Origin: a virus
Virus record (IMG/VR): IMGVR_UViG_3300037584_005429
Location: 19,060 to 83,059 of that record
Length of the DNA stretch: 64,000 nucleotides
Direction: 5' to 3' (one strand)
Positions 1 to 64,000 of the stretch are shown piece by piece (within the stretch, counting starts at the first letter, position 1; every line of letters starts with the position of its first letter). A program made the position numbers and the translations under genes. The notes below the pieces were generated by a model that did not search any database, had not been told where the DNA came from, and saw only the letters and a program-made list of their open reading frames with translations.

Positions 1-430
1 GTATGTTTTGTTTTTTACAAATATCTTTAACTAGTTTTAAAGTACTCTCCATCTGTTTATTACTATAAATATCCCAAAAATATTTACCTCTCCATTTTTT
101 CTCATGGACTTTATTAGTATAAATATCACCTAACCAATCAACAAACTTTCCGTCTTGACTTCTTCTTTTTAACCAACCTAAATTTTCCAAACAAATAATA
201 ACAACACCTGTATGGGTATAACCATCTAAATAGTGAGATGTTACATCTTGATTATTTAAATTATGTATTTTTCCAGATTTTTCTATTAAATAATTAGGTA
301 TTTTTTTGTAATTACCATTTAATCTAAATTTTAATGAATTTAAGAAATCTTGACTATTTCTATTTGTATTACATAAAAGAATTTGTTTACTTTCTACCTT
401 CGTACTTGAGTGTATTTTTGTTTTCTTCAT
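1..430 (-). CDS. Amidase_2/PGRP-like N-acetylmuramoyl-L-alanine amidase-like protein (partial, runs off the left edge; absent from the ORF track)
   Basis: Manual translation from ATG at 430: MKKTKIHSSTKVESKQILLCNTNRNSQDFLNSLKFRLNGNYKKIPNYLIEKSGKIHNL...VVIICLENLGWL...WRGKYFWDIYSNKQMESTLKLVKDICKKQNI, open to base 1. The pattern 'I-L-x-x-T ... YLI..sG.I ... I.I.lE ... Y...Q.es...Lv..ic....I' matches Amidase_2. It overlaps the stop of the upstream membrane-protein gene. Confidence 0.7.
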   Translation of the reverse strand, partial: MKKTKIHSSTKVESKQILLCNTNRNSQDFLNSLKFRLNGNYKKIPNYLIEKSGKIHNLNNQDVTSHYLDGYTHTGVVIICLENLGWLKRRSQDGKFVDWLGDIYTNKVHEKKWRGKYFWDIYSNKQMESTLKLVKDICKKQNI

Positions 431-1709
431 CTTTAGAGTTTACAACTTTATTTATTAATGTCTGTGTCGTATCTGTTAGTCTGTCTAAATCTACGTTTTC
501 ATCACTATAATTAATATTAAGTGCTTCGGCTAATTTTTCAAGTTCTTTTTTGGTGGGATTTATTGGATTTTCCTCTATAGTGTTTTCTGTTTTTGCTATT
601 TCTTTACTCAAATTTTCAACCTCTTCTTCTGTTAAATTTTTTGTTGTTGTAATTAAATTTTTATAATTGTCTTCTTTATCATAATGTATTCCATCATTCC
701 CATTTTGACCTATAACATTCATTCGTTTTTCATCTTCTTCCGTATATAATTCTTCTTCAATATTCCTATCTTTTTTATCTTGTCTAGCAAAAGCTTTTGA
801 AACTTCTTCCATGTTATATGGTGTGTTAAATTCTAACCCGTTTGGTTTTGACATTTTTACATCTTTAGGACTAATTCCACCAGTTTGAATTATAAATTCT
901 TCTTTTTTTGATTTTATCTGTGCAAATGCAAAATTAGCTGCCACAACTAATGCAATTGCTAGTGGGTCAAATACAAATATAATTAATAATAAAAACCAAT
1001 TAACAACCTCATTCATTGGTTTACCGGTAGTTTCCGCCAAATACTTTAAAGGTCCCAGTTCTCTTTCAGCTTCGTTACTAACTTCTTTATCTAATAATAA
1101 TACGTCGGTTGAATTTATAGAATCAAGAACAGCTTCTAATTTTATGTTAACGTCATCTCTATCTTTTATTGTGTTTTCTAATTCTTTTTGTAAAGCTCGT
1201 CTCGTAGAACTAGATGTAGTTGTTATTACCTGTTCGGCTTCTTTATCATAATATGATACTGAACTTGGGTTTGATAGGGATACTCTTAATTCAGAAATTG
1301 ATTTATTTAATTGAGTTTTTTCAATAGTTAAATCTGTTTTTTGTTCTTCAAATCTTATTTGTTTTTGATTTAGTATAGCTAAAGATTTGTCTAATAACTC
1401 GGATTTGGTTGCTGTCTCTTGGTAAGCTCCTGATAAAAATCCATATATACCCCCACTTGTAATTAATATGAGTATAAAGCAAGCTAATGAAAGATAGATT
1501 TTTAAAGCTCTATTAATTGTATCCCAGTATTGGTATAGTAGTGAAGCTACTACTAGTTTTGCAAATTCTAGTGAACCGGCCATTATTATTACCTGGGTGG
1601 AGGCTCCGGCGAATAGTTTACTTAATCCAAACACCGAATAGAATGCTGCACTACCAGATACCGCTAATGCGGATAAAGCTATTAATAATGGAAACAATCT
1701 TTTTTTCAT
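387..1709 (-). CDS. Membrane protein with N-terminal TM helices, a long coiled coil, a further TM segment and an acidic tail (possible lysis/envelope protein)
   Basis: About 3 hydrophobic helices in the first 95 aa, a heptad-rich middle, the hydrophobic WFLLLIIFVFDPLAIALVVAA, and overlap with the amidase-like gene. Confidence 0.6.
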   Translation of the reverse strand: MKKRLFPLLIALSALAVSGSAAFYSVFGLSKLFAGASTQVIIMAGSLEFAKLVVASLLYQYWDTINRALKIYLSLACFILILITSGGIYGFLSGAYQETATKSELLDKSLAILNQKQIRFEEQKTDLTIEKTQLNKSISELRVSLSNPSSVSYYDKEAEQVITTTSSSTRRALQKELENTIKDRDDVNIKLEAVLDSINSTDVLLLDKEVSNEAERELGPLKYLAETTGKPMNEVVNWFLLLIIFVFDPLAIALVVAANFAFAQIKSKKEEFIIQTGGISPKDVKMSKPNGLEFNTPYNMEEVSKAFARQDKKDRNIEEELYTEEDEKRMNVIGQNGNDGIHYDKEDNYKNLITTTKNLTEEEVENLSKEIAKTENTIEENPINPTKKELEKLAEALNINYSDENVDLDRLTDTTQTLINKVVNSKDEENKNTLKYEGRK

Positions 1710-1723
1710 TTATCCTTTTATTG

Positions 1724-1730
1724 ATAAATA
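1724..1730 (-). promoter_or_regulatory. TATTTAT motif (putative phage-specific/late promoter element)
   Basis: TATTTAT lies 14 nt upstream of the ATG at 1709. The same heptamer recurs before at least 7 other genes. Confidence 0.55.
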
Positions 1731-2528
1731 TTAATCTGTTAGGTATTCTAATAGTTGGTAGCTATCATTTCTAAGTTTACGTAAGGCTTTTTCTTTTATT
1801 TGTCTAACTCTCTCCTTTGTTAGTGATAGTCCGTCTCCTATTTCTTGTAAAGTCATAGGTGTATTATGTAAACCATAATAATCTATTATTATATTTTTTT
1901 CCCTTTCGTCTAAAACTGACATTAACTTAGTTAGTTCATCTTTTAGATTTACTTCATCAGCAAAAGCATCTTCTGGATTATCAGCATCTTTATTTATAAG
2001 AATATCTATCAAAGTATCACCTTCTTCATTTATTGGTCTATCGTAGTTAATTGTTGTTGGTAACATAGCTAACTTACTATTCAATTTAGTTATTTCTTCA
2101 CTAACTTTTTTCCTTTCTCTATGTAACTCTTGTATAATATTTACTGGTAGTCTTATAGTACGTGCATGTTCATTTAAAGACTGTAGTATTGATTGTTTTA
2201 CCCACCATACCGCGTATGATATAAATCTAAAACCTTTTTCCCATTTAAAGTTATTGATTGCTTTTAAAAGTCCGTAATTACCCTCAGCTATTAAATCCGG
2301 TAAATCCATACCTTGTCCCTGATAGTCTTTAGCTACACTAATAACAAATCTTAGATTACCCTCTAATAATTCTAGATGTACTTTTTCTTTCTCTTGTAGA
2401 GATAGTTCATTATTTAACATCATTTTAGCTAATTCTTTTTCTCTATCCGGTGTTAAAACTTTTCTTTTTCTAACGTCTTTTAGGTATTGGGATATTTCTG
2501 TTTGATTTATGAATGTATTTTTTGACAT
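1731..2528 (-). CDS. Phage-encoded sigma70-family RNA polymerase sigma factor (RpoD/RpoS-like, Bacteroidota-type, no region 1.1)
   Basis: Region 1.2 ISQYLKDVRK; region 2 NLRFVISVAKDYQGQGMDLPDLIAEGNYGLLKA...GFRFISYAVWWVKQSI; region 4 HTH MTLQEIGDGLSLTKERVRQIKEKALRKLR. Confidence 0.95.
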   Translation of the reverse strand: MSKNTFINQTEISQYLKDVRKRKVLTPDREKELAKMMLNNELSLQEKEKVHLELLEGNLRFVISVAKDYQGQGMDLPDLIAEGNYGLLKAINNFKWEKGFRFISYAVWWVKQSILQSLNEHARTIRLPVNIIQELHRERKKVSEEITKLNSKLAMLPTTINYDRPINEEGDTLIDILINKDADNPEDAFADEVNLKDELTKLMSVLDEREKNIIIDYYGLHNTPMTLQEIGDGLSLTKERVRQIKEKALRKLRNDSYQLLEYLTD

Positions 2529-2572
2529 ATAATTACTTTTTATTTATTAAACGTTTATATAGCTATTTTATT

Positions 2573-2614
2573 ACAAATAGTGTACCATTAATTTAGTACT
2601 GACTTTTTGTCAGT
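2573..2614 (-). promoter_or_regulatory. RpoN(sigma54)-like -24/-12 element with an upstream palindromic site
   Basis: The minus strand reads ACTGAC-AAAAA-GTCAGT (2614-2598), then 10 nt, then TGGTAC-ACTAT-TTGT (2587-2573). This has the spacing of TGGCAC-N5-TTGC and ends 44 nt upstream of the sigma ATG. Confidence 0.5.
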
Positions 2615-2631
2615 TCATACTAAATATTGTA

Positions 2632-2639
2632 CAAATATA
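2632..2639 (-). promoter_or_regulatory. Bacteroidota-type -7 box TATATTTG upstream of the sigma gene
   Basis: Exact TAnnTTTG match in the 2529-2679 intergenic region. No clear -33 TTG at the expected spacing. Confidence 0.4.
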
Positions 2640-2679
2640 ACAAATAAATTTTAATTATTATGTATTTTACGATAAAATT

Positions 2680-3048
2680 TTAAATTAGATATGGTGTTAA
2701 AACCTTGTTTACATTTTCTGATGTCATAGTATTGATACAATTTCCTTCATCACAATTTACTTTGTCTTGGACTGATGGTATATAGAATGTCTTCCCGTCA
2801 ACACTTTCTACAATCATAACTGGTGTAAACCAGTTAAGTCCATCATTAGTATCTCTTTCCGCGTCTATAAAGTCCCATCTATTAGCAGAATTAATTTTTT
2901 TTTGTTTTTCTGATTCTACTTTAGTGGTTATACTTAGATTGGTGAATGGGATGTTATTTTGTTTAAGTATTTCTTTTAGGGTTTGACAGTCTTCACACAC
3001 ATCTTCTGTGAATAATGATAATTTGTATTCTGCTGTATTAAATTTCAT
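2680..3048 (-). CDS. Glutaredoxin/NrdH-like thioredoxin-fold protein (CEDC)
   Basis: LFTEDVCEDCQTLKEILKQNNIPFT N-terminal CxxC, and the cis-Pro loop-like FTPVMIV. Confidence 0.75.
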   Translation of the reverse strand: MKFNTAEYKLSLFTEDVCEDCQTLKEILKQNNIPFTNLSITTKVESEKQKKINSANRWDFIDAERDTNDGLNWFTPVMIVESVDGKTFYIPSVQDKVNCDEGNCINTMTSENVNKVLTPYLI

Positions 3049-3076
3049 ATAACAATATTTTTTTAAACTTATTTTA

Positions 3077-3634
3077 TTAAATATTATTATATTTTTTTAA
3101 GAAATCAAGTTCTTCTTGTGTTAGACTTTCCATACCCTCATCGATTATCTTGTCCAGTACATTATCCACATTTAGAGGTCTTAGTTGGTGGGTTTTTGTT
3201 TTTTCTATAGGGTTTAGTAAAGTCTCTTTTAATCTATTAATTTTGTTACTCATTAAATTCTTTAGTTGGTCTGCTAAAGCCTGTGCGACTCTAGGGTCTA
3301 CATTTAATTGTGGGTGAAAAGGTGCTTTACCAAATAAGTGATTTTCTAAATTTTCATCTAACCTATACCCTAATTTTCTAGGTTTAGGCATTAAAAAATA
3401 AGTAGAAATGTGTGGTTCTAAAAATTCTTGTAGTATTTGATTTATGTCTTCAAATGTTAATTCGGATTTTATACACATTATAATAACTTTGTCTCCTGTT
3501 ACAAAAGTAAATTCTTGTGTAGTAACTATTGTTTCCATAATATCTCTGATGTTATTCATTATTGGGGCATTTCTTTCTATTGTTTCCCAATTTCCAAACA
3601 TAAATAATAGATACTTTTTTACTCTAGGTTTCAT
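3077..3634 (-). CDS. Hypothetical protein with a C-terminal DUF6576-like motif
   Basis: The C-terminus VDNVLDKIIDEGMESLTQEELDFLKKY resembles the 'D.ILDKI...G..SLT..E..FL' motif found on Bacteroidota rhomboid proteases. Confidence 0.55.
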   Translation of the reverse strand: MKPRVKKYLLFMFGNWETIERNAPIMNNIRDIMETIVTTQEFTFVTGDKVIIMCIKSELTFEDINQILQEFLEPHISTYFLMPKPRKLGYRLDENLENHLFGKAPFHPQLNVDPRVAQALADQLKNLMSNKINRLKETLLNPIEKTKTHQLRPLNVDNVLDKIIDEGMESLTQEELDFLKKYNNI

Positions 3635-3637
3635 AAT

Positions 3638-3645
3638 TATAAATA
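3638..3645 (-). promoter_or_regulatory. TATTTATA motif
   Basis: TATTTATA lies 3 nt upstream of the ATG at 3634, in a 12-nt intergenic gap. Confidence 0.45.
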
Positions 3646-3646
3646 T

Positions 3647-5977
3647 TTAAATAAGTTTTGAAATATTATTTTCTTTTTTAATTGTTATGTTATTGTCTGC
3701 CCATTCTCTAACTAGTGGATTGTGGGTGATTAAAAAAACGTTTTCAAAATAATCCTTAATCCTACTAAAAAATACCCCTACTTGGTCTAAATTTTCATTA
3801 CTAACTTTACCTAATACCTCATCGAATACAGTAATATTAGGTCTTGGTAAACAGGAAACTTTTGTTAAAACAGTTCTTATCGCTAACGAAGATAGAGTTT
3901 TTTCAAACCCACTACCAGTAGATAATAATTTTTCAACATTAGTTTGATTGTCTACCATCCAAAATTCAACTTCATTTTTATCATTAACTCTGATTTCTAC
4001 CATAAAATTTGTAACATCTGATAATAGTCTCATTAACTCATTATTTAATTTAGGTACAACACTTTTAACAATTGTTTTTATTATACCATTTTTACCAAAT
4101 ACTGTTAAGTAAGCTCTAAAAATTTTTTCTACGTTATTTTCTTTTTTTATTTTTTCTATTTTGTTTTGATTTTCATTTATTGAGTTTTCTATTGTTTCTA
4201 CTCTATTATTGTTATACTCAACCTCCCTAAATATATTTTCTTTTTTATTTTTTAATACGTCTATTTCTGAATTTATAGTTAAAATTTGTTTTTCTAATTT
4301 TGTATTATTTTCTAATCTTTCTTTATTTTCTTTCCATTTAGTAAGTTTATTTTTTAATTTTTCCAACCCTAATTCTTTTTGTCCAACCTCTAAAATTAAT
4401 CTTTCTTTTTTAAGAAGTTCTTTTTCATATTCATCAAAAACAATTTTTTTGGTTGTTAACTCATCTATTTCATTATCTAATTTTTTTATTTCTAAATCTT
4501 TGTCTTCAATAATTAAATTTAAGCTTTTTGTTTCTTCTTCTAAATTAGATATTTCTTCACTATGGTCCACATCTTTTAGTGTTTGTTTACACATAGGACA
4601 TATTTCTGATTCTCTTAAATTTTTTAAGGTATTAGTTAAATTTTTTAAATTAGTTTTATTTTTTATATTTTGTATATTAGTTTCTTCTCTAATTTTAGTT
4701 TGTTTTCTTAAAAATTCTAAATCTATTTCTTCTGGTATTTCTTTATCACCATAAACATTTAATTTTACATTTAAATCTTTTAATTCTTTTTCTTCTTGTT
4801 CTATAGTATTTTCAACCAGTCTTGGATTAACATTTTGTATTTCAACATCTATGTCACTTATTTTTTGACTTATTAACTTATCTCTGGAGATATTTTTTTC
4901 TTTTAGTTCTTTATCCCAAATTTTTAAATTATCGTTATTTGTTGAATTAGTTTTTATTAAGTTATCTTTTTCTTCAATATATTTTTTTATCTCTTCCTTT
5001 AATTCCTCTATATTATACACATTAGAAATTAAAGTTTTAGACCATTTTGAGTACATCTCTTTACAAACTTTTTCTTTATCTTTTAAAACCTCCAAACCTA
5101 TAAATCTACTAAGTATATTTCCTCTCTCTGTTGGTTTTGATTCGATTAGTGATTCTAGATTAGATGCTGTTGATAGTACTGTTAATAAAAAATCGTTCAT
5201 AGTTCCAATAGATTCTTTTATGAACTTTTCGGTTTCTCTTCTTTGTTCACCAGTAAAATTTTGTAGTGACCCATCTTTTTTTCTTTCTAAAAATTCTAGG
5301 TTTGTACTAACTGACCAGTCACCTTTTTTAGTTTTTCTTCTTTTTACTTTTCTAACAATAATATAGTCACGACCATCTATCTCTACCTCACCTTGTACAA
5401 AAACTTCGTTTGATTTTTTAAACCTATTAAATATTTCAGATGCTTTAGTAGATTTTGTAGTGGTATTAAAAAATAAAAATAATATTAGGTCTACTGCGAG
5501 TACAGATTTACCACCAAAGTTAGGTGGGTTAGAATCTATTACTGTTATCCCACCTAATTTTTTAACATCCAAATAATTATTATCACCAAAAGATAAAAAA
5601 TTAGAAAATTTAATATTTTTTATATAAACTCTCTTATATTTTGTATCTATTTCTACAGCATCAGATAATTCTGCATTTACCTTATCATCTAATCTTTTTA
5701 GTAAATTTATATCGACACCCATATCATTTGTCATTACAAATTGTGACATTAAATTTCTTTGGTATGCTGTGTCTAATATATTTTGTTCTAAATCTAAATC
5801 TAGTTCTTTACCTGATTTTCTATCTATACCTCTAGTTAAGATTGTTACGTTTTTAGAATTGTACTTATTTTGGAAGTAACTTCTAACCCTTTTTATTCTT
5901 TCTTGTGTAAAATTTTCTGGTATATCTTCCCAAGTTACTTTAATAAATGGATTTTTTAGATTTTTTAATGCTTTCAT
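3647..5977 (-). CDS. sbcC: SbcC/Rad50 (T4 gp46-like) recombination ATPase with a ~115-aa N-terminal extension
   Basis: IKNIKFSNFLSFG start of the ABC head, Walker A NFGGKS, coiled coils around the zinc hook CPMC, signature-like GSGFEK, Walker B VFDEV and H-loop LITHN. Confidence 0.92.
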   Translation of the reverse strand: MKALKNLKNPFIKVTWEDIPENFTQERIKRVRSYFQNKYNSKNVTILTRGIDRKSGKELDLDLEQNILDTAYQRNLMSQFVMTNDMGVDINLLKRLDDKVNAELSDAVEIDTKYKRVYIKNIKFSNFLSFGDNNYLDVKKLGGITVIDSNPPNFGGKSVLAVDLILFLFFNTTTKSTKASEIFNRFKKSNEVFVQGEVEIDGRDYIIVRKVKRRKTKKGDWSVSTNLEFLERKKDGSLQNFTGEQRRETEKFIKESIGTMNDFLLTVLSTASNLESLIESKPTERGNILSRFIGLEVLKDKEKVCKEMYSKWSKTLISNVYNIEELKEEIKKYIEEKDNLIKTNSTNNDNLKIWDKELKEKNISRDKLISQKISDIDVEIQNVNPRLVENTIEQEEKELKDLNVKLNVYGDKEIPEEIDLEFLRKQTKIREETNIQNIKNKTNLKNLTNTLKNLRESEICPMCKQTLKDVDHSEEISNLEEETKSLNLIIEDKDLEIKKLDNEIDELTTKKIVFDEYEKELLKKERLILEVGQKELGLEKLKNKLTKWKENKERLENNTKLEKQILTINSEIDVLKNKKENIFREVEYNNNRVETIENSINENQNKIEKIKKENNVEKIFRAYLTVFGKNGIIKTIVKSVVPKLNNELMRLLSDVTNFMVEIRVNDKNEVEFWMVDNQTNVEKLLSTGSGFEKTLSSLAIRTVLTKVSCLPRPNITVFDEVLGKVSNENLDQVGVFFSRIKDYFENVFLITHNPLVREWADNNITIKKENNISKLI

Positions 5978-7038
5978 ATAATTTTCTTTATCGCTTCGAT
6001 ACTTTTAATAATAATATTCTTAAAACTAACTTCGTCAAGTTTTCTTTTTTTACTGTTGGCGTATTTTTTAAATTTTTTATTTTTCCATTTTTCTAATTTT
6101 CCGTATAATTCACCATTTTTATTTTGTTTAATATCTTGTAAATATAAATCCATTTCTTTGGGTGTTCTAGGTAATAAAAGTTCCCATAGTTCTGAAGGTG
6201 CTTTTTCTAAACCCCAGTGATTATATACGTACCTCATCCCTAAATTATCAGATATTTTTTTTAAATTTTTTATGTAAATAGACTTATTAACTATAATCAT
6301 TAAAAACCACATTAGTGGAGACTTAAATTTTTTAAATATATTTTTTTTATTCACTATAATATCTGGGTGTTTTAATAAAAAATTATTATGTTCCTTAACA
6401 CTATAAAATTTTAATATTTCTTTTTTTAGTTTTTTTTGTGTTTCATTATTGTGGGTCATTAGGACACTAGTGGTACCACCAAAATGTAGGTATTTCATTC
6501 TAACCTTTTTAATTTTTTTTCCAATTTTGTAAATAGCATTAGATAATTTTAAATCTTCATAACCAAAATAATACTCTTCATCATACCCACCTATTTCTAA
6601 AAATTTATTTCTTTCCATAATCATAGGTGCTTCTTTTAAAAAAAATTTTGTTTTAAATTTTTTATATGGTAAACCTGTCGTATTTAAATCTGGACCAACA
6701 GCGTAAACTTCGTCTGATAGTATTTTAGTGGATTTTAAAATCCAATTATAATCTAATATATCTACATCATCATGAAAAAATGCTAGATACTTTTTATCTG
6801 TGTTTTTTACACCTAAATTATATGCTTTAGGTATATGATATGGTAGTGATTTAATAACTTTTACATCTTCCATTTTAAAATCCTGAGTTGGCCCATTATC
6901 TACCACTATAATTTCTACATCCCAGTCTTTTAAGTGTTTTGTGGTTCTTTTAATACTAGGTATCAATCTCTCCTTAACAAATAAATCATTTAAACAATTT
7001 AAAATAATACAAGAAATGCTTTTATTACCAACCATCAT
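5974..7038 (-). CDS. Glycosyltransferase family 2 (GT-A fold)
   Basis: EIIVVDNG, AYNLGVK, FFHDDV (DxD-like) and FLEIGGYDEEYYFGYEDLKL. Confidence 0.88.
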   Translation of the reverse strand: MMVGNKSISCIILNCLNDLFVKERLIPSIKRTTKHLKDWDVEIIVVDNGPTQDFKMEDVKVIKSLPYHIPKAYNLGVKNTDKKYLAFFHDDVDILDYNWILKSTKILSDEVYAVGPDLNTTGLPYKKFKTKFFLKEAPMIMERNKFLEIGGYDEEYYFGYEDLKLSNAIYKIGKKIKKVRMKYLHFGGTTSVLMTHNNETQKKLKKEILKFYSVKEHNNFLLKHPDIIVNKKNIFKKFKSPLMWFLMIIVNKSIYIKNLKKISDNLGMRYVYNHWGLEKAPSELWELLLPRTPKEMDLYLQDIKQNKNGELYGKLEKWKNKKFKKYANSKKRKLDEVSFKNIIIKSIEAIKKII

Positions 7039-8194
7039 TTATGAGTTTTACTATTTTTTTAATTTCTTTTTTACTTAACCACCACCCCACAGGTAAACAA
7101 ATCATCTCCTCAACCATTTTATCTAGATTTGGTAATTTTGTATTGTATCTGAATACACATGAATGTTTGTCATTTCTTTCATGTACTCTACTAACCATTA
7201 TGTTATTTTTATCCATTTTTTCCATAAATTTTCTTTGGTTTTTTACCTTTATTGTATAAACCCAATATGATGGATTATTTTCTTTTTCTACTTTTAATAA
7301 AGTAATGTTTGGGTTATTTTTTAAATTTTTTGAGTAGTATTCTGCGTTTTTTCTATTAACTTTTAATAATTTATTTACATATTTAAGATTTTCTATGCCC
7401 ACAGTTGCACATATGTCGTTCATATGAAATTTAAATCCCCACTCAGAAATATTATTTTCACATCTAAAATCTTTTGTGTTATCATCTCTATCAATACCAT
7501 ACCACCTTAAAAGTTTTGCTTGTTTTGTTAATTTTTTATCTGGAAGTATAACACACCCACCATCAATACTTGTGATGTGTTTTATAGCTTGAAAACTGTG
7601 TATTTTTATATTATCGTTTTTTATTGCTCCTAACATTTTTCCTTTATATGTGGTACCAAATGAATGAGCTGCATCTTCTATTATAATAGGTCTAAATCCA
7701 TATTTTTTTTCTGAATAATTTTTTATTTCTTCTATTTTTTTTAGGTCTATTGGATTGCCTCCCCAGTGAACTAGTATTATAATTTTAGTTTTTGTAGATA
7801 ATTTATTTTTTAAATCGTCTAAACAAATATTACACGTGTCTCTATCTACGTCAACCCATTTTAAATTTAAATTATTGGCTAATACTGGCCAGTTAGTTGC
7901 GGTACATGTTAGTGGACAACTTAAAACCTCATCACCTTCTTTTACAAAAGGCCAATTATATTTTTTGTGACCATGAATATTATTTTTAAGTAGGTGAAGT
8001 GTTAAATGTATTGCTGAAGTAGCAGAATTAGTTGTTATTAAATTATCACAACCTATGTATTTTTTTAGATTTTTTTCAAATAATTTTACCTGTTCACCCT
8101 CACCTATAAATCCAGATTGTAAAATTTGTTTTACTTTTTCTGGAGCATTAGGTGACATGAATACCTTAAACAGTGGTATGTTAGTTTTCTTCAT
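7025..8194 (-). CDS. DegT/DnrJ/EryC1/StrS-family PLP-dependent NDP-sugar aminotransferase
   Basis: NSATSAIHL, GDEVLSCPLTCTAT, VHWGG, IEDAAHSFG, the PLP-lysine motif SFQAIKHITSIDGG, and the C-terminal ICLPVGWWL. Confidence 0.95.
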   Translation of the reverse strand: MKKTNIPLFKVFMSPNAPEKVKQILQSGFIGEGEQVKLFEKNLKKYIGCDNLITTNSATSAIHLTLHLLKNNIHGHKKYNWPFVKEGDEVLSCPLTCTATNWPVLANNLNLKWVDVDRDTCNICLDDLKNKLSTKTKIIILVHWGGNPIDLKKIEEIKNYSEKKYGFRPIIIEDAAHSFGTTYKGKMLGAIKNDNIKIHSFQAIKHITSIDGGCVILPDKKLTKQAKLLRWYGIDRDDNTKDFRCENNISEWGFKFHMNDICATVGIENLKYVNKLLKVNRKNAEYYSKNLKNNPNITLLKVEKENNPSYWVYTIKVKNQRKFMEKMDKNNIMVSRVHERNDKHSCVFRYNTKLPNLDKMVEEMICLPVGWWLSKKEIKKIVKLINDGW

Positions 8195-8198
8195 ATGT

Positions 8199-8229
8199 AA
8201 AATATAAAGAATTTTAAAGTGTAAATCAA
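8199..8229 (-). promoter_or_regulatory. Host-type promoter TTGA-N19-TATATTTT, 4 nt before the DegT ATG
   Basis: Same TTGA-N19-TAYATTT architecture as at 12149-12179 and 56439-56469. Resembles the Bacteroidota -33/-7 consensus (TTTG / TAnnTTTG). Confidence 0.65.
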
Positions 8230-8230
8230 T

Positions 8231-8554
8231 TTATTGTACTCCTGGTCCTTTGTCTATTCTATTTTCTTCAAACCATTCTACTATAGCGTTTATAGCCCAC
8301 ACAGAACCACTAGCTAACATACCATCAAAAAACCAACTTGTATAAGGTATATTTGTTAACTCTGCTGTTGGTGAGAAAAATGCTAATGAGAAAAAGAATC
8401 CTACCCACGTAGATGTACACATCATACATTGTATTAGGTCACCAAAAAATTCTGATTTTTTTATTAACCAATTTCTTAGGTTTTCAAAAATACTACCAAA
8501 CACTAATATGTTTGACATTCCATAAGCTGCTAAAATCCAAATAAATATTTCCAT
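8231..8554 (-). CDS. Small membrane protein with CxxC (DUF1360-like)
   Basis: Three hydrophobic segments. IFENLRNW...FGDLIQCMMCTSTWVG matches the DUF1360-type 'G.Ll.CxxC...W' pattern. Confidence 0.65.
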   Translation of the reverse strand: MEIFIWILAAYGMSNILVFGSIFENLRNWLIKKSEFFGDLIQCMMCTSTWVGFFFSLAFFSPTAELTNIPYTSWFFDGMLASGSVWAINAIVEWFEENRIDKGPGVQ

Positions 8555-8558
8555 AATT

Positions 8559-8999
8559 TTAATCGTAATAAGTGTCGTTTAAGTTAGATGACCTCATGTG
8601 TTTAGTTCTCCTATTGACAGTAACGTTTTTAAAATGTTCTAACACATCATCTTGTTCTTTTATTTTATTTTTTTGTTCGTTTATTATATTATTTTTTTCA
8701 GTTAACTCTTTTTTAAGTTTTTCTAACTCATCAATCAACTGAGTGTCTTTTACTTCTTTAGTTATTATTTTTTCAATTATAACTTCTTTTTCTACCGGTA
8801 TTTCTTTAATTACTTCTTTTATAACTTCTTTTTCTACTGGTACTTCTTGTATTTGTGATTTGGGTAAAAATGGTGCTATACCGTACTTGTCTAGTGTTAG
8901 CCCATCTTTAGCACATTTAACAATAAATCCATCAATATCTTCTATTTCATTTAATTGGCAATATTCTTTAAACTCTTTCTGTTGTGTTTTACTAAGCAT
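8559..8999 (-). CDS. Hypothetical coiled-coil protein with VPVEKEVIKE-type repeats
   Basis: EVPVEKEVIKEVIKEIPVEKEVIIEKIITKEV followed by a coiled coil. Overlaps the sbcD stop. Confidence 0.6.
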   Translation of the reverse strand: MLSKTQQKEFKEYCQLNEIEDIDGFIVKCAKDGLTLDKYGIAPFLPKSQIQEVPVEKEVIKEVIKEIPVEKEVIIEKIITKEVKDTQLIDELEKLKKELTEKNNIINEQKNKIKEQDDVLEHFKNVTVNRRTKHMRSSNLNDTYYD

Positions 9000-9777
9000 T
9001 TGTTAAAATTTCTTTACCGTTTTCAATATCTTCTATATCTTTTATCTTAAAATTAAGATAAGGTTGGGGATTATCAATATTAAAAAACTTATATTTTTTT
9101 GTTTCTACATTATATAATCCGTATCCGTGATTTTTTATACTTTCACCAAAATTCTGATTTATCATTGACCCCACCATATAAGCTTTTTTATTACCTGGTA
9201 TTTTAAATGTTTGTCTTTTATGTATATCTCCAGCTAATACTACATCACACCCCTCAAATATTTCAACACTATAACCATCTTCAAATTCAAAACCTATATC
9301 AGTATATAAACCAATTATTGGTCCGTGAAATAAACCTATTTTATGTTCTTTACAACTTTCTGGAATTTCAGGTCTAGTATTATGTGTTAATAATGAGTAT
9401 ACACACCACAATATATTATTGTCTTTATAACATCCTTTATCTTTATAGTATGTTATATTAGGATTATTTAAACTTTCTACTACTGGAGATATAGCGTCCA
9501 TCCTATCTAGATTATTTTCTAAAAAATCATGATTACCAATTATGTAAACACATTTACAGATTTTTGCGGTTTCTGTCATAAACCATGACATTAAATTTAT
9601 AAGTTCTGGTGTCATTTGGTTTTTAGAATGAACAAAATCACCGGTAAAAACTATTCTATCTGGTGATAATTTTTTCCACTCTTTAAGTGCAATTTCTAAT
9701 ATATTTTTATCCCTTAAATGTTGTTTATATAACTTTAAGTGTAAATCTGAATAGTGTATGATAGTTTTAATAGACAT
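8992..9777 (-). CDS. sbcD: SbcD/Mre11 (T4 gp47-like) metallophosphoesterase nuclease, short form
   Basis: Metallophosphoesterase motifs SDLH, TGDFVH, IGNHD, LFHG and LAGDIH, plus YMVGSMINQNFGES. An sbcC gene lies nearby. Confidence 0.9.
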   Translation of the reverse strand: MSIKTIIHYSDLHLKLYKQHLRDKNILEIALKEWKKLSPDRIVFTGDFVHSKNQMTPELINLMSWFMTETAKICKCVYIIGNHDFLENNLDRMDAISPVVESLNNPNITYYKDKGCYKDNNILWCVYSLLTHNTRPEIPESCKEHKIGLFHGPIIGLYTDIGFEFEDGYSVEIFEGCDVVLAGDIHKRQTFKIPGNKKAYMVGSMINQNFGESIKNHGYGLYNVETKKYKFFNIDNPQPYLNFKIKDIEDIENGKEILTNA

Positions 9778-10463
9778 TAACTTTTAATTTGTTTTAAATG
9801 CATAAATAAAGCTGTTAAAGACATACAAATTACCATTTTAATAAAGCCCCCATAAGCTATATAAATTATATAACCTAAAACAGTTAACATTAAAATAATT
9901 ACTCTCATATTTTTGTATAAATTTAACCAAATTGTATAAAGATACGGAAATTTATCTCTCCACTTTTTTTTGTCGGGGTCTCCTTCATAATAAACTGGTA
10001 GTGAATAGGTATTTTCAGGAAAATATCTTATAGTGAACCAAGTTATAATACCTAACATAACGGTAGCTAAAAAGTTATCTATAAAAAAGTACCAGATAAT
10101 AATAGCAAATAATATAAAATTTATTATTTTAATTATTTTTTTTTGATTACTACTAAATAAAGGTTTTAACATTCTCTCATATAAATCTTTTAATGAAGTT
10201 TTAGGTGCATCTTGTAAAATAACTTCTACTTCATAATCTTCACCATACATTTCTTCTAAAACTTTTACTCTGTGATTGCCATTTATTACATTATATTTTT
10301 CTTCTTGTTTATAAACTAGAATATATGAAAAATTTTCTGGTTTATAGCCTTGGGTTTTTATACTTTTTCTTAGTCTACGCCAACTATAGAATATTGATGT
10401 TGTTGTTCTTTTACCTATGGTCTTAATATCTTTTAGTTTTACTTTTATTTTTTGTTTACCCAT
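9777..10463 (-). CDS. ParB/sulfiredoxin-like N-terminal domain fused to multiple TM helices
   Basis: LRKSIKTQGY...ILV...YNVINGNHRVKVL (DGxHR-like motif). The C-terminal half has about 4 hydrophobic helices. Confidence 0.6.
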   Translation of the reverse strand: MGKQKIKVKLKDIKTIGKRTTTSIFYSWRRLRKSIKTQGYKPENFSYILVYKQEEKYNVINGNHRVKVLEEMYGEDYEVEVILQDAPKTSLKDLYERMLKPLFSSNQKKIIKIINFILFAIIIWYFFIDNFLATVMLGIITWFTIRYFPENTYSLPVYYEGDPDKKKWRDKFPYLYTIWLNLYKNMRVIILMLTVLGYIIYIAYGGFIKMVICMSLTALFMHLKQIKS

Positions 10464-11229
10464 TCTTATTCATTATTTTTAAAATTTCATCTCTAAAATC
10501 GTAACACTTCATAATCTTATAAGTTTCATTATTTTCATTAAACCAAACAATATAACAATCACCTATTTCTAATTCGGTATTTCTTTCAACTATTAATTTA
10601 TAAAAAGATAGTTGTAAAGAGTATGTATTCAATTCACAAACATCTAGATGAGATAAAGGTTCTTTAAATTGTTGCCATTTATTATATTTTTTTATTTCTT
10701 TATTGGTTTTCCAATCCCAAATTTCTAATTTTTTAGACTTTTCATTATAAAATAACTGGTCAATCATCCCTGTAATACCCCACTCTTTATCTCCAACTAC
10801 AATTTCTGCTCTAACTGGTATTAATTTACCAAAAGATTTTTCATAAAACTCACCAAACATTTTTGTTAGTTTGTTAACAGCTTGTTTACATTCTAACATA
10901 TTTTCTACACTACCTAAAGCTTCTGTAATTTTATGTTCTGGAAAAGGAAATAATTTATTTGTTAAAAAATTTTCAGCATATTCATGAAAAGCCGAACCTT
11001 TTTCACAAGAAAAGTCTGCCTTATATTTCCATTCTTTTAATATTTCTTCTTTTGTAATCCCTCTTTCATCTGCCTTTTTTTGTGACCAATAATCTTTATC
11101 AAATGGATGTTTATATTTAGATATTACAGATGTAACAGATTTAGTTCTTACACCATCTAGATAATATATGTGTTCCTTATCATGAAACTTTATATTATTA
11201 AACTTAGCTAATTCTCTAATAATTTTCAT
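10456..11229 (-). CDS. PD-(D/E)XK-superfamily exonuclease
   Basis: SVTSVI, KGSAFHEYAE, AEIVV, GMIDQLF, IWDWKT and YSLQLSFY. Confidence 0.85.
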   Translation of the reverse strand: MKIIRELAKFNNIKFHDKEHIYYLDGVRTKSVTSVISKYKHPFDKDYWSQKKADERGITKEEILKEWKYKADFSCEKGSAFHEYAENFLTNKLFPFPEHKITEALGSVENMLECKQAVNKLTKMFGEFYEKSFGKLIPVRAEIVVGDKEWGITGMIDQLFYNEKSKKLEIWDWKTNKEIKKYNKWQQFKEPLSHLDVCELNTYSLQLSFYKLIVERNTELEIGDCYIVWFNENNETYKIMKCYDFRDEILKIMNKNG

Positions 11230-12144
11230 TTACAATAATTTTATTTCTTTTAGGCCTTCTAAACCACCTAGTTCACCAACATCTTTATCTTTAGGTAATT
11301 TTATTAATCTAATTCTACCTGTTAATTTACCACCATCTAATTTACGGTATAGTTTTTCTGCGTCATTCCACGCATCACCATCTAAACAAATTATAACATT
11401 TTTTTTACAATTATCATATAGTTTATTCCATAATTTATCACTAACATTTTTACCTAAAACTGGTATTGAGTTACTAACGAAAAACATATCGAATACACCT
11501 TCTACCAAATAAACATCTTCTTCCCAATTTATTTGGTGTTCATTAAAAATAATCTTGTCTTTTTCTGCTTCTGGATTTTTATATTTATTTTTGTGTCCAA
11601 CATATGAACGAGAAACAAAGTAGTTAATATCACCACTTTCGTCAAATGAAGGTACTATAATCCTACCTCTATAATTACCCTCGGTAGTATATCCTAAAGA
11701 ATATTTTGTTATAATTTCATCACTTATATTTCTTTTTCTTAAATAATTATAAGCTTCTTTGTATGGTATAGTTAATTTATTACCCTTAGTAAAAGATATA
11801 TATTCGTTAGGTAAAGTAACATCTTTATAGGTTCTTTTTTGTGTTTTTATAAAATCACCACCTATTAATTTCCATGTAGATTTATTTCTTTTATTACCCC
11901 ACTTTAAAAATAATTTATTTAAAGAACCATGTGTACCGTAGGTCTCCGAACATGCCCAACACTTATAGACCCCTTGATGATAGTTTACCTCAAAATTACC
12001 TTTACCATCACCCCTGTCTAAACCTTTTATGTCATACGAACATACTGGACAATCAAATGAAATTTGTCCTTTGTTTGGGTAGTGTGAATTTATGTCACCT
12101 AAAACATCTTGTAATAGTTCTAATAGTAGTGGGTTATCTTCCAT
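11230..12144 (-). CDS. dnaG: DNA primase (zinc finger + TOPRIM)
   Basis: CPVC...CWAC zinc-binding domain, YLRKRNI, RIIVP, KYKNP, and TOPRIM LVEGVFD / ICLDGDA / KDVGE. Confidence 0.9.
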   Translation of the reverse strand: MEDNPLLLELLQDVLGDINSHYPNKGQISFDCPVCSYDIKGLDRGDGKGNFEVNYHQGVYKCWACSETYGTHGSLNKLFLKWGNKRNKSTWKLIGGDFIKTQKRTYKDVTLPNEYISFTKGNKLTIPYKEAYNYLRKRNISDEIITKYSLGYTTEGNYRGRIIVPSFDESGDINYFVSRSYVGHKNKYKNPEAEKDKIIFNEHQINWEEDVYLVEGVFDMFFVSNSIPVLGKNVSDKLWNKLYDNCKKNVIICLDGDAWNDAEKLYRKLDGGKLTGRIRLIKLPKDKDVGELGGLEGLKEIKLL

Positions 12145-12148
12145 GTAG

Positions 12149-12179
12149 TAAATGTATGGAATTTTTATTGGTTAATCAA
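12149..12179 (-). promoter_or_regulatory. Host-type promoter TTGA-N19-TACATTTA, 4 nt before the primase ATG
   Basis: Fills the 35-nt intergenic gap almost exactly and has the same spacing as the two other copies. Confidence 0.7.
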
Positions 12180-12776
12180 TTACCAAATGTTTTTTTGTTT
12201 CATAGCACCTAACACACAAGTATAAGCATCTGCCATGTCATAATTTTCTTTTTTAAGTGTATTATTACGTGTATATGCCCATGTTAAGTGAGGTTCTCTG
12301 TCTGAAACGTGTTGCCAAATTATCTGTTTTTTATCACACCCTACTTCATATTTTCCAAATAATACTTTTCTACCTTTATTATTTTCTGTAAATAAACTAG
12401 GAAAAGCAAATTTTCTTGAGTTGTATGTTGATATGAATTCTGGGACTATACCTAAAACATCATAGATTACTCTAGTAATAAATGAGTTATATCTCATTAG
12501 AGTAGCAACAGTTCTAATGTTATTAGAATTAATTAGTGGCTCTTCTATCACTACTTGTGTTATGCCAACTTTAGTATAATCACTTAGTTTATTCTTAAAG
12601 TGGTTAGTTTTTTCTAACATTTCTTCTACTTTACTATCTTTAGGTGGTTTAATTTTTGGTGAAAAATGTGTTAACTCTAAAAGTTGTCCATCTTGTAAGT
12701 CAAATAAAGCCCACCCTATAGTTTTTGTAGATATATCTAACCCTAAAATTTTAGGTCTATTTCCAATATTTTTCAT
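12180..12776 (-). CDS. RuvC-like Holliday junction resolvase
   Basis: ILGLDISTKTIGWAL, VVIEEP and the C-terminal DMADAY (RNase H-fold acidic residues). Confidence 0.8.
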   Translation of the reverse strand: MKNIGNRPKILGLDISTKTIGWALFDLQDGQLLELTHFSPKIKPPKDSKVEEMLEKTNHFKNKLSDYTKVGITQVVIEEPLINSNNIRTVATLMRYNSFITRVIYDVLGIVPEFISTYNSRKFAFPSLFTENNKGRKVLFGKYEVGCDKKQIIWQHVSDREPHLTWAYTRNNTLKKENYDMADAYTCVLGAMKQKNIW

Positions 12777-12786
12777 AATTAAAATA

Positions 12787-13992
12787 TTAGAATTTTAACT
12801 TCAAAGTCAAGGTTACTGGTGTATTTTTAGGTTTTTTAATTGGTCTATCTGGTTTTGCTATAGCTAATAATCTATTTTGTGCATCATATAACCCTATCTC
12901 TGTTATAAAAGTAGATGTTACATCTGATAAATCCCATACTTGATTTACTTCACCAAAAGGTGTCATAAATTGTATTCCAGTATCACTACCTCCAGCGCCA
13001 TAATAAGGTGCATCTGCACTTGCTGCCGTTTGGTTTTCTGTTATAAAGAATTCACCGGAATTGGCGACAACATTAATAGTTAACAATATTTCTCTTTCAA
13101 AAGAATAATAAGTACAAGAACCAGATGTATCTGCCGTAAAAAATACTTGGGTAAATGCTGATTCTGCACCAGTGTAACCATAGTCAATTGTAGTTGCACT
13201 TGTACCAGAAGCTGAACCAGAATATAAGAAATTTTGTACTATTGTTGGGTCTGTTAGAACTATAAATCCTTTGTCTAAGTAACAAATTCCTACTGGAATA
13301 TCTTGTGATTGTGCATATGCTTTAGGTGTGTTAGATGAAGATACTGTGTCGGTAAATCTAAAGTTATCTACACCACCATCAGTATATCCGTTAGGTATTA
13401 TATCTTCTTGCCAACCACTAGACCAGCTTGTTATGGTAGTTGTTGTAGAGGATAATTGTGGGCCTAAAATTTCATCTGTAAATAAAAATGCTATATTTGT
13501 GGAGTGCATACTAGGGTCACCTTTCACATTTTCATCTCTTATAGATGGGTTACCAAAATATTCACCATTTAAAGAATTATCAGATGAAAATGGTTCTGGT
13601 TCGTAATAAGAACTATAGAAATCTAAGGTATTACCAACTTCACCCCCACGGTATGTTCCACCCATAGGTAATGTTAGTTTAATTGTTCTCCCATCTATAA
13701 GTTCACCATAGGTGTTAACTCCTATATCAACAACAACTACGTTCTCTTGACTTAGACCACTAAAACCACTTCTTACCCAAGAAGACTCAAATGTTTCACA
13801 TTGTGCTGAAGTTGTAGGGAGGTTAAATGATGAGAATAAGTTTGAAAAGGGTCTCCCATTAGAAGGGTCTCGTTGTACTGCTGTAAATGTTAGTGAAGTA
13901 CCTGTTGTAGTAGTCCATCCATTCCCTGACCAAGGAACTAATGTAGTTTCTATAAATTTTTCGTTTGCTGATATTCTTTTAAGTTTTCCCAT
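12787..13992 (-). CDS. Virion structural protein with a C-terminal fibre-anchor-like motif
   Basis: T/S/G-rich. The C-terminus ITEIGLYDAQNRLLAIAKPDRPIKK...LTLKLKF is paralogous to the C-terminus of 17179-19608. Confidence 0.65.
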   Translation of the reverse strand: MGKLKRISANEKFIETTLVPWSGNGWTTTTGTSLTFTAVQRDPSNGRPFSNLFSSFNLPTTSAQCETFESSWVRSGFSGLSQENVVVVDIGVNTYGELIDGRTIKLTLPMGGTYRGGEVGNTLDFYSSYYEPEPFSSDNSLNGEYFGNPSIRDENVKGDPSMHSTNIAFLFTDEILGPQLSSTTTTITSWSSGWQEDIIPNGYTDGGVDNFRFTDTVSSSNTPKAYAQSQDIPVGICYLDKGFIVLTDPTIVQNFLYSGSASGTSATTIDYGYTGAESAFTQVFFTADTSGSCTYYSFEREILLTINVVANSGEFFITENQTAASADAPYYGAGGSDTGIQFMTPFGEVNQVWDLSDVTSTFITEIGLYDAQNRLLAIAKPDRPIKKPKNTPVTLTLKLKF

Positions 13993-13993
13993 T

Positions 13994-14428
13994 TTAATTC
14001 CAATTTTTATAATTAGCTGAATTAGTGTTTGTATCTAAAGCTAAGGACGCTCTACCTGGAAAGTAAAGTTTTATCATATGAAAAGGGCTAGCTTCACCCA
14101 TATTATTTCCATTACTTTGTACTCCAGGAAAAACTGTTCTTTTTGTTAGTTTACCATTACTAGGGTAATCAACAAACATTATTTTACCTTTATCAGGTGA
14201 ACTCATTACTGATAAATATTTAGATGTTTTAAATCTAGCACTATACTCACCAGGTGTACCAAAAAAATCCATTCCGTTCCCTCCTGTAGATACTATATCC
14301 TGGTATCTATTTCTACCACCTTTTATAGTTTGCATGTCAAAGTATTGAATGGGTATTTTACCCACTTTACCACTATTTTCAGTGTAATTACTATTCTGTC
14401 TGTACCAATTTAATGCTTTTACATTCAT
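13994..14428 (-). CDS. Hypothetical protein (probably structural)
   Basis: 144-aa ORF tightly packed between structural genes. Confidence 0.55.
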   Translation of the reverse strand: MNVKALNWYRQNSNYTENSGKVGKIPIQYFDMQTIKGGRNRYQDIVSTGGNGMDFFGTPGEYSARFKTSKYLSVMSSPDKGKIMFVDYPSNGKLTKRTVFPGVQSNGNNMGEASPFHMIKLYFPGRASLALDTNTNSANYKNWN

Positions 14429-14432
14429 AATT

Positions 14433-16319
14433 TTAAATTTCTTGTCCTGTTATTACTTTCCTAAATAAAGCATCCCCCGCACTTGTTGTCCAAGTAGTGG
14501 AAGCTCCTGAAGCGTAACCAAATCCTCTAGGGTCTGGTGAAAATGATGTCTTAGTTTCTCCTGCAGCACCATAAAACTTAAATTCTGCGTCATCATATAT
14601 TCTATAATAATTTTGTGAAGAAACAGTATTGTACGATACTGAGTCAGTAACAGCCTCTTTATTAAATTTAAATCTAACGGTTACTTTACAAGGTGCTGCA
14701 CTAGGTGAGTTTTGAGAATATACTGTCCATGTTACTGGTATAGATATATTGTAGTGGTTAAGACTGGAACCACTTAACCCACTTCTAAAACCACCACTAT
14801 AGGTGTCTGTTCTCCAAAAATTGTTATTTTGTGATGCTACACCAACGAATATTTCGTCAGCCATTTTCATCATACGTGTACTTAGGGTGTAGTAAGGTTC
14901 AGTTTGTGCAGCAACTCTTCCAGAATCTATACTTATTGCATTATCTTTAGATGGTAAAATACTAAAATAAGGACTAGCTCCTCTTAAACCATTTTGATTT
15001 ATGTTCCAGTTGGATGTGTATTCTAACCCACCAACTAATAATCCAAAAGTATCTGAAGGATGAGTAGTTTTAGTTATATTAATACCTTTAGCTTGTTGTC
15101 CATTTATTTCAATATATTTACCTTCTTCTTGACTTAATCTTTTCATTTTTATTGGGTAGTATGTTGGGGATACGTCATTACCTTTATTGATGTTTAATAC
15201 TAACCTTGCTGTAGGTAATGTGGTTGTGATATTAGCGTATCCCTCATTTTCTAAGTTCTCAGTACCCACACTTGTTTCCATATCCACAGTAGAAACAAAC
15301 CCCATAAAAGTATTTGTGATGTCTATCATGTCAGTTGCCCAACCTGTTTGTTTATTAGACATATCAAATGTTGGGTACGGTGCTACACTACTTTCATCCC
15401 AATTATTTATACCACCACAATTTAAATAACCCATACTAAAAGCTTCGAAACCTATACCTGCAGAACCAGAACCTTTTGTATATCTAGTTCTTTCATTATT
15501 TAATGAAGGTGAAAATACTAAAGAAAATGGAGATGCTACATTTAATCCTTTTAGGTAGGTACCATTAAAATTAATACCCATATTTTCACCCCTAGTCATA
15601 AACGCTCCACCAGCTAAAGCTAAACCATTAAAATAACTATAGTCTTTCATTGGTACTAACTTTACATCTTCACTTCTAAATTCTGCTCCAGTATATACTC
15701 TGACACTATCCCAAAAATCTAAGTATTGACTAATACCGAATTCAGATAAGTCGTTAAGAAAAGAATCATAATCAGAATTAGTTAAAACATTTAAAGTATC
15801 TTTAAAATAATTGTTAAGACTTTCCTCAATAGTTGTTGGGTTGGATGATAGTATGTCTTTATGGTCTGCTATATATTTCGAAGCTAATAATTTATTTAAT
15901 ACAAAATAGTCGTGAAGATACACATCTATTTCTACATTATCTCTATAATATTTAACACTACCATTTGTTGTTTTAACACCTACAGCTACATATGTTGTTT
16001 CATTACCTCTAATGTTAATAGCATTAGTTTCAGGTGTTGCCCATATTATATTTTTTTGTTTATAACCATTGTTAACTTGTTTTCTAAAATTTATTAGATT
16101 ACCTGTAGGGTATGGAATATAGCCTAATTGTGCAGAATCATTAGTCGTAGCGTTAGTATCTGCGTGTTTTTGGGAATTTCTGTAGTCTATGTCAGCATCT
16201 GAAATAGCAAATTTTTCAAATAATGAAGTTAAACTCTTGCTTTCTAAGACCCGTCTACGTCCCTCATCAGTTAATTGTAACTCTAATGTCGTTGTTGTTG
16301 CACTCGTTATATATGCCAT
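14433..16319 (-). CDS. Virion structural protein with an N-terminal 'LTDxGR' fibre-anchor-like motif
   Basis: MAYI...LQLTDEGRRRVL...FAISDADIDYR, paralogous to the N-termini of the two adjacent genes. Confidence 0.65.
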   Translation of the reverse strand: MAYITSATTTTLELQLTDEGRRRVLESKSLTSLFEKFAISDADIDYRNSQKHADTNATTNDSAQLGYIPYPTGNLINFRKQVNNGYKQKNIIWATPETNAINIRGNETTYVAVGVKTTNGSVKYYRDNVEIDVYLHDYFVLNKLLASKYIADHKDILSSNPTTIEESLNNYFKDTLNVLTNSDYDSFLNDLSEFGISQYLDFWDSVRVYTGAEFRSEDVKLVPMKDYSYFNGLALAGGAFMTRGENMGINFNGTYLKGLNVASPFSLVFSPSLNNERTRYTKGSGSAGIGFEAFSMGYLNCGGINNWDESSVAPYPTFDMSNKQTGWATDMIDITNTFMGFVSTVDMETSVGTENLENEGYANITTTLPTARLVLNINKGNDVSPTYYPIKMKRLSQEEGKYIEINGQQAKGINITKTTHPSDTFGLLVGGLEYTSNWNINQNGLRGASPYFSILPSKDNAISIDSGRVAAQTEPYYTLSTRMMKMADEIFVGVASQNNNFWRTDTYSGGFRSGLSGSSLNHYNISIPVTWTVYSQNSPSAAPCKVTVRFKFNKEAVTDSVSYNTVSSQNYYRIYDDAEFKFYGAAGETKTSFSPDPRGFGYASGASTTWTTSAGDALFRKVITGQEI

Positions 16320-16369
16320 TTTTTTATTCTCTTATTATATAATTATCTCGTTAAACGATTTCTTTTAAT

Positions 16370-17179
16370 TTAAATACAAGTCATACAATCTCCATTACAA
16401 GGTGATTCTTTACCCATATATTCACATAACATACAAAAAACATATTCATCTTTACAATATTCAAATATGTTTTCTCCGTTATTACCCAAACATTTTAAAA
16501 AACTATTTAAATCTTTTACACCCACTATACCATCACCATCAAAATCCCCAATTAATTCATTATTTGTACTTTTATTACCCATTAAACTTAAAAAAGTTTT
16601 AAAGTCATTTATATCAACATACCCATCTTGATTAAAATCTGCACATATAGTGCAGTAAGAAGGAAAATAAGTAGTGACTGACATACCCATACTCCAACAA
16701 CTACTTTTCATACCAGAAGACGGTATTTCTACTTCTTGGTATTTTACGGGTGGTTTATATGCTGACCACAAAGTAGATTGTACATAGTCACTACCAATAC
16801 TACTATTATAAAATTTAATGTTGCCTTTCTTTATTTCAAATTTAGGTCCTTTCATTACAGAGGAAAGAGTTCCATAATCACCTGAAAGTACTAAAGGATT
16901 ACCACCTCTAGAATCTGGTAAATCATAGAAACAAGAACCAGTTAAAGCACTAACACTTGTCCCTGTTACACCACAATCACCTGTAACTGATATATTATCT
17001 ACACAACTACCGTCACCCACAAATCTACGATAATCAATATCTGAATCTGATAATCCAAATTTTTGAATGGCGTCTAATAGACTAACTTGGGATGTTAGCA
17101 CTGCTTTTCCGTAATCTGATAGATATAGTCTCATCGTATTACCGGATAAAGAATTGTTATGTATGTTTAAAAATGCCAT
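16370..17179 (-). CDS. Structural protein with an N-terminal anchor motif and a C-terminal dockerin/EF-hand-like duplication
   Basis: LYLSDYGKAVL...FGLSDSDIDYR at the N-terminus. ADFNQDGYVDINDFKTFLSLMG and GDFDGDGIVGVKDLNSFLKCLG near a Cys-rich C-terminus. Confidence 0.7.
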   Translation of the reverse strand: MAFLNIHNNSLSGNTMRLYLSDYGKAVLTSQVSLLDAIQKFGLSDSDIDYRRFVGDGSCVDNISVTGDCGVTGTSVSALTGSCFYDLPDSRGGNPLVLSGDYGTLSSVMKGPKFEIKKGNIKFYNSSIGSDYVQSTLWSAYKPPVKYQEVEIPSSGMKSSCWSMGMSVTTYFPSYCTICADFNQDGYVDINDFKTFLSLMGNKSTNNELIGDFDGDGIVGVKDLNSFLKCLGNNGENIFEYCKDEYVFCMLCEYMGKESPCNGDCMTCI

Positions 17180-19608
17180 TAAAAATCAATAGTTATTGTA
17201 AATTGTTGAGTCCCCGTTCTTGTAATAGGTGACTGCAATTTAGCAATAGCCATTAAATCTGGATTCCCATTTTCATTATCAAATAAACCAATTTCCGTTA
17301 TTCTAGCGTTTGCTGCTGGTAAACTAGGATTTGCTGCATTATAATCTACCCAAGTAGGATTGGTTGATTGTGTGTACTGATTATTACCTAACTGTACTAC
17401 GTGTTTCATTTCATATATTGTTGCCATTATATCAGTAGCTAAACTACCGTAGAAGAAATATTCATCACCAAATTGTAAGTGTGTTGGTTGTGTCGAACTA
17501 GGAATATTTATAAAATTATCTAAGTTATATGAAGTCATCGCTGACCAAAAAGGACAAGTTGCTGTACTACCTGCAGTGTAATCTTCAGTTATATAAAACG
17601 TGTGACCTACTAGTTGTGAAGCAGAAATTTTATCACCTACAGTATGGTTTGTTAATTGTGCTGTCACATCTCTGTAATACCAATTTGCTGGGTTTAGTGT
17701 GTTACCATTAGGAACTAATTGTGTTAGTATATATACTTCTGTCGCTGTAAACCCGGTACCCAACTCATCAGTAATTAAATAAGGAAATTCTCTACCTAAT
17801 GTAAAAGCTACATCAAAAGCATTTTCTCCTGGTTCTTTTGTTTCTTTAACATAGTAATTACAATGTAATCCTGTCGTCATACCTGTATTAATCAACATAT
17901 AAGTTATATAAAGAGTATCCCCATCAAATTGTACGGCACCATTAGTACATCCTGTAGTACACATAGTACCAGCTGGAAATTTTTCTGTTTTAGGAGCTGG
18001 TAGTGTCCAACTTCTATTAGATTTATACGACATTGCTGCTAATAATTCTTCATCATCAATTACAACCATTTTATAATCCGGGAATACTTTACCAACTCTA
18101 TTAGGTCTAGTTGTACCACTACCAGAATTATCGTCCCATAAATGATAATACCTTAATCCATCATCATTCATGTTATTGTTTAAGTTGGATTGCATTAGAT
18201 GTGGTTGTGCACCAACAGGAAAAACGTTGAATCCGGCTGGGTCAACATAAAAAGTTTGACCGTATACCGTTTCATCACCCATACCAGTACCAACACCTGA
18301 ACCCGTAGTACTTGTTTTTTTATGCCACATTAACCAAGGTAAATGCATTTCAAAATTACGTGCTTCACCTATTGTGGTTGCTGGATTATATCCTTGAGCT
18401 TCTAAAGCAAATTTCTCACCATAAAAATCTGTTGTATTTAAATTTGTATAATGTATAAATCCAGCACATTTTTGTTCTGATGGTTTAACACCTCTTACAT
18501 TACTAAAAGAATCATAATACCAAGTACCACAAAACATATCTTGATAATCGTCATATGCTGTATCACTAAATGTTTGTCCATTGTCACTTTCTAAACCAAA
18601 ATACTCTTTAGAACCTGAATACCCACTAGAACCATACTCATTAACCCCTTCATAAATGCTAGTATCTACACCAGCTACAGTGTGTGTCCAATTAATATTC
18701 ATATTCCATATTTGTGCATCAAATTGTGAAACATCACAACAACTATTAAAAGATAGTGTATCGTCACACCAATATGTTGATGTATTAGCTGTAACATATA
18801 TACTATCAGTTGTCATAGGGTCAGCTGATAGGCCAGGATAAACCCTTACCCTAGCAAAAGTTTCAGCGGAGTATGATTGAAATGCTAAATTTGCACTGTT
18901 ATTAAAATCAGCTATATCTCTATCTACCGTTAGTGTTATAGTAGTACTTTGTTGGTCGGCTGCTACACCTCCATTATCTAAAACTTGGTAAAACAGTGTA
19001 GGTGAGGGTGCGTCACAGTTTAACTCAAAACAGCTTGTACCACCCGATAGTTGGTAGGTTACAGAAATTAAATCTCCTGGTTGTGGGGTATAATCTATAC
19101 CATTAGAAGAATAGCACTCGTTAGGAAAAAGACTTGTTGTACCAGCACTTAAAATTTGCATGGTTGCTCCTCCTGTCATAGCTGAGGTTGGTATTACCCA
19201 ATTTGAATTTAGTACGTACTCGAATCCTACCTCCGCACCAAAGTTACATCCTGTTCCACTAAAAAATCCTCTTTGAGCTGCTGTATTATAAACCTCTTCA
19301 AATCCTGGTTGTGGTATTGTTGGGCCAAACGTATCACCACTAGCTATACCATCCTGTAATGGATATTTAACATGTCCTTTATTTTTCGCTGGAAAACCTA
19401 AAAGATTTTGTGCGTTATGTTCAGCTTGTAAAATATGTGTGCCCCTAGCAAATGGTAATGAATTTGTATAACAGTCATAACAAAATTCACTGTCTCCGAT
19501 TTGGAATAACCCTATATTTAATTTACCTTCTGATAATTTTTTTCTACCAGCGTCTGTTAGTCTAGCTACGATAGCTCCTTGTGTACTGTTTTTAACTATA
19601 TAACTCAT
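17179..19608 (-). CDS. Virion structural protein carrying both halves of the fibre-anchor-like motif
   Basis: N-terminal ARLTDAGRKKLSEGKLNIGLFQIGDSE and C-terminal RITEIGLFDNENGNPDLMAIAKLQSPI...FTITIDF. Confidence 0.65.
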   Translation of the reverse strand: MSYIVKNSTQGAIVARLTDAGRKKLSEGKLNIGLFQIGDSEFCYDCYTNSLPFARGTHILQAEHNAQNLLGFPAKNKGHVKYPLQDGIASGDTFGPTIPQPGFEEVYNTAAQRGFFSGTGCNFGAEVGFEYVLNSNWVIPTSAMTGGATMQILSAGTTSLFPNECYSSNGIDYTPQPGDLISVTYQLSGGTSCFELNCDAPSPTLFYQVLDNGGVAADQQSTTITLTVDRDIADFNNSANLAFQSYSAETFARVRVYPGLSADPMTTDSIYVTANTSTYWCDDTLSFNSCCDVSQFDAQIWNMNINWTHTVAGVDTSIYEGVNEYGSSGYSGSKEYFGLESDNGQTFSDTAYDDYQDMFCGTWYYDSFSNVRGVKPSEQKCAGFIHYTNLNTTDFYGEKFALEAQGYNPATTIGEARNFEMHLPWLMWHKKTSTTGSGVGTGMGDETVYGQTFYVDPAGFNVFPVGAQPHLMQSNLNNNMNDDGLRYYHLWDDNSGSGTTRPNRVGKVFPDYKMVVIDDEELLAAMSYKSNRSWTLPAPKTEKFPAGTMCTTGCTNGAVQFDGDTLYITYMLINTGMTTGLHCNYYVKETKEPGENAFDVAFTLGREFPYLITDELGTGFTATEVYILTQLVPNGNTLNPANWYYRDVTAQLTNHTVGDKISASQLVGHTFYITEDYTAGSTATCPFWSAMTSYNLDNFINIPSSTQPTHLQFGDEYFFYGSLATDIMATIYEMKHVVQLGNNQYTQSTNPTWVDYNAANPSLPAANARITEIGLFDNENGNPDLMAIAKLQSPITRTGTQQFTITIDF

Positions 19609-19625
19609 AATTTTTCTCTTTAATC

Positions 19626-19632
19626 ATAAATA
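19626..19632 (-). promoter_or_regulatory. TATTTAT motif
   Basis: Intergenic, 17 nt upstream of the ATG at 19608. Confidence 0.55.
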
Positions 19633-19663
19633 CCTTTTATTTTAATTTGTTCATTTTACTACT

Positions 19664-22600
19664 TTAATATCCACCGCCGCCTCCACCATCTGAAGAAATA
19701 GTTCCACTAATTAAACTACGATTTATCCCTGTTGAAGTATTATTTCTATTTGGTGAATAGAATACATTTCTATCTATGACAAAATTTATCATGTCAGTTT
19801 GTGACTCAGTTGTAATTGTTTGCCCACCTAATAGTGGGTAGTATCTTCTTATTATAATATAATAATAATAACTATCTACATTAGGTGGTAGTAATGTAAA
19901 TTCTTTAAATATATTACCTGTAATATCAACATCAATTACCTCAATAAGTTCTTGAACTAAGTTACCGGTGGAGTCAAAAAGTTTAACTATTATTTCTTCC
20001 TTTAAATTGTTATCTTTTGTATAAGTAACAGGTAATATTGGATTTTTATTTATTGGTGATGATATTACTTGATAGATTGTTTTATAAAATAGAACAATTG
20101 TGTCCCCGCTACTATATGTCGATGTTTCGTGTAATAGTTGTATCTTATTATCACTAAATTTAACATAATCCTTTTCGTCATATTGTAAAACACCATTTAT
20201 AGCTACTGTAATTGCACCTATAGATTGTCTATCTAAATTAATGTAATAATATTCATTTTCTTCATATATTTTTTCTGTTGTATCTGTACTAACCGTTTCT
20301 GGTATTGTAACAAATTGTGAAAAGACACCACCGTTAGTGTCATATAAAAACTGTAAATCATCACCGTTTTGTACCGTTTCTGGGTGAAATATAACACTTC
20401 TAGTATTTTCATAAAAATAATAGTCACCATAATCAATTTGGCCTGGGTCCCCGAGATTATAACCATCTGGTATAGTAGTACCACTTCTACCTTCTTTTAA
20501 AATTACACCATTAACACTAACTAATGGTCTACTAGCTGGTTTTTGTTGTAAATTATAATAGAATGTTGATGAACTGTATGTACTAGCCGAAGTTTCTGGT
20601 AAATCACCTGAACCACTAATTAATTTGTAAGTTTCAATTCTTAATGTTGGTGGTCTGCTATCAACAGGTACATTAAAACTATCTAAAAATAATTGTGGTG
20701 TTGGTGGATTTTTTACTAAAACCATATAAAAATCACTACCAGCATCTATGTCGGTATCCGTTGGATACTCTGCTGTATCTACCCACGTATCAGTTGTTGA
20801 CTTTTTATCTTTATATAAATAACTAGGTCTAATAATAAACTCCCATGAACTATCTGTGGATAAACCTGAGAAAGGCATAAAGGTTTCAGCACTAAATACT
20901 ATAGATTTAACGTCACTATCCATATAAGCTGGCATCGTATCAAATATAGCTTCATAGTCCGCTAATGGGGCAACTTGTTCTGTTTCAAATATATATGGAT
21001 ACACCCTAAATTTAGGATACATATTTTCAAAAATCATATCTTGATTGTTACCACCAAAATAAAATTGTATATTTTTACCTTTATCATTTTCTAAATTATA
21101 AACTTCTAAAGCTGGTCTTCCACCTATTTCTGTAGATATTGTGGTTGTTGGTCTACTTAATCCATTAATTGTTAATGAAGGATTAGGCATAGTTTGTAAA
21201 GATACATTAACTGTTGGTCTAACCTGTGGTACTCCTTTTTGGGTGGTATTGTATTTAGGCCTACATTTTGTATTATTTATGTTTACTGTAGTTGCTGTTG
21301 AAGCTGTGATTCCCACAGTAGTAGTTGGTCCATTATCTACACCACATATAGGTCCTTCCATATATTCATTAAATGAATTACCTGTAAATTGCATGTGATA
21401 AAATCTTGCATCGTCTTGGGAACTACTCCAAAAACCAATTTTTCTTGAACCTAGGAATTTACATAGTCCATAATTATCTGTCCATTCTGGTGCAGAGTCA
21501 TTATTACCTACCCATGTAGTTTTATCTAATAAGTTAAAATCTATAGTATAATCTGAATTAAATGGATTTGCGTCACCATTACCTTTTGTAATAGCACCCC
21601 CAGATACATTTGCCATTGTATCGGTAAATTCTACTCTAAAAAATTGGCCGTAATCACCGTACCTATTACACCTTACTCTAGTAGCTCCCATAGAACTCCA
21701 ATTTGTTCCACTAGTAAATGGTGTTTTAGCACCTGTATTACTGATAATTGTTGTGATACCAAAATCTGGTGCTGATGAAGGACATCCTCCATTACAATTT
21801 CTAAATTTAGGGGTTTTATACTTACTCCAAGCGTAAGCGTCTTGTCCATAGTTGTAGACAACATTTATTCTGTCACTACCTGCTGTCATTACAACGTCTA
21901 TAGTATATGTAACACCAGTAGGTCCATATTTACCCCTATCATCTCTAAATGACGCTATTGTAAACGCTATTGTGTCATCATCTCCAGCACCTGACCTAAA
22001 AGTAAATTCCCAATTATAGTTATAATAAGAACATAAACTTTGTTTACCTGCAGGAGCACTATTATTACCACTAGTAGTATATAGTTGGGATGAACCTCCT
22101 TCTAAAACTATTCCAGTTGCAACAGCAACGGTACCTCCTGAATTAACTGAAAAATCGTTAGATGTGACATCTTCAATAGTTACACCATATGTAATACCTG
22201 TTAAACCACTCACAGCTACCGGACTCCCAAATATACCATAATCATCTCTAGGGTCTAATGTTCTCCAGGCATATCCTGCTCCTTGTGCTGGCCACCAGTA
22301 TAGATATTTTTCAATTACTGTATTATAATAAAATTTACCTATATTAGCTGCACTTGATGCTAAAGTAACTGGACCTAAATTACCACCTTCTGTCATATCA
22401 ATAGCTGCTTCACCTAAATACCAATCAGCACTTGTATCAGTTAATCTACTTGCTGTTGTTCCCGTATAAAACCAAACATATGGGTTACTACTATAAACTT
22501 TACCATCTTTAGCTAAACCAGTATCATAATATTCTGTAGCACTACCACCACCATTTGGTCCCCATCCAGCAAGAAATCCTTGGTCATAGGGAGCGTTAGG

Positions 22601-23242
22601 TACGTATGGTACCCAAGATATTGTTGTTGAGGATAGTGTATTTAAATTCCAACCGGCCGTACTCATTCCATTATTACCGTCATTATAATTATATGGAGTA
22701 CATCCACTGTTGTCTGGTGCAAGATTTGTATTCATAGGTCTATCTTCAATAACACTAACTGTATATACACCATTAGTGATAGAAGAAAATGTATGTGTCG
22801 TATCTGCTGTTGTACCATAATGCGTGTCCACAACTCTACCATTTTTAACTAATTCGTATCTAAAACTTGACGTTGTTGTGGTAGAATCTATAACACTTAT
22901 TTGACCTAATTTATTAGTGTTTAAAACACAGTCATCATTTGATAGATTTGCTTCAATAACTGGGACTGTAAATCCACTTATTTGTAGTTCTGTACTACCT
23001 GTATTACCTATAGAATCTGTTATGGTTGCCTTATACCAACCTTCACAAAGATTTATAATATCAAAAGTATCAGCAGTATAACTACCACTACTACCTGACC
23101 AACTAACACTATATGGTGGTATAACACTTGTATTACCAGAAACGTCAACAGACCATATTTGTCCATTACATTTACTACTTAATGTGTGTTCCACATTATA
23201 GTTAATTAACATTATGTCTCCGTTTGATGTTGCTATTGCCAT
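19664..23242 (-). CDS. Large tail-appendage/adhesin-like protein with SprB-like repeats
   Basis: N-terminal CNGQI..V..SG...PPYSVSWSG...INLCEGWYKATITDS (SprB-like repeat), a lectin-like DDDTIAF segment, C-terminal V.NGV(L/I)...DY beta modules, and the ending GGGGGGY. Confidence 0.65.
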   Translation of the reverse strand: MAIATSNGDIMLINYNVEHTLSSKCNGQIWSVDVSGNTSVIPPYSVSWSGSSGSYTADTFDIINLCEGWYKATITDSIGNTGSTELQISGFTVPVIEANLSNDDCVLNTNKLGQISVIDSTTTTSSFRYELVKNGRVVDTHYGTTADTTHTFSSITNGVYTVSVIEDRPMNTNLAPDNSGCTPYNYNDGNNGMSTAGWNLNTLSSTTISWVPYVPNAPYDQGFLAGWGPNGGGSATEYYDTGLAKDGKVYSSNPYVWFYTGTTASRLTDTSADWYLGEAAIDMTEGGNLGPVTLASSAANIGKFYYNTVIEKYLYWWPAQGAGYAWRTLDPRDDYGIFGSPVAVSGLTGITYGVTIEDVTSNDFSVNSGGTVAVATGIVLEGGSSQLYTTSGNNSAPAGKQSLCSYYNYNWEFTFRSGAGDDDTIAFTIASFRDDRGKYGPTGVTYTIDVVMTAGSDRINVVYNYGQDAYAWSKYKTPKFRNCNGGCPSSAPDFGITTIISNTGAKTPFTSGTNWSSMGATRVRCNRYGDYGQFFRVEFTDTMANVSGGAITKGNGDANPFNSDYTIDFNLLDKTTWVGNNDSAPEWTDNYGLCKFLGSRKIGFWSSSQDDARFYHMQFTGNSFNEYMEGPICGVDNGPTTTVGITASTATTVNINNTKCRPKYNTTQKGVPQVRPTVNVSLQTMPNPSLTINGLSRPTTTISTEIGGRPALEVYNLENDKGKNIQFYFGGNNQDMIFENMYPKFRVYPYIFETEQVAPLADYEAIFDTMPAYMDSDVKSIVFSAETFMPFSGLSTDSSWEFIIRPSYLYKDKKSTTDTWVDTAEYPTDTDIDAGSDFYMVLVKNPPTPQLFLDSFNVPVDSRPPTLRIETYKLISGSGDLPETSASTYSSSTFYYNLQQKPASRPLVSVNGVILKEGRSGTTIPDGYNLGDPGQIDYGDYYFYENTRSVIFHPETVQNGDDLQFLYDTNGGVFSQFVTIPETVSTDTTEKIYEENEYYYINLDRQSIGAITVAINGVLQYDEKDYVKFSDNKIQLLHETSTYSSGDTIVLFYKTIYQVISSPINKNPILPVTYTKDNNLKEEIIVKLFDSTGNLVQELIEVIDVDITGNIFKEFTLLPPNVDSYYYYIIIRRYYPLLGGQTITTESQTDMINFVIDRNVFYSPNRNNTSTGINRSLISGTISSDGGGGGGY

Positions 23243-23256
23243 TACTATTTTTTATT

Positions 23257-26200
23257 TTATCCTTTACAAGGTTCTTTTTCACTTATGCATTTACCCACAC
23301 TTTCACACCAATAATAACCAGGTTTACACAAACCTGAATCCTTACTACTAGGAGATTCTAACTTACTAATTTTATCATAATCCTCTACATATACATCATC
23401 GGATAAATCTCTTCCTGGTTCATCCTCTGGGTCTGATTTTGGTGGTTTAACTGGTCCACCACCTTCATTAATTACTGCTGGGGTACAAAGTTTTACACAT
23501 TCTTCAAATGAGGTAAATCTTCCATTTGGGTCTTCAAAACATAAACCATCTTTACAACTATATCTTATAGTTTGTATACCCTCATCACCTGTGTAATAAA
23601 TACCACCACCAGGATTTGTAAATATGTTAATGTTTACATTATCTTCTAATTCATCTGGATTTCTTGGTCTACCACCAGGTCTGCCTTTTGGTTCTATACC
23701 TCCTCTATCTTCTCCTTCTACATACGGTGGTTTTTTAGGTTCTGGACCACCTGGTCCTACCGGTTTACCACCACCAGAAGATACTTCTTCACCACCATAA
23801 AGTGTATTGGTTGCAGGTGTACTTAAAATTTCTGGTCTTAAATTATTTATAACTTGTCCTATATAAACGTTGTCTACTGCACAATCACCAACTAAGTGAG
23901 CTCTACAATTATTATTCAGAGAAAAACAATATTCTTGTGCATTTTTTAAACAATCATTACATTCTTTAGTTTCTAAATCGTGAAATATATTTGTTATACC
24001 GTATATTGGGTCTAAGTCTAAACTACGCGAAAGTTCTTGTCCACAATGACAATAATATTTACATTTAGTACTATTAGAAACCACTTCTGGTTCTGGGTTG
24101 TAATGTGAAAAAGCGGAAACAATATTAACTTCTTTTCCTTTTATATTTAACTTTTTATTTAAATTAACTACTCTCCAATCTGCTGGCGTAGTTTTATGTA
24201 TAATATCATAAGTACTAGCTACTTTTGTTCCAGAACAAGGTTTGTGGAAACCACAATCTGGAGTAACAACTATATAATGTAACAAAGTATTACCATAATA
24301 ATTTTTAAAATTATTAACTATAATATATGATTGTGATAGTTGTGGAAAATTAAAATCACATTTTGCTCCATATTCATGACTATTATATGTAGGTATATAG
24401 AAACAAAATATTCCATTTTCTTTCATTTGTGTCATACTAGATTTAGACTTATCACTTAAAACATAATCTTTGATTGTATTGTCTTCAATCATTAATTGCC
24501 AATTATTAGATGGTTTTTCTGTGGTTATGTTCCAAACTAATTTATTGTCTGGTGCATTACTATCTACAAAATTTAAACTACCAAAAGTATTTGTACTAAC
24601 AAAAGGTATTTGTATATTACCACATTCGCTATCTGATAGATATAAACTACCATCTAGTTCTATAGTTTTTGTTATATCACCTACCTTATAATCAAACGGT
24701 AAAGATTTTTTAGTTGGGTCGAAGAATAATTTTTTACTAACGACACCATTTGATGCTTTAATACCTCTGTAGTATGGTGATTCAAGAGTGTTACCACTCA
24801 TATCTAATCTATGTCCAAAATTTATATCTATTGCTGTCGCACCACCAGTTAAGTAATAAAATCCACCTTTAGAAGTTGTGTTCCAAGCTGTTTCATATTT
24901 TAATTGTATAGTTTGTCCACTTATTAAATTTATTAAACCAGTATCTAATGTAACAGGTATTTGTTTATGGAATATTGTGGATGATGTCATAGAACTTAAT
25001 ACACAACTATTTGTACCACTAGTTGTCATATCATTTTTGTCAACATCTAATGTTAGATATGCATTTGCAAAACCGTCTGTTTGTCTACTTCTAACAACCT
25101 TAAATTGTGTTAATGTTGTACCTGTACCACCTGTAGAGGAACCACGTACTAATGAAGCTGTAAAGTTAAAGTTTAAAATACCTGTATTAGCCGGTGCATC
25201 ACCACAAATATATTTTTCTCTACCTGATTTACAATCTCTATATTTTTCACCAGCATTAAATTTAAAATCTGTATCGGTAGCCACTACTTCTTTTTCACCG
25301 TCACCCGCTTGAATTATTGAGGTATTTATAAGTCTTTTTATTTCGTAATCGTTGCTTGGATAGTTTCCTGTAAAACCTGAAGGATATGCCTTTTCAAGAT
25401 ATTCACACCATTGGCTATCGGTATATTTTATATTTAAATAACCTTTATATGTAAACCTATAAACACCACTAGTTATCGCTGAATAAGTTAAATAATTATC
25501 CGCATCTGTTTCATTAAAAATTAATGTACCATTATTCCTACCATAAGCCTCACTAAATGTATATGGTCTATATTCTAGAGTAGTATCACCGATTAGTTTC
25601 ATTTTTGTTTGTCTCTCTATATTACTAATAGGTACTATCGTATTAGCTGAAAAAGAAGCTCCACTTAAATGTAGGTCATAGGTTTTATTAGTTATATTAG
25701 GGTCATCGGTCGTAGCTGTAAATCCGGTGTATAATTCTGTTTCATCTTTTTTATCGTATGTTGTAAAACAAAAATCTGTTACAGTGTTAGCACTAATAGG
25801 TGCTATAGTATACAGAGCTGTGAGAAGGTCATGTGCTTTAGGACTATGTTTTGCTCCAACCATTGCACCTTTTTCTGGGTGTACATGGTAGAAACCTACA
25901 TATTCTTCTCCGTTTGGTAGTAGGTATTCATTACCTGATGTATATAATCCTTCTTCCGAACCTATTTTTGTGGGGCCTACAATACATTCTTTACTAGGAC
26001 AAATAGTTATTGTGTTAATATCACCATCGACAGTATATGTAAACCTTACATCTGTAAATGTATTTAAAGAACTTCTATTAACCCATTGAGAAATTCTAGA
26101 GTATGTTCTAGGAATATTTTGTACTTGTCCTTGACTGTTAATTGTGGGATAAGTTTCAACACTACCTATTTGTTGGTTTTTTAATTTTTCACTGAATGCT

Positions 26201-27225
26201 TTTAGTTGTGTTTTTGTTGCAAATTTTAATGAGTAGCATTTATCAGCATCTACAAAAAGTTCATTATTCTGTAATTCTTGTGCCCAGTTTAGTGGAAAAA
26301 CGTATTTACCATTTTTAAATACTTTTCTACTTTCTTTAATTTCATTATTTTCTACAAACCTAGAAACATTATATGGTATTTCTATTAAATTATTACTAGG
26401 TAAATTTACATCTTCCAAATTAACGTTAGGTGTTAATGGATTTTCTACGGCGTAAACCCTACTACTAATTAAATCTAATGTTTCAGGTAGACAATTTTGT
26501 GGTGTTAATTGTTTCTTGTAATCATATATTAATTCTCTATCAGCTAAGTCTTTTGGGTGTAGGGTTAGGTAAGTTGTTTCTAATTTTATTTCCTGTGGTG
26601 GTGTGGTAATTTGTTTTACTGGTTCTATACTTATTATGTCACCTTTTATTATTTTATCCTCATCTAAATTAACTTTAAAATCTAGTGAATGTACATATTG
26701 TCCACAATTCTCTATGAACATATCCATATCAAAAGAAAGGTTATGTATTGTATTTTTTCTAAATGCAATACCTGGAATTATCATTTGTAATGCATGAGCC
26801 TTACCACCTACAATTTTACCAAATGATTTAATACCCCCACTATTTGGGTTTGTACTAAAATAGTTTCTGTGGCTTAGGAAAGCTCCTGCCATCCCTCCTT
26901 GTATTTTTTCAAACCCAAAATTACCTTTAGAATTTCTAAAAACTTCTAGTATTATAGGTGTTCTTTTTAAACCTATAAATTTATTTATATTATAGAATTT
27001 TAATAATTTTTCATCAAAGTATAAAAATACTCTTTGTGTACCATTTTTAACTTCTACTATAACATCTACTGGGTAATCAGTATTATAAATAAAATGAAAA
27101 GATGCTCTTTTGTTAATAATTTCAGAGGGCACTCTACTATTAACGTTTCCAGACATGAAAAAAACAAATTTTATTTCATCACCTAAAACCCTTAAATCTA
27201 CTTTTGTTCTATATACTTTTTCCAC
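23257..27225 (-). CDS. Large putative structural protein with a His-rich module and a Cys-rich C-terminus
   Basis: 1322-aa ORF with a GTG start inside the baseplate block. Contains YVGFYHVHPEKGAMVGAKH, YSCKDGLCFEDPNGRFTSFEECVKLC and CKPGYYWCESVGKC. Confidence 0.6.
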   Translation of the reverse strand: MEKVYRTKVDLRVLGDEIKFVFFMSGNVNSRVPSEIINKRASFHFIYNTDYPVDVIVEVKNGTQRVFLYFDEKLLKFYNINKFIGLKRTPIILEVFRNSKGNFGFEKIQGGMAGAFLSHRNYFSTNPNSGGIKSFGKIVGGKAHALQMIIPGIAFRKNTIHNLSFDMDMFIENCGQYVHSLDFKVNLDEDKIIKGDIISIEPVKQITTPPQEIKLETTYLTLHPKDLADRELIYDYKKQLTPQNCLPETLDLISSRVYAVENPLTPNVNLEDVNLPSNNLIEIPYNVSRFVENNEIKESRKVFKNGKYVFPLNWAQELQNNELFVDADKCYSLKFATKTQLKAFSEKLKNQQIGSVETYPTINSQGQVQNIPRTYSRISQWVNRSSLNTFTDVRFTYTVDGDINTITICPSKECIVGPTKIGSEEGLYTSGNEYLLPNGEEYVGFYHVHPEKGAMVGAKHSPKAHDLLTALYTIAPISANTVTDFCFTTYDKKDETELYTGFTATTDDPNITNKTYDLHLSGASFSANTIVPISNIERQTKMKLIGDTTLEYRPYTFSEAYGRNNGTLIFNETDADNYLTYSAITSGVYRFTYKGYLNIKYTDSQWCEYLEKAYPSGFTGNYPSNDYEIKRLINTSIIQAGDGEKEVVATDTDFKFNAGEKYRDCKSGREKYICGDAPANTGILNFNFTASLVRGSSTGGTGTTLTQFKVVRSRQTDGFANAYLTLDVDKNDMTTSGTNSCVLSSMTSSTIFHKQIPVTLDTGLINLISGQTIQLKYETAWNTTSKGGFYYLTGGATAIDINFGHRLDMSGNTLESPYYRGIKASNGVVSKKLFFDPTKKSLPFDYKVGDITKTIELDGSLYLSDSECGNIQIPFVSTNTFGSLNFVDSNAPDNKLVWNITTEKPSNNWQLMIEDNTIKDYVLSDKSKSSMTQMKENGIFCFYIPTYNSHEYGAKCDFNFPQLSQSYIIVNNFKNYYGNTLLHYIVVTPDCGFHKPCSGTKVASTYDIIHKTTPADWRVVNLNKKLNIKGKEVNIVSAFSHYNPEPEVVSNSTKCKYYCHCGQELSRSLDLDPIYGITNIFHDLETKECNDCLKNAQEYCFSLNNNCRAHLVGDCAVDNVYIGQVINNLRPEILSTPATNTLYGGEEVSSGGGKPVGPGGPEPKKPPYVEGEDRGGIEPKGRPGGRPRNPDELEDNVNINIFTNPGGGIYYTGDEGIQTIRYSCKDGLCFEDPNGRFTSFEECVKLCTPAVINEGGGPVKPPKSDPEDEPGRDLSDDVYVEDYDKISKLESPSSKDSGLCKPGYYWCESVGKCISEKEPCKG

Positions 27226-27236
27226 TATATTATTAT

Positions 27237-30200
27237 TTAATATCCTCCACCACCACCGCCTGAGGAACCTCCTCCACCATAAGAACCTCCTCCACCACCA
27301 CTAGATGAAGAACCAGCACTTGACGTACCACCACCACTAGATGAATAACTAGTTGTGGAAGGTGTACTTATCCCCGCTGCACCACCACCAGATGGTGATG
27401 ATGATGTAGTAGTTGGTGCCGATGGGGTTATAGGACTATCACTACTATTTAAATTATAGGTTTTTAACCAACTCAATCCTTTGGTACCAAATTCTTTTAA
27501 ACCATATATACATAAAAGATTATTCGTACTACCTTGTTTTGTAAAGGTTGGTTTTGATTGAAATTTTCTTTTATTAGTGTTAAATTCTTGAGCTAGTATT
27601 TTTGTTTCTTTAACCACTAATTGACTTCCTGAAATTAAAGACCTTTCATTTATGTCATAAGATGAAGCGTATGTTGATACTGGATTAGTTGTGTTACCTG
27701 TAAGTATGTTATTGTAATAAGTTGTATTTTCTTGGGGGGCTGCAGGAGGAGCGTTAAAACTCATCATTCTTGCCTGAAATTGAGGTGCTGGGAATGATGT
27801 ATATCCTGTTGGATTTACTGTAAATTGACCGGTATGAATACTACTAAGTGGTGTACCGGACATTGAGTAACATCTATAAACAAACTTGTCTCTATGAAAA
27901 TCTGAATTTTCTACTTTAACACCACTAGTCCATAAAGTGGTAGCTGGTACCATTTGTTCAATTATTCTTATCCAATAATCCCCCATTGATTGAGCATAAT
28001 CCACCATTTTTGTGTAAGTATACTTATTATTATCACCACAACTTTGATTTAAATAATCTAAATACATCTGTTGTAATACGGGATATCCACCTGTTTTACC
28101 ATCATTAATGGTCATTCTACATTTAACGTCAATAAAATATTTCCAAAAATTATCTCTAAATAATTTAAAGTCTAATTTTTTAGCGTTTATTTTTGGGTTA
28201 GTAGCATCCCAAGTACCTCCACTTGTTGGGTATGGTGGTGGTAATGTTCCACCACTAAACATACAATTATAAAGACTAGATTGTCTCCAAACATCGTATG
28301 TCAATCCTTGTCCTATGTTTAGGTTTAAATCAACATTTTTAACATTTAGAATTAGTTTTTCATTACTAGTTTGGTAATAGGCACTTCTCCAGTACCTATC
28401 ATTAAAACTATATTTTCTCGTTTCATTCTCCGCAATACATTTATTTTTTTGGAACATTTCAATGTACCTAATTCTACCCATAAGCATTTTTCTCCATTTC
28501 GGGTGTGTCTGTGCTGCGGTTAACTCTTCAAATTTTTCAATTAATCTTTCTTTTTGACTCTGTAATTGCCCACAATTAAATCTAAATACCTTATTTTTAA
28601 AACCTGTTTGTTCAAAATTACCAGAAGTTGAAAAAATACCGATATCAGCTTCTATATCTGGTCTATATATATCTTGTCCTATTTCTACCCAAGATTTTTT
28701 ATCGTCTATAATCCTTTCTAAACTATATCCCAAATACATATGTGGGAATCTTCTAAATCTGTCTAGATAAGGAGCTTTTGGGTCATTTGAAAATTGACCT
28801 GTTGTCCAAAATCCACCCCATGTAAATTCTCTAAATTTAGTTACAACACTAGGATTACAACCACTTAACGTTGAGTCTTGTTGATTTATAATTAAGTCTG
28901 ATTTATGTTCTTCAGTTCTTTCGAACCAACCAGCTCCTCTTTGGAAATAGAAATTATCTGTTATTCTAGGAACTTTGGGGTAACCTTCACTAGTTATAGG
29001 GTAATCACTAAGTGTGAATGGGTGTGTTGTTGTACCAGTAACATATGTAAAAGATGAAAATGGTATACTATATTTAATGGTTTTTGTTTCGTAGGTACCA
29101 CCTGAAATAAATGACCAATTATCATAAAATTTATTTATATTTATTTTAGCATCTGCTAAAACTATGTACTCATTAAATTCAACTAAAGCTTCAGGTGCTC
29201 CTAACAATCCAAGTAAAAACTCTATAGATTTTCTAGTCCCTTTCGACTTAAATAGATATCCAGTATTAAGTAATATTCTTCTGTACAACTCAATATCTAG
29301 TTCTGCTGGTGTCATACTAACACTAGTTCCTGAATATTCTGGAACAGAAACTCCTAATACATTATCTAAAAATGTGTTATTATTTAAAGTATTTGGTGTT
29401 GACCAACCCAAAGTTTTTGCAAAGTTTTTAATTAATTCATTTGGTATGTTATTTTTACCATCATATGTTACATTAGTCATGTAGGCTATACCGTCAACAA
29501 ATAATTTTATATCGTCAAAACTTCTTCCATATATTTGTAAAGTTTTTTCTACTTTTTGGTCGGAGGTGTCAAATTCTTTAAGTACTGGTGATGTTAAAAA
29601 TCTAGATACTAAATTAGTTTTTTGTATATCTAATTCTTGACCTAAATCTGATAACTTAGTTAAATAATCAGTATATGCATTTGTAGTAACATCAATATTA
29701 ATAGCATCTTGTTTAGTCCAAGTAACTAAATTATCACTGTAAAAAGTTCCACCCATGCTGGATTCTTTTATAAGTCTAAAATTAGCTGTATACTCTGGAA
29801 CAACTTCTCTATTCATTAAAAATCTTTCTACATAATCAAAATTTTTGAATACGTCATCACTTTCTAATTTGTTAGGTTTTACAAAAAAAGTATCTGTTGT
29901 ACTAGTATTATTTATAAATGGGTTACCCTCTACTGTAAAAGTTAAAAACCCTGTAGTTACTGTTTGAGGTTTAAAGTCTATTATCTTATACTCTAGTGCA
30001 TTTATTTCTCCCCCTAAAGTTAAAACATAATTTTTATATTCCGTGGTTAGATTTCTTAGTTTTGATACTGTACCATCAGCAACTTTGATTATGGTATCTG
30101 AACCATACCCAAACATTTCTAAATTATTTAAAATTTGTTCTTTACTAATAGGTGTATTTAATAACTCACCATTTGATGTGAATTCTATGACAAATGGATT

Positions 30201-30683
30201 TGATATGTGGTCTACATTAACATTAAATGTAGTTTGATTCGTACCGATGTCGTAATTTATATTATAAGCTGTAGTATTTCCACTTTGGTTTAATGAATTT
30301 ACACCGTCAATAAATAAAGCTGCTGGAAAAAAATTAATTATATTTTGAGTTGCGACACTTAATCTCTTTTTTAATGAGCCATATAAAACTAATTCAGCTA
30401 TATTACTAGTATCAGTATTTATGTATACTTGGTAATTATTTTTTGCAAAAGATTGTGCTGTTTTTAAATCACTAAAATCTAAAGATTCCAATGTAATTGG
30501 TTTAGAAAAACCTTCTAAAACTTGGTTAGTAGCTACACTTCTAGTATATTCTTGACTTATAGAAAAATTACCCATAGTCATCTGTGATGAACCATCGGTT
30601 ATTTGATTACCAACTAAATTATCACTAAAGGTATCTCCTCCGTGTCCTGGTGCTGGTGGATATCTAAATCTATTACTAGCCAT
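27237..30683 (-). CDS. Baseplate wedge protein (T4 gp7 / P2 gpI-like core)
   Basis: NIPNELIKNFAKTLGW ... YRRILLNTGYLFKSKGTRKSIEFLLGLLG...EFNEY is the gpI/gp7-type 'KGT..sI' motif. Ends in a Gly/Ser tail. Confidence 0.7.
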   Translation of the reverse strand: MASNRFRYPPAPGHGGDTFSDNLVGNQITDGSSQMTMGNFSISQEYTRSVATNQVLEGFSKPITLESLDFSDLKTAQSFAKNNYQVYINTDTSNIAELVLYGSLKKRLSVATQNIINFFPAALFIDGVNSLNQSGNTTAYNINYDIGTNQTTFNVNVDHISNPFVIEFTSNGELLNTPISKEQILNNLEMFGYGSDTIIKVADGTVSKLRNLTTEYKNYVLTLGGEINALEYKIIDFKPQTVTTGFLTFTVEGNPFINNTSTTDTFFVKPNKLESDDVFKNFDYVERFLMNREVVPEYTANFRLIKESSMGGTFYSDNLVTWTKQDAINIDVTTNAYTDYLTKLSDLGQELDIQKTNLVSRFLTSPVLKEFDTSDQKVEKTLQIYGRSFDDIKLFVDGIAYMTNVTYDGKNNIPNELIKNFAKTLGWSTPNTLNNNTFLDNVLGVSVPEYSGTSVSMTPAELDIELYRRILLNTGYLFKSKGTRKSIEFLLGLLGAPEALVEFNEYIVLADAKININKFYDNWSFISGGTYETKTIKYSIPFSSFTYVTGTTTHPFTLSDYPITSEGYPKVPRITDNFYFQRGAGWFERTEEHKSDLIINQQDSTLSGCNPSVVTKFREFTWGGFWTTGQFSNDPKAPYLDRFRRFPHMYLGYSLERIIDDKKSWVEIGQDIYRPDIEADIGIFSTSGNFEQTGFKNKVFRFNCGQLQSQKERLIEKFEELTAAQTHPKWRKMLMGRIRYIEMFQKNKCIAENETRKYSFNDRYWRSAYYQTSNEKLILNVKNVDLNLNIGQGLTYDVWRQSSLYNCMFSGGTLPPPYPTSGGTWDATNPKINAKKLDFKLFRDNFWKYFIDVKCRMTINDGKTGGYPVLQQMYLDYLNQSCGDNNKYTYTKMVDYAQSMGDYWIRIIEQMVPATTLWTSGVKVENSDFHRDKFVYRCYSMSGTPLSSIHTGQFTVNPTGYTSFPAPQFQARMMSFNAPPAAPQENTTYYNNILTGNTTNPVSTYASSYDINERSLISGSQLVVKETKILAQEFNTNKRKFQSKPTFTKQGSTNNLLCIYGLKEFGTKGLSWLKTYNLNSSDSPITPSAPTTTSSSPSGGGAAGISTPSTTSYSSSGGGTSSAGSSSSGGGGGSYGGGGSSGGGGGGY

Positions 30684-30689
30684 AAGTTG

Positions 30690-31598
30690 TTAAACGTTTA
30701 TTGTACTAAATGTCTTACTAAAATCTATGTTGTTACCCCTATTTGCTCTAATTTCGTATAATTGGTCATTAAATTGGTCTCTGACTTCATATAAATCGTA
30801 CTGTTGGTAGATATTTTGATTAAAGTCATAAAGGGTGTAGATTCCGTCGTCTATCGATTTAGATTGATTACCGTATAATGCAATTGCTAAAGTATCAAAG
30901 TCATGGTCTACCATTTCTACATCTAAAACAATAGGGTTAAAGAAAGTATTTGTAATTATAACATTTTGACCTGGTTGTCCTATAAATGGAATCGCGTTAG
31001 GATTATTAGAAGGTGCACTAGTTGGTGTTAGTGTACAAAATATTAAATTTGTTTCGGTATTAGTGTAGACATATCTAGGTGCTATTTGATTTGGGTTTGT
31101 TAGGTTTGCTGCTACTGGTTCACAATAAAAATTAGATGTTACTATTCTAAAAAAGTTATGTATTTTTTCTCCATTTGCTTGTAAATATTCTATTCTATAA
31201 CCAACTAGAGAATGTGGTTTAAATCTACTTCTATATGCTGCTGGTACATTATTTAAATCAAATACCAGTCCTTTTACGTTTGGCAGTGATGCCAATATAC
31301 CACAATCTATTATAGTGGTTCTTATTTCTACTGGTCTTATATAGATTGTATAGATACCTTTTGCGGCAAAAACATTAGATGGTAATTGTAAATCATATAA
31401 ACCACCTAAAATTTCAACACCATTTTGTCCACCAGTATTGTTTTGGTGATAGTGAGGTGTAAGTAGGGTGGTAGCTGGTAATTGCGAGACCACAAAATTA
31501 GAAGTAGCATCCCTACTAGGGGTATAGTGTACAATAATTTGTACATCATCTGGAAGTACGTCAGCTGGTCTTTTTATTCCGTATGCTCCTAATGCCAT
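30690..31598 (-). CDS. Putative structural (baseplate-associated) protein
   Basis: 302-aa ORF with beta-rich composition, tightly packed in the structural block. Confidence 0.6.
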   Translation of the reverse strand: MALGAYGIKRPADVLPDDVQIIVHYTPSRDATSNFVVSQLPATTLLTPHYHQNNTGGQNGVEILGGLYDLQLPSNVFAAKGIYTIYIRPVEIRTTIIDCGILASLPNVKGLVFDLNNVPAAYRSRFKPHSLVGYRIEYLQANGEKIHNFFRIVTSNFYCEPVAANLTNPNQIAPRYVYTNTETNLIFCTLTPTSAPSNNPNAIPFIGQPGQNVIITNTFFNPIVLDVEMVDHDFDTLAIALYGNQSKSIDDGIYTLYDFNQNIYQQYDLYEVRDQFNDQLYEIRANRGNNIDFSKTFSTINV

Positions 31599-31601
31599 CT
31601 T

Positions 31602-31823
31602 TTAAGGTTGTTTATTTATTTTATAAAACCCATATCCATGTAACTCTAATTCACCTAAATTTGGTGTTTGTCCTAGTCTTTGGGGTCTTTCAAAGACGGT
31701 TATTTTACCTCTTTCAATAAATATATTGGACCTAGTTTCTGGTCTTTCACAAACATTCATTAAAACCTCTTCTTTTGTTAAAGGTGGTATACAACCATTT
31801 CTAAAAATTTTTTTAAATCCCAT
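31602..31823 (-). CDS. Small protein, possibly the detached C-terminal domain of the 2645-aa protein
   Basis: 73 aa (LTKEEVLMNV...IFIERGK...RLG...HGYGFYKI). Preceded by its own TATTTATA motif and ends 3 nt before the next gene. Confidence 0.6.
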   Translation of the reverse strand: MGFKKIFRNGCIPPLTKEEVLMNVCERPETRSNIFIERGKITVFERPQRLGQTPNLGELELHGYGFYKINKQP

Positions 31824-31835
31824 CTATTATTTTAT

Positions 31836-31843
31836 TATAAATA
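31836..31843 (-). promoter_or_regulatory. TATTTATA motif
   Basis: Intergenic, 12 nt upstream of the ATG at 31823. Confidence 0.55.
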
Positions 31844-31856
31844 TCCCAGTAATAAT

Positions 31857-32429
31857 TTATACTGACACATTTTGTTTATAATATTTTTCTTTATATTCTT
31901 TTATTGAAATTGGTTTGCCATACTTAAAACCAAAATTATTTTTTGCTATATGTTTTTTTAAGGGAAACTTTCTATGTATTTCCCATAAATCTTTAACCAA
32001 CTCTACGTTGCCTTTATCACTATATTTAATAGCTTTTACTATATGGGTATCCGCTTTATTTAGTGATTGACCTGGTTTTAACCCCCATATATCTTTTTTC
32101 CTTTGGAAACTGATGTCCATCCAAAAATCACAATCTATTAAAGCAACTTCCATAGATTCTAGTAAAACTTTTTTAATTAAATCGTACTCTAATTCTTTGC
32201 CTTCTTCTTGTGTTACAATCATATCTACATCCCAAGTAGGCCAAAAAGGTCTTATTTTCATTATGTGACTTGTAAAAGAACCCGTAATATAAAATTCAAA
32301 ATTATTATACCACTTTTTTTTAGACACTATATCAACCCATTTATCCAATCTTTCTACTGTAGGCATATAAATTTTTTTATCTACTTTGATATATCCTATT
32401 TCATATTTTTTGTATTTCCCACATTCCAT
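31857..32429 (-). CDS. Pol-beta-superfamily nucleotidyltransferase-like protein
   Basis: FYITGSF...TWDVDMIV (hhGS...DxD) and a later WMDISF acidic strand. Lys-rich, unlike its neighbours. Confidence 0.55.
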   Translation of the reverse strand: MECGKYKKYEIGYIKVDKKIYMPTVERLDKWVDIVSKKKWYNNFEFYITGSFTSHIMKIRPFWPTWDVDMIVTQEEGKELEYDLIKKVLLESMEVALIDCDFWMDISFQRKKDIWGLKPGQSLNKADTHIVKAIKYSDKGNVELVKDLWEIHRKFPLKKHIAKNNFGFKYGKPISIKEYKEKYYKQNVSV

Positions 32430-32450
32430 ATTATTCTAAATTAATACTAT

Positions 32451-35400
32451 TTAATTAGGTCCTTGAATAAAAGGGTCAATAGATGATGTCGGTTGTATAG
32501 AGGATGAGGAAGAACTGTTTGCACCACCACAAGGTGTATTAAGACTATTGACACCACAAGGTAACCACATACTATGATAAGTACCATTATTAACTATAAA
32601 TTGTCCACTATTAGGGTCACCAGTACCAGGGTCCATACCTACAATTTGACAAGGTGGTGGCATAGAACCAGATAAATTAGCTGGTTGTAGAGTTGTTCCA
32701 CCTGGAGCAACAGGTTGAGCGGGGTCTTTACATTTATTTAATACTGAATCCCACCCTAATTCACAAGCACAACACCAACAACAATTTTCGTTAATGTTAG
32801 TCGGGTCTACATTATATATACATTCACCTACTTGGAACGGCACACTAGTATATGCTGGATTAATTGATTGGTGTGGAAAGGTTACTGGAGTTGGTGGTAC
32901 ATAACCATTTAATGTTATATTACAGTCTTCACACTCAGTACTCACACTAGGTACACACGGGTCGTTATTAGCATCAACATTACAAGGTAACCACATACCA
33001 CCACCAATATTCTGTCCAACTATACTACTTGGTTCTGGTTGTCCATCTTTACATCGTGCTGGTGCACTCACCGAGAATAATAAACTTTGTAAACTTTCAG
33101 GTGCGTATGGATTTGCTCCTGCTGGACTTGGTCCAGCTGGTACACAACAATAACAACAATCACCATCAGTAGGGTCAAAAACACAATCATTTATATTGTA
33201 TAATGCTGCAGGACTCCAAGGACCCAAATAATTTACAGGACCAGTTAACAAACTACCTAAAGTAACATCACAATCATCACAACCTAAAAGTGGGTCTACA
33301 CAGTCTGCAAGACAGTCTTGAAGAGCTGTTGGACCCGTATATTGTCCCATTCCATTTCCTGGGTCTACACAATTACATGGACCCGGACAATTAACACAAT
33401 CAAAAGTATCTGGTATTGTTGGGTCCTCACAACAATTAAAAGCTTGTTGACAATCTAAAAGACTAGGGTATATACCTGAAGGGTCTGGTGCGCACTGACA
33501 AGGGGGTCTACATATATTACTAGAGGTTACATCTATACACAGATTAGAATTACTACTACAACCCGGAGCGTTGTTACAAGGAGTATTAGGGTCATTAGCT
33601 ATTTTTGAACTTACCGTTAATAAATTAATTAAAAAACCATCAGGTGAATATGCAGGGTTTCCTGCCGCACCTTGAGCTGGATTATAGAGGTCGTTCCATG
33701 TTGGTGGTGTAACACATCCTTGAGCGATATTCCACATAAAATGGTAGTAACTAGGTGTCGTGAAAGACATCATATCTGGATGACTAAATTCTATTTTACT
33801 TTTTTTAAGACGATATGTATTACCAGGACCATTTAAATTTGTTTCTTCAAAACAGCCTGGTGTCAACGCCAATCCAGGATTAGCTCCGTAAGGGTCAACT
33901 TGTGTACCACCTACAAAATTTACCCAATCAGTCTGATATGCTGGCCAATTTGTACCTGGTATACTAGTGCTATTATTAACATTATATCCTGCTGCTCTAT
34001 GTTTTAATAATAATACTTGTAAAGCTGTACCAGCATTAGAATAAAAACCTGCATTTACAATAGCATTAACTTGAGCGTTACTATATCCTAGAGGAAGTAA
34101 TAATGAAGCGTCGGAAGGGTTTACGGTAAATGCGTTTGAATAACTTTGGGTTAGACCAAGTCCATTTGGTTGATTAACATATGGAAGATTAGAACCGACA
34201 CCAATATTCCAACCTGTCCAAGCTGATGATACTGTATTATCACCCTTACATGACCAAGTCTCTGGTATATAACAACATGTAGTAGTATCTGCGGTACACG
34301 AAGCTAAAGTATTATACCCAACAGTAGCATTTGCATCCCAAATACATGGACAAATTCCTGTACCTGGGTCTGGATTTCCTGTGTTACAAACATAATAACC
34401 AGTTGTTGGGGGTTGACAACAAGGATTAGCGTTTGCCGCAATATTACAAGTAAATAAATCGTTATAAATACAATTAGGTCCAGTAACACAAGGTTGGCAA
34501 TAACAAGGAGCTATTGTACAATTACAGTATTCTGGACAACAGTAGTTGTAACCACCCATAGTTCCACCCCAATTTTGTCCACCTTCTGTGTTAGACGCAC
34601 CACAATGAGTCTGCCAAGCTGTAGAGTTTTGTTGGTGTGAATTACCTAAACTTACTCCTGGTACACCTACAGCTGTTGATTGTGCAACCCAATCAGCGTA
34701 AGAAGTTGTAATTATACCCCCTCCAATTGCTGCATCTACTGCTGCATCATTAGGACACCCCCCAAGTGCCAATCCTACGGACCTCCATGAGGTACCAGGT
34801 CCGTTTGGTGTGATACATATTCCAACAACACCGTTCCCTTCAACTTTAATCCCTGTAAATGGTACATTGTGGTATGCTGGATTTGCTGCTATCCACATCA
34901 TATAAAAACTCATGCTGGCCATAGGTAGCGTTGTACCTACACTAATAGCATCAGCATTAGTTAAAAAATAATTTCCGGCCGTGACACAAGAATTTGTTAA
35001 ATTACCACCTTCTATACATTCAAACATAGTTGTTGCTGCTGTGGTAGGGCAAGAAGTGTCACATGGTACCCACATTGGGTACCCACCATTTGTTTGTCCA
35101 CCAGGAAACGTGTTTGGTACATTAGCTGCTAAGAAATTTGAATATTCGTTATACCACTGTGATGGGTTCATACCACTATGTAAAGCTGGGTCATATTGGT
35201 CGTATACCATAACATAACAACAACAAGTGTTTGCTGAATCACAATGTGTTACCACATCCGCTATATTATACATAACACCAGGTGTCCAAGTAGGTGCACT
35301 AATAGTACTACCTACAATTGGAGTTGGGATGTTAACGGAACTTAGTGACCAATTACCACTTGCATCAATTACAGGGAAAGTAACATTACCCGCGGTTAAA

Positions 35401-38400
35401 CAATCGTTACATGGACAACAAGTTGTATTGTCTGAACCTACACCACCTAATGGATAAGAGTTTGTGGTACAAGCCGACATAGTATTGTAAGCCGTACAAC
35501 CTAAATAAGGCGGATTTGCGGTCAAAAATGGTATAGTTATAAGACTACAATGACATGGGTCTGGTTGAGCTATCGCACCTAAATCTGGTTTACATTCTCC
35601 ACATACAAAGTTACACTCATCTTGACAATCTGCTGGGTTTGAAAAAGGTCCATGTACACAATCTGATGGCATGGTACCAACAAAACTTATACAACCATCC
35701 GTTGCGTGACAACAATATTCTGTTGATTGTGGACAACAAGGGTATTGAGCTTGTAAACTTATACAATCTCCTATTGATATCGCACAACTAAAATTATATG
35801 GATTTAAGTCACATAAACAACTAACAGTTGTATCACAACAAAATCTACAAGCAGCTTGACAGTCACTTAGACTAGCAAATCCTGTAGCTCCCGCTGGATA
35901 CGGTGTAGCATTACCTTGTTGACCGAAAACTTGATTTTGTGTCCAACCTGGGAAAGGTGGTGTTGTAATCCACCCTTGAATTGTTGTTTCTGGAAAACAA
36001 TTTGTTGTTGTAGCTGACTGTCCCGGATTAGTATCACAAAAGTAAACTGATGGTGCTGTACAATTACAATTATTTGTATTTGCCCAACAATCAAAAGCTG
36101 ACGTATGTTCTGGGAATAAACCTAATGGGTTACTACCCACAAACTGACATTGTCCTCCTGTTGATGATGCGTCACATGCCCATTTACAGTTTTCTTGACA
36201 GTCTGCTAAAGTAGTGTAAGCAGCAGATGGATATAGTGGGTCCCCTGGAAAAACTTCTATACACCCACAACCATCAGGTGCTACACAAGGTGATAAAGAA
36301 CTACACCATTCTGTATCATCACAATGAAATTTACTAGTTGCTCCAGAACAACAATCTAAATTATTTGGTGGTGGTGCTAATATACCTTGTTGACACTGAA
36401 ATACACTTATAAACCCATACCAACTTGATGTGTTAGTTGTCACCCCATTTATAACATCTTGTAACATAACACAATCTGTAAAGTCATCAGTTGGGTCAGC
36501 AGGTGTACCATTATCATCACAGAAACAACCCGCTTTACAATGGTCCATACATGTACTTGCTGTATAACAATTGTTCGCGGCCTCTTGACCGAAAACATAA
36601 TTACAAGGTACAACATTAAGGGTACAACCATTAAAAAAGTCACAACTATATGTATCACCAGATACTTGTTGACATGGGTCACAACCAAAACCTATACCTG
36701 CAGTAGCTCCACTTGGTGTACTACCACAACTTATCCACGTATTAGGGGTTCCATTTGGTGCATCTGGACCTCCCGGTATAAAATAATTACAATCATAGAA
36801 TCCTCCTGGATAAGGGTTACTATATATTGGTGTATCACAATAATAGCAACACACATCAGGTGACCCTAATTGCCAGGATACATAATCATATAACTCATAA
36901 GCATTATATACACTATCCCATTCTCCTTGGTCTACACCAATACCTCCAGTAAATGGGTCACAAGCACATTCACAAGTTACTTCATCAGGTACACACCCAG
37001 TAGGGTTATCTGTAGTACATTGTGTAAAGTTACAATATATAGGTCCAAGAGGGCTACAAGGTGGATTAGCACCCACAACCGAAATATATACACAAGGCCA
37101 GTATGGCCAAGATGGGTCATACTGACCACTTGCTGGATTAAATATTTGTGAATCTTCATCACATTCTATATCACAACAACCTGTTGCCATACAACAAGCT
37201 GAAAAAGAATCATAGGGACCTCCAGGTGACCAACCCCAACCACTAGGTAATGTTGCTGGATTTGAATAATTTTGACAGTTACCGTAGCTACTACCATCTG
37301 TTAAATTAACAAGACAGTCATGCCCACCATCTGTGGGACAATTGTCGTCACAAAGTTGTGCGGTGGCATAACTTCCATTTGGGTATAAAGCTAATAAACC
37401 TGGGTCTATAGGATTTGGGTTTGCACCGAACCCACTTAAAGGTACGTTTGCTGGGTTAATAGCCCAAGTTGCTTCCCAAGCTGGTAATGGTGTAGGGCAA
37501 GGTGATAATTGTTGGCAGGGTGTGGCATCACCACTTAAACAAACCCAACAGCTAGTTAATGGTGGTACACAATAAGTACAACACTGTGCTGATGTAGTAT
37601 AAGGACCACAACCTGGTGTAAAACAAGGTATACATGTACTACTACCAGGAAAACCAGTACCACCACTACAAGGTTGTACCCATGGGTCGTAACAAAGCCA
37701 AGCACAAGGACCAGGTATCCCATTATTATTATTTGGGTCACTAGCACAATCACCAGAAGTAGCGTAAGTACCCCCAACTATTTGTACACAACCTTGGTCA
37801 CAAAAATATTCCCAAGCTGTAAAATCACAACACGCTGATATTCCTTGGCCTGGAACACCGTTTTCACAATCATTTAAAGTATAAAATGGGTCTAAAAATA
37901 ACTGATTATTATTAGCTGTTATTTGTGGGTTAGCTAGAATATAATTTGTCATTATATCGTAATAGTCCGCATCCGGTAAAGCTGCACATGATACTTCAGA
38001 ACAACAAGGTGTTGATGTTGGTGTTGTACATGACCAAGCTATTGGATTACACCAATCTTCACAATCTGTCATTGAAGAGAATGTAACTGAAAAAGGATAT
38101 GTGGCTGCTGAGTAAGCTGGGTGTGTATAATCTATTTGAATACACCCTGGTTGGTCACAATTATATTGGTTTGGGCAATGCCATCTATCATCGACTGGAC
38201 AATTACCATTATTATATTCTGTTAAACAACCACCAGGACCAGCGTAAAAAGTAAAACTATTAGGTGTACTTCCTGAAATTAATTCACAAACATAAGGACC
38301 TGGATTGTTCAAATCTGGTGGACATACCCAACTTACACAACCTACATAATCCCAATAAGATACGTTAGTAGTTGCTGTAGGTACTATACCTGCTGGTACA

Positions 38401-40388
38401 TTAGTTAAAGCTCTATAACAATTTCCATCTGGACCATATATAAACTCTCCTGTATTAAATGTTTGGGTGTTATCCCATTGTCCCGCTACACCAATACCAC
38501 CCATAGGTGAATAAGCGTTGAATGGACTATATGGGTCAGCACATGGTAGTGCACTACCTGTAGGACAAGTTACACAGTCTGGTGTACAGGCTTCCCAAAC
38601 ATGTACATCTGTACCCCCAGTAGGGTTAAGATAAACTCCTTGGTATAACTGATGTGGTAGTATTCCAGCAAATGGACTATTACCGCCCACATTACTTGTT
38701 TGTACTATATCTGTTACTGCTATATAACAACAACAAGATTGTGGTGTAACATCATAAACTATATCTCCTTTAACATAATCTACAAATGGTGACCAATTAG
38801 GTGGATTAGCAGGTGCATTAGCTGTTATAGTTTCTACAGTTAAAGTAACTCTGTCAATATATTCATCTTTTGTTAAACAAAATTCACAAGTTTCTTCAGG
38901 GCACTCAAAACAATCTTCACCACCAAAAGCTAAAGAATTTAAACCACAACTAGTAGCTACGAAAATAGTTATTCCATTTCTAAAATCGTAAAAATCTATT
39001 GGTGTTTGTCCATTAGCTGAAGATATCGTGTATCCCGTATATTGTACATTTGCCGCAAATATGTTTCCAACCATACCTGCTGTTATAGTATTTGTTAGTG
39101 GGTCAACAACATCACCACCAACTGGTACTATAGTAAATAATTCAAAACCATCAGGTAAAAATCCTGGTGCTAAAGTAGATGGTGCATTACTATAACTTGC
39201 AAATATACCTACTGTACTTTCTGTTATACCAGTAACTTCAAAACATGGAGTTATATTAGTACCACTATATTCGTTTATATTAGTACCGGAATCCAATGGA
39301 TAGTAATTAGGTGTTCCTATGGTCCCATAAGTACCGTGATACGCGGTTGATGTAAATAATGGTGGTGGAAACACAGAAGGTGTTGGGTTAGGTCCACTTA
39401 CATTTACTTGATATGGATTACCTCCTGGTGTACTAGGTGATAAAGGACCACCCATACCCGCACCAGTAGGTGGGGCTGTAGAGAAGGGTTGAGATAATAT
39501 TTGTGTATACGTTAGATTAGGTACTGTTATTATTTGACTAACTGAAGTTGGTCCCCATGGACCATTATGTGTTATACTAATACTGTACTGTGAAGGATTC
39601 ACATATTCGTATTCACTAGTTAGAGAAGGATATTGTAAATCTTCACAACATGGATAGCCGTTTGCATTGAAGGGAACGGAACAGTCACATTCTCCCCAAT
39701 CAATTCTATATGATGATTTTTGAAATTCTTTATACGAACCAAAATCTGTTGTGTTATACACCTGTATTTTCATCCCATTACCTGTTGTATTAGCTGTAAA
39801 ATTAAAATTAGAAAATACTTGTTGTTGGTCTATTCTTCCGTCCCAAATACTATAATGTCCTATATCGTTATAATCTTGTGTTAAAGTTACTGGAAGTTTA
39901 TATAAAATACTATCTAAGGGGTCTAAACAACTACATATTTCTACACTTTCACCCCAAAACGCATTAATACCTTGTGAGTTTAATGACTGATTTATATTTG
40001 TATTAGTAACGTCATATATTGTAATTAAATCATTATAACTACCAGTATAAAAAGTTGAACCTGAAGTAAGTACTAAACCTTTAAACTGAACATAACTATA
40101 TCCATCTGGGTTGAAGCAATTAGTTGGGTTTGGACTTAACGGTTGGTCCCATAGAATTACACACGGATTAGTCGGTGAACAATCTTTTAATTCGGTTGGA
40201 AAACTAGACATAACACTACTATCTATAGCATTCATTATTTGAGAACCTGTTGAGTTGTACATGGTTATCCCAGAACAATTTGTACTAAGGTTTATTGGAT
40301 AAAAATTTGTTCCTCCAGTACATGGCATTGTCCAAGTACTTCCAGTATCTGGGGTACTTCTTCTTATTGTAAACTTTTGTATATCCAT
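32451..40388 (-). CDS. Giant Cys/Pro-rich repeat protein (putative tail appendage/adhesin) with PKD-like and CBM5/12-like modules
   Basis: 2645 aa with about 200 Cys by manual count, nearly all after residue ~490. YRIDWGE is PKD-like, W-x5-Y-xx-(G)D-x-V modules repeat, and there is no signal peptide. Lies in the baseplate block. Confidence 0.7.
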   Translation of the reverse strand: MDIQKFTIRRSTPDTGSTWTMPCTGGTNFYPINLSTNCSGITMYNSTGSQIMNAIDSSVMSSFPTELKDCSPTNPCVILWDQPLSPNPTNCFNPDGYSYVQFKGLVLTSGSTFYTGSYNDLITIYDVTNTNINQSLNSQGINAFWGESVEICSCLDPLDSILYKLPVTLTQDYNDIGHYSIWDGRIDQQQVFSNFNFTANTTGNGMKIQVYNTTDFGSYKEFQKSSYRIDWGECDCSVPFNANGYPCCEDLQYPSLTSEYEYVNPSQYSISITHNGPWGPTSVSQIITVPNLTYTQILSQPFSTAPPTGAGMGGPLSPSTPGGNPYQVNVSGPNPTPSVFPPPLFTSTAYHGTYGTIGTPNYYPLDSGTNINEYSGTNITPCFEVTGITESTVGIFASYSNAPSTLAPGFLPDGFELFTIVPVGGDVVDPLTNTITAGMVGNIFAANVQYTGYTISSANGQTPIDFYDFRNGITIFVATSCGLNSLAFGGEDCFECPEETCEFCLTKDEYIDRVTLTVETITANAPANPPNWSPFVDYVKGDIVYDVTPQSCCCYIAVTDIVQTSNVGGNSPFAGILPHQLYQGVYLNPTGGTDVHVWEACTPDCVTCPTGSALPCADPYSPFNAYSPMGGIGVAGQWDNTQTFNTGEFIYGPDGNCYRALTNVPAGIVPTATTNVSYWDYVGCVSWVCPPDLNNPGPYVCELISGSTPNSFTFYAGPGGCLTEYNNGNCPVDDRWHCPNQYNCDQPGCIQIDYTHPAYSAATYPFSVTFSSMTDCEDWCNPIAWSCTTPTSTPCCSEVSCAALPDADYYDIMTNYILANPQITANNNQLFLDPFYTLNDCENGVPGQGISACCDFTAWEYFCDQGCVQIVGGTYATSGDCASDPNNNNGIPGPCAWLCYDPWVQPCSGGTGFPGSSTCIPCFTPGCGPYTTSAQCCTYCVPPLTSCWVCLSGDATPCQQLSPCPTPLPAWEATWAINPANVPLSGFGANPNPIDPGLLALYPNGSYATAQLCDDNCPTDGGHDCLVNLTDGSSYGNCQNYSNPATLPSGWGWSPGGPYDSFSACCMATGCCDIECDEDSQIFNPASGQYDPSWPYWPCVYISVVGANPPCSPLGPIYCNFTQCTTDNPTGCVPDEVTCECACDPFTGGIGVDQGEWDSVYNAYELYDYVSWQLGSPDVCCYYCDTPIYSNPYPGGFYDCNYFIPGGPDAPNGTPNTWISCGSTPSGATAGIGFGCDPCQQVSGDTYSCDFFNGCTLNVVPCNYVFGQEAANNCYTASTCMDHCKAGCFCDDNGTPADPTDDFTDCVMLQDVINGVTTNTSSWYGFISVFQCQQGILAPPPNNLDCCSGATSKFHCDDTEWCSSLSPCVAPDGCGCIEVFPGDPLYPSAAYTTLADCQENCKWACDASSTGGQCQFVGSNPLGLFPEHTSAFDCWANTNNCNCTAPSVYFCDTNPGQSATTTNCFPETTIQGWITTPPFPGWTQNQVFGQQGNATPYPAGATGFASLSDCQAACRFCCDTTVSCLCDLNPYNFSCAISIGDCISLQAQYPCCPQSTEYCCHATDGCISFVGTMPSDCVHGPFSNPADCQDECNFVCGECKPDLGAIAQPDPCHCSLITIPFLTANPPYLGCTAYNTMSACTTNSYPLGGVGSDNTTCCPCNDCLTAGNVTFPVIDASGNWSLSSVNIPTPIVGSTISAPTWTPGVMYNIADVVTHCDSANTCCCYVMVYDQYDPALHSGMNPSQWYNEYSNFLAANVPNTFPGGQTNGGYPMWVPCDTSCPTTAATTMFECIEGGNLTNSCVTAGNYFLTNADAISVGTTLPMASMSFYMMWIAANPAYHNVPFTGIKVEGNGVVGICITPNGPGTSWRSVGLALGGCPNDAAVDAAIGGGIITTSYADWVAQSTAVGVPGVSLGNSHQQNSTAWQTHCGASNTEGGQNWGGTMGGYNYCCPEYCNCTIAPCYCQPCVTGPNCIYNDLFTCNIAANANPCCQPPTTGYYVCNTGNPDPGTGICPCIWDANATVGYNTLASCTADTTTCCYIPETWSCKGDNTVSSAWTGWNIGVGSNLPYVNQPNGLGLTQSYSNAFTVNPSDASLLLPLGYSNAQVNAIVNAGFYSNAGTALQVLLLKHRAAGYNVNNSTSIPGTNWPAYQTDWVNFVGGTQVDPYGANPGLALTPGCFEETNLNGPGNTYRLKKSKIEFSHPDMMSFTTPSYYHFMWNIAQGCVTPPTWNDLYNPAQGAAGNPAYSPDGFLINLLTVSSKIANDPNTPCNNAPGCSSNSNLCIDVTSSNICRPPCQCAPDPSGIYPSLLDCQQAFNCCEDPTIPDTFDCVNCPGPCNCVDPGNGMGQYTGPTALQDCLADCVDPLLGCDDCDVTLGSLLTGPVNYLGPWSPAALYNINDCVFDPTDGDCCYCCVPAGPSPAGANPYAPESLQSLLFSVSAPARCKDGQPEPSSIVGQNIGGGMWLPCNVDANNDPCVPSVSTECEDCNITLNGYVPPTPVTFPHQSINPAYTSVPFQVGECIYNVDPTNINENCCWCCACELGWDSVLNKCKDPAQPVAPGGTTLQPANLSGSMPPPCQIVGMDPGTGDPNSGQFIVNNGTYHSMWLPCGVNSLNTPCGGANSSSSSSIQPTSSIDPFIQGPN

Positions 40389-40389
40389 C

Positions 40390-41253
40390 CTATGTTGTTA
40401 CGTATTCATAAAATTTTATTGGTCCATTGACCGTCTCACCTAATGGTGACAATACAATTCCCGTAGCTCCAGCTACTGAATTATATGGGTGTATAGTATA
40501 ATTATATTTAGGTGTTGTATTGTATGTTTCTATATTTAAAATTACTTGGTAGTAGAAAAAATCTTCAAAACTGTATTGTCCTTGTATTGGTGTCGGTTCT
40601 TGATTTAACATTCTCATTACAGTACCAGTTCTAGCATTAAAAAATTTACATGTCATGTAAAATGTGTTAGCTGTAAATAAGTCTCTATCTTTTAACCATT
40701 GTAAATAATAATTTTCATTTGCACCTTCTGGTGCTGAAGCGGCAGAAAAAGCTGGTGTATATACATCATACAATGGTAGATTTATACCTTGACTTTTTTG
40801 TCTCCAATACTCTTCAGGGTCTTCAGCTAAAATTACGGGTACTGTTTGTTTTCTACAGTTATTAGTAGGCATTATTGTTGAGAAGAGTAGTTTTTGTTCT
40901 TCTCTTACTGGTACATCGAAAAAATCAAATTTAAAAAAACTTTTAGTAAATGATTGTGAATTTCTAGCCAGCTCTCCATTAGTATAACCTAATATATTAA
41001 AATCATTGACATAAGTAGTATTTAAACTATCCCAAAATTCAAACTCGTAATATATTTCAAAGTTGGGTGGGTAGTTAGGTGTATATCTAGTAGTTTCATA
41101 ATCTTGTATAAAATTTATATTACTTTGTAATTCAATTTCATCATACATTTCTAAAAGTTGTTCTCTACCAACTTCATCAAATATTTGACCTAAAGGTACA
41201 ACTACTTTCTTATCTTCCGAAGAAGCTTTTATTTGTATTCTATTCACAGACAT
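40390..41253 (-). CDS. Putative structural protein
   Basis: 287 aa, aromatic-rich (SFFKFDFFD, FYMTCKFFNA), overlapping its upstream neighbour. Confidence 0.6.
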   Translation of the reverse strand: MSVNRIQIKASSEDKKVVVPLGQIFDEVGREQLLEMYDEIELQSNINFIQDYETTRYTPNYPPNFEIYYEFEFWDSLNTTYVNDFNILGYTNGELARNSQSFTKSFFKFDFFDVPVREEQKLLFSTIMPTNNCRKQTVPVILAEDPEEYWRQKSQGINLPLYDVYTPAFSAASAPEGANENYYLQWLKDRDLFTANTFYMTCKFFNARTGTVMRMLNQEPTPIQGQYSFEDFFYYQVILNIETYNTTPKYNYTIHPYNSVAGATGIVLSPLGETVNGPIKFYEYVTT

Positions 41254-43057
41254 CTACAAATTCTGAAACTACATTTATGCTACTAGAGCTATAACCAAAC
41301 ATTACAGGTTCTATTTTAAATTCTGTATTTAAATAAGGGTAATGTGCGTCATTTAAAAACGGATAACTAACACCATTATCCCCATCTTCAAAAAAATCTA
41401 TAGGCAAGATAGGTCTCCACCTAAAGGTACCTTCTGATAAAGAATAAGTAGCGTATGGGGGTGTTGTAAATAGACTATCTTCATAACTTATAGTTGTGGA
41501 TAATTTACGTATTGGTATTCTATGGTGTGGTTGATAGTTATATATTGATTTTACATATTGACTAGGTATAGAGGTATTGGGGTATCCCGCAAATTCATAC
41601 ATAGCATCTCTATTAAATTTTAAAGAGTGTTTGATTTCTGAAATTACTCTTTCTTTTAACTCAAAGGCATTGTATTCAACAAAAGCACCTCTATAGGTAG
41701 TACCACTTAAAGGTAGTGGGTCTAAACCATTAGTATTATTTTGAAATAGGTTTGTGGGGTTTGTATTATTATCGACAAATGGGTCTATGAATCCATTATG
41801 TCTAAAGTTCCACTCCCACCCATATCCAGTTGGTGAGTTAGCGGGAGCCTCATAATGCCACATTAAGTTTCTATTTGTTTGAAAAATTGTTAGATATAAT
41901 TCTGTCAAAGGTCTATTAAGGTTATCAGAAAATTCTTCCACGTCTATATCAAGATTTATATTCCATAAAAAAGATTTAAAATCTTCTATAATTGCTGTTT
42001 TATCACCGTAACCATCAGGAGTTCTTCTAGATTTATAAACTCTACCTTTTTTATTATATATTCCATTTTCAAATCCAGTTCTATCTAATGTATAATCGGA
42101 TGAATTAGTTATCAATTTATGAATATGGGTACAATAAGTAGAACGTGTCTCATTAATATTATCTAAATTTATTATACGTTTTATAACACAAAAGGAATTT
42201 GTTGGTACGGCTGCTGGGTCTATACCTTTAGTGTATATGTTTAGGACATAACTTTCTGAATTTGCAAATTCATTACCTAGAAAATCTACCTTGAATATGT
42301 TTTGATTAACTGTATTTGATACATTATTTATATCGGAAGTAATTGGTACGGTTGGTACTAGGTTTGCTCCACCAAAACTATTAATAGACACACTACTTTG
42401 TAATTCTACAAATTCACCTGAAGATATTCCGTGAGGAGATGCTGTTGTTATTCTTATAGTTTCTTTTCCATCTGTCGTTACTACTTGTATACGAGCTGGT
42501 ATACCATCCCCACTATTAAAATTAATACCATCTGTACCATCACCCATACTAAATGACATAGTTTGTCCTGTATCACAACCTGAAATATAAGATATGTAAG
42601 CTACCCAATTATCTTGGTAGGAATCTAAACTACTAAATTGTGAAGCTGTTGTTATCCCATATCTATATGGTGGCATAAAAGTAAATAAATCTGATGGTGG
42701 TAAACCAACACATGGTGGTCCTGTCCAATAACCTAAACCTGGACTTGCAATCGCGGGGTCTGGACAACCGATATAATCCGGTGTAAAATACATGTATTCC
42801 AAAACTCTACTATCGTTAGTTACCCCAGTTATCTGATTACTATATAATATATCTATTTTACCATAAGGTCTATATGTTGTGGAGTATTCTCTTTCAAAAT
42901 CAAATTGGTCTCTTAGGTTAAGAACTAAATTTCTATCACCCTCTATCATAGCACGTTGTTCTGCTGTTAAAAAAGGTTGTAAACTAATATCTTTATTTTG
43001 AGCTCCCGCAAATCTAGATTCACCCCTAACAATTCTTATATTTTTTTTATTACTCAT
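41240..43057 (-). CDS. Putative structural (baseplate-associated) protein
   Basis: 605 aa. ITTASPHGISSGEFVEL resembles the 'T...HGL..GD.V' beta module common in phage baseplate and fibre proteins. Confidence 0.6.
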   Translation of the reverse strand: MSNKKNIRIVRGESRFAGAQNKDISLQPFLTAEQRAMIEGDRNLVLNLRDQFDFEREYSTTYRPYGKIDILYSNQITGVTNDSRVLEYMYFTPDYIGCPDPAIASPGLGYWTGPPCVGLPPSDLFTFMPPYRYGITTASQFSSLDSYQDNWVAYISYISGCDTGQTMSFSMGDGTDGINFNSGDGIPARIQVVTTDGKETIRITTASPHGISSGEFVELQSSVSINSFGGANLVPTVPITSDINNVSNTVNQNIFKVDFLGNEFANSESYVLNIYTKGIDPAAVPTNSFCVIKRIINLDNINETRSTYCTHIHKLITNSSDYTLDRTGFENGIYNKKGRVYKSRRTPDGYGDKTAIIEDFKSFLWNINLDIDVEEFSDNLNRPLTELYLTIFQTNRNLMWHYEAPANSPTGYGWEWNFRHNGFIDPFVDNNTNPTNLFQNNTNGLDPLPLSGTTYRGAFVEYNAFELKERVISEIKHSLKFNRDAMYEFAGYPNTSIPSQYVKSIYNYQPHHRIPIRKLSTTISYEDSLFTTPPYATYSLSEGTFRWRPILPIDFFEDGDNGVSYPFLNDAHYPYLNTEFKIEPVMFGYSSSSINVVSEFVDVCE

Positions 43058-46000
43058 TATATTACACTATCTGCTAGTTCTTCATCAACATATAATCTAA
43101 TGAATTTATTATAAGCTGTTTCTCCTGGTCTTAAACCAAAATAATAAAATAATGGTTGAGAAAATAACATAGATGGACCTGTATTTTGTGTCATTGGTGG
43201 ATACGCGTCTCCTGGAGTACCTGGTTGTGGAAAACTATTTAGTAAACCTACATTAGCTTGATAGTCACCAGAATTTATAGTTGGTGGATTACCTGATGGA
43301 ACTGTCCAATCATCTCCTTGTGATTGGTATGGTCCTGTAGTAAACTGCCAATCATTGTTTTCGTTACCAAAACCACCAGAACCATCAACTCTCCAAGTAT
43401 AAAAAGGTATTACTTGTGAACTACCAGATAAATCATAAGCTAAACAATCTATTAAATCTGCTCCAGTCATAATTGTTGGTGTGGATGCTGTAAATAAATG
43501 TGGTCTCCACTGTATATCGTATGCTGGATTTACATTAACAGCATAATCAACATAAGTACCACTATTAGCGTAACTGTTTGGTGTTGGGTATTCTATATCT
43601 TCTATGATTTGTCCTCCTGGAGGTGGTGCTCCTGGTGGAACAGTACAATCACAATTAGTGGTTGTGGTATTAGTTTCATAACCAAATACACCTAACATAC
43701 AATTTTGCATTAAAGCTTGTGCCATATCACCCCCTATTTCATCTTCTGGTCTAGCAAACAAATCACCTAAATTCATATTAGGTTCAGAAGCTTTAAGATT
43801 ATAAGCATCAGAAACTAAATCTGTTATATCTTGAAACGTTGTACTGCCTATTTGGTCGGTTACTGAACATTCTTGAGCAAATTCTTCGTCTAAACATATT
43901 TGTTGAATGCATTGATTTCTTGAACCCATATCAACTATGGTAGTTGGGAAATATAAGTGTCTATCCATATCACCTTCCGAATGATTATTAGAACTATTGT
44001 TACCTCCTCTAACACCATCTGTATCACCTATAAAACTACCCGTAGTAGATGTATTCCATCTAAATGGAGAACATCTATAGTAAAAAGTATGGTCGTTAGG
44101 GTGTAAATAAACTACTTTTTTACAATATCTCGTACCTGAAGTATCATAAGTGTCATTAGCCGCGTCATAAGATAATTTAGCTCTAAATTGGAATTGGTAT
44201 AAAAATCCGTTTACCCAAGCGTTTTCCCAAAAATAATTCATTATACCATTACATAACGCGGAAAATACCCTTTCTCTTCTATACCACTCTCTTATTACTA
44301 CTGTATTAGTATTAAATCCAGCACAAGCTACATTCATACAAATTGGTTTAACATAACAACCTCCACCAGCAGCTAAATCATTATCAGCGTCTGTAGAACC
44401 ACCTAACGCGTTTGGTGGTGGGCTAGAAGTTGTCGAATTGTACCCATATGAATCAGGACAACAAACTACATCTCTTTCAACACCAAAAGCATTAGTAGAC
44501 ACCCCACAATCATCATTACTCCAACCATAACCAGATTGTAACACAGCCATGTCTGCGTTTGCGTTTGTTCTACACATACAATCTTCACATTCAGGATATT
44601 TTTTTTGTCTTAATGTGAATAAAATAAATCCTGATGGTATTCCGAAAACAGTACATGCTGGTTGACAGGAACTAGACCAACTTAGTTGGGAACAGATGGT
44701 TGGTGCTGGTGGAAAGTTTAACATACTAGCTAACCAACTCCAAGCATTAATTAAGTTGTAAATAGTACAAACTACTGACATTACAACAGCGACTACAACC
44801 ATTACAATACCAAAAACAGTTGCTATAATACCTATTATTGAGGTTAATGCTAGATATATAGCGTAAGTAAAAAATAAGATGAATTGGTTTAAAAATATAA
44901 TAGCTTTTGCTCTTCTAACCGCACTATTAATTGGAAAAAACATTGCACTGGTAGAACATTGTTGGTCTTGTTCTGGTAATATTTCTTTTATACCTATAAA
45001 TTGTCTTCTACCATTATGTTTTACATGGTCATGAAATTGAGAGTATGTGTATACCCTATTAAATGTCATATCATAGAATACATCTTTCGCTCCTGGTATT
45101 AAATTTGCCTGAGCCCATGGGTGGTAGTCACTATATTCAATAGAAAAACAATACGGGTCATATCTTTTATTATTACCTGCACCATCAACTAAATTTTCAC
45201 CTATTTCAGGCCAATCCCCATTAATATCTGTATGTGGTCCAAATTCCCTAATTTGTGGTACTAGATGTGACCCACGTCTTCTTTGTCTAGCTGTACCAGC
45301 AGATTGTTCTGGTCTAACTCTAAATCTACACCTAGTTCTTGTAGCCACACCTAAGGATGGGTCGTTAGATTTAACTAAATTACCAAACTCATCCGTTATG
45401 ACATGGTCTAAATTCATAGGCATGTGAACTAAGAAAGAACCCGTTTCGTCTATAACCCTTCCACCATTTTCAAAATAAAATCTTTCTAATACCGGTACTT
45501 GACCCCCACCTGTACCAGAACCATCATAAGGCCAAGGAGGAAAAGCTGTTACGTCTTCTTTAAAAAAGGGACTATATCTAACACAATCTATTATACCTGG
45601 TTGAGTGGCTAAACTGCACAGTTCTCCCATATGTTTTTTAGGTCTACACCTTTTATTTACCGAATCTTTGTCTGTATCTGTAGCAGTACTACCCATAAAG
45701 ACAGCTGTTGGTTGTATTTTAACACCTGAGTTAGCTAAATCAAAATCTACTCTAGTTATTGATGCGTTACAAAATTCTTCATCACCCCAAAATGGCCTTA
45801 CGTCTATAGATTTTTGTTGACCTATAATTTGTGGTAAAGAATCTATCGCAGCGTCATCTCTAAATCTCGTACCATCAAAATCAGAGTCTGGAAATCCTAA
45901 TTGTTTAAAATCTTCAGGTAACATAGAAAAACATCCAATATCACTTAAATCCACATCCATTACTAGAGTTTGGTCACCTACTGGTACCCCATACAGCATA

Positions 46001-46458
46001 AAATCACCTGATTCATTACTTCTTGCTGTAAATTTATAATATTTATCATAAACGTATTCTATTTCTTGTTTTTCTAAAACTTCGTTTATGGTTGGAAATG
46101 TACCAACTGGAATATGACAATCAAAGTTTGGGTCTTTAGATAATAGATTGTATCTTTTTCCTGAACTATCAGTATCAAAAGGTTGTCTAAAGGGATATAA
46201 TTGTCTTATTACTGGATTTTTTTCGTCTTCAGTATCTATCGGTATGAATATTGAAACTTTAGCATTTGGTATTCCGTAACCACCGTTAGAAATAACCCTA
46301 CCTACTACAACACCAAAATCAGCACACATCCTAGTGTAAACTTCATTTTGTGAGAGAGATAAACTTAAAATTTCTAATAAGTCAAAATCTTGGTTTAACT
46401 CAAAACTTACTTTTTGGTCTTTTCCAACTTGTGTTCTTACTCTAATAGATTTAGACAT
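43057..46458 (-). CDS. Large baseplate-associated protein with a transthyretin/carboxypeptidase-regulatory-like N-terminal domain and an internal hydrophobic segment
   Basis: GVVVGRVISNGGYGIPNAKVSIF ... TARSNESGDFMLYGVPVGDQTL, and a ~60-aa hydrophobic stretch flanked by Cys clusters. Directly downstream of the gp6/J-like gene. Confidence 0.6.
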   Translation of the reverse strand: MSKSIRVRTQVGKDQKVSFELNQDFDLLEILSLSLSQNEVYTRMCADFGVVVGRVISNGGYGIPNAKVSIFIPIDTEDEKNPVIRQLYPFRQPFDTDSSGKRYNLLSKDPNFDCHIPVGTFPTINEVLEKQEIEYVYDKYYKFTARSNESGDFMLYGVPVGDQTLVMDVDLSDIGCFSMLPEDFKQLGFPDSDFDGTRFRDDAAIDSLPQIIGQQKSIDVRPFWGDEEFCNASITRVDFDLANSGVKIQPTAVFMGSTATDTDKDSVNKRCRPKKHMGELCSLATQPGIIDCVRYSPFFKEDVTAFPPWPYDGSGTGGGQVPVLERFYFENGGRVIDETGSFLVHMPMNLDHVITDEFGNLVKSNDPSLGVATRTRCRFRVRPEQSAGTARQRRRGSHLVPQIREFGPHTDINGDWPEIGENLVDGAGNNKRYDPYCFSIEYSDYHPWAQANLIPGAKDVFYDMTFNRVYTYSQFHDHVKHNGRRQFIGIKEILPEQDQQCSTSAMFFPINSAVRRAKAIIFLNQFILFFTYAIYLALTSIIGIIATVFGIVMVVVAVVMSVVCTIYNLINAWSWLASMLNFPPAPTICSQLSWSSSCQPACTVFGIPSGFILFTLRQKKYPECEDCMCRTNANADMAVLQSGYGWSNDDCGVSTNAFGVERDVVCCPDSYGYNSTTSSPPPNALGGSTDADNDLAAGGGCYVKPICMNVACAGFNTNTVVIREWYRRERVFSALCNGIMNYFWENAWVNGFLYQFQFRAKLSYDAANDTYDTSGTRYCKKVVYLHPNDHTFYYRCSPFRWNTSTTGSFIGDTDGVRGGNNSSNNHSEGDMDRHLYFPTTIVDMGSRNQCIQQICLDEEFAQECSVTDQIGSTTFQDITDLVSDAYNLKASEPNMNLGDLFARPEDEIGGDMAQALMQNCMLGVFGYETNTTTTNCDCTVPPGAPPPGGQIIEDIEYPTPNSYANSGTYVDYAVNVNPAYDIQWRPHLFTASTPTIMTGADLIDCLAYDLSGSSQVIPFYTWRVDGSGGFGNENNDWQFTTGPYQSQGDDWTVPSGNPPTINSGDYQANVGLLNSFPQPGTPGDAYPPMTQNTGPSMLFSQPLFYYFGLRPGETAYNKFIRLYVDEELADSVI

Positions 46459-46505
46459 CTTTTACATTATATATTAACCCAAAAAAGGTTTATGGTGTTT
46501 ATAAA

Positions 46506-46512
46506 ATAAATA
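46506..46512 (-). promoter_or_regulatory. TATTTAT motif
   Basis: In the 46459-46560 intergenic gap, 47 nt upstream of the ATG at 46458. Confidence 0.4.
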
Positions 46513-46560
46513 GTTCCACCATTAAAATTAAAAGTAAGTTATAGGTCAATATAGTAAAGT

Positions 46561-48402
46561 TTAGGAGAAAGTTGGTTTGGTGTTTCTCTTAGTTCTAACA
46601 GCTATGTCCCTTTCTGGGAATCTAATTTGTAATATTTCATCAGGTTGTGCAAAAATAGTATCATCTATTAATCCTATTTGTTTGGTGGTTCCATTAGAAT
46701 ATGGTTGTGTACTAACGGATTGTGAGTATGGGTCACCAACTTTATTATATACTCTAATATCAACTATGTTTATAACACCTGGTTCATTCATTATTTGTTT
46801 TCTTAATTCACCTAAAGATAAATCCTGCCCCATCTCTATTTTGTTAACACCAAAATAATCCCCCACAATAGTAATTACATCTGTTACTACTTCACCTTGA
46901 TTTACATCATTATTTAAAATTAAATCAATTTCAAAACTTAAATCTATTACTTTTGCGGAACCTACTATTATATAATCATTTAACATTCTATGGTTTGATA
47001 GGTATGTAGCTATATTATTTTTAAGTGTTGAACTTACGTTAGATGTTAAGGTTCCTTCTGGTGTGTACGACAACACATTTAATTTAACTTTATTTTCTAT
47101 TTCCATAGCACTCACCTTTGCTGGTGCACCAAATGATGAAGGCATAGTTCTTAATTGTGAAACATAATCGTTTATTGTAACTGCTCTTTGTTGAGCTGCA
47201 AAATTAAAAGATATATAATTTCTTATTTCTTCTTGACTCATAGGGTCTGCACCACCTATAGCGGATGTTACGTTATTTACAGCCAAACTATTAATAACGG
47301 TTTGGTTTATCTGTTGGCTAGGTCCAGCAACTACAAAATCTATTGTACCCACATTTTTAACTGCCCCAGCACCTATATTTGAAGCTTTACCACCACCAAC
47401 CCTATATTGTATAAAAAGTGTAGTGTTACCTTTAACCGTATTACCTAAAGCTATGTTATTCATAAATCGAGACATATCTAGTTGGACTCCTTTTGAACTA
47501 AATTCATCTAATAAATCTTGTGACGTTTGGTTACCACCACCAAATGTTAAAAAGAAAAAACCTTCTGGTGTGTATTCGGTAACAAATCGTTGTGGGGTTG
47601 TGACGTATTTACCAACTTTCATACCCACACTATCAGGTGGTGTAGATGGGTCTTCAACAAAAACTTCATTTTGAGCTAAGGCTTCTACTTCACGCCATTT
47701 ATTTGATAGGGGTGAAATGAACTCTGATGGGTTTGGTAGGGATTGATATCCCACACCGTCTTTTTGTATTATTGAAGTGACTGATATCACATTTTTTTCT
47801 GGTAAAAATAATTTAAAAAATGGTTTACTGTCAGTATCTAAAATTTCTTTTTTAAATACTTTAGTGGTACCATTAACTAAAACCTCTCTTTTAGTTATTG
47901 TATAATTAATTAAAATACCGTTAGAATCAAAATTAGGTATTTTTGTACGATTGGGTATACCTTCCAGACTATAAGGAGAAGAAAAATCACAATCATCAAC
48001 TAATTCAAATATTTGACCACCACCATTAAATTGTGAACCAGCTCTTAATAGCCCCAAATATTTAAAATCTTCTTTATCACCTAAAGCCGGTACAATAATT
48101 GATAAATCACCTACTGTAACTGAAGGTCTATTACCCGGCACTTTTAAACCATATGTTCTTGCTAAATTATATAGTGAACTTCTTTCTTGTGCGAACTGAA
48201 GTACTGTTTCTTGGAAGGTTCTGTCTATTTGAAAGTTTAGGTTATCCGCGACTGCGGCATTTAAGTCTAAAAAAACTGAGTATATAGATGCGTCATTAGC
48301 ATTTTGAATTAAATCTGGGTAGTAAGTATTAGTTAACCTTAATAATTCATTTCTTATCCCTAAGAAATCTCTTTCCGTATAAGCTATTTGTTTTTCTGCC
48401 AT
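46561..48402 (-). CDS. Baseplate wedge subunit (T4 gp6 / baseplate J-like)
   Basis: RDFLGIRNEL...YYP, ETVLQFAQERSSLYNLARTYG, YRVGGG, GGADPMSQEEIR and QQRAVTINDY. Follows gp25. Confidence 0.9.
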   Translation of the reverse strand: MAEKQIAYTERDFLGIRNELLRLTNTYYPDLIQNANDASIYSVFLDLNAAVADNLNFQIDRTFQETVLQFAQERSSLYNLARTYGLKVPGNRPSVTVGDLSIIVPALGDKEDFKYLGLLRAGSQFNGGGQIFELVDDCDFSSPYSLEGIPNRTKIPNFDSNGILINYTITKREVLVNGTTKVFKKEILDTDSKPFFKLFLPEKNVISVTSIIQKDGVGYQSLPNPSEFISPLSNKWREVEALAQNEVFVEDPSTPPDSVGMKVGKYVTTPQRFVTEYTPEGFFFLTFGGGNQTSQDLLDEFSSKGVQLDMSRFMNNIALGNTVKGNTTLFIQYRVGGGKASNIGAGAVKNVGTIDFVVAGPSQQINQTVINSLAVNNVTSAIGGADPMSQEEIRNYISFNFAAQQRAVTINDYVSQLRTMPSSFGAPAKVSAMEIENKVKLNVLSYTPEGTLTSNVSSTLKNNIATYLSNHRMLNDYIIVGSAKVIDLSFEIDLILNNDVNQGEVVTDVITIVGDYFGVNKIEMGQDLSLGELRKQIMNEPGVINIVDIRVYNKVGDPYSQSVSTQPYSNGTTKQIGLIDDTIFAQPDEILQIRFPERDIAVRTKRNTKPTFS

Positions 48403-48403
48403 A

Positions 48404-48865
48404 TTATAAATTAATTATTACAAAATCTTTAGTTTGAAATACATTATCTCCAGCTGTAAAGTCTATTCTAACTCTTATAGAATATTCTCTTTCTGTCGCA
48501 CCAACAAAAGTAAAACTATTATCTTCTACATCTGGTGTATTTATTTCTTCCTTTTCTTGTTGCCTAACATCCTCAGCTGTCATTACTTCCACTTTTGTAA
48601 TTGTTAAATTAGGTATAAACTTATCTACCGCTTCTCTTATTTCAGTGTCTATAGAAGTTTTAGTTGCTGCATCCATAGGTTCAAAAATATACCTCATTAA
48701 ATTAGTGCCAAAATCAGGTAAAAAATAACGCGTACCTTTTAATGTAAGTATTAAATGAATTAAGTTAGACCTAACTTCACTGTCTGGTGTTTTATTAAGT
48801 CCAAGAAAAAATCCTTCACTACTTTCTGTAAATGGAAACGTTATACCGTATCTTTGATTGGGCAT
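48404..48865 (-). CDS. Baseplate gp25/GPW-like protein
   Basis: GITFPF, VRSNLIHLILTLKGTRYFLPDFGTNLMRYIFEP and IREAVDKFIPNL. Confidence 0.92.
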   Translation of the reverse strand: MPNQRYGITFPFTESSEGFFLGLNKTPDSEVRSNLIHLILTLKGTRYFLPDFGTNLMRYIFEPMDAATKTSIDTEIREAVDKFIPNLTITKVEVMTAEDVRQQEKEEINTPDVEDNSFTFVGATEREYSIRVRIDFTAGDNVFQTKDFVIINL

Positions 48866-48877
48866 TCTTTTTTTATA

Positions 48878-48884
48878 ATAAATA
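48878..48884 (-). promoter_or_regulatory. TATTTAT motif at the head of the baseplate operon
   Basis: 12 nt upstream of the gp25 ATG, at the boundary between the replication and structural blocks. Confidence 0.6.
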
Positions 48885-48893
48885 CTTCAAAGA

Positions 48894-49100
48894 TTATTTT
48901 AATTGTGTGTTTGTTTTTTGATGAGGTGGCCAATATGGACAATGCTTACATCCATTACCACAACAACTACCACGTTTTTTATGGTACTCTTCTGTCATTA
49001 CCATCATTCCATTTTGCCAATAAAAGTCTTTACCTTGTAGTTTAGGTTTCAGAAATTCTCTATAATGTAGTTCTGCTATCCAATCGTCTTTTCTATTCAT
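48894..49100 (-). CDS. Small Cys-rich protein (DUF5522-like)
   Basis: DFYWQNGMMVMTEEYHKKRGSCCGNGCKHCPY matches the DUF5522 'H..RG.CCG.GC.HCPY' pattern. Confidence 0.8.
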   Translation of the reverse strand: MNRKDDWIAELHYREFLKPKLQGKDFYWQNGMMVMTEEYHKKRGSCCGNGCKHCPYWPPHQKTNTQLK

Positions 49101-49278
49101 CTTTTATATCTATTATATTTTCTTTGTGTTCACAGTGAGGACACGTTATTTTTTTATTAGTATTTAAATCTTTAGTATTGTTTAGAGACAATAAATGGTA
49201 GTCAGAAACTGACCACCATTTATTACACTTACCACATTTAAAATGGTATAAGATTTCTTTACTAACTTTATGCTTCAT
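49093..49278 (-). CDS. Small zinc-ribbon protein
   Basis: HFKCGKCNKWWS ... ITCPHCEH; overlaps both neighbours. Confidence 0.65.
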   Translation of the reverse strand: MKHKVSKEILYHFKCGKCNKWWSVSDYHLLSLNNTKDLNTNKKITCPHCEHKENIIDIKDE

Positions 49279-51166
49279 CTAATTCTTTTTCCATAGATTT
49301 TAAATCAACATCTATTTCACAAGTACCACCAGCACAAGCTAATTCCCCAGTTAAGTTTGTATTATCATCTAACTCAACAACTCTACTTAAGTCAACATCC
49401 TTAAGTGACTCCATCATTTGATTATATTTTTCCTCTGTAATATCTTCAAAAGGAGCTTGGGTGTACGTACCACCATCATAAGGTAATACTGATAAACCAT
49501 TATAGTGTTTTCTATTTTCCCACATCCATTCACCGGCTGGTTCCCAATCTTCTTGTTTTAATGAAATAGTTGCTGATACATTATGGGAATTAGAACCATT
49601 TCTATGACCCGCTCTAACCCATTCAGTAGCAACCTTTTTAACTCTTTCTAATAAATCAAAAGCGGACTCAGTTCTTAGTATAGAACCTTCAGGAGCTTTT
49701 TGTGGTATACTAATTACTGCAGTGTCGTGTGGTCTAAAATATTCATCTTCAACTAATTCTGGGTGATTTAAATTTAAATATGTATAAATAGCTTCGTTTT
49801 TACCCACTCTAACTCTTCTAATATAATAATCATTATGCCATGCATGAATACCAGATGAAGTTCCTAGTGTTAAGGAAGTTGTTCCTGCTGGCTTTACTGT
49901 TGTACATCTTGCTGATGGATTAATATCTATCAATTTAGATACTCTAGTATTTTCTCTTTTGACTAAACTTGCAGCTTTTTTCATATCATAATTTAATACT
50001 TTACCAGAACCAATACCTGTCATACTTACACCAATCAAAGCATCTTTTTCAGTAGTTTCTTGCCATATTTCTCTTAGATAGTGGAATGAGGTATATCCTG
50101 CTTGTAGTGTCCCAATAAATGCAGCTGCTTTAACTCTTTCGTTCAAATCTTCTTGTGATTCTATATTTGAAACATTTACTTCGCAAAGATTACAGAATTG
50201 ATTAGGTCTTAGTGCAATTTCACAGCAAGGATTGGTTCCCCAGTCTTTGTCATTATTTAGATAAATACCTGGTTCACCTGCTCCTGATAATTCAACTCTT
50301 TTCCATAAATCCATGAAAAATTCTTTAGTTATTTTATGTCTCATTAAACACGCTGAATTATTTGCTCTACCTCTTTGTGGGTTTAATTCCCACCAATTAC
50401 CAGATTTGCATCCAATCATAGCATCGTCATCAGCACTAAACAAACTAATAAGAGCTGCTCTACGTATTCCACCCGCCAATACCGCATCTGCAATATGACA
50501 AATAATATCGTGTACTTCAATAGTTGTAAGTTGTTCTCCATTTTCTTTTTGATTTAATAGACCTTCTATCTTAACCAAACATTCTTTTAGTGGTTGAGGT
50601 CCTGGTGCTTTACCACCTGATGTTATTAATCTAGCTCCTTTTGGTCTTATATCTGAATAATCAAATTCTACTCTACTTCCACCACCATTCATATAAGTTT
50701 TCATTAAAACTTTAATTGCATCTGCCCATCCTTCAATTGAATCACCAATTAAAAATCTTTTCTTTCTTTTTGGGTAGGGTTGTTGGATTACTGGTAATTT
50801 TTTTACATGATGTTTTTGTACTGAGTACCCCACACCTGTACCACCTAATAAAAGAAACATTGTTTCACTGAAAGCGTCGATGTGGTCGATAGGTACATAA
50901 GCACAATTATAAATTCTGTTTGGGCTTATTTCAATTGGTTTACCGCCGAATTGCATACTTCTCATTGATGGTAAAACTTTTTTATCGTATACGAACTTGT
51001 ATTTTTGTTCTATCTCTTCTTTTAGGTGTGGATATTTTTTAATATGCATGTTTTTATTTCGCGTAACTAATTCATCCCACGTTTCTCTCCTATTTAGTTC
51101 CGGTATATATTTTGCGTACTTCATGTAGACAGTAATATCCGACAGAATCTTATTTGATACTTCCAT
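49268..51166 (-). CDS. nrdJ: Class II (adenosylcobalamin-dependent) ribonucleotide reductase, monomeric RTPR-like
   Basis: VLPSMRSM, NCAY, GGTGVGYSV, AGGIRRAALI, the catalytic GTNPCCEI, TTVKPAGTTS, and the C-terminal redox pair CAGGTC. No beta subunit is adjacent. Confidence 0.9.
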   Translation of the reverse strand: MEVSNKILSDITVYMKYAKYIPELNRRETWDELVTRNKNMHIKKYPHLKEEIEQKYKFVYDKKVLPSMRSMQFGGKPIEISPNRIYNCAYVPIDHIDAFSETMFLLLGGTGVGYSVQKHHVKKLPVIQQPYPKRKKRFLIGDSIEGWADAIKVLMKTYMNGGGSRVEFDYSDIRPKGARLITSGGKAPGPQPLKECLVKIEGLLNQKENGEQLTTIEVHDIICHIADAVLAGGIRRAALISLFSADDDAMIGCKSGNWWELNPQRGRANNSACLMRHKITKEFFMDLWKRVELSGAGEPGIYLNNDKDWGTNPCCEIALRPNQFCNLCEVNVSNIESQEDLNERVKAAAFIGTLQAGYTSFHYLREIWQETTEKDALIGVSMTGIGSGKVLNYDMKKAASLVKRENTRVSKLIDINPSARCTTVKPAGTTSLTLGTSSGIHAWHNDYYIRRVRVGKNEAIYTYLNLNHPELVEDEYFRPHDTAVISIPQKAPEGSILRTESAFDLLERVKKVATEWVRAGHRNGSNSHNVSATISLKQEDWEPAGEWMWENRKHYNGLSVLPYDGGTYTQAPFEDITEEKYNQMMESLKDVDLSRVVELDDNTNLTGELACAGGTCEIDVDLKSMEKELDEA

Positions 51167-51180
51167 ATTTTTCTTTTTTA

Positions 51181-52560
51181 TTAATTATTTTTATTTATTA
51201 TTTGTTCTCTTCTTTGTAGAGCTCGAGCCACTCTCTCACGATTTCTGTCAACTTTTTCTTGTTCAAAGCCTAAGAATGTTTGTGTTGTTTCAGTATCGAT
51301 TTCTAAGGTACCATTATCAAATTTACAATTTTCAAATATAATACCGTCTTTTCCTAATCGGGATTTAACGATTGCTATGGTAGCTAATCCCATTTCTTTT
51401 TGTTGTAAAGTTTTAGCTACAGATATTATTACGTGTCCAACTTGTGCTTTTTTAATTGAGCCTCCCATTTGGTCAGTGGTTACAACATCTGATGATATTG
51501 AACTCCTGTTACCTTGTGTTGCTGTCCAACCAGCAATATTTAACTCGTGACACATACCTTCGAATTTTCTCATGACAGAACCTTCTCCCTTCCATTCATC
51601 ATTAAATGAACGGTCTGGTAATATACAATCTATATAATCTATAAGAACAATGTCTATTTTTGTACCTTCAGAAATAATTTTTCTTACTTGGTTTTTAATT
51701 TGTAACATTGTCATTTCATCTGATGGTAATTTTTTTAATATTAATTTACCTCCAGTTTTTTTCATTTCATCTGCTTTATCTAGTACAGTTTCTTTATGTT
51801 CAGTTAACTTGTCGTTTGGTATTCCCGTCCAACAAGTAAAATGTTTTCTTTGAATTATTTTTGGATTGTCTTCAAAAAATATTTGTAAAACATTGTACCC
51901 CATATTAAATGCTGTGTTAGCAAATCTAGTTAACATTGTGGTTTTACCTACACCTGTAGGTGCTAGTACTACACCTATTTCTCCTTTAGCTAACCCACCA
52001 TTTAAAATATTATCTAAACCATCCACTCCGGTAGGTAATGGATGTCTATAATCATCTTCTAGTAATTTTTCTAATTCTGTAAAAATTTCAAAACTACCCA
52101 CATCTGCTTCACCTATTTTAATTGCGTCCCTAATATATTCTTCACATTTATCATAATTTTCAAATTCACCTTTTTCCATTATACTTTCTACTTTTCTAAT
52201 GGCTTTTTTCAATTCTTGTTGTTTACAGAATTTTATAGACTTTTCTTTAATAAATAGATGGTCTTCAAATGAGGCATCTTTAATATCTTTTATCATATCA
52301 AAGATATTTTTTCTAGCCATTTCTGAAGATATTTCTATTCTTGTTAGTTGGTCTATAGCATCAAAAGATGGTGCTGTTTGGTATTTTTCATAATATTCTT
52401 TAATTAATTGCATAATTAATCTGAAATATTGGTTGTCAAAATATTTTGGAGTGATTGCATCAATTATTGACTGAAAAAAAGTATTATCAGTAATAATTAG
52501 ATTTAATAATTTTAATTGGAAGGTATATCCTAGATACCCAAAATTTGTTGTTTCACTCAT
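51181..52560 (-). CDS. dnaB: Replicative DNA helicase (DnaB / T4 gp41-like)
   Basis: LPTG...LDNILNGGL, Walker A APTGVGKTT, Walker B LIDYID, WTATQGNR and KSRLG. Confidence 0.93.
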   Translation of the reverse strand: MSETTNFGYLGYTFQLKLLNLIITDNTFFQSIIDAITPKYFDNQYFRLIMQLIKEYYEKYQTAPSFDAIDQLTRIEISSEMARKNIFDMIKDIKDASFEDHLFIKEKSIKFCKQQELKKAIRKVESIMEKGEFENYDKCEEYIRDAIKIGEADVGSFEIFTELEKLLEDDYRHPLPTGVDGLDNILNGGLAKGEIGVVLAPTGVGKTTMLTRFANTAFNMGYNVLQIFFEDNPKIIQRKHFTCWTGIPNDKLTEHKETVLDKADEMKKTGGKLILKKLPSDEMTMLQIKNQVRKIISEGTKIDIVLIDYIDCILPDRSFNDEWKGEGSVMRKFEGMCHELNIAGWTATQGNRSSISSDVVTTDQMGGSIKKAQVGHVIISVAKTLQQKEMGLATIAIVKSRLGKDGIIFENCKFDNGTLEIDTETTQTFLGFEQEKVDRNRERVARALQRREQIINKNN

Positions 52561-52578
52561 GTGTAATTTTATTTAATA

Positions 52579-52585
52579 ATAAATA
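52579..52585 (-). promoter_or_regulatory. TATTTAT motif
   Basis: Intergenic, 18 nt upstream of the helicase ATG. Confidence 0.5.
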
Positions 52586-52587
52586 CT

Positions 52588-53031
52588 TTATTCACCCACA
52601 ATGAGTGAATAATCTTGGTAGTTAGTAATAACTTTTCTTGTTGACAAAGTGTCAGTTAATTCTCTTAAAATGTAAGAAATTTGTGGTCTAATATCTACGG
52701 TATACCTAACTTTTGGGGGATAGACATCGGCAGATAGGATTCTTTCATATATAGACTTATTTCCTTTTTTTATTGTTATCGTAAAATTTTCATCATCTGG
52801 GTTATTTTGATTTGGATTTTCTCTAAAATTACTATCTAATAAAAATAAAGTTTTTTGTTTTAATTGTTCTTTTATAGTATTTACAATATCTGTCATAGTA
52901 TAATGTAGGTCTAGAGAATTACTAGCCTTATTATTAAAGTTTCTTACTGAAAAGAATCTTTGGCATACAATATTTTTACCTAAAGTTAGTACGAATTCAC
53001 ACTTTTGTGTATTATCATTTTTTTGTTTCAT
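52588..53031 (-). CDS. Hypothetical protein in the replication block
   Basis: 147-aa ORF between the 5'-3' exonuclease and the helicase. Confidence 0.6.
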   Translation of the reverse strand: MKQKNDNTQKCEFVLTLGKNIVCQRFFSVRNFNNKASNSLDLHYTMTDIVNTIKEQLKQKTLFLLDSNFRENPNQNNPDDENFTITIKKGNKSIYERILSADVYPPKVRYTVDIRPQISYILRELTDTLSTRKVITNYQDYSLIVGE

Positions 53032-53035
53032 GTTT

Positions 53036-54061
53036 TTAATTTTTTTTACTTTTATAAAAATCTTTTTCTATTCTTGTTAATCTTAAAAATGGTCTTACAA
53101 AATCTACCCAAGCATCATTTGTTTTCGGTAAAATATTAAGTAATCCATCTGACATCATCAAGTTTAAAGCGTTTTTCCATTCTCTTCCTTCTGGGTCCAT
53201 CGCTTCTTGAGATAGGTCTGTTATTCCATTTATTGCTTTTTTGGTTAGGAATTTTTCACCAACACCTATAATATCATAATTAGTTTTTAAAACATTATTT
53301 GGTGTATTTTTTTCATTTAGAATTTTTGGGTCTTTTTGTGTTACCCCGTTAAGTATATTTTTTTCCTTAACATTTAATTTTTCTTTAGATTTAAGTGTTT
53401 CTATGACTTCTTCTAGTGTAACTTTTTCTTCTAATATTTCTGGTTTTATTTTAACTAAGGATTTTACACCAACCATTTTTATACCATATATATTATCAGA
53501 AGAATCACCACAAATTGTTTTTACTACTCTAACATTCTCTGAAGGTATATAAACACCGTTTAATGGTACTTTTTCACCGTGTTTAAATAATTTATTTAAT
53601 GAAATAATATGTAGAGAAACCTTCTTAGATATTAGTTGTAGTAAGTCCCTATCAGAAGTTAATATTATTATGTTTTCTTCTTTAGATTTTTCACAATAAT
53701 AAGCCATACAATCGTCAGCTTCACACCATTTAAATGTGGCTTGTCTAACGTATAATTCTTCTAAATATTCTTGTACCCTTAATTTTTGTTTTGCGTAAGA
53801 TTCTAAATCTTCATTTTTTCTAGACTTTAATCTTCTATTTAATTTATATTCAGGATATATTTCCAGTCTTGGTTTGGTGTTATTTTCTCCATCCCAAAAA
53901 ACAACTACTTTACTAATAACATAGTCATCTATTAATTTTCTTAGTGTATTTAAAAAATGGTAAAGCCCACCTATGTGTTCCTCACCATGATACATATTTT
54001 TAATACCATGAAAACCTGTATTTAATAATGAATTTCCGTCAACTAATAATGTTCTTACCAA
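53036..54061 (-). CDS. 5'-3' exonuclease / flap endonuclease (T4 RNase H, PolA N-terminal-like)
   Basis: LLVDGNSL, VVFWDG, YPEYKLNR, EADDCMA, TSDRDLLQL and CGDSSDNIYGIKMVG (H3TH). TTG start. Confidence 0.93.
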   Translation of the reverse strand: MVRTLLVDGNSLLNTGFHGIKNMYHGEEHIGGLYHFLNTLRKLIDDYVISKVVVFWDGENNTKPRLEIYPEYKLNRRLKSRKNEDLESYAKQKLRVQEYLEELYVRQATFKWCEADDCMAYYCEKSKEENIIILTSDRDLLQLISKKVSLHIISLNKLFKHGEKVPLNGVYIPSENVRVVKTICGDSSDNIYGIKMVGVKSLVKIKPEILEEKVTLEEVIETLKSKEKLNVKEKNILNGVTQKDPKILNEKNTPNNVLKTNYDIIGVGEKFLTKKAINGITDLSQEAMDPEGREWKNALNLMMSDGLLNILPKTNDAWVDFVRPFLRLTRIEKDFYKSKKN

Positions 54062-54091
54062 GACATTTAATTAAAAGGGTTAAACAATTTT

Positions 54092-54526
54092 TTACTCTAC
54101 TACTTCTACTAACTCAATTTCAAAATTTAAATCTTCACCAGCTAATGGATGATTCATATCTAAATTTACACTTTCCTCTTCAATTTTAACAATTTGTCCT
54201 TGTACTGGTCTACCTTGGTTGTCTTGCCCTTGTACAAATCCATTCATTTCAAAGTTCATTTCTGGTGGAAATTCATTCTTTTTAACTGTTATAACAGCTT
54301 CTGTAATATATTCACCGTAAGCTTCTTTAGCCTCTAATTTAACTTTAGTTTTTTTACCCACATCTAAATCTTTAACAGCGTCATTAAATCCTTTTAATAA
54401 TTTACCATCGTCTATTGCAAATTCTAATGTTTGTTTTCTTTCTCTTGAGTTGTCAAATTCTGAACCGTCTTTTAATGTACCGACATAGTGTACTTTTACT
54501 TTATCTCCTGATTTTAATTTAGTCAT
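54092..54526 (-). CDS. FKBP-type peptidyl-prolyl cis-trans isomerase (SlyD/SlpA-like, with IF domain, no His-rich tail)
   Basis: GDKVKVHYVGTLKDGSEFDNS, EAYGE and LDMNHPLAGEDLNFEIELVEV. Confidence 0.95.
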   Translation of the reverse strand: MTKLKSGDKVKVHYVGTLKDGSEFDNSRERKQTLEFAIDDGKLLKGFNDAVKDLDVGKKTKVKLEAKEAYGEYITEAVITVKKNEFPPEMNFEMNGFVQGQDNQGRPVQGQIVKIEEESVNLDMNHPLAGEDLNFEIELVEVVE

Positions 54527-55523
54527 TTTCTTTTTCTATTTTTAGGTCGAAATCACCACCAACACCTAATTGGTTAGACCAGAAGGTAGCATTTTCTTGT
54601 TTATATTTTTCTATTGATTTTTTTTCTTCACTGGCTTCTCTTCCAGCTATAAATCCATGTGGTGTTATAAGTATTTTACCATCCTCATAACCCAAACCAT
54701 TAACATGGTTTTTCATTATAGTTATTTTTGTTCTTGTAGCAAATTTTACTTTTCGTTTTTCTTTAACCGCTGTAATATTTGTAGTACCACCATTTTTTTG
54801 GTTTCCAAATCTAAACACTAGAGTTGAGTTTAACCATAGTGATTCACCACCCTTAGCTTTAATTTTAGGTTGTCCAAATGGGTTATCTGGTAATTCAACC
54901 CAAGGTTGGTTGACAACAACTAAGGTATTTGTGTGTTTTGAATCTTGTCTTCTTGATTTACCGATTCTTTGGTTTAAACCCATACCTATTTTATCAGCTA
55001 GTGTGGCTGCATTATGCATTTTACCACCTTTACCTTCAAAAGTCATTTTACAAGGTACGGACCCAACAGAATCCCATAAAAATAATAAATCATACTCTAA
55101 TTCACCTTTATCTTGAGCATCAAGTAAACTATTAATATAATCTGTAATTTCTTCTATATACTGAAAGTCATTATTAAACAAGAAGAATCCGTCCCAGTCT
55201 ATTTCACCTGTAGTTTTATCAACAACTTCCTCACAATCAAATCCTAAAATTTTTGCATGTTCAAAACCCCATTTTTGTTCGGTAATTATTAAAACAGGTA
55301 GAATACCTTTTTTTTGTGCATCAACTGCTGTCTTTATCAAAGCTGTTGTTTTACCAGTATCTGAGTGACCTAAAAACATTTGTAAATGACCCATCGCTGG
55401 TCCTGGTAAACCTGTGGCATCAAGGAAAGCTTTCCCTAAATCAAAAAATCTTTCTGGTTTAAAGTTAGCTTTCTTTGAAAATTTATTTTTTAAGTCTGAA
55501 AATGTTCTTTTTTTCAATGCCAT
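54519..55523 (-). CDS. recA: RecA/UvsX-like recombinase
   Basis: Walker A GHSDTGKTT, Walker B FLWDSVG, VVVNQ, KGGES and MKNH. Adjacent to the SSB gene. Confidence 0.85.
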   Translation of the reverse strand: MALKKRTFSDLKNKFSKKANFKPERFFDLGKAFLDATGLPGPAMGHLQMFLGHSDTGKTTALIKTAVDAQKKGILPVLIITEQKWGFEHAKILGFDCEEVVDKTTGEIDWDGFFLFNNDFQYIEEITDYINSLLDAQDKGELEYDLLFLWDSVGSVPCKMTFEGKGGKMHNAATLADKIGMGLNQRIGKSRRQDSKHTNTLVVVNQPWVELPDNPFGQPKIKAKGGESLWLNSTLVFRFGNQKNGGTTNITAVKEKRKVKFATRTKITIMKNHVNGLGYEDGKILITPHGFIAGREASEEKKSIEKYKQENATFWSNQLGVGGDFDLKIEKEND

Positions 55524-55533
55524 AATACACTAA

Positions 55534-56400
55534 TTAAAATGGTAAGTCTTCGTCTTGTGGGTCATTGGCTTGTGGGTCAGTTGTCCCCATAGTAGTTGTA
55601 TTAGTTACATTTTTATTACTATTAGGGTCATCATAAACATACTTCTTTAATTCTGAATCCCAAACTGGGTCCAAACCTTTAGAAATAGCTTCTAAATACT
55701 CAACTGGTTTTTGTGAATAAACATCTTTCCAAGTTCTTTCATCACCAGTCCATTCTTTTACTTTAGAATCATCTTCTGATAGTTTACCTGGGTCTTCATA
55801 CATAACAGAAGATACTGTTGTATACTCACCTCTACCCCCTGGTAATGGTACTGCTTGTAGAATTAGGATAAGGTCTCTTCCTTCATTAATATCTGTTACA
55901 TCACCTTTATTTCTCCAGATTGGAATAATTTTATCGATTGGTCCGTCACCTTTCCAATTATGTTTAAATCTCCAAAACTTAACGCCATCTTCTTCATTAT
56001 CTCTATCCACAACTTTTACAATGTAGAATTTTTGTGAACGATAAGAACGTGCTAATTCTTTTGATTGTGCATCCCCCGCTAATCTTAAAGCCTCTTCAAC
56101 TTCATTTAATGGACTTCTTTCACCGGATGGTTTTCCAGTTTCATCTTTTCCTGGGTCATACAATTTTTGCCATCTTCCTTGGACTTGTACATTATGAAAA
56201 TATACCTCTTTAAACGGTGAAGAACCGTCTGTTGTTGGTACTATTCTGATTCTTTTTTCTCCTGATTTTGTTCCTTTTGGTAACATGATAGAAAGGTATT
56301 GTTTCATTCTTTCTTCAGAGGTCATTTGTGGTTTTGTGGAACCACCACTTTGTTTGTTTTTCTCGTATTGAGCTAAAACTGCATCTAAACTATTACTCAT
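55534..56400 (-). CDS. Single-stranded DNA-binding protein (T4 gp32-like)
   Basis: IRIVP...PFKEVYFH, VVDRDNEEDGVKFWRF, GDVTDINEGRDL, and an acidic tail ending DEDLPF. Confidence 0.85.
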   Translation of the reverse strand: MSNSLDAVLAQYEKNKQSGGSTKPQMTSEERMKQYLSIMLPKGTKSGEKRIRIVPTTDGSSPFKEVYFHNVQVQGRWQKLYDPGKDETGKPSGERSPLNEVEEALRLAGDAQSKELARSYRSQKFYIVKVVDRDNEEDGVKFWRFKHNWKGDGPIDKIIPIWRNKGDVTDINEGRDLILILQAVPLPGGRGEYTTVSSVMYEDPGKLSEDDSKVKEWTGDERTWKDVYSQKPVEYLEAISKGLDPVWDSELKKYVYDDPNSNKNVTNTTTMGTTDPQANDPQDEDLPF

Positions 56401-56438
56401 AAATTTTTTTTTTAATAATTAATTAATCAATATTTAGT

Positions 56439-56469
56439 TAAATGTAATAAAGTTAAATGGGTTTGTCAA
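56439..56469 (-). promoter_or_regulatory. Host-type promoter (T)TTGA-N19-TACATTTA upstream of the SSB/RecA operon
   Basis: Third copy of the architecture, 38 nt upstream of the ATG at 56400. Confidence 0.7.
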
Positions 56470-56487
56470 ACAAAGAATAACTAAATT

Positions 56488-57219
56488 TTATTCTTCTTCC
56501 TCTTCTGGGTTTGAAAAGCTTTTTTTGATGTCGTCTTGACTAAAATCTTCGACTTCATCTTTTGTTAAAATATATTGTTTTTTACCTGTTTTATCAAAAA
56601 CTTCTTCTTTGTCTGTAAAAAAGTCACTTAAGTTTTGACTGTAAGGTCCACTATCATGTTTTCTTAAACCTAATTTTTCTTCTGGTGTACGTGGGCGATA
56701 CTCTTCTATTTTATTTTCTAAATTGCCTATTTTTTGAACCATGTCATCCATAGAAGTCAGATAATTTTCTAAATCTGATAATTTATTCATTAAATCATCT
56801 AGACTTTCACTATTTTTAGATAGTATGTCTTTTTGGTCTGATAATTCTGTGTTTGCTTCTTCTTGTTTTGTAACTAGGTCTGTAACATCTAGTTCTTTTG
56901 TGTCACCCCCAGAAGTATCTTCAATACCAACATCTAAACTTTCTTCACCACTATCAACACCTTCAATTTCATTGTCAACAGTAGTATCTTCTAATCCAGT
57001 ATCTTCAGGTTCATCCACAGGTTCTTCTTCAGTAGGTACTCCATCTTCAACCTCTTGTTCATCCATGTTGAATCTTTTGGATAGTCTGTCTATGTGACTT
57101 CCCATACCTAAACTAGAGACACCACCAACCATTTGTTCATCAAGATTTTGAGTATTGTGGTTAATCTCTTTAAACCTACTTAATTCTTCTAATAATTTTT
57201 TTTCTAATTCTTTAGCCAT
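56488..57219 (-). CDS. Highly acidic hypothetical protein (possible scaffold/internal head protein)
   Basis: LLEELSRFKEI N-terminus, D/E-rich linker and coiled coil. Confidence 0.55.
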   Translation of the reverse strand: MAKELEKKLLEELSRFKEINHNTQNLDEQMVGGVSSLGMGSHIDRLSKRFNMDEQEVEDGVPTEEEPVDEPEDTGLEDTTVDNEIEGVDSGEESLDVGIEDTSGGDTKELDVTDLVTKQEEANTELSDQKDILSKNSESLDDLMNKLSDLENYLTSMDDMVQKIGNLENKIEEYRPRTPEEKLGLRKHDSGPYSQNLSDFFTDKEEVFDKTGKKQYILTKDEVEDFSQDDIKKSFSNPEEEEE

Positions 57220-57451
57220 TTAATAATTGTTTTACTTCTCCAGATGGAGACTCTACCTGTACTTTACGATTTACTCTTATGCTATTTTCAACTCTTTCTA
57301 TTAAACCATCTCTACTCCTAATAGTATAACAAATACCAGTATCTAAATCACAAACTTGTTGTCCTTGTTCGTTTGCACCATTTTCTACAATATTATCTGT
57401 TTTTTTACCTAAAAAATTACCTAGTTTTTGTCTTAAACTCTCTGAAATCAT
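57212..57451 (-). CDS. Small hypothetical protein
   Basis: 79 aa with VCDLDTGICY...DGLIER; preceded by TATTTATA. Confidence 0.6.
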   Translation of the reverse strand: MISESLRQKLGNFLGKKTDNIVENGANEQGQQVCDLDTGICYTIRSRDGLIERVENSIRVNRKVQVESPSGEVKQLLNG

Positions 57452-57464
57452 AATTCTTTTTTTA

Positions 57465-57472
57465 TATAAATA
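57465..57472 (-). promoter_or_regulatory. TATTTATA motif
   Basis: Intergenic, 13 nt upstream of the ATG at 57451. A TTGA lies 19 nt further upstream. Confidence 0.55.
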
Positions 57473-57508
57473 TCATTAAACTTAATAATAGTCAACTTAA
57501 ACTATAAA

Positions 57509-60500
57509 TTATGTTGGTTCTGGTGGACGATAACTAAATAAGAAGTGTTTAGGGTTTAAAATATGTTCTACAACACTTCCATCTTCTTGGCCAACACCTC
57601 TCCTAATTTCTAAATGTAAATGTTGTCCTTTAGATTTTCCAGTGTTACCTAATTTACCCAATTTTTTTCCATTCATAATATTACCATCAAAACTACCTAT
57701 AGCATTTTTATTTATTACCGATTCTGCTCCATTATTTGATGCTACTAAAACACCCTCTCTTAGATAAGAATACGTAACTTTATAGTAAGCTGTTTCATCA
57801 ACAACAGGATTTTCTATTAATGTTTTTGTTATTTCAATAAAATTACCTCTAGCACAATTTTCATTATTATTTCCAATTATACAACCGTCTATAACATCTG
57901 TTACCAAACCATCCATTATTGGGTACACATCTATACCGGTTTCACTTGTAGCTAATTCAGTAAATTCTATTTTTGGAGTTAAGTCTACACCTAGATGTGG
58001 TTCTAATGGATTGTCCTCTGATATATCCACTAAAGTTGGATTTATAGCATCACCCCAGAATATATTATCTTCAGATAAAGAAACGTAAGTTGAACCACTA
58101 TCTATATACCCATTTTGATTTGGTGTTAGTTTCATTTGTTGTGGTGTAGCTGTTAAGTCGTCATAATAATAATTTGGTTGTTTAGTTTCTCTTAGATTTG
58201 CTTCCGCTTCTTTATATAAACTTTCATTAACTCTTTGGACTAGGTCATCAATTCTTGGTAATTTAGGTATTGGTACTCTAACACCTTCAAAACTAGTTTC
58301 TATTGTATTTGGCCTTATATCATGTTCTACATTAACAATTAGGTAAGGACCATTAAACATAGGTAAATATCTTAACTGAAAATATTGTGTTGGTTGGATT
58401 GTTACATTACCCATACAGGTAATTTTTGCTGTGTATGACCTACTAGCATAAACATTAAATAGTGATAGTGACGCCATAGTTGTGGCTCCACCCCCACCTG
58501 AATTTGCCATTTCCTGTAAAATTTTATAACTCTCAGCAGTGTTTTGATATTGTGACTGGTCAAGAGTTACTGATTCAAATATATTTTGGTTTGGTATTCC
58601 AAAATCTACGTTGAATCCCATTACTTTATTTGATAAATTTCTATCCCCACATTCTTCAGCTAGTAATGGATTATTAGCTGTGTTATTAACATTAAAAGTA
58701 TCTGTACTATATCCATTATTTGATGTTTTAACGTCTAGTTGGCTGGATGTTTTACCAACATACTGACAAAGAAAAGCTGGTCTAGAGTCTAGATAATCAA
58801 CCGTTGTAAATGTACCAAACATAGCATTACCTTGTAATTGTGAATTATCACCTTCCACATTAAAGAAGTTTATGTATGATGGTAATGGTATAAAATTAAA
58901 ATAATTGTTGGCTAAAATAATACTCAGATAACTAGCTATACTTTGGGTTAGTGTTTTAGAACTTGCGTCTGCAAATGGTGAATCTAAACCTAGAATATCC
59001 CATATATTAACAATCGCTTCATTACCTATATCTCTATTGGCTCTATCTAAAAATAAAAACCTTTCAAAAAGTGTACCACCAGTAGCTGTTAAATTAATTC
59101 CTGAAACCCACCTATCATTTAAAGTTTTAAAACCACTATAAAGTTCTAATTTTAAATCATCTGCCTCAACATCTGGTCTATCAGTTGGTTCTTTTAACTT
59201 ATTTAGATTTTGTTCTTTTTTAATTTTTTTCTTAGTCTCTTTTAGTATAACATTAACATAATTTTCTTCTTTATTATTTAAAACAGCTAATTCATCAACT
59301 AGAAGTTTAAAATATTCATGAGCTGGTATATTACCTTGGGTTACACAATGTGTACCATACATTCTAATTATAGGTGCAAATGCTTCTATATTACTACTAT
59401 TAAAAGTAATTCCATTACCATCGGGTCTCGCTGTAACAAAGAAGTTATAAAATGGATTACTTGTGTCTGTTGGTACTAGTATGTCAAAAGCATTGTTACT
59501 TAGGTAGTGTTCTCCCACATTAATTCGCATATCTATATGTTCTGGTGTTAGAGGTGGAAAAGCCCCACCTGGTGATGTTGGTATTGTTATACTTGATTCT
59601 AGATAATTTCCAAAATCATAGTCTGGATTATCATTGTGTAAACCCATTAAATTTTGCATAACAGTAGACCCATTAACAATCATATCTAGATTGGTAGTTG
59701 AGTTATGAGCGTAATTAATATCAGTATATAATAATTCTTTTACTTTTTGAGTAAACTTTTTTTCTTGACCTATTAATAGTTCTTTAGCATTTATAGAATC
59801 AACCAATAAAGTTAATGGACTTAAATTATAATCTTCTATTACAGTAATTTCTTTTATAAATTGTTTAAATGTGCCACCCTTATTAAGTGGATTATCTAAA
59901 CTAGCGTAAGCTAAAAACATTTTTTCAAACTCGTCTAGTTGATATTTGTTAAACACACCTCTTAATTCTTCTATAGTAGAATAATTAGGATTCTCAATTA
60001 AAGACCATGGTGTAGACTGTATATTAGTGTTGGGATTTGTTTCTTTAAAATATCTATTACTTAAGGGTTGGTATGCTGATTTATGTTGGAAGTATCCTTT
60101 AGGTGATGAGTGCCATAGTAGTCTTGCGGCTCCATTATGTAATGAGTTTACGTTGTTACCTGGAGTACTTGGGTTCAATGAACCTTCGTCTTCAAAGGCT
60201 GGTGCTTCAGTCCAATTTATTCCACCACAAGAAGGGTATAAAATAAAATACCTCTCAGGTTTTATCTGATTACCAAATTTAACACCTAAACTTTCATCGT
60301 TAATACTCTTTGAATCTAGATAAACATTATAATAATTTACTTTTGTACCATTACTTGTGAATGATAGATTTGTTTCGTTTTCAATTGTTAAATTTAAATC
60401 TACATTAGGAAAAACTAACGGGTTAAATATAAGATTTAATGGTTGTCCCGCTGGTGGTGGTGTATAACTCGAAACATTATTTGTTGCTATGTATTGAATT

Positions 60501-63500
60501 GCCTCTATTAAACCTGGATATACCCCAACACTAACACTATTGTTAGTTGTGTCTTCTGTTATATACTGATAGGACACACCGTCTGTTGAACCGGTAAAAG
60601 TAAATTGTGTATTTAATGAATTATTAACGGGGTCATAAACTGTAGCTGGATTGATACCTATATTGTTCCAAATACTTGTTATTGGGTCCACGTTTGTTTT
60701 TACTGTACTTTTATATCTCCACCATATAGAGCCTATTTTTAACAGTAAAGAAACTGGGACCTTATGTAGTGCAGGCATTTGGTTAAACATAAGTGCTACA
60801 TAATCACCCATATTATCATCAACTATCGTTTCCAACGAAGTTGATTTAGAACTTACCCTGTCCCTAAAATTTATTAACGGTAGTGAATTTAAAAATAAAT
60901 AAGCACCTAAAGTATATGGATTTGCGTTACCAGCTTTATCATTTGTTACACCATCTAATAAAGCATTTATAAAATAAGGTGTATTTAACATAGATGTTAA
61001 TCTTTTAATTGTTTGGTCTATGTCTTGATTGAATGATGTAGGTGGGTTTACTAAGTTTATTGGGGTTAGGGAGTTTTGTATGTCTCCTTCCGTATAAGAT
61101 AATTTTCTTATATCCACTAATTTTTCTGTATAATATTCGTTAACTACACTTTTTTCACTAACTGGACCTACTGGTGTAGATGTTCTCCAATTACTATCAA
61201 CAAAACTTTTACTACCAATCAAACTAGTAGTTAAGTAACTAACGTCATCACCATCTTTTAAGACACCAGTACGATTTACATCATAATATAAACTAGTTCC
61301 TATTTTATAAAATTCACCAGGACCACCTAATAATTTACCACCAGCAAAATTATTGGTAACCCAACTTAACCCTATAGATGGATTATCATAAATAATTGGT
61401 GCTACATCAAAAAATCCTGTTATTTTGGAGATATTTAAAGCTTCACTATTTAAAGGAAAGTTTTTTGATATTATCTCAAAAGGATTATTAGGTATTGTTT
61501 CAATTTTAAAGGTTTGTTGGTTAAATGGTGTTATAATACCAAAATTTTCGTAAATACTAAAATTATATGGTGATGTTGATTTTAGTTTTGTTTCTATATC
61601 TTCGAAACTATTTAAATTACCTATAAATTCTTGTAGTTGTTGATTTTGTTCTATTTGTTTGTTTATGTTTTGTGCTTCATATTTTGCTAATTCATTTAAG
61701 GTTTCACCGATTATACTTTGTGATGATATTTTTTGGTATCTTGTCATGACACTACCAAATGTTACGGCAGCTTGTGCTCTATCTAGTATTTCAAATAAAA
61801 ATTGTACGTTGTCTTTGGTTTGGTATGGTGTTGTTGTAGATGGCCAGTCTCTAACATTTATAGGTGTGTATTCTTTTGATATTGCACTATTTACGGTAGC
61901 AAACTTATAGTCACTAATACGATATGTTGTACTTTTTACATATTCTTCTACAAACTCTACTTCAGGCCAATATATTTTATTATTACCTTGTGTTACATCT
62001 ACAACATCTTTTGCTCCTGGATATTTTAAAACAGCCGATGTAATACCACACTCACCTTCTTCTTCAACAACATAATATTGTGGCCAAGGATAACATATTT
62101 CATTAGCCGCTGTATTGTTTTTTGGCGTATCATTAGAAGTATTTGCTACATTTAATCTGTTTGGATTATTTCTTACCTTCATAGCTTTTGTGTGTGCGTC
62201 ATCTAAAAGTCTTAAAAAAGTATCAGCTCCTGCTACTATAACAGCAAATACATTTCTTATTGTTGGTTTAAATCCTAAATAATTTTGTAGTCTTTCATTT
62301 AATTCAGCAGAAACAACTTCTGACATTTCTTTTGCTTTTTTATCAAAATCTTTTTTTTGTAAATTCCACTTACCGTAAAATGATTGTTCAGCTATATTAA
62401 TTATAAACCAGGGTTCTAAATCAGGTGTTTGATTACCATCACTATCAGTTGTTGGTTTTAATTTTTCTGTATTTTCCACCCTAATACCTTTAGGACCATT
62501 AACTTTCATTTCTTCATAAAGTTCTTTTAAATCCGTATTTGTATTTGGCATTAGGTAATTATTTACTTTATAGTCACCGAAAAAACCAAAACTATTATTT
62601 TCGTCTAATTGCAAAATAGGTGGTACACAAAGTAATGATAATGCTACTGCTGCGTCCTCTTCGGCCTTAGTTAATAATTCACTCCTGTTACCATTACCTT
62701 GTTTAACTTCTTCATTAATATTACCAATAGCTTTAAGTGGGTAGGCGGTAGTCCATACTTTTTTACTTACAGCGTTTCCTTGCCCGTCAACCTCACTAAT
62801 TATTATTTCTACATCTTCACCTAAACTAATTTCTAAATACTCATTTACCCAATCAGTTTTAAATTGTTCCTTTAATTTATCTAATGTTTCTTCATATTTT
62901 AACTTATCTGTTGTTATTGTTAAATTTTTTTGTCCATACAATTTTCCTAAGTCTCTATCCAAAGATTTAATCTTATCTATTAACTCCACTATTGTATATT
63001 CGGGCATATCTTGTGGTATTAAATTACTTCTTTTGTATATACCATAGACGGTATGCATAACTTCTCTACCTTTTGTAGATGTTATGTTTTCACCTTCTAC
63101 TCTAGTTGGGTACATGTAAGGTGCTGTAACACACTGATGCATATTAATATCTCGTAATAAAGCGATATGATTACCTTTAAAATCACAGGTAACTAAATAA
63201 TCACCGGTTCCTGGGTCAAATCTTGATGTAAACTTTTCTAGAGTTAGTTGGTATTGTACAGCTTTACCGTAGTATCCTTTAAGTGTTAAAAAGAAGGTTG
63301 GGTAGGGTAGATGAAAAAAAGCTGTGTAAGGTGTATTTGTTCTTGCTTGTTCAAAAAGTGTTTTACCCCTAACATCAGTAAAATTTATAGTAACTTGTGG
63401 TATATATGAAGAATTAACTTTAACACTTATAGATGTTATCCCAAACCCACCAAAATCTTTACTGTTATCAAAAAATTTAGATGGTTGTACACCATCACTA

Positions 63501-63829
63501 CCTCTTTTTTTATTTTTAGCGAAATCTGGGTCTGTAAAACCTTCAGTCCAATCAGAATCAAGAAATTTTTTACCGCCTGGTTTTAAAAAATTTAATTCAC
63601 CATCAAATAATTCTACTTTTATTTCGTCCCCTGCAGATGCACCAGCTATAATTTTACTTCTTGGGTAAATTCTGGCTGATAAGTTAGCATACATAACTAA
63701 ATCCTCTGCATTTACTAATCTATCTACAGCTTGTCCATTTGACCCAACTACTTTATTGGGGTCCACAACAACTAGGTTGTTACCGACTGGGTTTGTTAAA
63801 ATGTCTCCTGAATTTAATTTATCTGCCAT
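57509..63829 (-). CDS. Baseplate hub-like protein with a C-terminal M23 peptidase (tail-associated lysin)
   Basis: N-terminal FGITSISVK...PQVTINFTDVRG and late YTAKITCMGNVTIQPTQYFQL...FNGPYLIVNVEHDI are gp27/gpD hub-like. M23 Zn motifs HLGVD and GNTGKSKGQHLHLEIR. Confidence 0.75.
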   Translation of the reverse strand: MADKLNSGDILTNPVGNNLVVVDPNKVVGSNGQAVDRLVNAEDLVMYANLSARIYPRSKIIAGASAGDEIKVELFDGELNFLKPGGKKFLDSDWTEGFTDPDFAKNKKRGSDGVQPSKFFDNSKDFGGFGITSISVKVNSSYIPQVTINFTDVRGKTLFEQARTNTPYTAFFHLPYPTFFLTLKGYYGKAVQYQLTLEKFTSRFDPGTGDYLVTCDFKGNHIALLRDINMHQCVTAPYMYPTRVEGENITSTKGREVMHTVYGIYKRSNLIPQDMPEYTIVELIDKIKSLDRDLGKLYGQKNLTITTDKLKYEETLDKLKEQFKTDWVNEYLEISLGEDVEIIISEVDGQGNAVSKKVWTTAYPLKAIGNINEEVKQGNGNRSELLTKAEEDAAVALSLLCVPPILQLDENNSFGFFGDYKVNNYLMPNTNTDLKELYEEMKVNGPKGIRVENTEKLKPTTDSDGNQTPDLEPWFIINIAEQSFYGKWNLQKKDFDKKAKEMSEVVSAELNERLQNYLGFKPTIRNVFAVIVAGADTFLRLLDDAHTKAMKVRNNPNRLNVANTSNDTPKNNTAANEICYPWPQYYVVEEEGECGITSAVLKYPGAKDVVDVTQGNNKIYWPEVEFVEEYVKSTTYRISDYKFATVNSAISKEYTPINVRDWPSTTTPYQTKDNVQFLFEILDRAQAAVTFGSVMTRYQKISSQSIIGETLNELAKYEAQNINKQIEQNQQLQEFIGNLNSFEDIETKLKSTSPYNFSIYENFGIITPFNQQTFKIETIPNNPFEIISKNFPLNSEALNISKITGFFDVAPIIYDNPSIGLSWVTNNFAGGKLLGGPGEFYKIGTSLYYDVNRTGVLKDGDDVSYLTTSLIGSKSFVDSNWRTSTPVGPVSEKSVVNEYYTEKLVDIRKLSYTEGDIQNSLTPINLVNPPTSFNQDIDQTIKRLTSMLNTPYFINALLDGVTNDKAGNANPYTLGAYLFLNSLPLINFRDRVSSKSTSLETIVDDNMGDYVALMFNQMPALHKVPVSLLLKIGSIWWRYKSTVKTNVDPITSIWNNIGINPATVYDPVNNSLNTQFTFTGSTDGVSYQYITEDTTNNSVSVGVYPGLIEAIQYIATNNVSSYTPPPAGQPLNLIFNPLVFPNVDLNLTIENETNLSFTSNGTKVNYYNVYLDSKSINDESLGVKFGNQIKPERYFILYPSCGGINWTEAPAFEDEGSLNPSTPGNNVNSLHNGAARLLWHSSPKGYFQHKSAYQPLSNRYFKETNPNTNIQSTPWSLIENPNYSTIEELRGVFNKYQLDEFEKMFLAYASLDNPLNKGGTFKQFIKEITVIEDYNLSPLTLLVDSINAKELLIGQEKKFTQKVKELLYTDINYAHNSTTNLDMIVNGSTVMQNLMGLHNDNPDYDFGNYLESSITIPTSPGGAFPPLTPEHIDMRINVGEHYLSNNAFDILVPTDTSNPFYNFFVTARPDGNGITFNSSNIEAFAPIIRMYGTHCVTQGNIPAHEYFKLLVDELAVLNNKEENYVNVILKETKKKIKKEQNLNKLKEPTDRPDVEADDLKLELYSGFKTLNDRWVSGINLTATGGTLFERFLFLDRANRDIGNEAIVNIWDILGLDSPFADASSKTLTQSIASYLSIILANNYFNFIPLPSYINFFNVEGDNSQLQGNAMFGTFTTVDYLDSRPAFLCQYVGKTSSQLDVKTSNNGYSTDTFNVNNTANNPLLAEECGDRNLSNKVMGFNVDFGIPNQNIFESVTLDQSQYQNTAESYKILQEMANSGGGGATTMASLSLFNVYASRSYTAKITCMGNVTIQPTQYFQLRYLPMFNGPYLIVNVEHDIRPNTIETSFEGVRVPIPKLPRIDDLVQRVNESLYKEAEANLRETKQPNYYYDDLTATPQQMKLTPNQNGYIDSGSTYVSLSEDNIFWGDAINPTLVDISEDNPLEPHLGVDLTPKIEFTELATSETGIDVYPIMDGLVTDVIDGCIIGNNNENCARGNFIEITKTLIENPVVDETAYYKVTYSYLREGVLVASNNGAESVINKNAIGSFDGNIMNGKKLGKLGNTGKSKGQHLHLEIRRGVGQEDGSVVEHILNPKHFLFSYRPPEPT

Positions 63830-64000
63830 AATAGAGGAAGTATTGGTCTAATTTTGTTTTATAGTCCTCTAGTGATTGCATTAATGGGTAAGGTATTCTT
63901 ATTATTGCACCATCTGGTATGTTCCATTCTTGACCACCAAATGATGGATTTGCTTGCATAATTAACCAACCATAGTAAGGTGACCCGTAGTATTGTTGGG
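63819..64000 (-). CDS. LysM-like baseplate wedge / tail protein X (T4 gp53-like), 3' part only
   Basis: Manual translation: ...QQYYGSPYYGWLIMQANPSFGGQEWNIPDGAIIRIPYPL...YFLYYGR*. The stop overlaps the start of the hub gene. Confidence 0.75.
   Translation of the reverse strand, partial: QQYYGSPYYGWLIMQANPSFGGQEWNIPDGAIIRIPYPLMQSLEDYKTKLDQYFLYYGR

Follow-up and report, generated by a model that had tools for sequence, protein, structure and literature searches.

In the transcription cascade of phage T4, the phage sigma gene is transcribed by the host RNA polymerase, and its product then redirects that polymerase; in T4, as in the Bacillus phage SPO1, it is the host primary sigma factor that drives the phage sigma gene. 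Promoters of the sigma-54 (RpoN) type conform to the consensus TGGCAC-N5-TTGC, with the GG (-24) and GC (-12) elements 10 nt apart, and proteins of the sigma-70 family are not expected at -24/-12 elements with this fixed 10-nt spacing. Sigma-54 promoters need an activator site, and enhancer-binding proteins usually bind ~80 to 150 bp upstream; a site at -45 is unusually close. The pspA/PspF system of E. coli combines a GG/-12 element of fixed spacing with an upstream site that is palindromic; its activator lacks a sensor domain, the AAA+ domain coming first and a Fis-type helix-turn-helix (HTH) domain last.

For the SPO1 cascade, the initial reading of the phage sigma gene by the host RNA polymerase has been described (PMC13401047). 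On the side of the Bacteroidota, a -24/-12 sigma-54 motif, designated SM4, has been reported in Flavobacterium psychrophilum at the mapped transcription starts of groES-groEL, lon, dnaK, grpE-dnaJ, htpG, and clpB, along with three proteins that contain the sigma-54 interaction domain; the same paper places the Bacteroidota -7 motif at -12 to -5 (PMC9723704). A matrix-based survey of predicted sigma-54 regulons in Bacteroidota found chaperone COGs to be enriched, most strongly in Flavobacteriia (PMC12316311). The host side of the present case, a sigma-54 chaperone regulon, is thus already known; the regulator of this heat-shock-like response is left unnamed in the main texts of both papers.

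The locus described here is located in a 64,000-nt window (the whole stretch of DNA that was analyzed) of an 83-kb viral contig with a G+C content of ~30%, in which nearly all genes are on the minus strand. The contig encodes a baseplate wedge protein, UvsX-like, SbcCD-like, and DnaB-like proteins, a primase, and a ribonucleotide reductase. Related records are 83 to 211 kb long at estimated (CheckV) completeness levels of 26 to 66%, which makes this a jumbo-phage lineage. The window comes from an uncultured ocean phage of this lineage, with Bacteroidota as the probable hosts, judged by gene similarity only. The clues to the host include a phage DnaK that is 64 to 68% identical to the proteins from Flavobacteriales and Cytophagales, a transaminase gene with a 64% match to Flavobacterium phages that represents the sole DNA similarity to known phages, and a -7 box of the Bacteroidota type. 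The genes and elements under discussion are as follows.

1731 to 2528, minus strand: gene for a sigma-70-family sigma factor, 265 aa (Pfam domains Sigma70_r1_2, r2, and r4; phrog_351)
2559 to 2563, minus strand: predicted start of promoter P2, near 2561, ~12 nt after the -12 T (from sigma-54 promoter geometry)
2572 to 2587, minus strand: sigma-54-type -24/-12 box TGGTACACTATTTGTA (promoter P2), an exact match, conserved in relatives
2591 to 2625, minus strand: outer imperfect arms ATTTAGTA / TACTAAAT flanking the palindrome, present at no more than chance level
2598 to 2614, no strand assigned: palindrome ACTGAC-AAAAA-GTCAGT, a candidate upstream activator site for the host sigma-54 activator, conserved in 16 loci
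2625 to 2629, minus strand: predicted start of promoter P1, near 2627 (from the published placement of the -7 motif)
2632 to 2639, minus strand: -7 box TATATTTG of the Bacteroidota primary sigma factor (promoter P1), kept as TAnnTTTG in 16 of 16 loci
2680 to 3048, minus strand: upstream gene, weakly glutaredoxin-like, 122 aa, whose stop codon bounds the 151-nt gap

The product of the sigma gene has both regions 2 and 4 in Pfam, which places it in the sigma-70 family. Among the best 25 of 48 NCBIfam matches, it resembles RpoS and RpoD, passing only the superfamily cut-off and staying below the cut-offs of the equivalog models. A possible set of its own target promoters is suggested by TTGAC-N17-20-TAnnnT sites, 5 of which were found within 90 nt upstream of gene starts, against 0.9 expected (window positions 56469, 12810, and 6038 and contig positions 15114 and 8943, minus strand); TAnnTTTG is not enriched in the same space (3 found, 6.3 expected). 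The gap in front of the sigma gene (2529 to 2679, 151 nt) is among the longest in the contig. An earlier note on this DNA had pointed to a -7 box, a palindrome, and a -24/-12 box in front of a phage sigma gene, and all three are indeed present there, on the minus (coding) strand and in that order, upstream of a genuine member of the sigma-70 family. The core of the palindrome, CTGAC-N5-GTCAG, occupies positions 2599 to 2613, and the box TGGTACACTATTTGT (2587 to 2573) begins 10 nt past GTCAGT. The box has T where the -12 element of the consensus has C; the GG, the 10-nt spacing, and the TTG all match. The predicted P2 start would give a 5' untranslated region of ~33 nt.

Taken by themselves, these motifs are not distinctive. 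TANNTTTG was found in the window 118 times, with 110 expected, which is no enrichment. The exact TGGTAC-N5-TTGT pattern occurs there once (0.26 expected, with at least one copy in 23 of 100 shuffles) and, with up to one mismatch, 13 times (8.07 expected), and CTGAC-N5-GTCAG with up to one mismatch is found twice (0.54 expected). Such counts are close to the background, so the case rests on comparison. The second of these palindromes, of the TGACAAAGTGTCA type (52641 to 52655), is located within a 147-aa open reading frame (ORF) with no -24/-12 box after it and is probably a chance occurrence; it lies 80 nt ahead of the start of the DnaB-like helicase gene.

A protein-guided scan of IMG/VR yielded 15 orthologous sigma loci, with 76 to 92% protein identity, which were aligned with the window (16 sequences in total). 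The three blocks are present in all 15, separated by DNA that has drifted, and it is this conservation across orthologous loci that lifts the motifs above chance. The residues TA..TTTG of the -7 box (TAnnTTTG with variable nn), TGAC and GTC of the palindrome, and GG and TTGTA of the box are invariant in all 16 sequences, and the remaining positions of the palindrome and the box are invariant or nearly so. The palindrome block, located 17 to 21 nt past the -7 box, has the form TGAC-N5-GTC(A/G), mostly CTGACAAAAAGTCAG, and the box block can be written as (T/C)GG(T/A)A(C/T)(A/G)CTnnTTGTA. Measured start to start, the palindrome and TGG are 25 nt apart in 13 loci, with values of 24 nt in two others and 26 nt in one; the distance from the -12 T to the ATG is 26 to 45 nt in the relatives. 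With respect to the primary-sigma promoter, the -7 box is accompanied by a TTG (the -33 element) exactly 20 nt upstream in 13 of the 16 loci; in the exceptions, namely, the window and its two closest relatives (L001 and L002), no such TTG is present ~19 to 21 nt upstream.

Three further contigs, two of them with clearly diverged sigma genes, also keep the palindrome and the box, so that the pair that the earlier note proposed to look for in related phages is retained in all 15 orthologous loci and beyond. In the two contigs with diverged sigma genes, no TAnnTTTG box was seen in the 170 nt upstream, and the upstream reading frame apparently extends nearly to the palindrome. The module is missing in four distant phage sigma homologues (30 to 33% identity). 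In five related phage records, the box is found exactly once before the sigma gene; an extra exact copy in one of them (G001), at the end of a coding frame and without a palindrome, was attributed to chance. The combination of palindrome and box occurs in these five records only before the sigma gene (four records) and before dnaK (two records), the sigma palindrome of the fifth record being the GTCG variant, and the mirror-image control pattern has no matches in them. On sequence evidence, then, the combined module is not a general phage promoter.

The same arrangement is found in front of bacterial chaperone genes. With the phage DnaK used as the probe, 80 dnaK loci were retrieved from species genomes (L035 to L114). 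A TGG-N8-TTG box of the TGGCAY or TGGTAY type is present 42 to 93 nt before dnaK in 47 of the 50 Bacteroidota loci; in other phyla, TGG-N8-TTG is found in 8 of 25 loci, scattered from -135 to -281, and none of these is of the TGGYAY type. The exact TGAC-N5-GTCA palindrome is present within 350 nt upstream of dnaK in 8 of 51 Bacteroidota loci, compared with 0 of 26 others, and, with up to one mismatch allowed, upstream of the box in most Bacteroidota dnaK loci. The statement that such a pair precedes chaperone and heat-shock genes in Bacteroidota, which the earlier note had made, proved to be essentially right. The 41 palindrome-to-box distances in host dnaK loci are 15, 25 to 27, 34 to 36, 46 to 47, 58, 68, 76 to 78, 88, and 98 nt. 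They follow a period of 10.5 bp with a Rayleigh R of 0.86 (0.83 on 33 unique pairs); the corresponding P value is inflated by relatedness among the loci, with nine separate rungs seen. The site before the phage sigma gene (25 nt) stands on the same ladder.

Box and palindrome were also found before host groES. Among 27 Flavobacteriales groES loci, 15 have a relaxed box, compared with 3 of 27 on the reverse strand, and 12 have a palindrome, which is located at 24 to 26, 35 to 37, 46, or 55 to 56 nt in 11 of them and at 77 nt in one. The strict form of the box is found in only 5 of the 27, the -12 element being looser there. The strict pattern TGGYAY-N5-TTGCW is mostly intragenic in the two host genomes searched, and the only matches in them that resemble promoters are those before dnaK (both genomes) and groES (G006). 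A scoring matrix was derived from 40 unique host dnaK boxes, under which the host boxes score from 12.1 to 26.1, with a median of 19.6; the box before the phage sigma gene scores 14.2, toward the bottom of that span, and ranks third in the 83-kb contig. The two higher-scoring sites (15.3 and 16.1) are at window position 34600 (minus strand) and contig position 2914 (plus strand); one falls within a 2,645-aa ORF, and the other is antisense to the genes.

Phages carry the module before chaperone genes of their own. In the related jumbo-phage records G002 and G003, a box with one mismatch precedes the phage-borne dnaK in the same arrangement (by 60 nt in G002), with TGACAT/ATGTCA half-sites upstream and a palindrome-to-box distance of 57 nt that falls on the 10.5-bp ladder. 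In the regions concerned (L033:578-4654 in G002 and L034:1420-4782 in G003), the dnaK genes encode proteins of 620 to 623 aa and are divergent from a gene for a ClpB-like AAA+ protein (705 aa in G002), with a glutaredoxin gene and a KTSC-domain gene downstream of dnaK. The intergenic region that lies between the two divergent genes contains several TGACA/TGTCA half-sites plus a sigma-54-type box.

An exact scan of IMG/VR with the pattern TGAC-N5-GTCA, 8 to 38 nt, GGTAYRCTnnTTG returned 50 loci, of which 34 precede genes for a sigma factor, DnaK, or Hsp20. By downstream gene, they comprise 16 sigma loci (two checked with Pfam and the rest assigned by N-terminal sequence, 13 of them being contigs already among the 15 orthologues), 6 dnaK loci (one checked with Pfam and the rest assigned by the N-terminal GIDLGTTNS signature), 12 hsp20 loci (seven representatives checked with Pfam, all seven positive, and five assigned as near-identical), 5 loci with an EF-hand-like gene, and 11 with other genes or no ORF. 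In the 34 loci with sigma, dnaK, or hsp20 genes, palindrome and box are 24 to 26, 36, or 46 to 48 nt apart, and the palindrome is duplicated at a distance of 21 nt in several of them. With the mirror-image pattern, 20 matches of scattered length were obtained, without clustering at 25 or 46 nt, so that ~20 of the 50 loci could be due to chance, in line with the size of the unexplained remainder.

The phage Hsp20 proteins (L164, L167, L169, L174, L178, L191, L194, and the five near-identical ones) are 113 to 152 aa long; in their modules, the palindrome is at 25, 36, or 46 to 48 nt from the box, and some have two palindromes 21 nt apart. Another group of loci (L176, L182, L202, L203, and L205, and also L170) encodes a protein of 182 to 188 aa with a weak EF-hand match. 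The gene begins 56 to 74 nt after a TGACTAGTGGTCA or TGACTACTGGTCA palindrome and the TGGTATACTTTTTGA box that follows it at 46 nt, and may be a further member of the regulon.

Phage and host boxes differ in the base that follows TTG. In the 34 phage modules, it is T in 20, A in 13, G in 1, and never C, compared with C in 18, T in 18, and A in 11 of the 47 host dnaK boxes; even among host boxes of the TGGTAY type, C follows TTG in 5 of 6. The missing -12 C in the phage copies may tune their dependence on the activator.

Five small Flavobacteriales genomes (1.5 to 2.0 Mb) with the module before dnaK were examined as candidate hosts. All five encode rpoN, and each has one sigma-54 (enhancer-binding) activator, except for one genome that has two. 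In these marine Flavobacteriales, the activator is an AAA+ protein of 387 to 393 aa with the Fis-type HTH domain. In the two activators compared with Pfam (387 to 388 aa), the AAA+ domain begins as early as residue 12, too close to the N terminus for a sensor domain to fit, and the HTH domain is at the end. The activator gene is located between a MiaB-like gene and lptE (L152:1468-2634 in G007 and L153:871-2034 in G006), in both of these genomes within ~2 kb of groES. This protein can be predicted to bind the palindrome, an assignment that is circumstantial. No phage-encoded sigma-54 activator was found in the five phage fragments (26 to 66% complete), in which the only hits were cross-matches to ClpB-like proteins.

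The combined evidence makes it likely that the 151-nt gap contains tandem promoters, P1 for the primary sigma factor and P2 for sigma-54, the latter with an activator palindrome, in the design used by the host chaperone regulon. As far as can be told from sequence, the design of P2 is the same as that of the dnaK and groES promoters in Flavobacteriales and Cytophagales, including, at the place of the upstream activator site, a conserved candidate palindrome 25 nt before TGG and in phase with the box. The earlier note had inferred that the phage sigma gene is wired into an RpoN or stress regulon of the host, and this idea is supported in silico by the orthologous loci, the host dnaK and groES promoters, the published start-site mapping in F. 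psychrophilum, and the phage dnaK and hsp20 genes.

From these conserved, phased, and shared elements, dependence on sigma-54 and its activator, start sites at the positions listed above, and coupling to host stress can be predicted. Transcription of the sigma gene would be started by the host primary sigma factor at P1. The host sigma-54 activator would occupy the palindrome in the proper helical register and would then trigger the opening of the sigma-54 holoenzyme complex at P2. Expressed in this way as part of the host proteostasis (heat-shock-like) regulon, the phage sigma gene would be coregulated with the host chaperones and with the dnaK and hsp20 genes that this and other marine phages carry behind the same module. 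Features that count against this reading are the center of the palindrome, which would sit near -45; the -12 element, which reads GT rather than the consensus GC; the low matrix score of the box, with its third rank in the contig; and the chance-level motif counts in the window.

The close position of the palindrome is also what gives some credit to the first of the alternatives, according to which the box is a sigma-54 promoter and the palindrome is the operator of a host or phage repressor that shuts P1 ~14 to 30 nt past its start and/or holds P2 until stress. The palindrome lies only 17 to 21 nt after the -7 box and 11 to 12 nt before TGG, as is typical of operators; its center, near -45, would be closer than enhancer sites usually are; and in G002 the same half-sites adjoin a divergent primary-sigma-like promoter of the clpB-like gene. 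However, an activator site is required by sigma-54 promoters, and no second conserved element of this kind was seen upstream. Phasing that persists up to 98 nt and tandem palindromes spaced by 21 nt fit activation from one face of the helix, and the candidate hosts have a single HTH activator (two in one of the five genomes). A repressor operator is accordingly an unlikely, though not a negligible, explanation.

Another alternative places the palindrome at the RNA level, where it would form a hairpin of the P1 transcript and serve as a 5' stabilizer, processing site, or attenuator, the box being part of the same leader. A P1 start near 2627 would indeed put the hairpin at the extreme 5' end, long perfect stems are seen in a few relatives (L010), and the folding of the putative P1 leader is modestly more stable than that of its shuffled versions (z = -1.85). 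The earlier note had nested the palindrome in a longer imperfect hairpin. The arms of that hairpin are present at 2591 to 2625; the structure does not rise above chance. Extended pairing was suggested when 12-nt flanks of a 13-nt core were shuffled; when the full 17-nt palindrome was kept constant and only the outer flanks were shuffled, a fraction of 0.29 of the shuffled sequences folded as well as the window, and the extended hairpin was rejected. Outer-arm pairing is weak in 13 distinct phage sigma loci (Fisher P = 0.008, driven by two loci) and absent in 16 host and other phage copies, dnaK and hsp20 included (P = 0.83). An intrinsic terminator was likewise rejected, with no terminator-like sites found and no U-tract. 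Besides, the palindrome stands at variable, phased distances before genes that have no -7 box in the 170 nt upstream. Its core is conserved in sequence, loop included, without covariation, and the outer arms in the window pair no better than chance. A candidate protein-binding site in double-stranded DNA is thus the preferred reading of the palindrome, and a role as an RNA hairpin appears most improbable.

Equally improbable is a box that merely resembles a sigma-54 promoter and is read by a phage factor, such as the phage sigma in autoregulation: phage boxes do cluster closely around GGTAYRCTnnTTG[T/A], with C invariably missing from -12, and the sigma gene is their commonest carrier (16 of 50), but the same pair with the same phasing precedes host dnaK and groES, the hsp20- and dnaK-bearing contigs, which may themselves encode this sigma, carry the module too, and a sigma-70-family protein is not expected to read a -24/-12 element.

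Under the preferred reading of tandem promoters with an activator-dependent P2, two options are open for the role of P2: it could sense the proteotoxic load during infection, or it could borrow a strong host promoter that survives the shut-off of the primary sigma factor. A more specific scenario can be put forward tentatively. Marine Bacteroidota jumbo phages might have placed their sigma gene in the host sigma-54 proteostasis regulon, so that the sensor-less activator is freed as phage proteins titrate the chaperones, the phage sigma, dnaK, and hsp20 genes are switched on, and infection itself is the signal. If this were the case, the route would stay open despite the shutdown of the primary sigma factor, and the lost -12 C could tune the promoter toward easier firing.

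Literature searches turned up no description of a sigma-54 promoter in front of a phage sigma or chaperone gene, and we could not find in print a phage sigma-70-family gene, dnaK, or hsp20 behind a host-type sigma-54 module. In the main text of a paper on large Bacteroidetes phages with chaperones, the words "promoter" and "sigma" do not occur (PMC9723584). The upstream palindrome, its helical phasing, and phages are likewise absent from the main text of the F. psychrophilum paper (PMC9723704), as are the activator site and phage genes from the main text of the sigma-54 survey (PMC12316311). For the Bacteroidota sigma-54 heat-shock-like response, the comparison offers a sharply defined candidate activator site, TGACA-N3-TGTCA, with a helical phasing rule and a single sensor-less candidate activator. 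The occurrence of host-type regulatory modules before the dnaK and hsp20 genes of marine phages also bears on the control of auxiliary genes.

Among the described systems, the closest are the SM4 promoters of F. psychrophilum, which have the same kind of -24/-12 box before chaperone and protease genes; in that organism, a gene for a sigma-54-dependent regulator and lptE are a few locus tags from groES, a layout shared by G006 and G007 (PMC9723704). Unlike those promoters, which serve host genes, the one described here precedes a phage sigma gene and has T as its -12 base. The predicted regulon of Bacteroidota and Planctomycetota similarly puts COGs of the DnaK, DnaJ, GrpE, GroES/EL, IbpA, and ClpB types under sigma-54, in a survey that, in contrast to the present comparison, covers bacterial genomes only (PMC12316311). 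With the pspA/PspF system of E. coli, the module shares a palindromic upstream site and a sensor-less AAA+ protein with the Fis-type HTH domain as its candidate activator. It differs in that the center of its site would be near -45, whereas the psp sites are ~80 to 130 bp upstream, in that no PspA-like partner has been identified, and in that its regulon consists of chaperones, while psp responds to membrane stress. Finally, textbook phage cascades, such as those of SPO1 and T4, start with the host primary sigma factor. In the arrangement proposed here, an alternative, activator-dependent host sigma factor is added, and a phage sigma gene placed behind a sigma-54 promoter of the host chaperone regulon would follow a different logic, in which the developmental switch of the phage would read the protein-folding stress of its host.

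What the first reader, a model, noticed from the sequence alone, without database searches (positions are those of the whole stretch)
32451..38920. Giant eukaryote-extracellular-like Cys/Pro-rich repeat protein in a phage baseplate operon
Seen: about 190 Cys in ~2150 aa, very few Lys/Arg, many CC/CCC clusters and no signal peptide. It is built from many diverged copies of a module (W/Y/F)xC...C...G.(Y/F).(S/T)...C...C, e.g. YFCDQGCVQIVGGTYATSGDC and FDCVNCPGPCNCVDPGNGMGQYTGPTALQDCLADC. The module's end resembles the Kunitz 'F.t...C...C' helix. Some modules appear to have large domains nested between their Cys (near 34500-35010 and 33500-34250). Established: typical phage fibres are Cys-poor trimeric beta structures. 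Inference: an undescribed class of disulfide- or metal-stapled, beads-on-a-string virion appendage for glycan, particle or host capture. No exact DNA repeats were noticed, suggesting an old expansion.
Basis: partly seen in the sequence, partly recalled or inferred. Interest (0 to 1): 0.85.

Follow-up and report, generated by a model that had tools for sequence, protein, structure and literature searches.

The report
Giant cysteine-bead phage baseplate fibre
An uncultured ocean jumbo phage encodes, among its baseplate genes, a real 2,645-residue protein in which one residue in thirteen is a conserved cysteine; it is most likely a very long, disulfide-locked adhesion fibre built from chitin-binding-type modules and small cysteine beads of the kind marine Bacteroidota use in their own secreted proteins.

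Summary
The other 39 ORFs of the window have 0-4.8% Cys. It is not an assembly artefact. 26 complete colinear orthologues (2442-2992 aa) lie in independent marine viral contigs, always after the gp25-like and gp6-like baseplate genes. Cys is by far the best conserved residue: 126 of 202 are invariant.

The protein has a conserved N-terminal anchor with a PKD-like sandwich. Then come six Cys-decorated CBM5/12-like modules, many small hairpin-helix Cys beads, two Cys-poor hypervariable cassettes and a variable tip.

No Pfam, PHROG or PDB sequence match was found. Fold matches are weak: chitin-binding domains Z about 4, Kunitz Z 2-3.

This scan had already found orthologues on other DNA. Its lead that the bead also occurs in T9SS-secreted Bacteroidota proteins was tested here and held up.

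Best reading (0.55): a baseplate-anchored, disulfide-stapled adhesin fibre with swappable specificity cassettes. Disulfides, virion location and ligand are inferred. It is a new variant of a known kind, the phage receptor-binding fibre.

The parts
32451..40388 (-). Whole ORF, 2645 aa, 202 Cys; start ATG at 40388, one base after the stop of the upstream 287-aa ORF
39921..40319 (-). N-terminal domain 1 (res 24-156), alpha/beta, fold unassigned
   Evidence: AF2 pLDDT 80-91; five nearly invariant Cys; no fold match listed
39513..39830 (-). PKD/Ig-like beta-sandwich (res 187-292)
   Evidence: VIA Z 8.9 to PrtV PKD1, 78 of 82 residues aligned; Foldseek prob 1.0 to PKD domains; Pfam PKD only sub-threshold in relatives
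39243..39512 (-). Pro/Gly-rich linker (res 293-382), predicted disordered
   Evidence: pLDDT 26-37
38949..39242 (-). Conserved beta domain 3 (res 383-480), part of the anchor shared with distant relatives
   Evidence: pLDDT 61-81; matched in loci L040-L056
38586..38807 (-). CBM5/12-like module A1 (res 528-601)
   Evidence: HMM E 4.8e-15; tandem A1-A2 aligns to the tandem CBM of chito-oligosaccharide deacetylase, Foldseek E 6.6e-3, prob 0.99
38322..38483 (-). CBM5/12-like module A2 (res 636-689)
   Evidence: pLDDT 71-86; motif W..F..GE.I; profile against PDB sequences only E 0.34 to the COD CBM
36939..38321 (-). Cys-bead array I (res 690-1150)
   Evidence: B-module HMM hit at 738-781, E 1e-17; invariant Cys
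36726..36926 (-). CBM5/12-like module A3 (res 1155-1221), weak
   Evidence: window-HMM cross hits to A4 and A5; weak (E 1.8)
35394..36725 (-). Cys-bead array II (res 1222-1665); hairpin+helix beads
   Evidence: HMM hits 1362-1402, 1494-1515, 1552-1593; AF2 pLDDT 50-79 with repeated strand-strand-helix; Kunitz entries Z 2.1-2.7 on res ~1400-1440; Cys count even in 21 of 21 rows for res 1354-1444
35061..35294 (-). CBM5/12-like module A4 (res 1699-1776)
   Evidence: HMM E 4e-12; VIA Z 4.3 to a Pa193 tail-fibre domain, Z 3.9 and 3.5 to chitinase CBMs
34518..35033 (-). Hypervariable cassette X1 (res 1786-1957), Cys-poor
   Evidence: 21% identity to L002, which is ~100% identical over res 1-1700; the cassette type is shared with distant L029; pLDDT <30
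34245..34517 (-). Six-Cys beads (res 1958-2048), C.C...G.Y.[ST]L..C...CC
33519..34244 (-). Variable cassette X2 (res 2049-2290), Cys-poor here; replaced by tandem bead arrays in other lineages
   Evidence: mean identity 15-19%; L011 and L016 carry 30 Cys here
33273..33518 (-). Beads (res 2291-2372), including the bead most like those of T9SS-sorted Bacteroidota proteins (res 2333-2364)
   Evidence: HMM of 135 metagenomic beads: 18.2 bits, E 2.5e-6
32982..33224 (-). CBM5/12-like module A5 (res 2389-2469)
   Evidence: HMM E 6e-13; VIA Z 4.2 to SmChiB CBM5 (48 aa, rmsd 2.0) and to the S. griseus ChiC chitin-binding domain (52 of 53 aa)
32556..32861 (-). CBM5/12-like module A6 (res 2510-2611), weak
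   Evidence: window-HMM hit A6 to A5, E 4.8e-12; DNA repeat D6 at the shared ...MWLPC ends
32454..32555 (-). Variable Ser-rich C-terminal tip (res 2612-2645)
   Evidence: 29% identity to L002 over the last block
46561..48865 (-). Context: gp25-like (48404-48865) and gp6-like (46561-48402) baseplate wedge genes
   Evidence: PHROG 43/261 and 6/219
40390..46458 (-). Context: three syntenic ORFs (1133, 605, 287 aa) between the wedge genes and this gene; no family match
27237..31598 (-). Context: downstream syntenic ORFs (302 and 1148 aa), no family match

Best explanation
It is a structural protein of the virion: a very long peripheral baseplate fibre or adhesin of an uncultured marine myophage. 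The genome is about 320 kb and the host is probably a member of the Bacteroidota. The first ~500 residues (domain 1, a PKD-like sandwich, domain 3) are the conserved part. They sit in a fixed gene position after the baseplate wedge genes and most likely dock the protein on the baseplate. The remaining ~2100 residues are a beads-on-a-string chain of small modules that fold on their own. There are six CBM5/12-like beta modules decorated with extra Cys, and more than a dozen hairpin+helix beads with four to six Cys each. Two Cys-poor cassettes (X1, X2) and the tip interrupt the chain and are exchanged between otherwise near-identical phages. These variable parts, and perhaps the CBM-like modules, would bind a glycan on the host surface or on particles. 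The Cys pair into intramodule disulfides that can only form once the particle leaves the reducing cytoplasm and meets oxic seawater. This would give a rigid chain that resists proteases and shear and is almost free of Lys and Arg. Shown: the gene, composition, conservation, repeats, synteny, mosaic variability and the bead shared with T9SS cargo. Inferred: virion location, disulfides, oxidation after lysis, ligand and host.
For: Gene and context: PHROG hits for gp25-like and gp6-like genes lie 6-8 kb upstream on the same strand. The order gp25-like, gp6-like, 1133-aa, 605-aa, 287-aa ORF, then this gene is kept in 52-55 of 55 IMG/VR loci. The Flavobacterium phage immuto record has the same layout, ending in annotated tail fibre and tailspike genes.

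Real and constrained: 26 complete orthologous ORFs of 2442-2992 aa have 7.4-8.6% Cys and 0.9-2.4% Lys+Arg. Across 22 non-redundant full-length proteins (34-88% identity), 126 of 202 Cys columns are invariant. Mean Cys conservation is 0.86, against 0.51 for Trp, the next residue.

Anchor and variable distal part: distant loci L040-L056 share only residues ~130-560. Against L002, identity is ~100% over residues 1-1700, 21% in X1 and 29-45% at the C-terminus. The X1 type of this protein recurs in L029, which is 36% identical overall.

Modules: the A modules align to chitin-binding CBM5/12 domains and to small domains of solved phage tail fibres and tailspikes (Z 3.4-4.3, rmsd 1.9-3.1, 45-61 residues). 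Foldseek hits include the phage 7-7-1 tail fibres (E 1.9e-3), chito-oligosaccharide deacetylase (E 6.6e-3) and the Milano receptor-binding complex (E 8.3e-3). BFVD hits carry the names 'chitin-binding type-3' and 'ChiA1-BD' phage proteins (E 1.5e-4 to 4e-3).

Disulfide reading: in residues 1354-1444 all 21 of 21 aligned rows have an even Cys count (10 or 12), and extra Cys arise two at a time in at least four clades. Variable Cys elsewhere co-occur in local pairs: 907/937, 922/927, 1368/1374, 1716/1722, 2293/2299, 2334/2338. His is only 0.9% of residues and there are 24 CC doublets. The bead type recurs in at least 120 marine metagenome stretches. The 82 ORFs carrying it mostly begin with signal-like N-termini (judged by eye). 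Six of the 10 scanned carry the T9SS sorting domain above Pfam's cut-off, so they are exported proteins. An HMM of 135 such beads hits 8 of 25 orthologues (reversed control 0 of 25; other window ORFs 0 of 20).

Precedent: disulfide-linked fibres and baseplates are described in Pam3 (PMC9942802) and Milano (PMC10811340, which gives 2.1% Cys in its structural proteins and 0.9% in T4). Passages of both were read.
Against: There is no direct evidence that the protein is in the virion.

Global Cys parity is not clean. Deviations from the modal Cys count were even in 126 cases and odd in 87 over 29 segments chosen by eye. They were 124 even and 140 odd in sliding windows. Total Cys counts are odd in 9 of 22 proteins.

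Paired gain and loss is confounded by phylogeny, because many variable columns are clade markers.

No thiol oxidase was found: Erv1/ALR in 0 of 5 related records (though the named control genomes were silent too) and DsbA in 0 of 5 (control genomes positive in 8 of 14). These records are only 26-72% complete.

The AF2 models are poor: mean pLDDT 49.8 and 62.5, and X1 and X2 below 30. All fold matches for the A and B modules have Z below 5, a range the tool itself calls common.

The CBM5/12 Pfam model does not reach threshold on any module.

The bead HMM match to this very protein is partly circular. The 42.6-bit hit in orthologue L004 is less affected.

The host assignment rests on indirect hints only. 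Two scans of 185,579 species genomes found no relative.
Confidence: 0.55

Rival explanations
1. The protein has the same location and role, but the Cys mainly bind metal (Zn or Fe-S knuckles) rather than forming disulfides. The beads could then fold inside the reducing cytoplasm before assembly.
For: Virions assemble in a reducing cytoplasm, and no phage-encoded oxidase was found. Some local patterns look like knuckles, for example CFECPEETCEFC at residues 493-504. There are 15 C-x2-C spacings. Total Cys counts are odd in 9 of 22 proteins, and global parity is mixed.
Against: His is rare (24 of 2645). CC doublets (24) and heterogeneous spacings dominate. Extra Cys arise in pairs within a bead. 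The same bead type is used in exported T9SS proteins, which mature outside the cytoplasm. The beads model as hairpin+helix with weak likeness to Kunitz, a fold held together by disulfides.
Confidence: 0.15
2. It is a virion protein but not a host-receptor fibre. It could be a particle- or chitin-tethering appendage, or a protective baseplate 'garland', that holds the phage on marine particles where hosts live. Adsorption to the host would be done by the downstream large proteins.
For: It has six CBM5/12-like modules plus a PKD-like domain, the accessory set seen in chitinases. Several further large syntenic ORFs downstream (1148, 1322 and 1192 aa) could be the true fibres. Sponge, estuary and plankton metagenomes hold near-identical sequence. 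Milano has a non-fibre 'garland' around its receptor-binding proteins (PMC10811340, passage read).
Against: Cassette swapping between near-identical phages is the usual mark of host-range determinants. CBM5/12-like small domains also occur in ordinary tailspikes and fibres. No binding data exist.
Confidence: 0.2
3. It is not a structural protein. It would be released at lysis or injected, for example as an array of protease-inhibitor-like or adhesive modules acting on the host or its surroundings.
For: It has a weak fold likeness to Kunitz inhibitors. Two of the 10 bead-bearing T9SS-type ORFs scanned score above the Kazal_1 cut-off. There is no direct virion evidence.
Against: It has no signal peptide and no TM segment. 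Its position inside the baseplate-to-fibre block is fixed in 55 of 55 loci. It has an N-terminal conserved, C-terminal mosaic layout. Neither Kunitz nor Kazal is matched by sequence in this protein.
Confidence: 0.05
4. It is an artefact: a chimeric assembly or a non-coding open frame.
For: The window comes from a metagenomic contig estimated at 26% complete.
Against: There are 26 complete colinear orthologues from independent samples and 38 colinear hits in 1.84 billion representatives. Contigs of two runs from two studies tile all 30 of 30 bins with 0-1 differences (one of the two may be the source sample). Conservation is extremely selective for Cys.
Confidence: 0.01

Closest known systems
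Uncurated ~33-aa four-Cys bead of T9SS-sorted secreted proteins of marine Bacteroidota ([ST]-W-D-C-x(3-6)-C-x-D-P-G-x-G-x-G-x-Y-x-[ST]-L-x-x-C-x3-C). No Pfam model was hit. The lead came from earlier notes of this scan and was tested here.
   Same: The bead has the same consensus and is used in the same tandem way. An HMM of 135 such beads hits residues 2333-2364 here (18.2 bits) and an orthologue's bead at 42.6 bits; 8 of 25 orthologues hit and 0 of 25 reversed. A phage-bead HMM hits 24 of 82 bead ORFs, with 0 of 82 reversed.
   Different: The bacterial proteins have signal-like N-termini, and 6 of 10 have a Por_Secre_tail domain. This protein has neither. Most phage beads carry two extra Cys (C.C ... 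CC) and are too diverged for the HMM. Here the beads alternate with CBM-like modules in a single 2645-aa chain.
CBM5/12 chitin-binding domains (ChiB, ChiC, ChiA1, GbpA, COD) and the same small domain in phage tail fibres and tailspikes (Pa193, 7-7-1, Pam1, phiAB6, CBA120)
   Same: The motif W-x5-[YF]-x2-G-[DE]-x-[VI] ... aromatic ... W is present. The fold aligns over 43-55 residues at rmsd 2.0-2.9 (Z 2.3-4.3). It has a tandem arrangement like COD.
   Different: The Pfam model is below threshold everywhere. Each module carries a CC or CCC insertion and a long variable loop closed by ...W..C. Sugar binding is untested.
Disulfide-linked baseplate and fibres of cyanophage Pam3 and Agrobacterium phage Milano
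   Same: These are phage tail structures held by disulfides that must form after or outside the reducing cytoplasm (PMC9942802, PMC10811340; passages read).
   Different: There, a few inter-subunit bonds join otherwise ordinary proteins (Milano structural proteins have 2.1% Cys). Here there is 7.6% Cys, apparently within modules, in dedicated small beads.
Kunitz/BPTI domain
   Same: The topology is a beta-hairpin followed by a C-terminal helix that carries C-x3-C. Seven or more Kunitz entries align to residues ~1400-1440 (Z 2.1-2.7, 36-40 residues, rmsd 2.0-3.0).
   Different: There is no sequence match. The Cys number and spacing differ. The Z values lie in the chance range.
T4-type baseplate periphery proteins and fibres (gp7-gp12 region)
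   Same: The gene lies directly downstream of gp25-like and gp6-like genes, within a run of large structural ORFs.
   Different: There is no detectable sequence or fold relation to any T4 protein. Oligomeric state is unknown.

Membership tests
CBM5/12 (Pfam PF02839) | Sequence reaches the Pfam gathering score (26.2 bits) | tested here: not met
   0 families for the whole protein at E<=1. 0 of 19 A2-module sequences match. Distant relatives L043 and L040 score only 13.6 and 15.1 bits.
CBM5/12 (Pfam PF02839) | Small three-stranded beta fold of ~45 aa superposable on solved chitin-binding domains | tested here: inconclusive
   Z 4.2 to SmChiB 451-498 (48 aa, rmsd 2.0). Z 4.2 to S. griseus ChiC ChBD (52 of 53 aa). 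Z 2.3 to ChiA1 ChBD (43 of 45 aa). All are below Z 5.
CBM5/12 (Pfam PF02839) | Binds chitin or another insoluble polysaccharide through exposed aromatics | not testable with these tools
   Conserved W, Y and F positions are seen.
Kunitz/BPTI (Pfam PF00014) | Sequence match and the six-Cys pattern of the family | tested here: not met
   No Pfam hit on the protein. None on 21 bead-pair sequences at E<=10. No Kunitz chain among PDB sequence hits at E<=10. The Cys spacings read from the sequence differ (the family's own spacing is recalled, not tested).
Kunitz/BPTI (Pfam PF00014) | Hairpin plus C-terminal helix fold | tested here: inconclusive
   Z 2.1-2.7 to APPI, bikunin D2, HAI-1, HAI-2, boophilin and SmCI.
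PKD domain (PF00801 / PF18911) | Ig-like sandwich superposable on PKD domains | tested here: met
   Z 8.9, with 78 of 82 residues of PrtV PKD1 aligned. FN3 domains score nearly as well (Z 7-8.7), so this shows the fold class rather than the family.
PKD domain (PF00801 / PF18911) | Pfam gathering score | tested here: not met
   No hit on this protein. Relatives L044 and L040 score 15.8-18.8 bits against a cut-off of 27.
Four-Cys bead of T9SS-sorted Bacteroidota proteins (uncurated) | Match to a profile built from the bacterial beads | tested here: met
   Residues 2333-2364 score 18.2 bits, E 2.5e-6. 8 of 25 orthologues have E<1e-3 and 0 of 25 reversed. The test is partly circular for this protein, because the fetching pattern used its motif.
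T9SS cargo protein | Sec signal peptide and C-terminal Por_Secre_tail domain | tested here: not met
   No Pfam hit. The N-terminus is hydrophilic. The protein borrows the bead but is not T9SS cargo.
Phage receptor-binding fibre / adhesin | Encoded in the baseplate/tail-fibre gene block | tested here: met
Phage receptor-binding fibre / adhesin | Conserved N-terminal attachment part and mosaic, exchangeable distal parts | tested here: met
Phage receptor-binding fibre / adhesin | Present in the virion and needed for adsorption | not testable with these tools
   No isolate exists. No RNA holder or proteome was available.
Diversity-generating retroelement target | Template/variable repeat pair near the variable region | tested here: not met
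   No direct repeat longer than 49 nt in the 64-kb window. No reverse transcriptase appeared among the ORFs scanned (not every ORF was scanned).

The most novel reading that the evidence does not exclude
The fibre is a redox-timed appendage assembled from modules taken from the host's own secretome. About a hundred disulfides cannot form in the cytoplasm, so the 2100-residue chain stays unfolded and non-adhesive until lysis. It then snaps into a rigid chain of host-type surface beads and chitin-binding modules in oxic seawater. This would stop progeny from sticking to the dying cell. It would also place the phage on the same polysaccharide particles, with the same surface chemistry, as its Bacteroidota host. 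That would be a cytoplasm-to-seawater folding switch not described for any phage.
Probability: 0.15. Interest if true: 0.85.

Novelty: new variant of a known kind. Interest (0 to 1): 0.62.

Why it matters
Tail fibres decide which bacteria a phage can infect. The known ones are Cys-poor trimeric beta structures. This lineage of large ocean phages was seen in 24 runs of 14 studies (only 4 runs were laid, and most held about 35-40% of the sampled words). It builds its largest baseplate protein in another way, from dozens of tiny Cys-locked beads and sugar-binding-type modules, with cassettes swapped between near-identical phages. If the disulfide reading holds, it raises a testable question: how and when does a protein made in a reducing cytoplasm acquire about 100 disulfides? 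The bead shared with T9SS-secreted proteins gives a host clue (Bacteroidota) for phages that have no cultured host. It also points to module exchange between a host's secretome and its phage's adhesin. The beads themselves are small, stable and free of Lys and Arg, a scaffold type missing from the domain libraries searched.

Tried and rejected
- Sequence libraries gave nothing for the protein: Pfam at E<=1, PHROGs at E<=0.1, the PDB profile at E<=1, and tblastn against 50,697 phage records.
- The ten neighbouring structural ORFs had no Pfam hit. The ten downstream had no PHROG hit.
- Foldseek against PDB on the Cys-rich model gave 0 hits at E<=1e-3.
- The ESM Atlas on the N-terminal 520 aa gave only PKD clusters at 0.75-0.83, below the 0.9 lead level, with no structure search.
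- Homotrimer test of residues 24-292 with complex prediction: verdict 'no answer', score 0.00. This is no evidence either way.
- No RNA holder was listed among the sequencing runs, so nothing can be said on expression.
- In runs X4 and X6 some bins over the C-terminal tail and X1 had no cover. A hole there proves nothing.
- Erv1/ALR gave 0 of 5 records with silent controls. DsbA gave 0 of 5. The records are fragments, so absence is not shown.
- The glutaredoxin-like ORF 2680-3048 scores 21.2 bits, below the 22.9 cut-off. It sits in the replication and nucleotide block, so I do not read it as a disulfide pathway.
- A DGR was rejected: no template/variable repeat pair.
- The second Cys-rich ORF of distant loci has no phmmer match to this protein, so a 'split gene' is not shown. 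Only the composition is shared.
- Two scans of genome contigs, with the N-terminal alignment and with the P0062-family alignment, found no relative. There is therefore no direct host record.
- The profile of residues 690-1690 against 1.84 billion representatives found only colinear orthologues or fragments (38). A single 35-45-aa bead could not reach significance in that search, so it does not exclude beads elsewhere. The pattern scan later found them.
- Literature searches listed no paper describing a giant Cys-rich phage tail protein or this bead. That holds only for the library searched. Most listed papers were seen as listings only.
- I read passages of PMC9942802, PMC10811340 and 10.1101/2023.03.06.531300. 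The Cys repeats in the last paper are unrelated.
- Supplementary files were not asked for. The disulfide tables of the Pam3 and Milano papers were therefore not seen.


Full report
WHAT IS THERE. The finding sits in a single open frame, window 32451..40388 on the minus strand, 2645 aa. The protein has 202 Cys (7.6%), 258 Pro, 248 Gly, only 23 Lys and 14 Arg, 24 CC doublets and a net charge of about -181. Among the 40 ORFs of at least 100 aa in the window, it is a stark outlier. The others have 0-4.8% Cys and 4.7-19.2% Lys+Arg. Its higher G+C (39% against about 30%) follows from this composition. It has no hydrophobic N-terminus and no TM-like segment. Pfam, PHROGs, a PDB sequence profile and tblastn against 50,697 phage records all gave nothing.

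IT IS A REAL, CONSTRAINED GENE. The window is part of an 83-kb IMG/VR viral contig that CheckV rates 26% complete. Related records of 128-232 kb are rated 34-72% complete, which implies genomes of about 320 kb. A word-seeded search found 24 relatives of 1811-2965 aa in marine metagenomes. An IMG/VR scan found 55 loci, of which 26 hold complete colinear ORFs of 2442-2992 aa with 7.4-8.6% Cys and 0.9-2.4% Lys+Arg. In 22 non-redundant full-length proteins (34-88% identity), 126 of the 202 Cys columns are invariant and 155 are kept in at least 90%. Mean conservation of Cys is 0.86, against 0.51 for Trp, the next best residue. Near-identical DNA is held by 24 listed runs from 14 studies: marine, estuary, sponge and plankton metagenomes. 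Only 3 of these runs hold half or more of the sampled words. Contigs of two runs from two studies tile all 30 of 30 bins of a 10-kb stretch around the gene with 0-1 differences. One of those runs may be the source sample. A chimeric assembly is excluded.

CONTEXT. All genes in the window run on the minus strand. Upstream lie a gp25-like and a gp6-like baseplate wedge gene (PHROGs 43/261 and 6/219), then three ORFs of 1133, 605 and 287 aa without any family match, then this gene. Its ATG follows the upstream stop by one base. Downstream are further large ORFs (302, 1148, 1322, 1192 and 809 aa), also without matches. The order gp25-like, gp6-like, 1133, 605, 287, this gene is kept in 52-55 of 55 loci. 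The downstream 302- and 1148-aa ORFs are seen in 38 and 36 of 55, many loci being cut there. The nearest cultured relatives of the gp6-like protein (26-29% identity) are Flavobacterium phage immuto, Microcystis phage Mel-JY01 and an uncultured 484-kb phage. In immuto the same block ends in annotated tail fibre and tailspike genes. The structural block is flanked by T4-type replication genes: UvsX-like, SSB, DnaB, primase, SbcCD-like and RNR.

ARCHITECTURE. Profile windows cut from the family alignment and searched against the protein gave many off-diagonal hits. Two iterated HMMs then defined two repeat families, with no hit at E<1e-3 in reversed sequences.
- Family A has the consensus W-x5-[YF]-x2-G-[DE]-x-[VI] ... 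CC[YW] ... W..C. It is strong at residues 530-560, 1699-1730 and 2389-2416 and weak at 636-657, 1155-1184 and 2518-2540.
- Family B is a small module ending [YF]-x-[ST]-x2-3-[DS]-C-x3-C. It is significant at 738-781, 1362-1402 and 1494-1515 and weaker at 1552-1593. A strict version of the end motif occurs 9 times against 0.5 expected (0 of 1000 shuffles; the motif was defined post hoc).
- A six-Cys variant (C.C ... G.Y.[ST]L..C ... CC) occurs 5 times here and up to 9 times in relatives, where it forms tandem arrays.

STRUCTURE MODELS. AlphaFold2 of residues 1341-2540 with 23 sequences was poor overall (mean pLDDT 49.8). It gave the beads pLDDT 50-79 with a repeating strand-strand-helix pattern and module A5 73-86. 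The two Cys-poor stretches fell below 30. The model of residues 1-700 (34 sequences, mean 62.5) shows several parts:
- a confident domain 1 (residues 30-155, pLDDT 80-91);
- a beta sandwich (200-290);
- a disordered Pro/Gly linker (292-382);
- a beta domain 3 (383-480);
- modules A1 and A2.

FOLD COMPARISONS. The sandwich matches PKD and FN3 domains: Z 8.9 to PrtV PKD1 with 78 of 82 residues aligned. Modules A4 and A5 align to CBM5/12 chitin-binding domains. Examples are SmChiB 451-498 (Z 4.2, rmsd 2.0), S. griseus ChiC ChBD (Z 4.2, 52 of 53 residues), GbpA (Z 4.0) and ChiA1 ChBD (Z 2.3, 43 of 45). They also align to small domains of solved phage fibres and tailspikes: Pa193 (Z 4.3), Pam1, 7-7-1, phiAB6 and CBA120. 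The A1-A2 tandem hits the 7-7-1 tail fibres, the tandem CBMs of chito-oligosaccharide deacetylase and the Milano receptor-binding complex at Foldseek E 2e-3 to 8e-3. It also hits BFVD phage proteins named chitin-binding type-3 or ChiA1-BD. One bead (residues ~1400-1440) aligns to seven or more Kunitz entries, but only at Z 2.1-2.7. All these Z values are in the range the tool calls common. By sequence, neither CBM5/12 nor Kunitz is reached. So the protein works like a chain of CBM-type and Kunitz-topology mini-domains, but membership in those families is not established.

ANCHOR AND VARIABLE PARTS. Distant loci (L040-L056) share only residues ~130-560, inside ORFs of 540-1258 aa. A second ORF of 476-1078 aa follows that is also Cys-rich (3-7%) and poor in Lys and Arg, but has no detectable similarity to this protein. 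Against its closest relative L002, the protein is ~100% identical over residues 1-1700. Identity then falls to 21% in residues 1800-1899, recovers to 70-86%, and falls to 45% and 29% in the last two blocks. Cassette X1 (1786-1957) comes in several unrelated types of similar length, bounded by conserved Cys. The type found here recurs in L029 (36% identical overall), while L002, L003 and L005 share another type. X2 (2049-2290) is replaced in other lineages by arrays of beads. This pattern of conserved N-terminus and shuffled distal cassettes is the usual signature of receptor-binding proteins. There is no DGR-like repeat pair.

DISULFIDE OR METAL. Several observations favour disulfides:
- Cys is the dominant constraint.
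- His is rare, and CC doublets and irregular spacings are frequent.
- In the well-aligned bead pair 1354-1444, the Cys count is even in 21 of 21 rows (10 or 12), and extra Cys appear two at a time in at least four clades.
- Variable Cys elsewhere co-occur in local pairs.

Against this, a global parity test is mixed: 126 even and 87 odd deviations in segments chosen by eye, and 124 and 140 in sliding windows. Total counts are odd in 9 of 22 proteins, and paired columns are partly clade markers. No Erv1/ALR or DsbA gene was found in five incomplete related records. Coordinates of the models were not available, so Cys-Cys distances could not be read.

THE BEAD OUTSIDE PHAGES. Earlier notes of this scan, on orthologues in other genomes, said that the bead also occurs in T9SS-sorted proteins of marine Flavobacteriales. 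I tested this as follows.
- A degenerate DNA pattern for W-D-C ... C-x-D-P-G-x-G-x-G-x-Y found at least 120 stretches in marine metagenome contigs. The hits are often in tandem, with starts about 99-105 nt apart in the clearest arrays. One lies on a 600-kb contig.
- The 82 ORFs that carry it mostly begin with signal-like N-termini, judged by eye.
- Of 10 ORFs scanned, 6 carry Por_Secre_tail above Pfam's cut-off (29-52 bits against 27). They also carry secreted-enzyme domains: thermolysin plus CUB, PKD, and a sub-threshold trypsin-like match.
- A profile of phage beads hits 24 of the 82 ORFs, and 0 of 82 reversed.
- A profile of 135 of the bacterial beads hits 8 of 25 orthologues of the giant protein, 0 of 25 reversed and 0 of 20 other window ORFs. 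It scores 18.2 bits on residues 2333-2364 here and 42.6 bits in L004.

The test is partly circular for this protein, because my pattern used its motif. T9SS is confined to Bacteroidota, and its cargo crosses the periplasm (established knowledge, not tested here). The bead is therefore an extracellular module, which fits the disulfide reading and points to a Bacteroidota host. A further family of 430-707-aa bead proteins (35 members) also exists, one of them on an IMG/VR contig.

VERDICT. The protein is best explained as a baseplate-anchored, bead-built adhesin fibre with exchangeable specificity cassettes, probably disulfide-locked after release. It is a new variant of a known kind, not a new category. 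Disulfide-linked phage baseplates are published. CBM-type modules are common in fibres, and the bead is shared with bacterial secreted proteins. What remains unusual is the scale (about 200 conserved Cys in one virion protein, 3.6 times the Cys fraction the Milano paper gives for that phage's structural proteins), the near absence of Lys and Arg, and the open question of how such a protein matures.

Noticed in passing
window 57509-63829 (-): A 2106-aa ORF whose last ~50 residues match endolysin and metallo-endopeptidase PHROGs (E 2.8e-6 and 8e-4). It may be a virion-associated lysin or a tape-measure-like giant.
   Followed up: no
window 5974-8194 (-): A DegT/DnrJ-type sugar aminotransferase (E 6e-74) lies next to a family-2 glycosyltransferase-like ORF (just below the Pfam cut-offs). 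This is a phage-borne sugar-modifying pair, close to the structural block.
   Followed up: no
window 1731-2528 (-): A phage-encoded sigma-70 family factor (regions 2 and 4, E about 1e-16).
   Followed up: no
window 16370-17179, 43057-46458, 23257-27225 (-): Other tail-block ORFs are also Cys-enriched (4.8%, 2.9% and 2.3%) compared with 0-2% in the replication genes. The whole tail may rely on Cys chemistry.
   Followed up: partly
loci L040-L056, e.g. L049:9737-13687, L044:9644-15996: In distant relatives the same genome position holds two ORFs. The first carries the shared N-terminal domains. The second (476-1078 aa) is again Cys-rich and poor in Lys and Arg, but has no detectable similarity to the window's protein.
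   Followed up: partly
P0062 family; L058:5992-7425: A separate family of 35 marine proteins (430-707 aa) is built around five or six four-Cys beads, with a conserved charged N-terminus and no signal peptide. One member lies on a 54.8-kb IMG/VR contig. No relative was found in 185,579 species genomes by a pattern-limited scan.
   Followed up: partly
L136:445-1821 (-), L122:101-1210 (+): Two of the 10 bead-bearing secreted ORFs from marine metagenomes also score above the Kazal_1 cut-off (26.6 and 25.9 bits against 21). One of them sits on a 600-kb contig.
   Followed up: no
window 2680-3048 (-): A 122-aa glutaredoxin-like ORF (21.2 bits, just under the 22.9 cut-off). Another first-reader note proposed it as part of a disulfide pathway. 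It sits far from the tail block, and glutaredoxins commonly serve ribonucleotide reductase.
   Followed up: partly
window 34518-35033 (-) compared with L029 and L002: The X1 cassette of this phage is shared with a phage whose fibre is only 36% identical overall, while an 88%-identical fibre carries a different cassette. This indicates recombinational exchange across lineages.
   Followed up: partly
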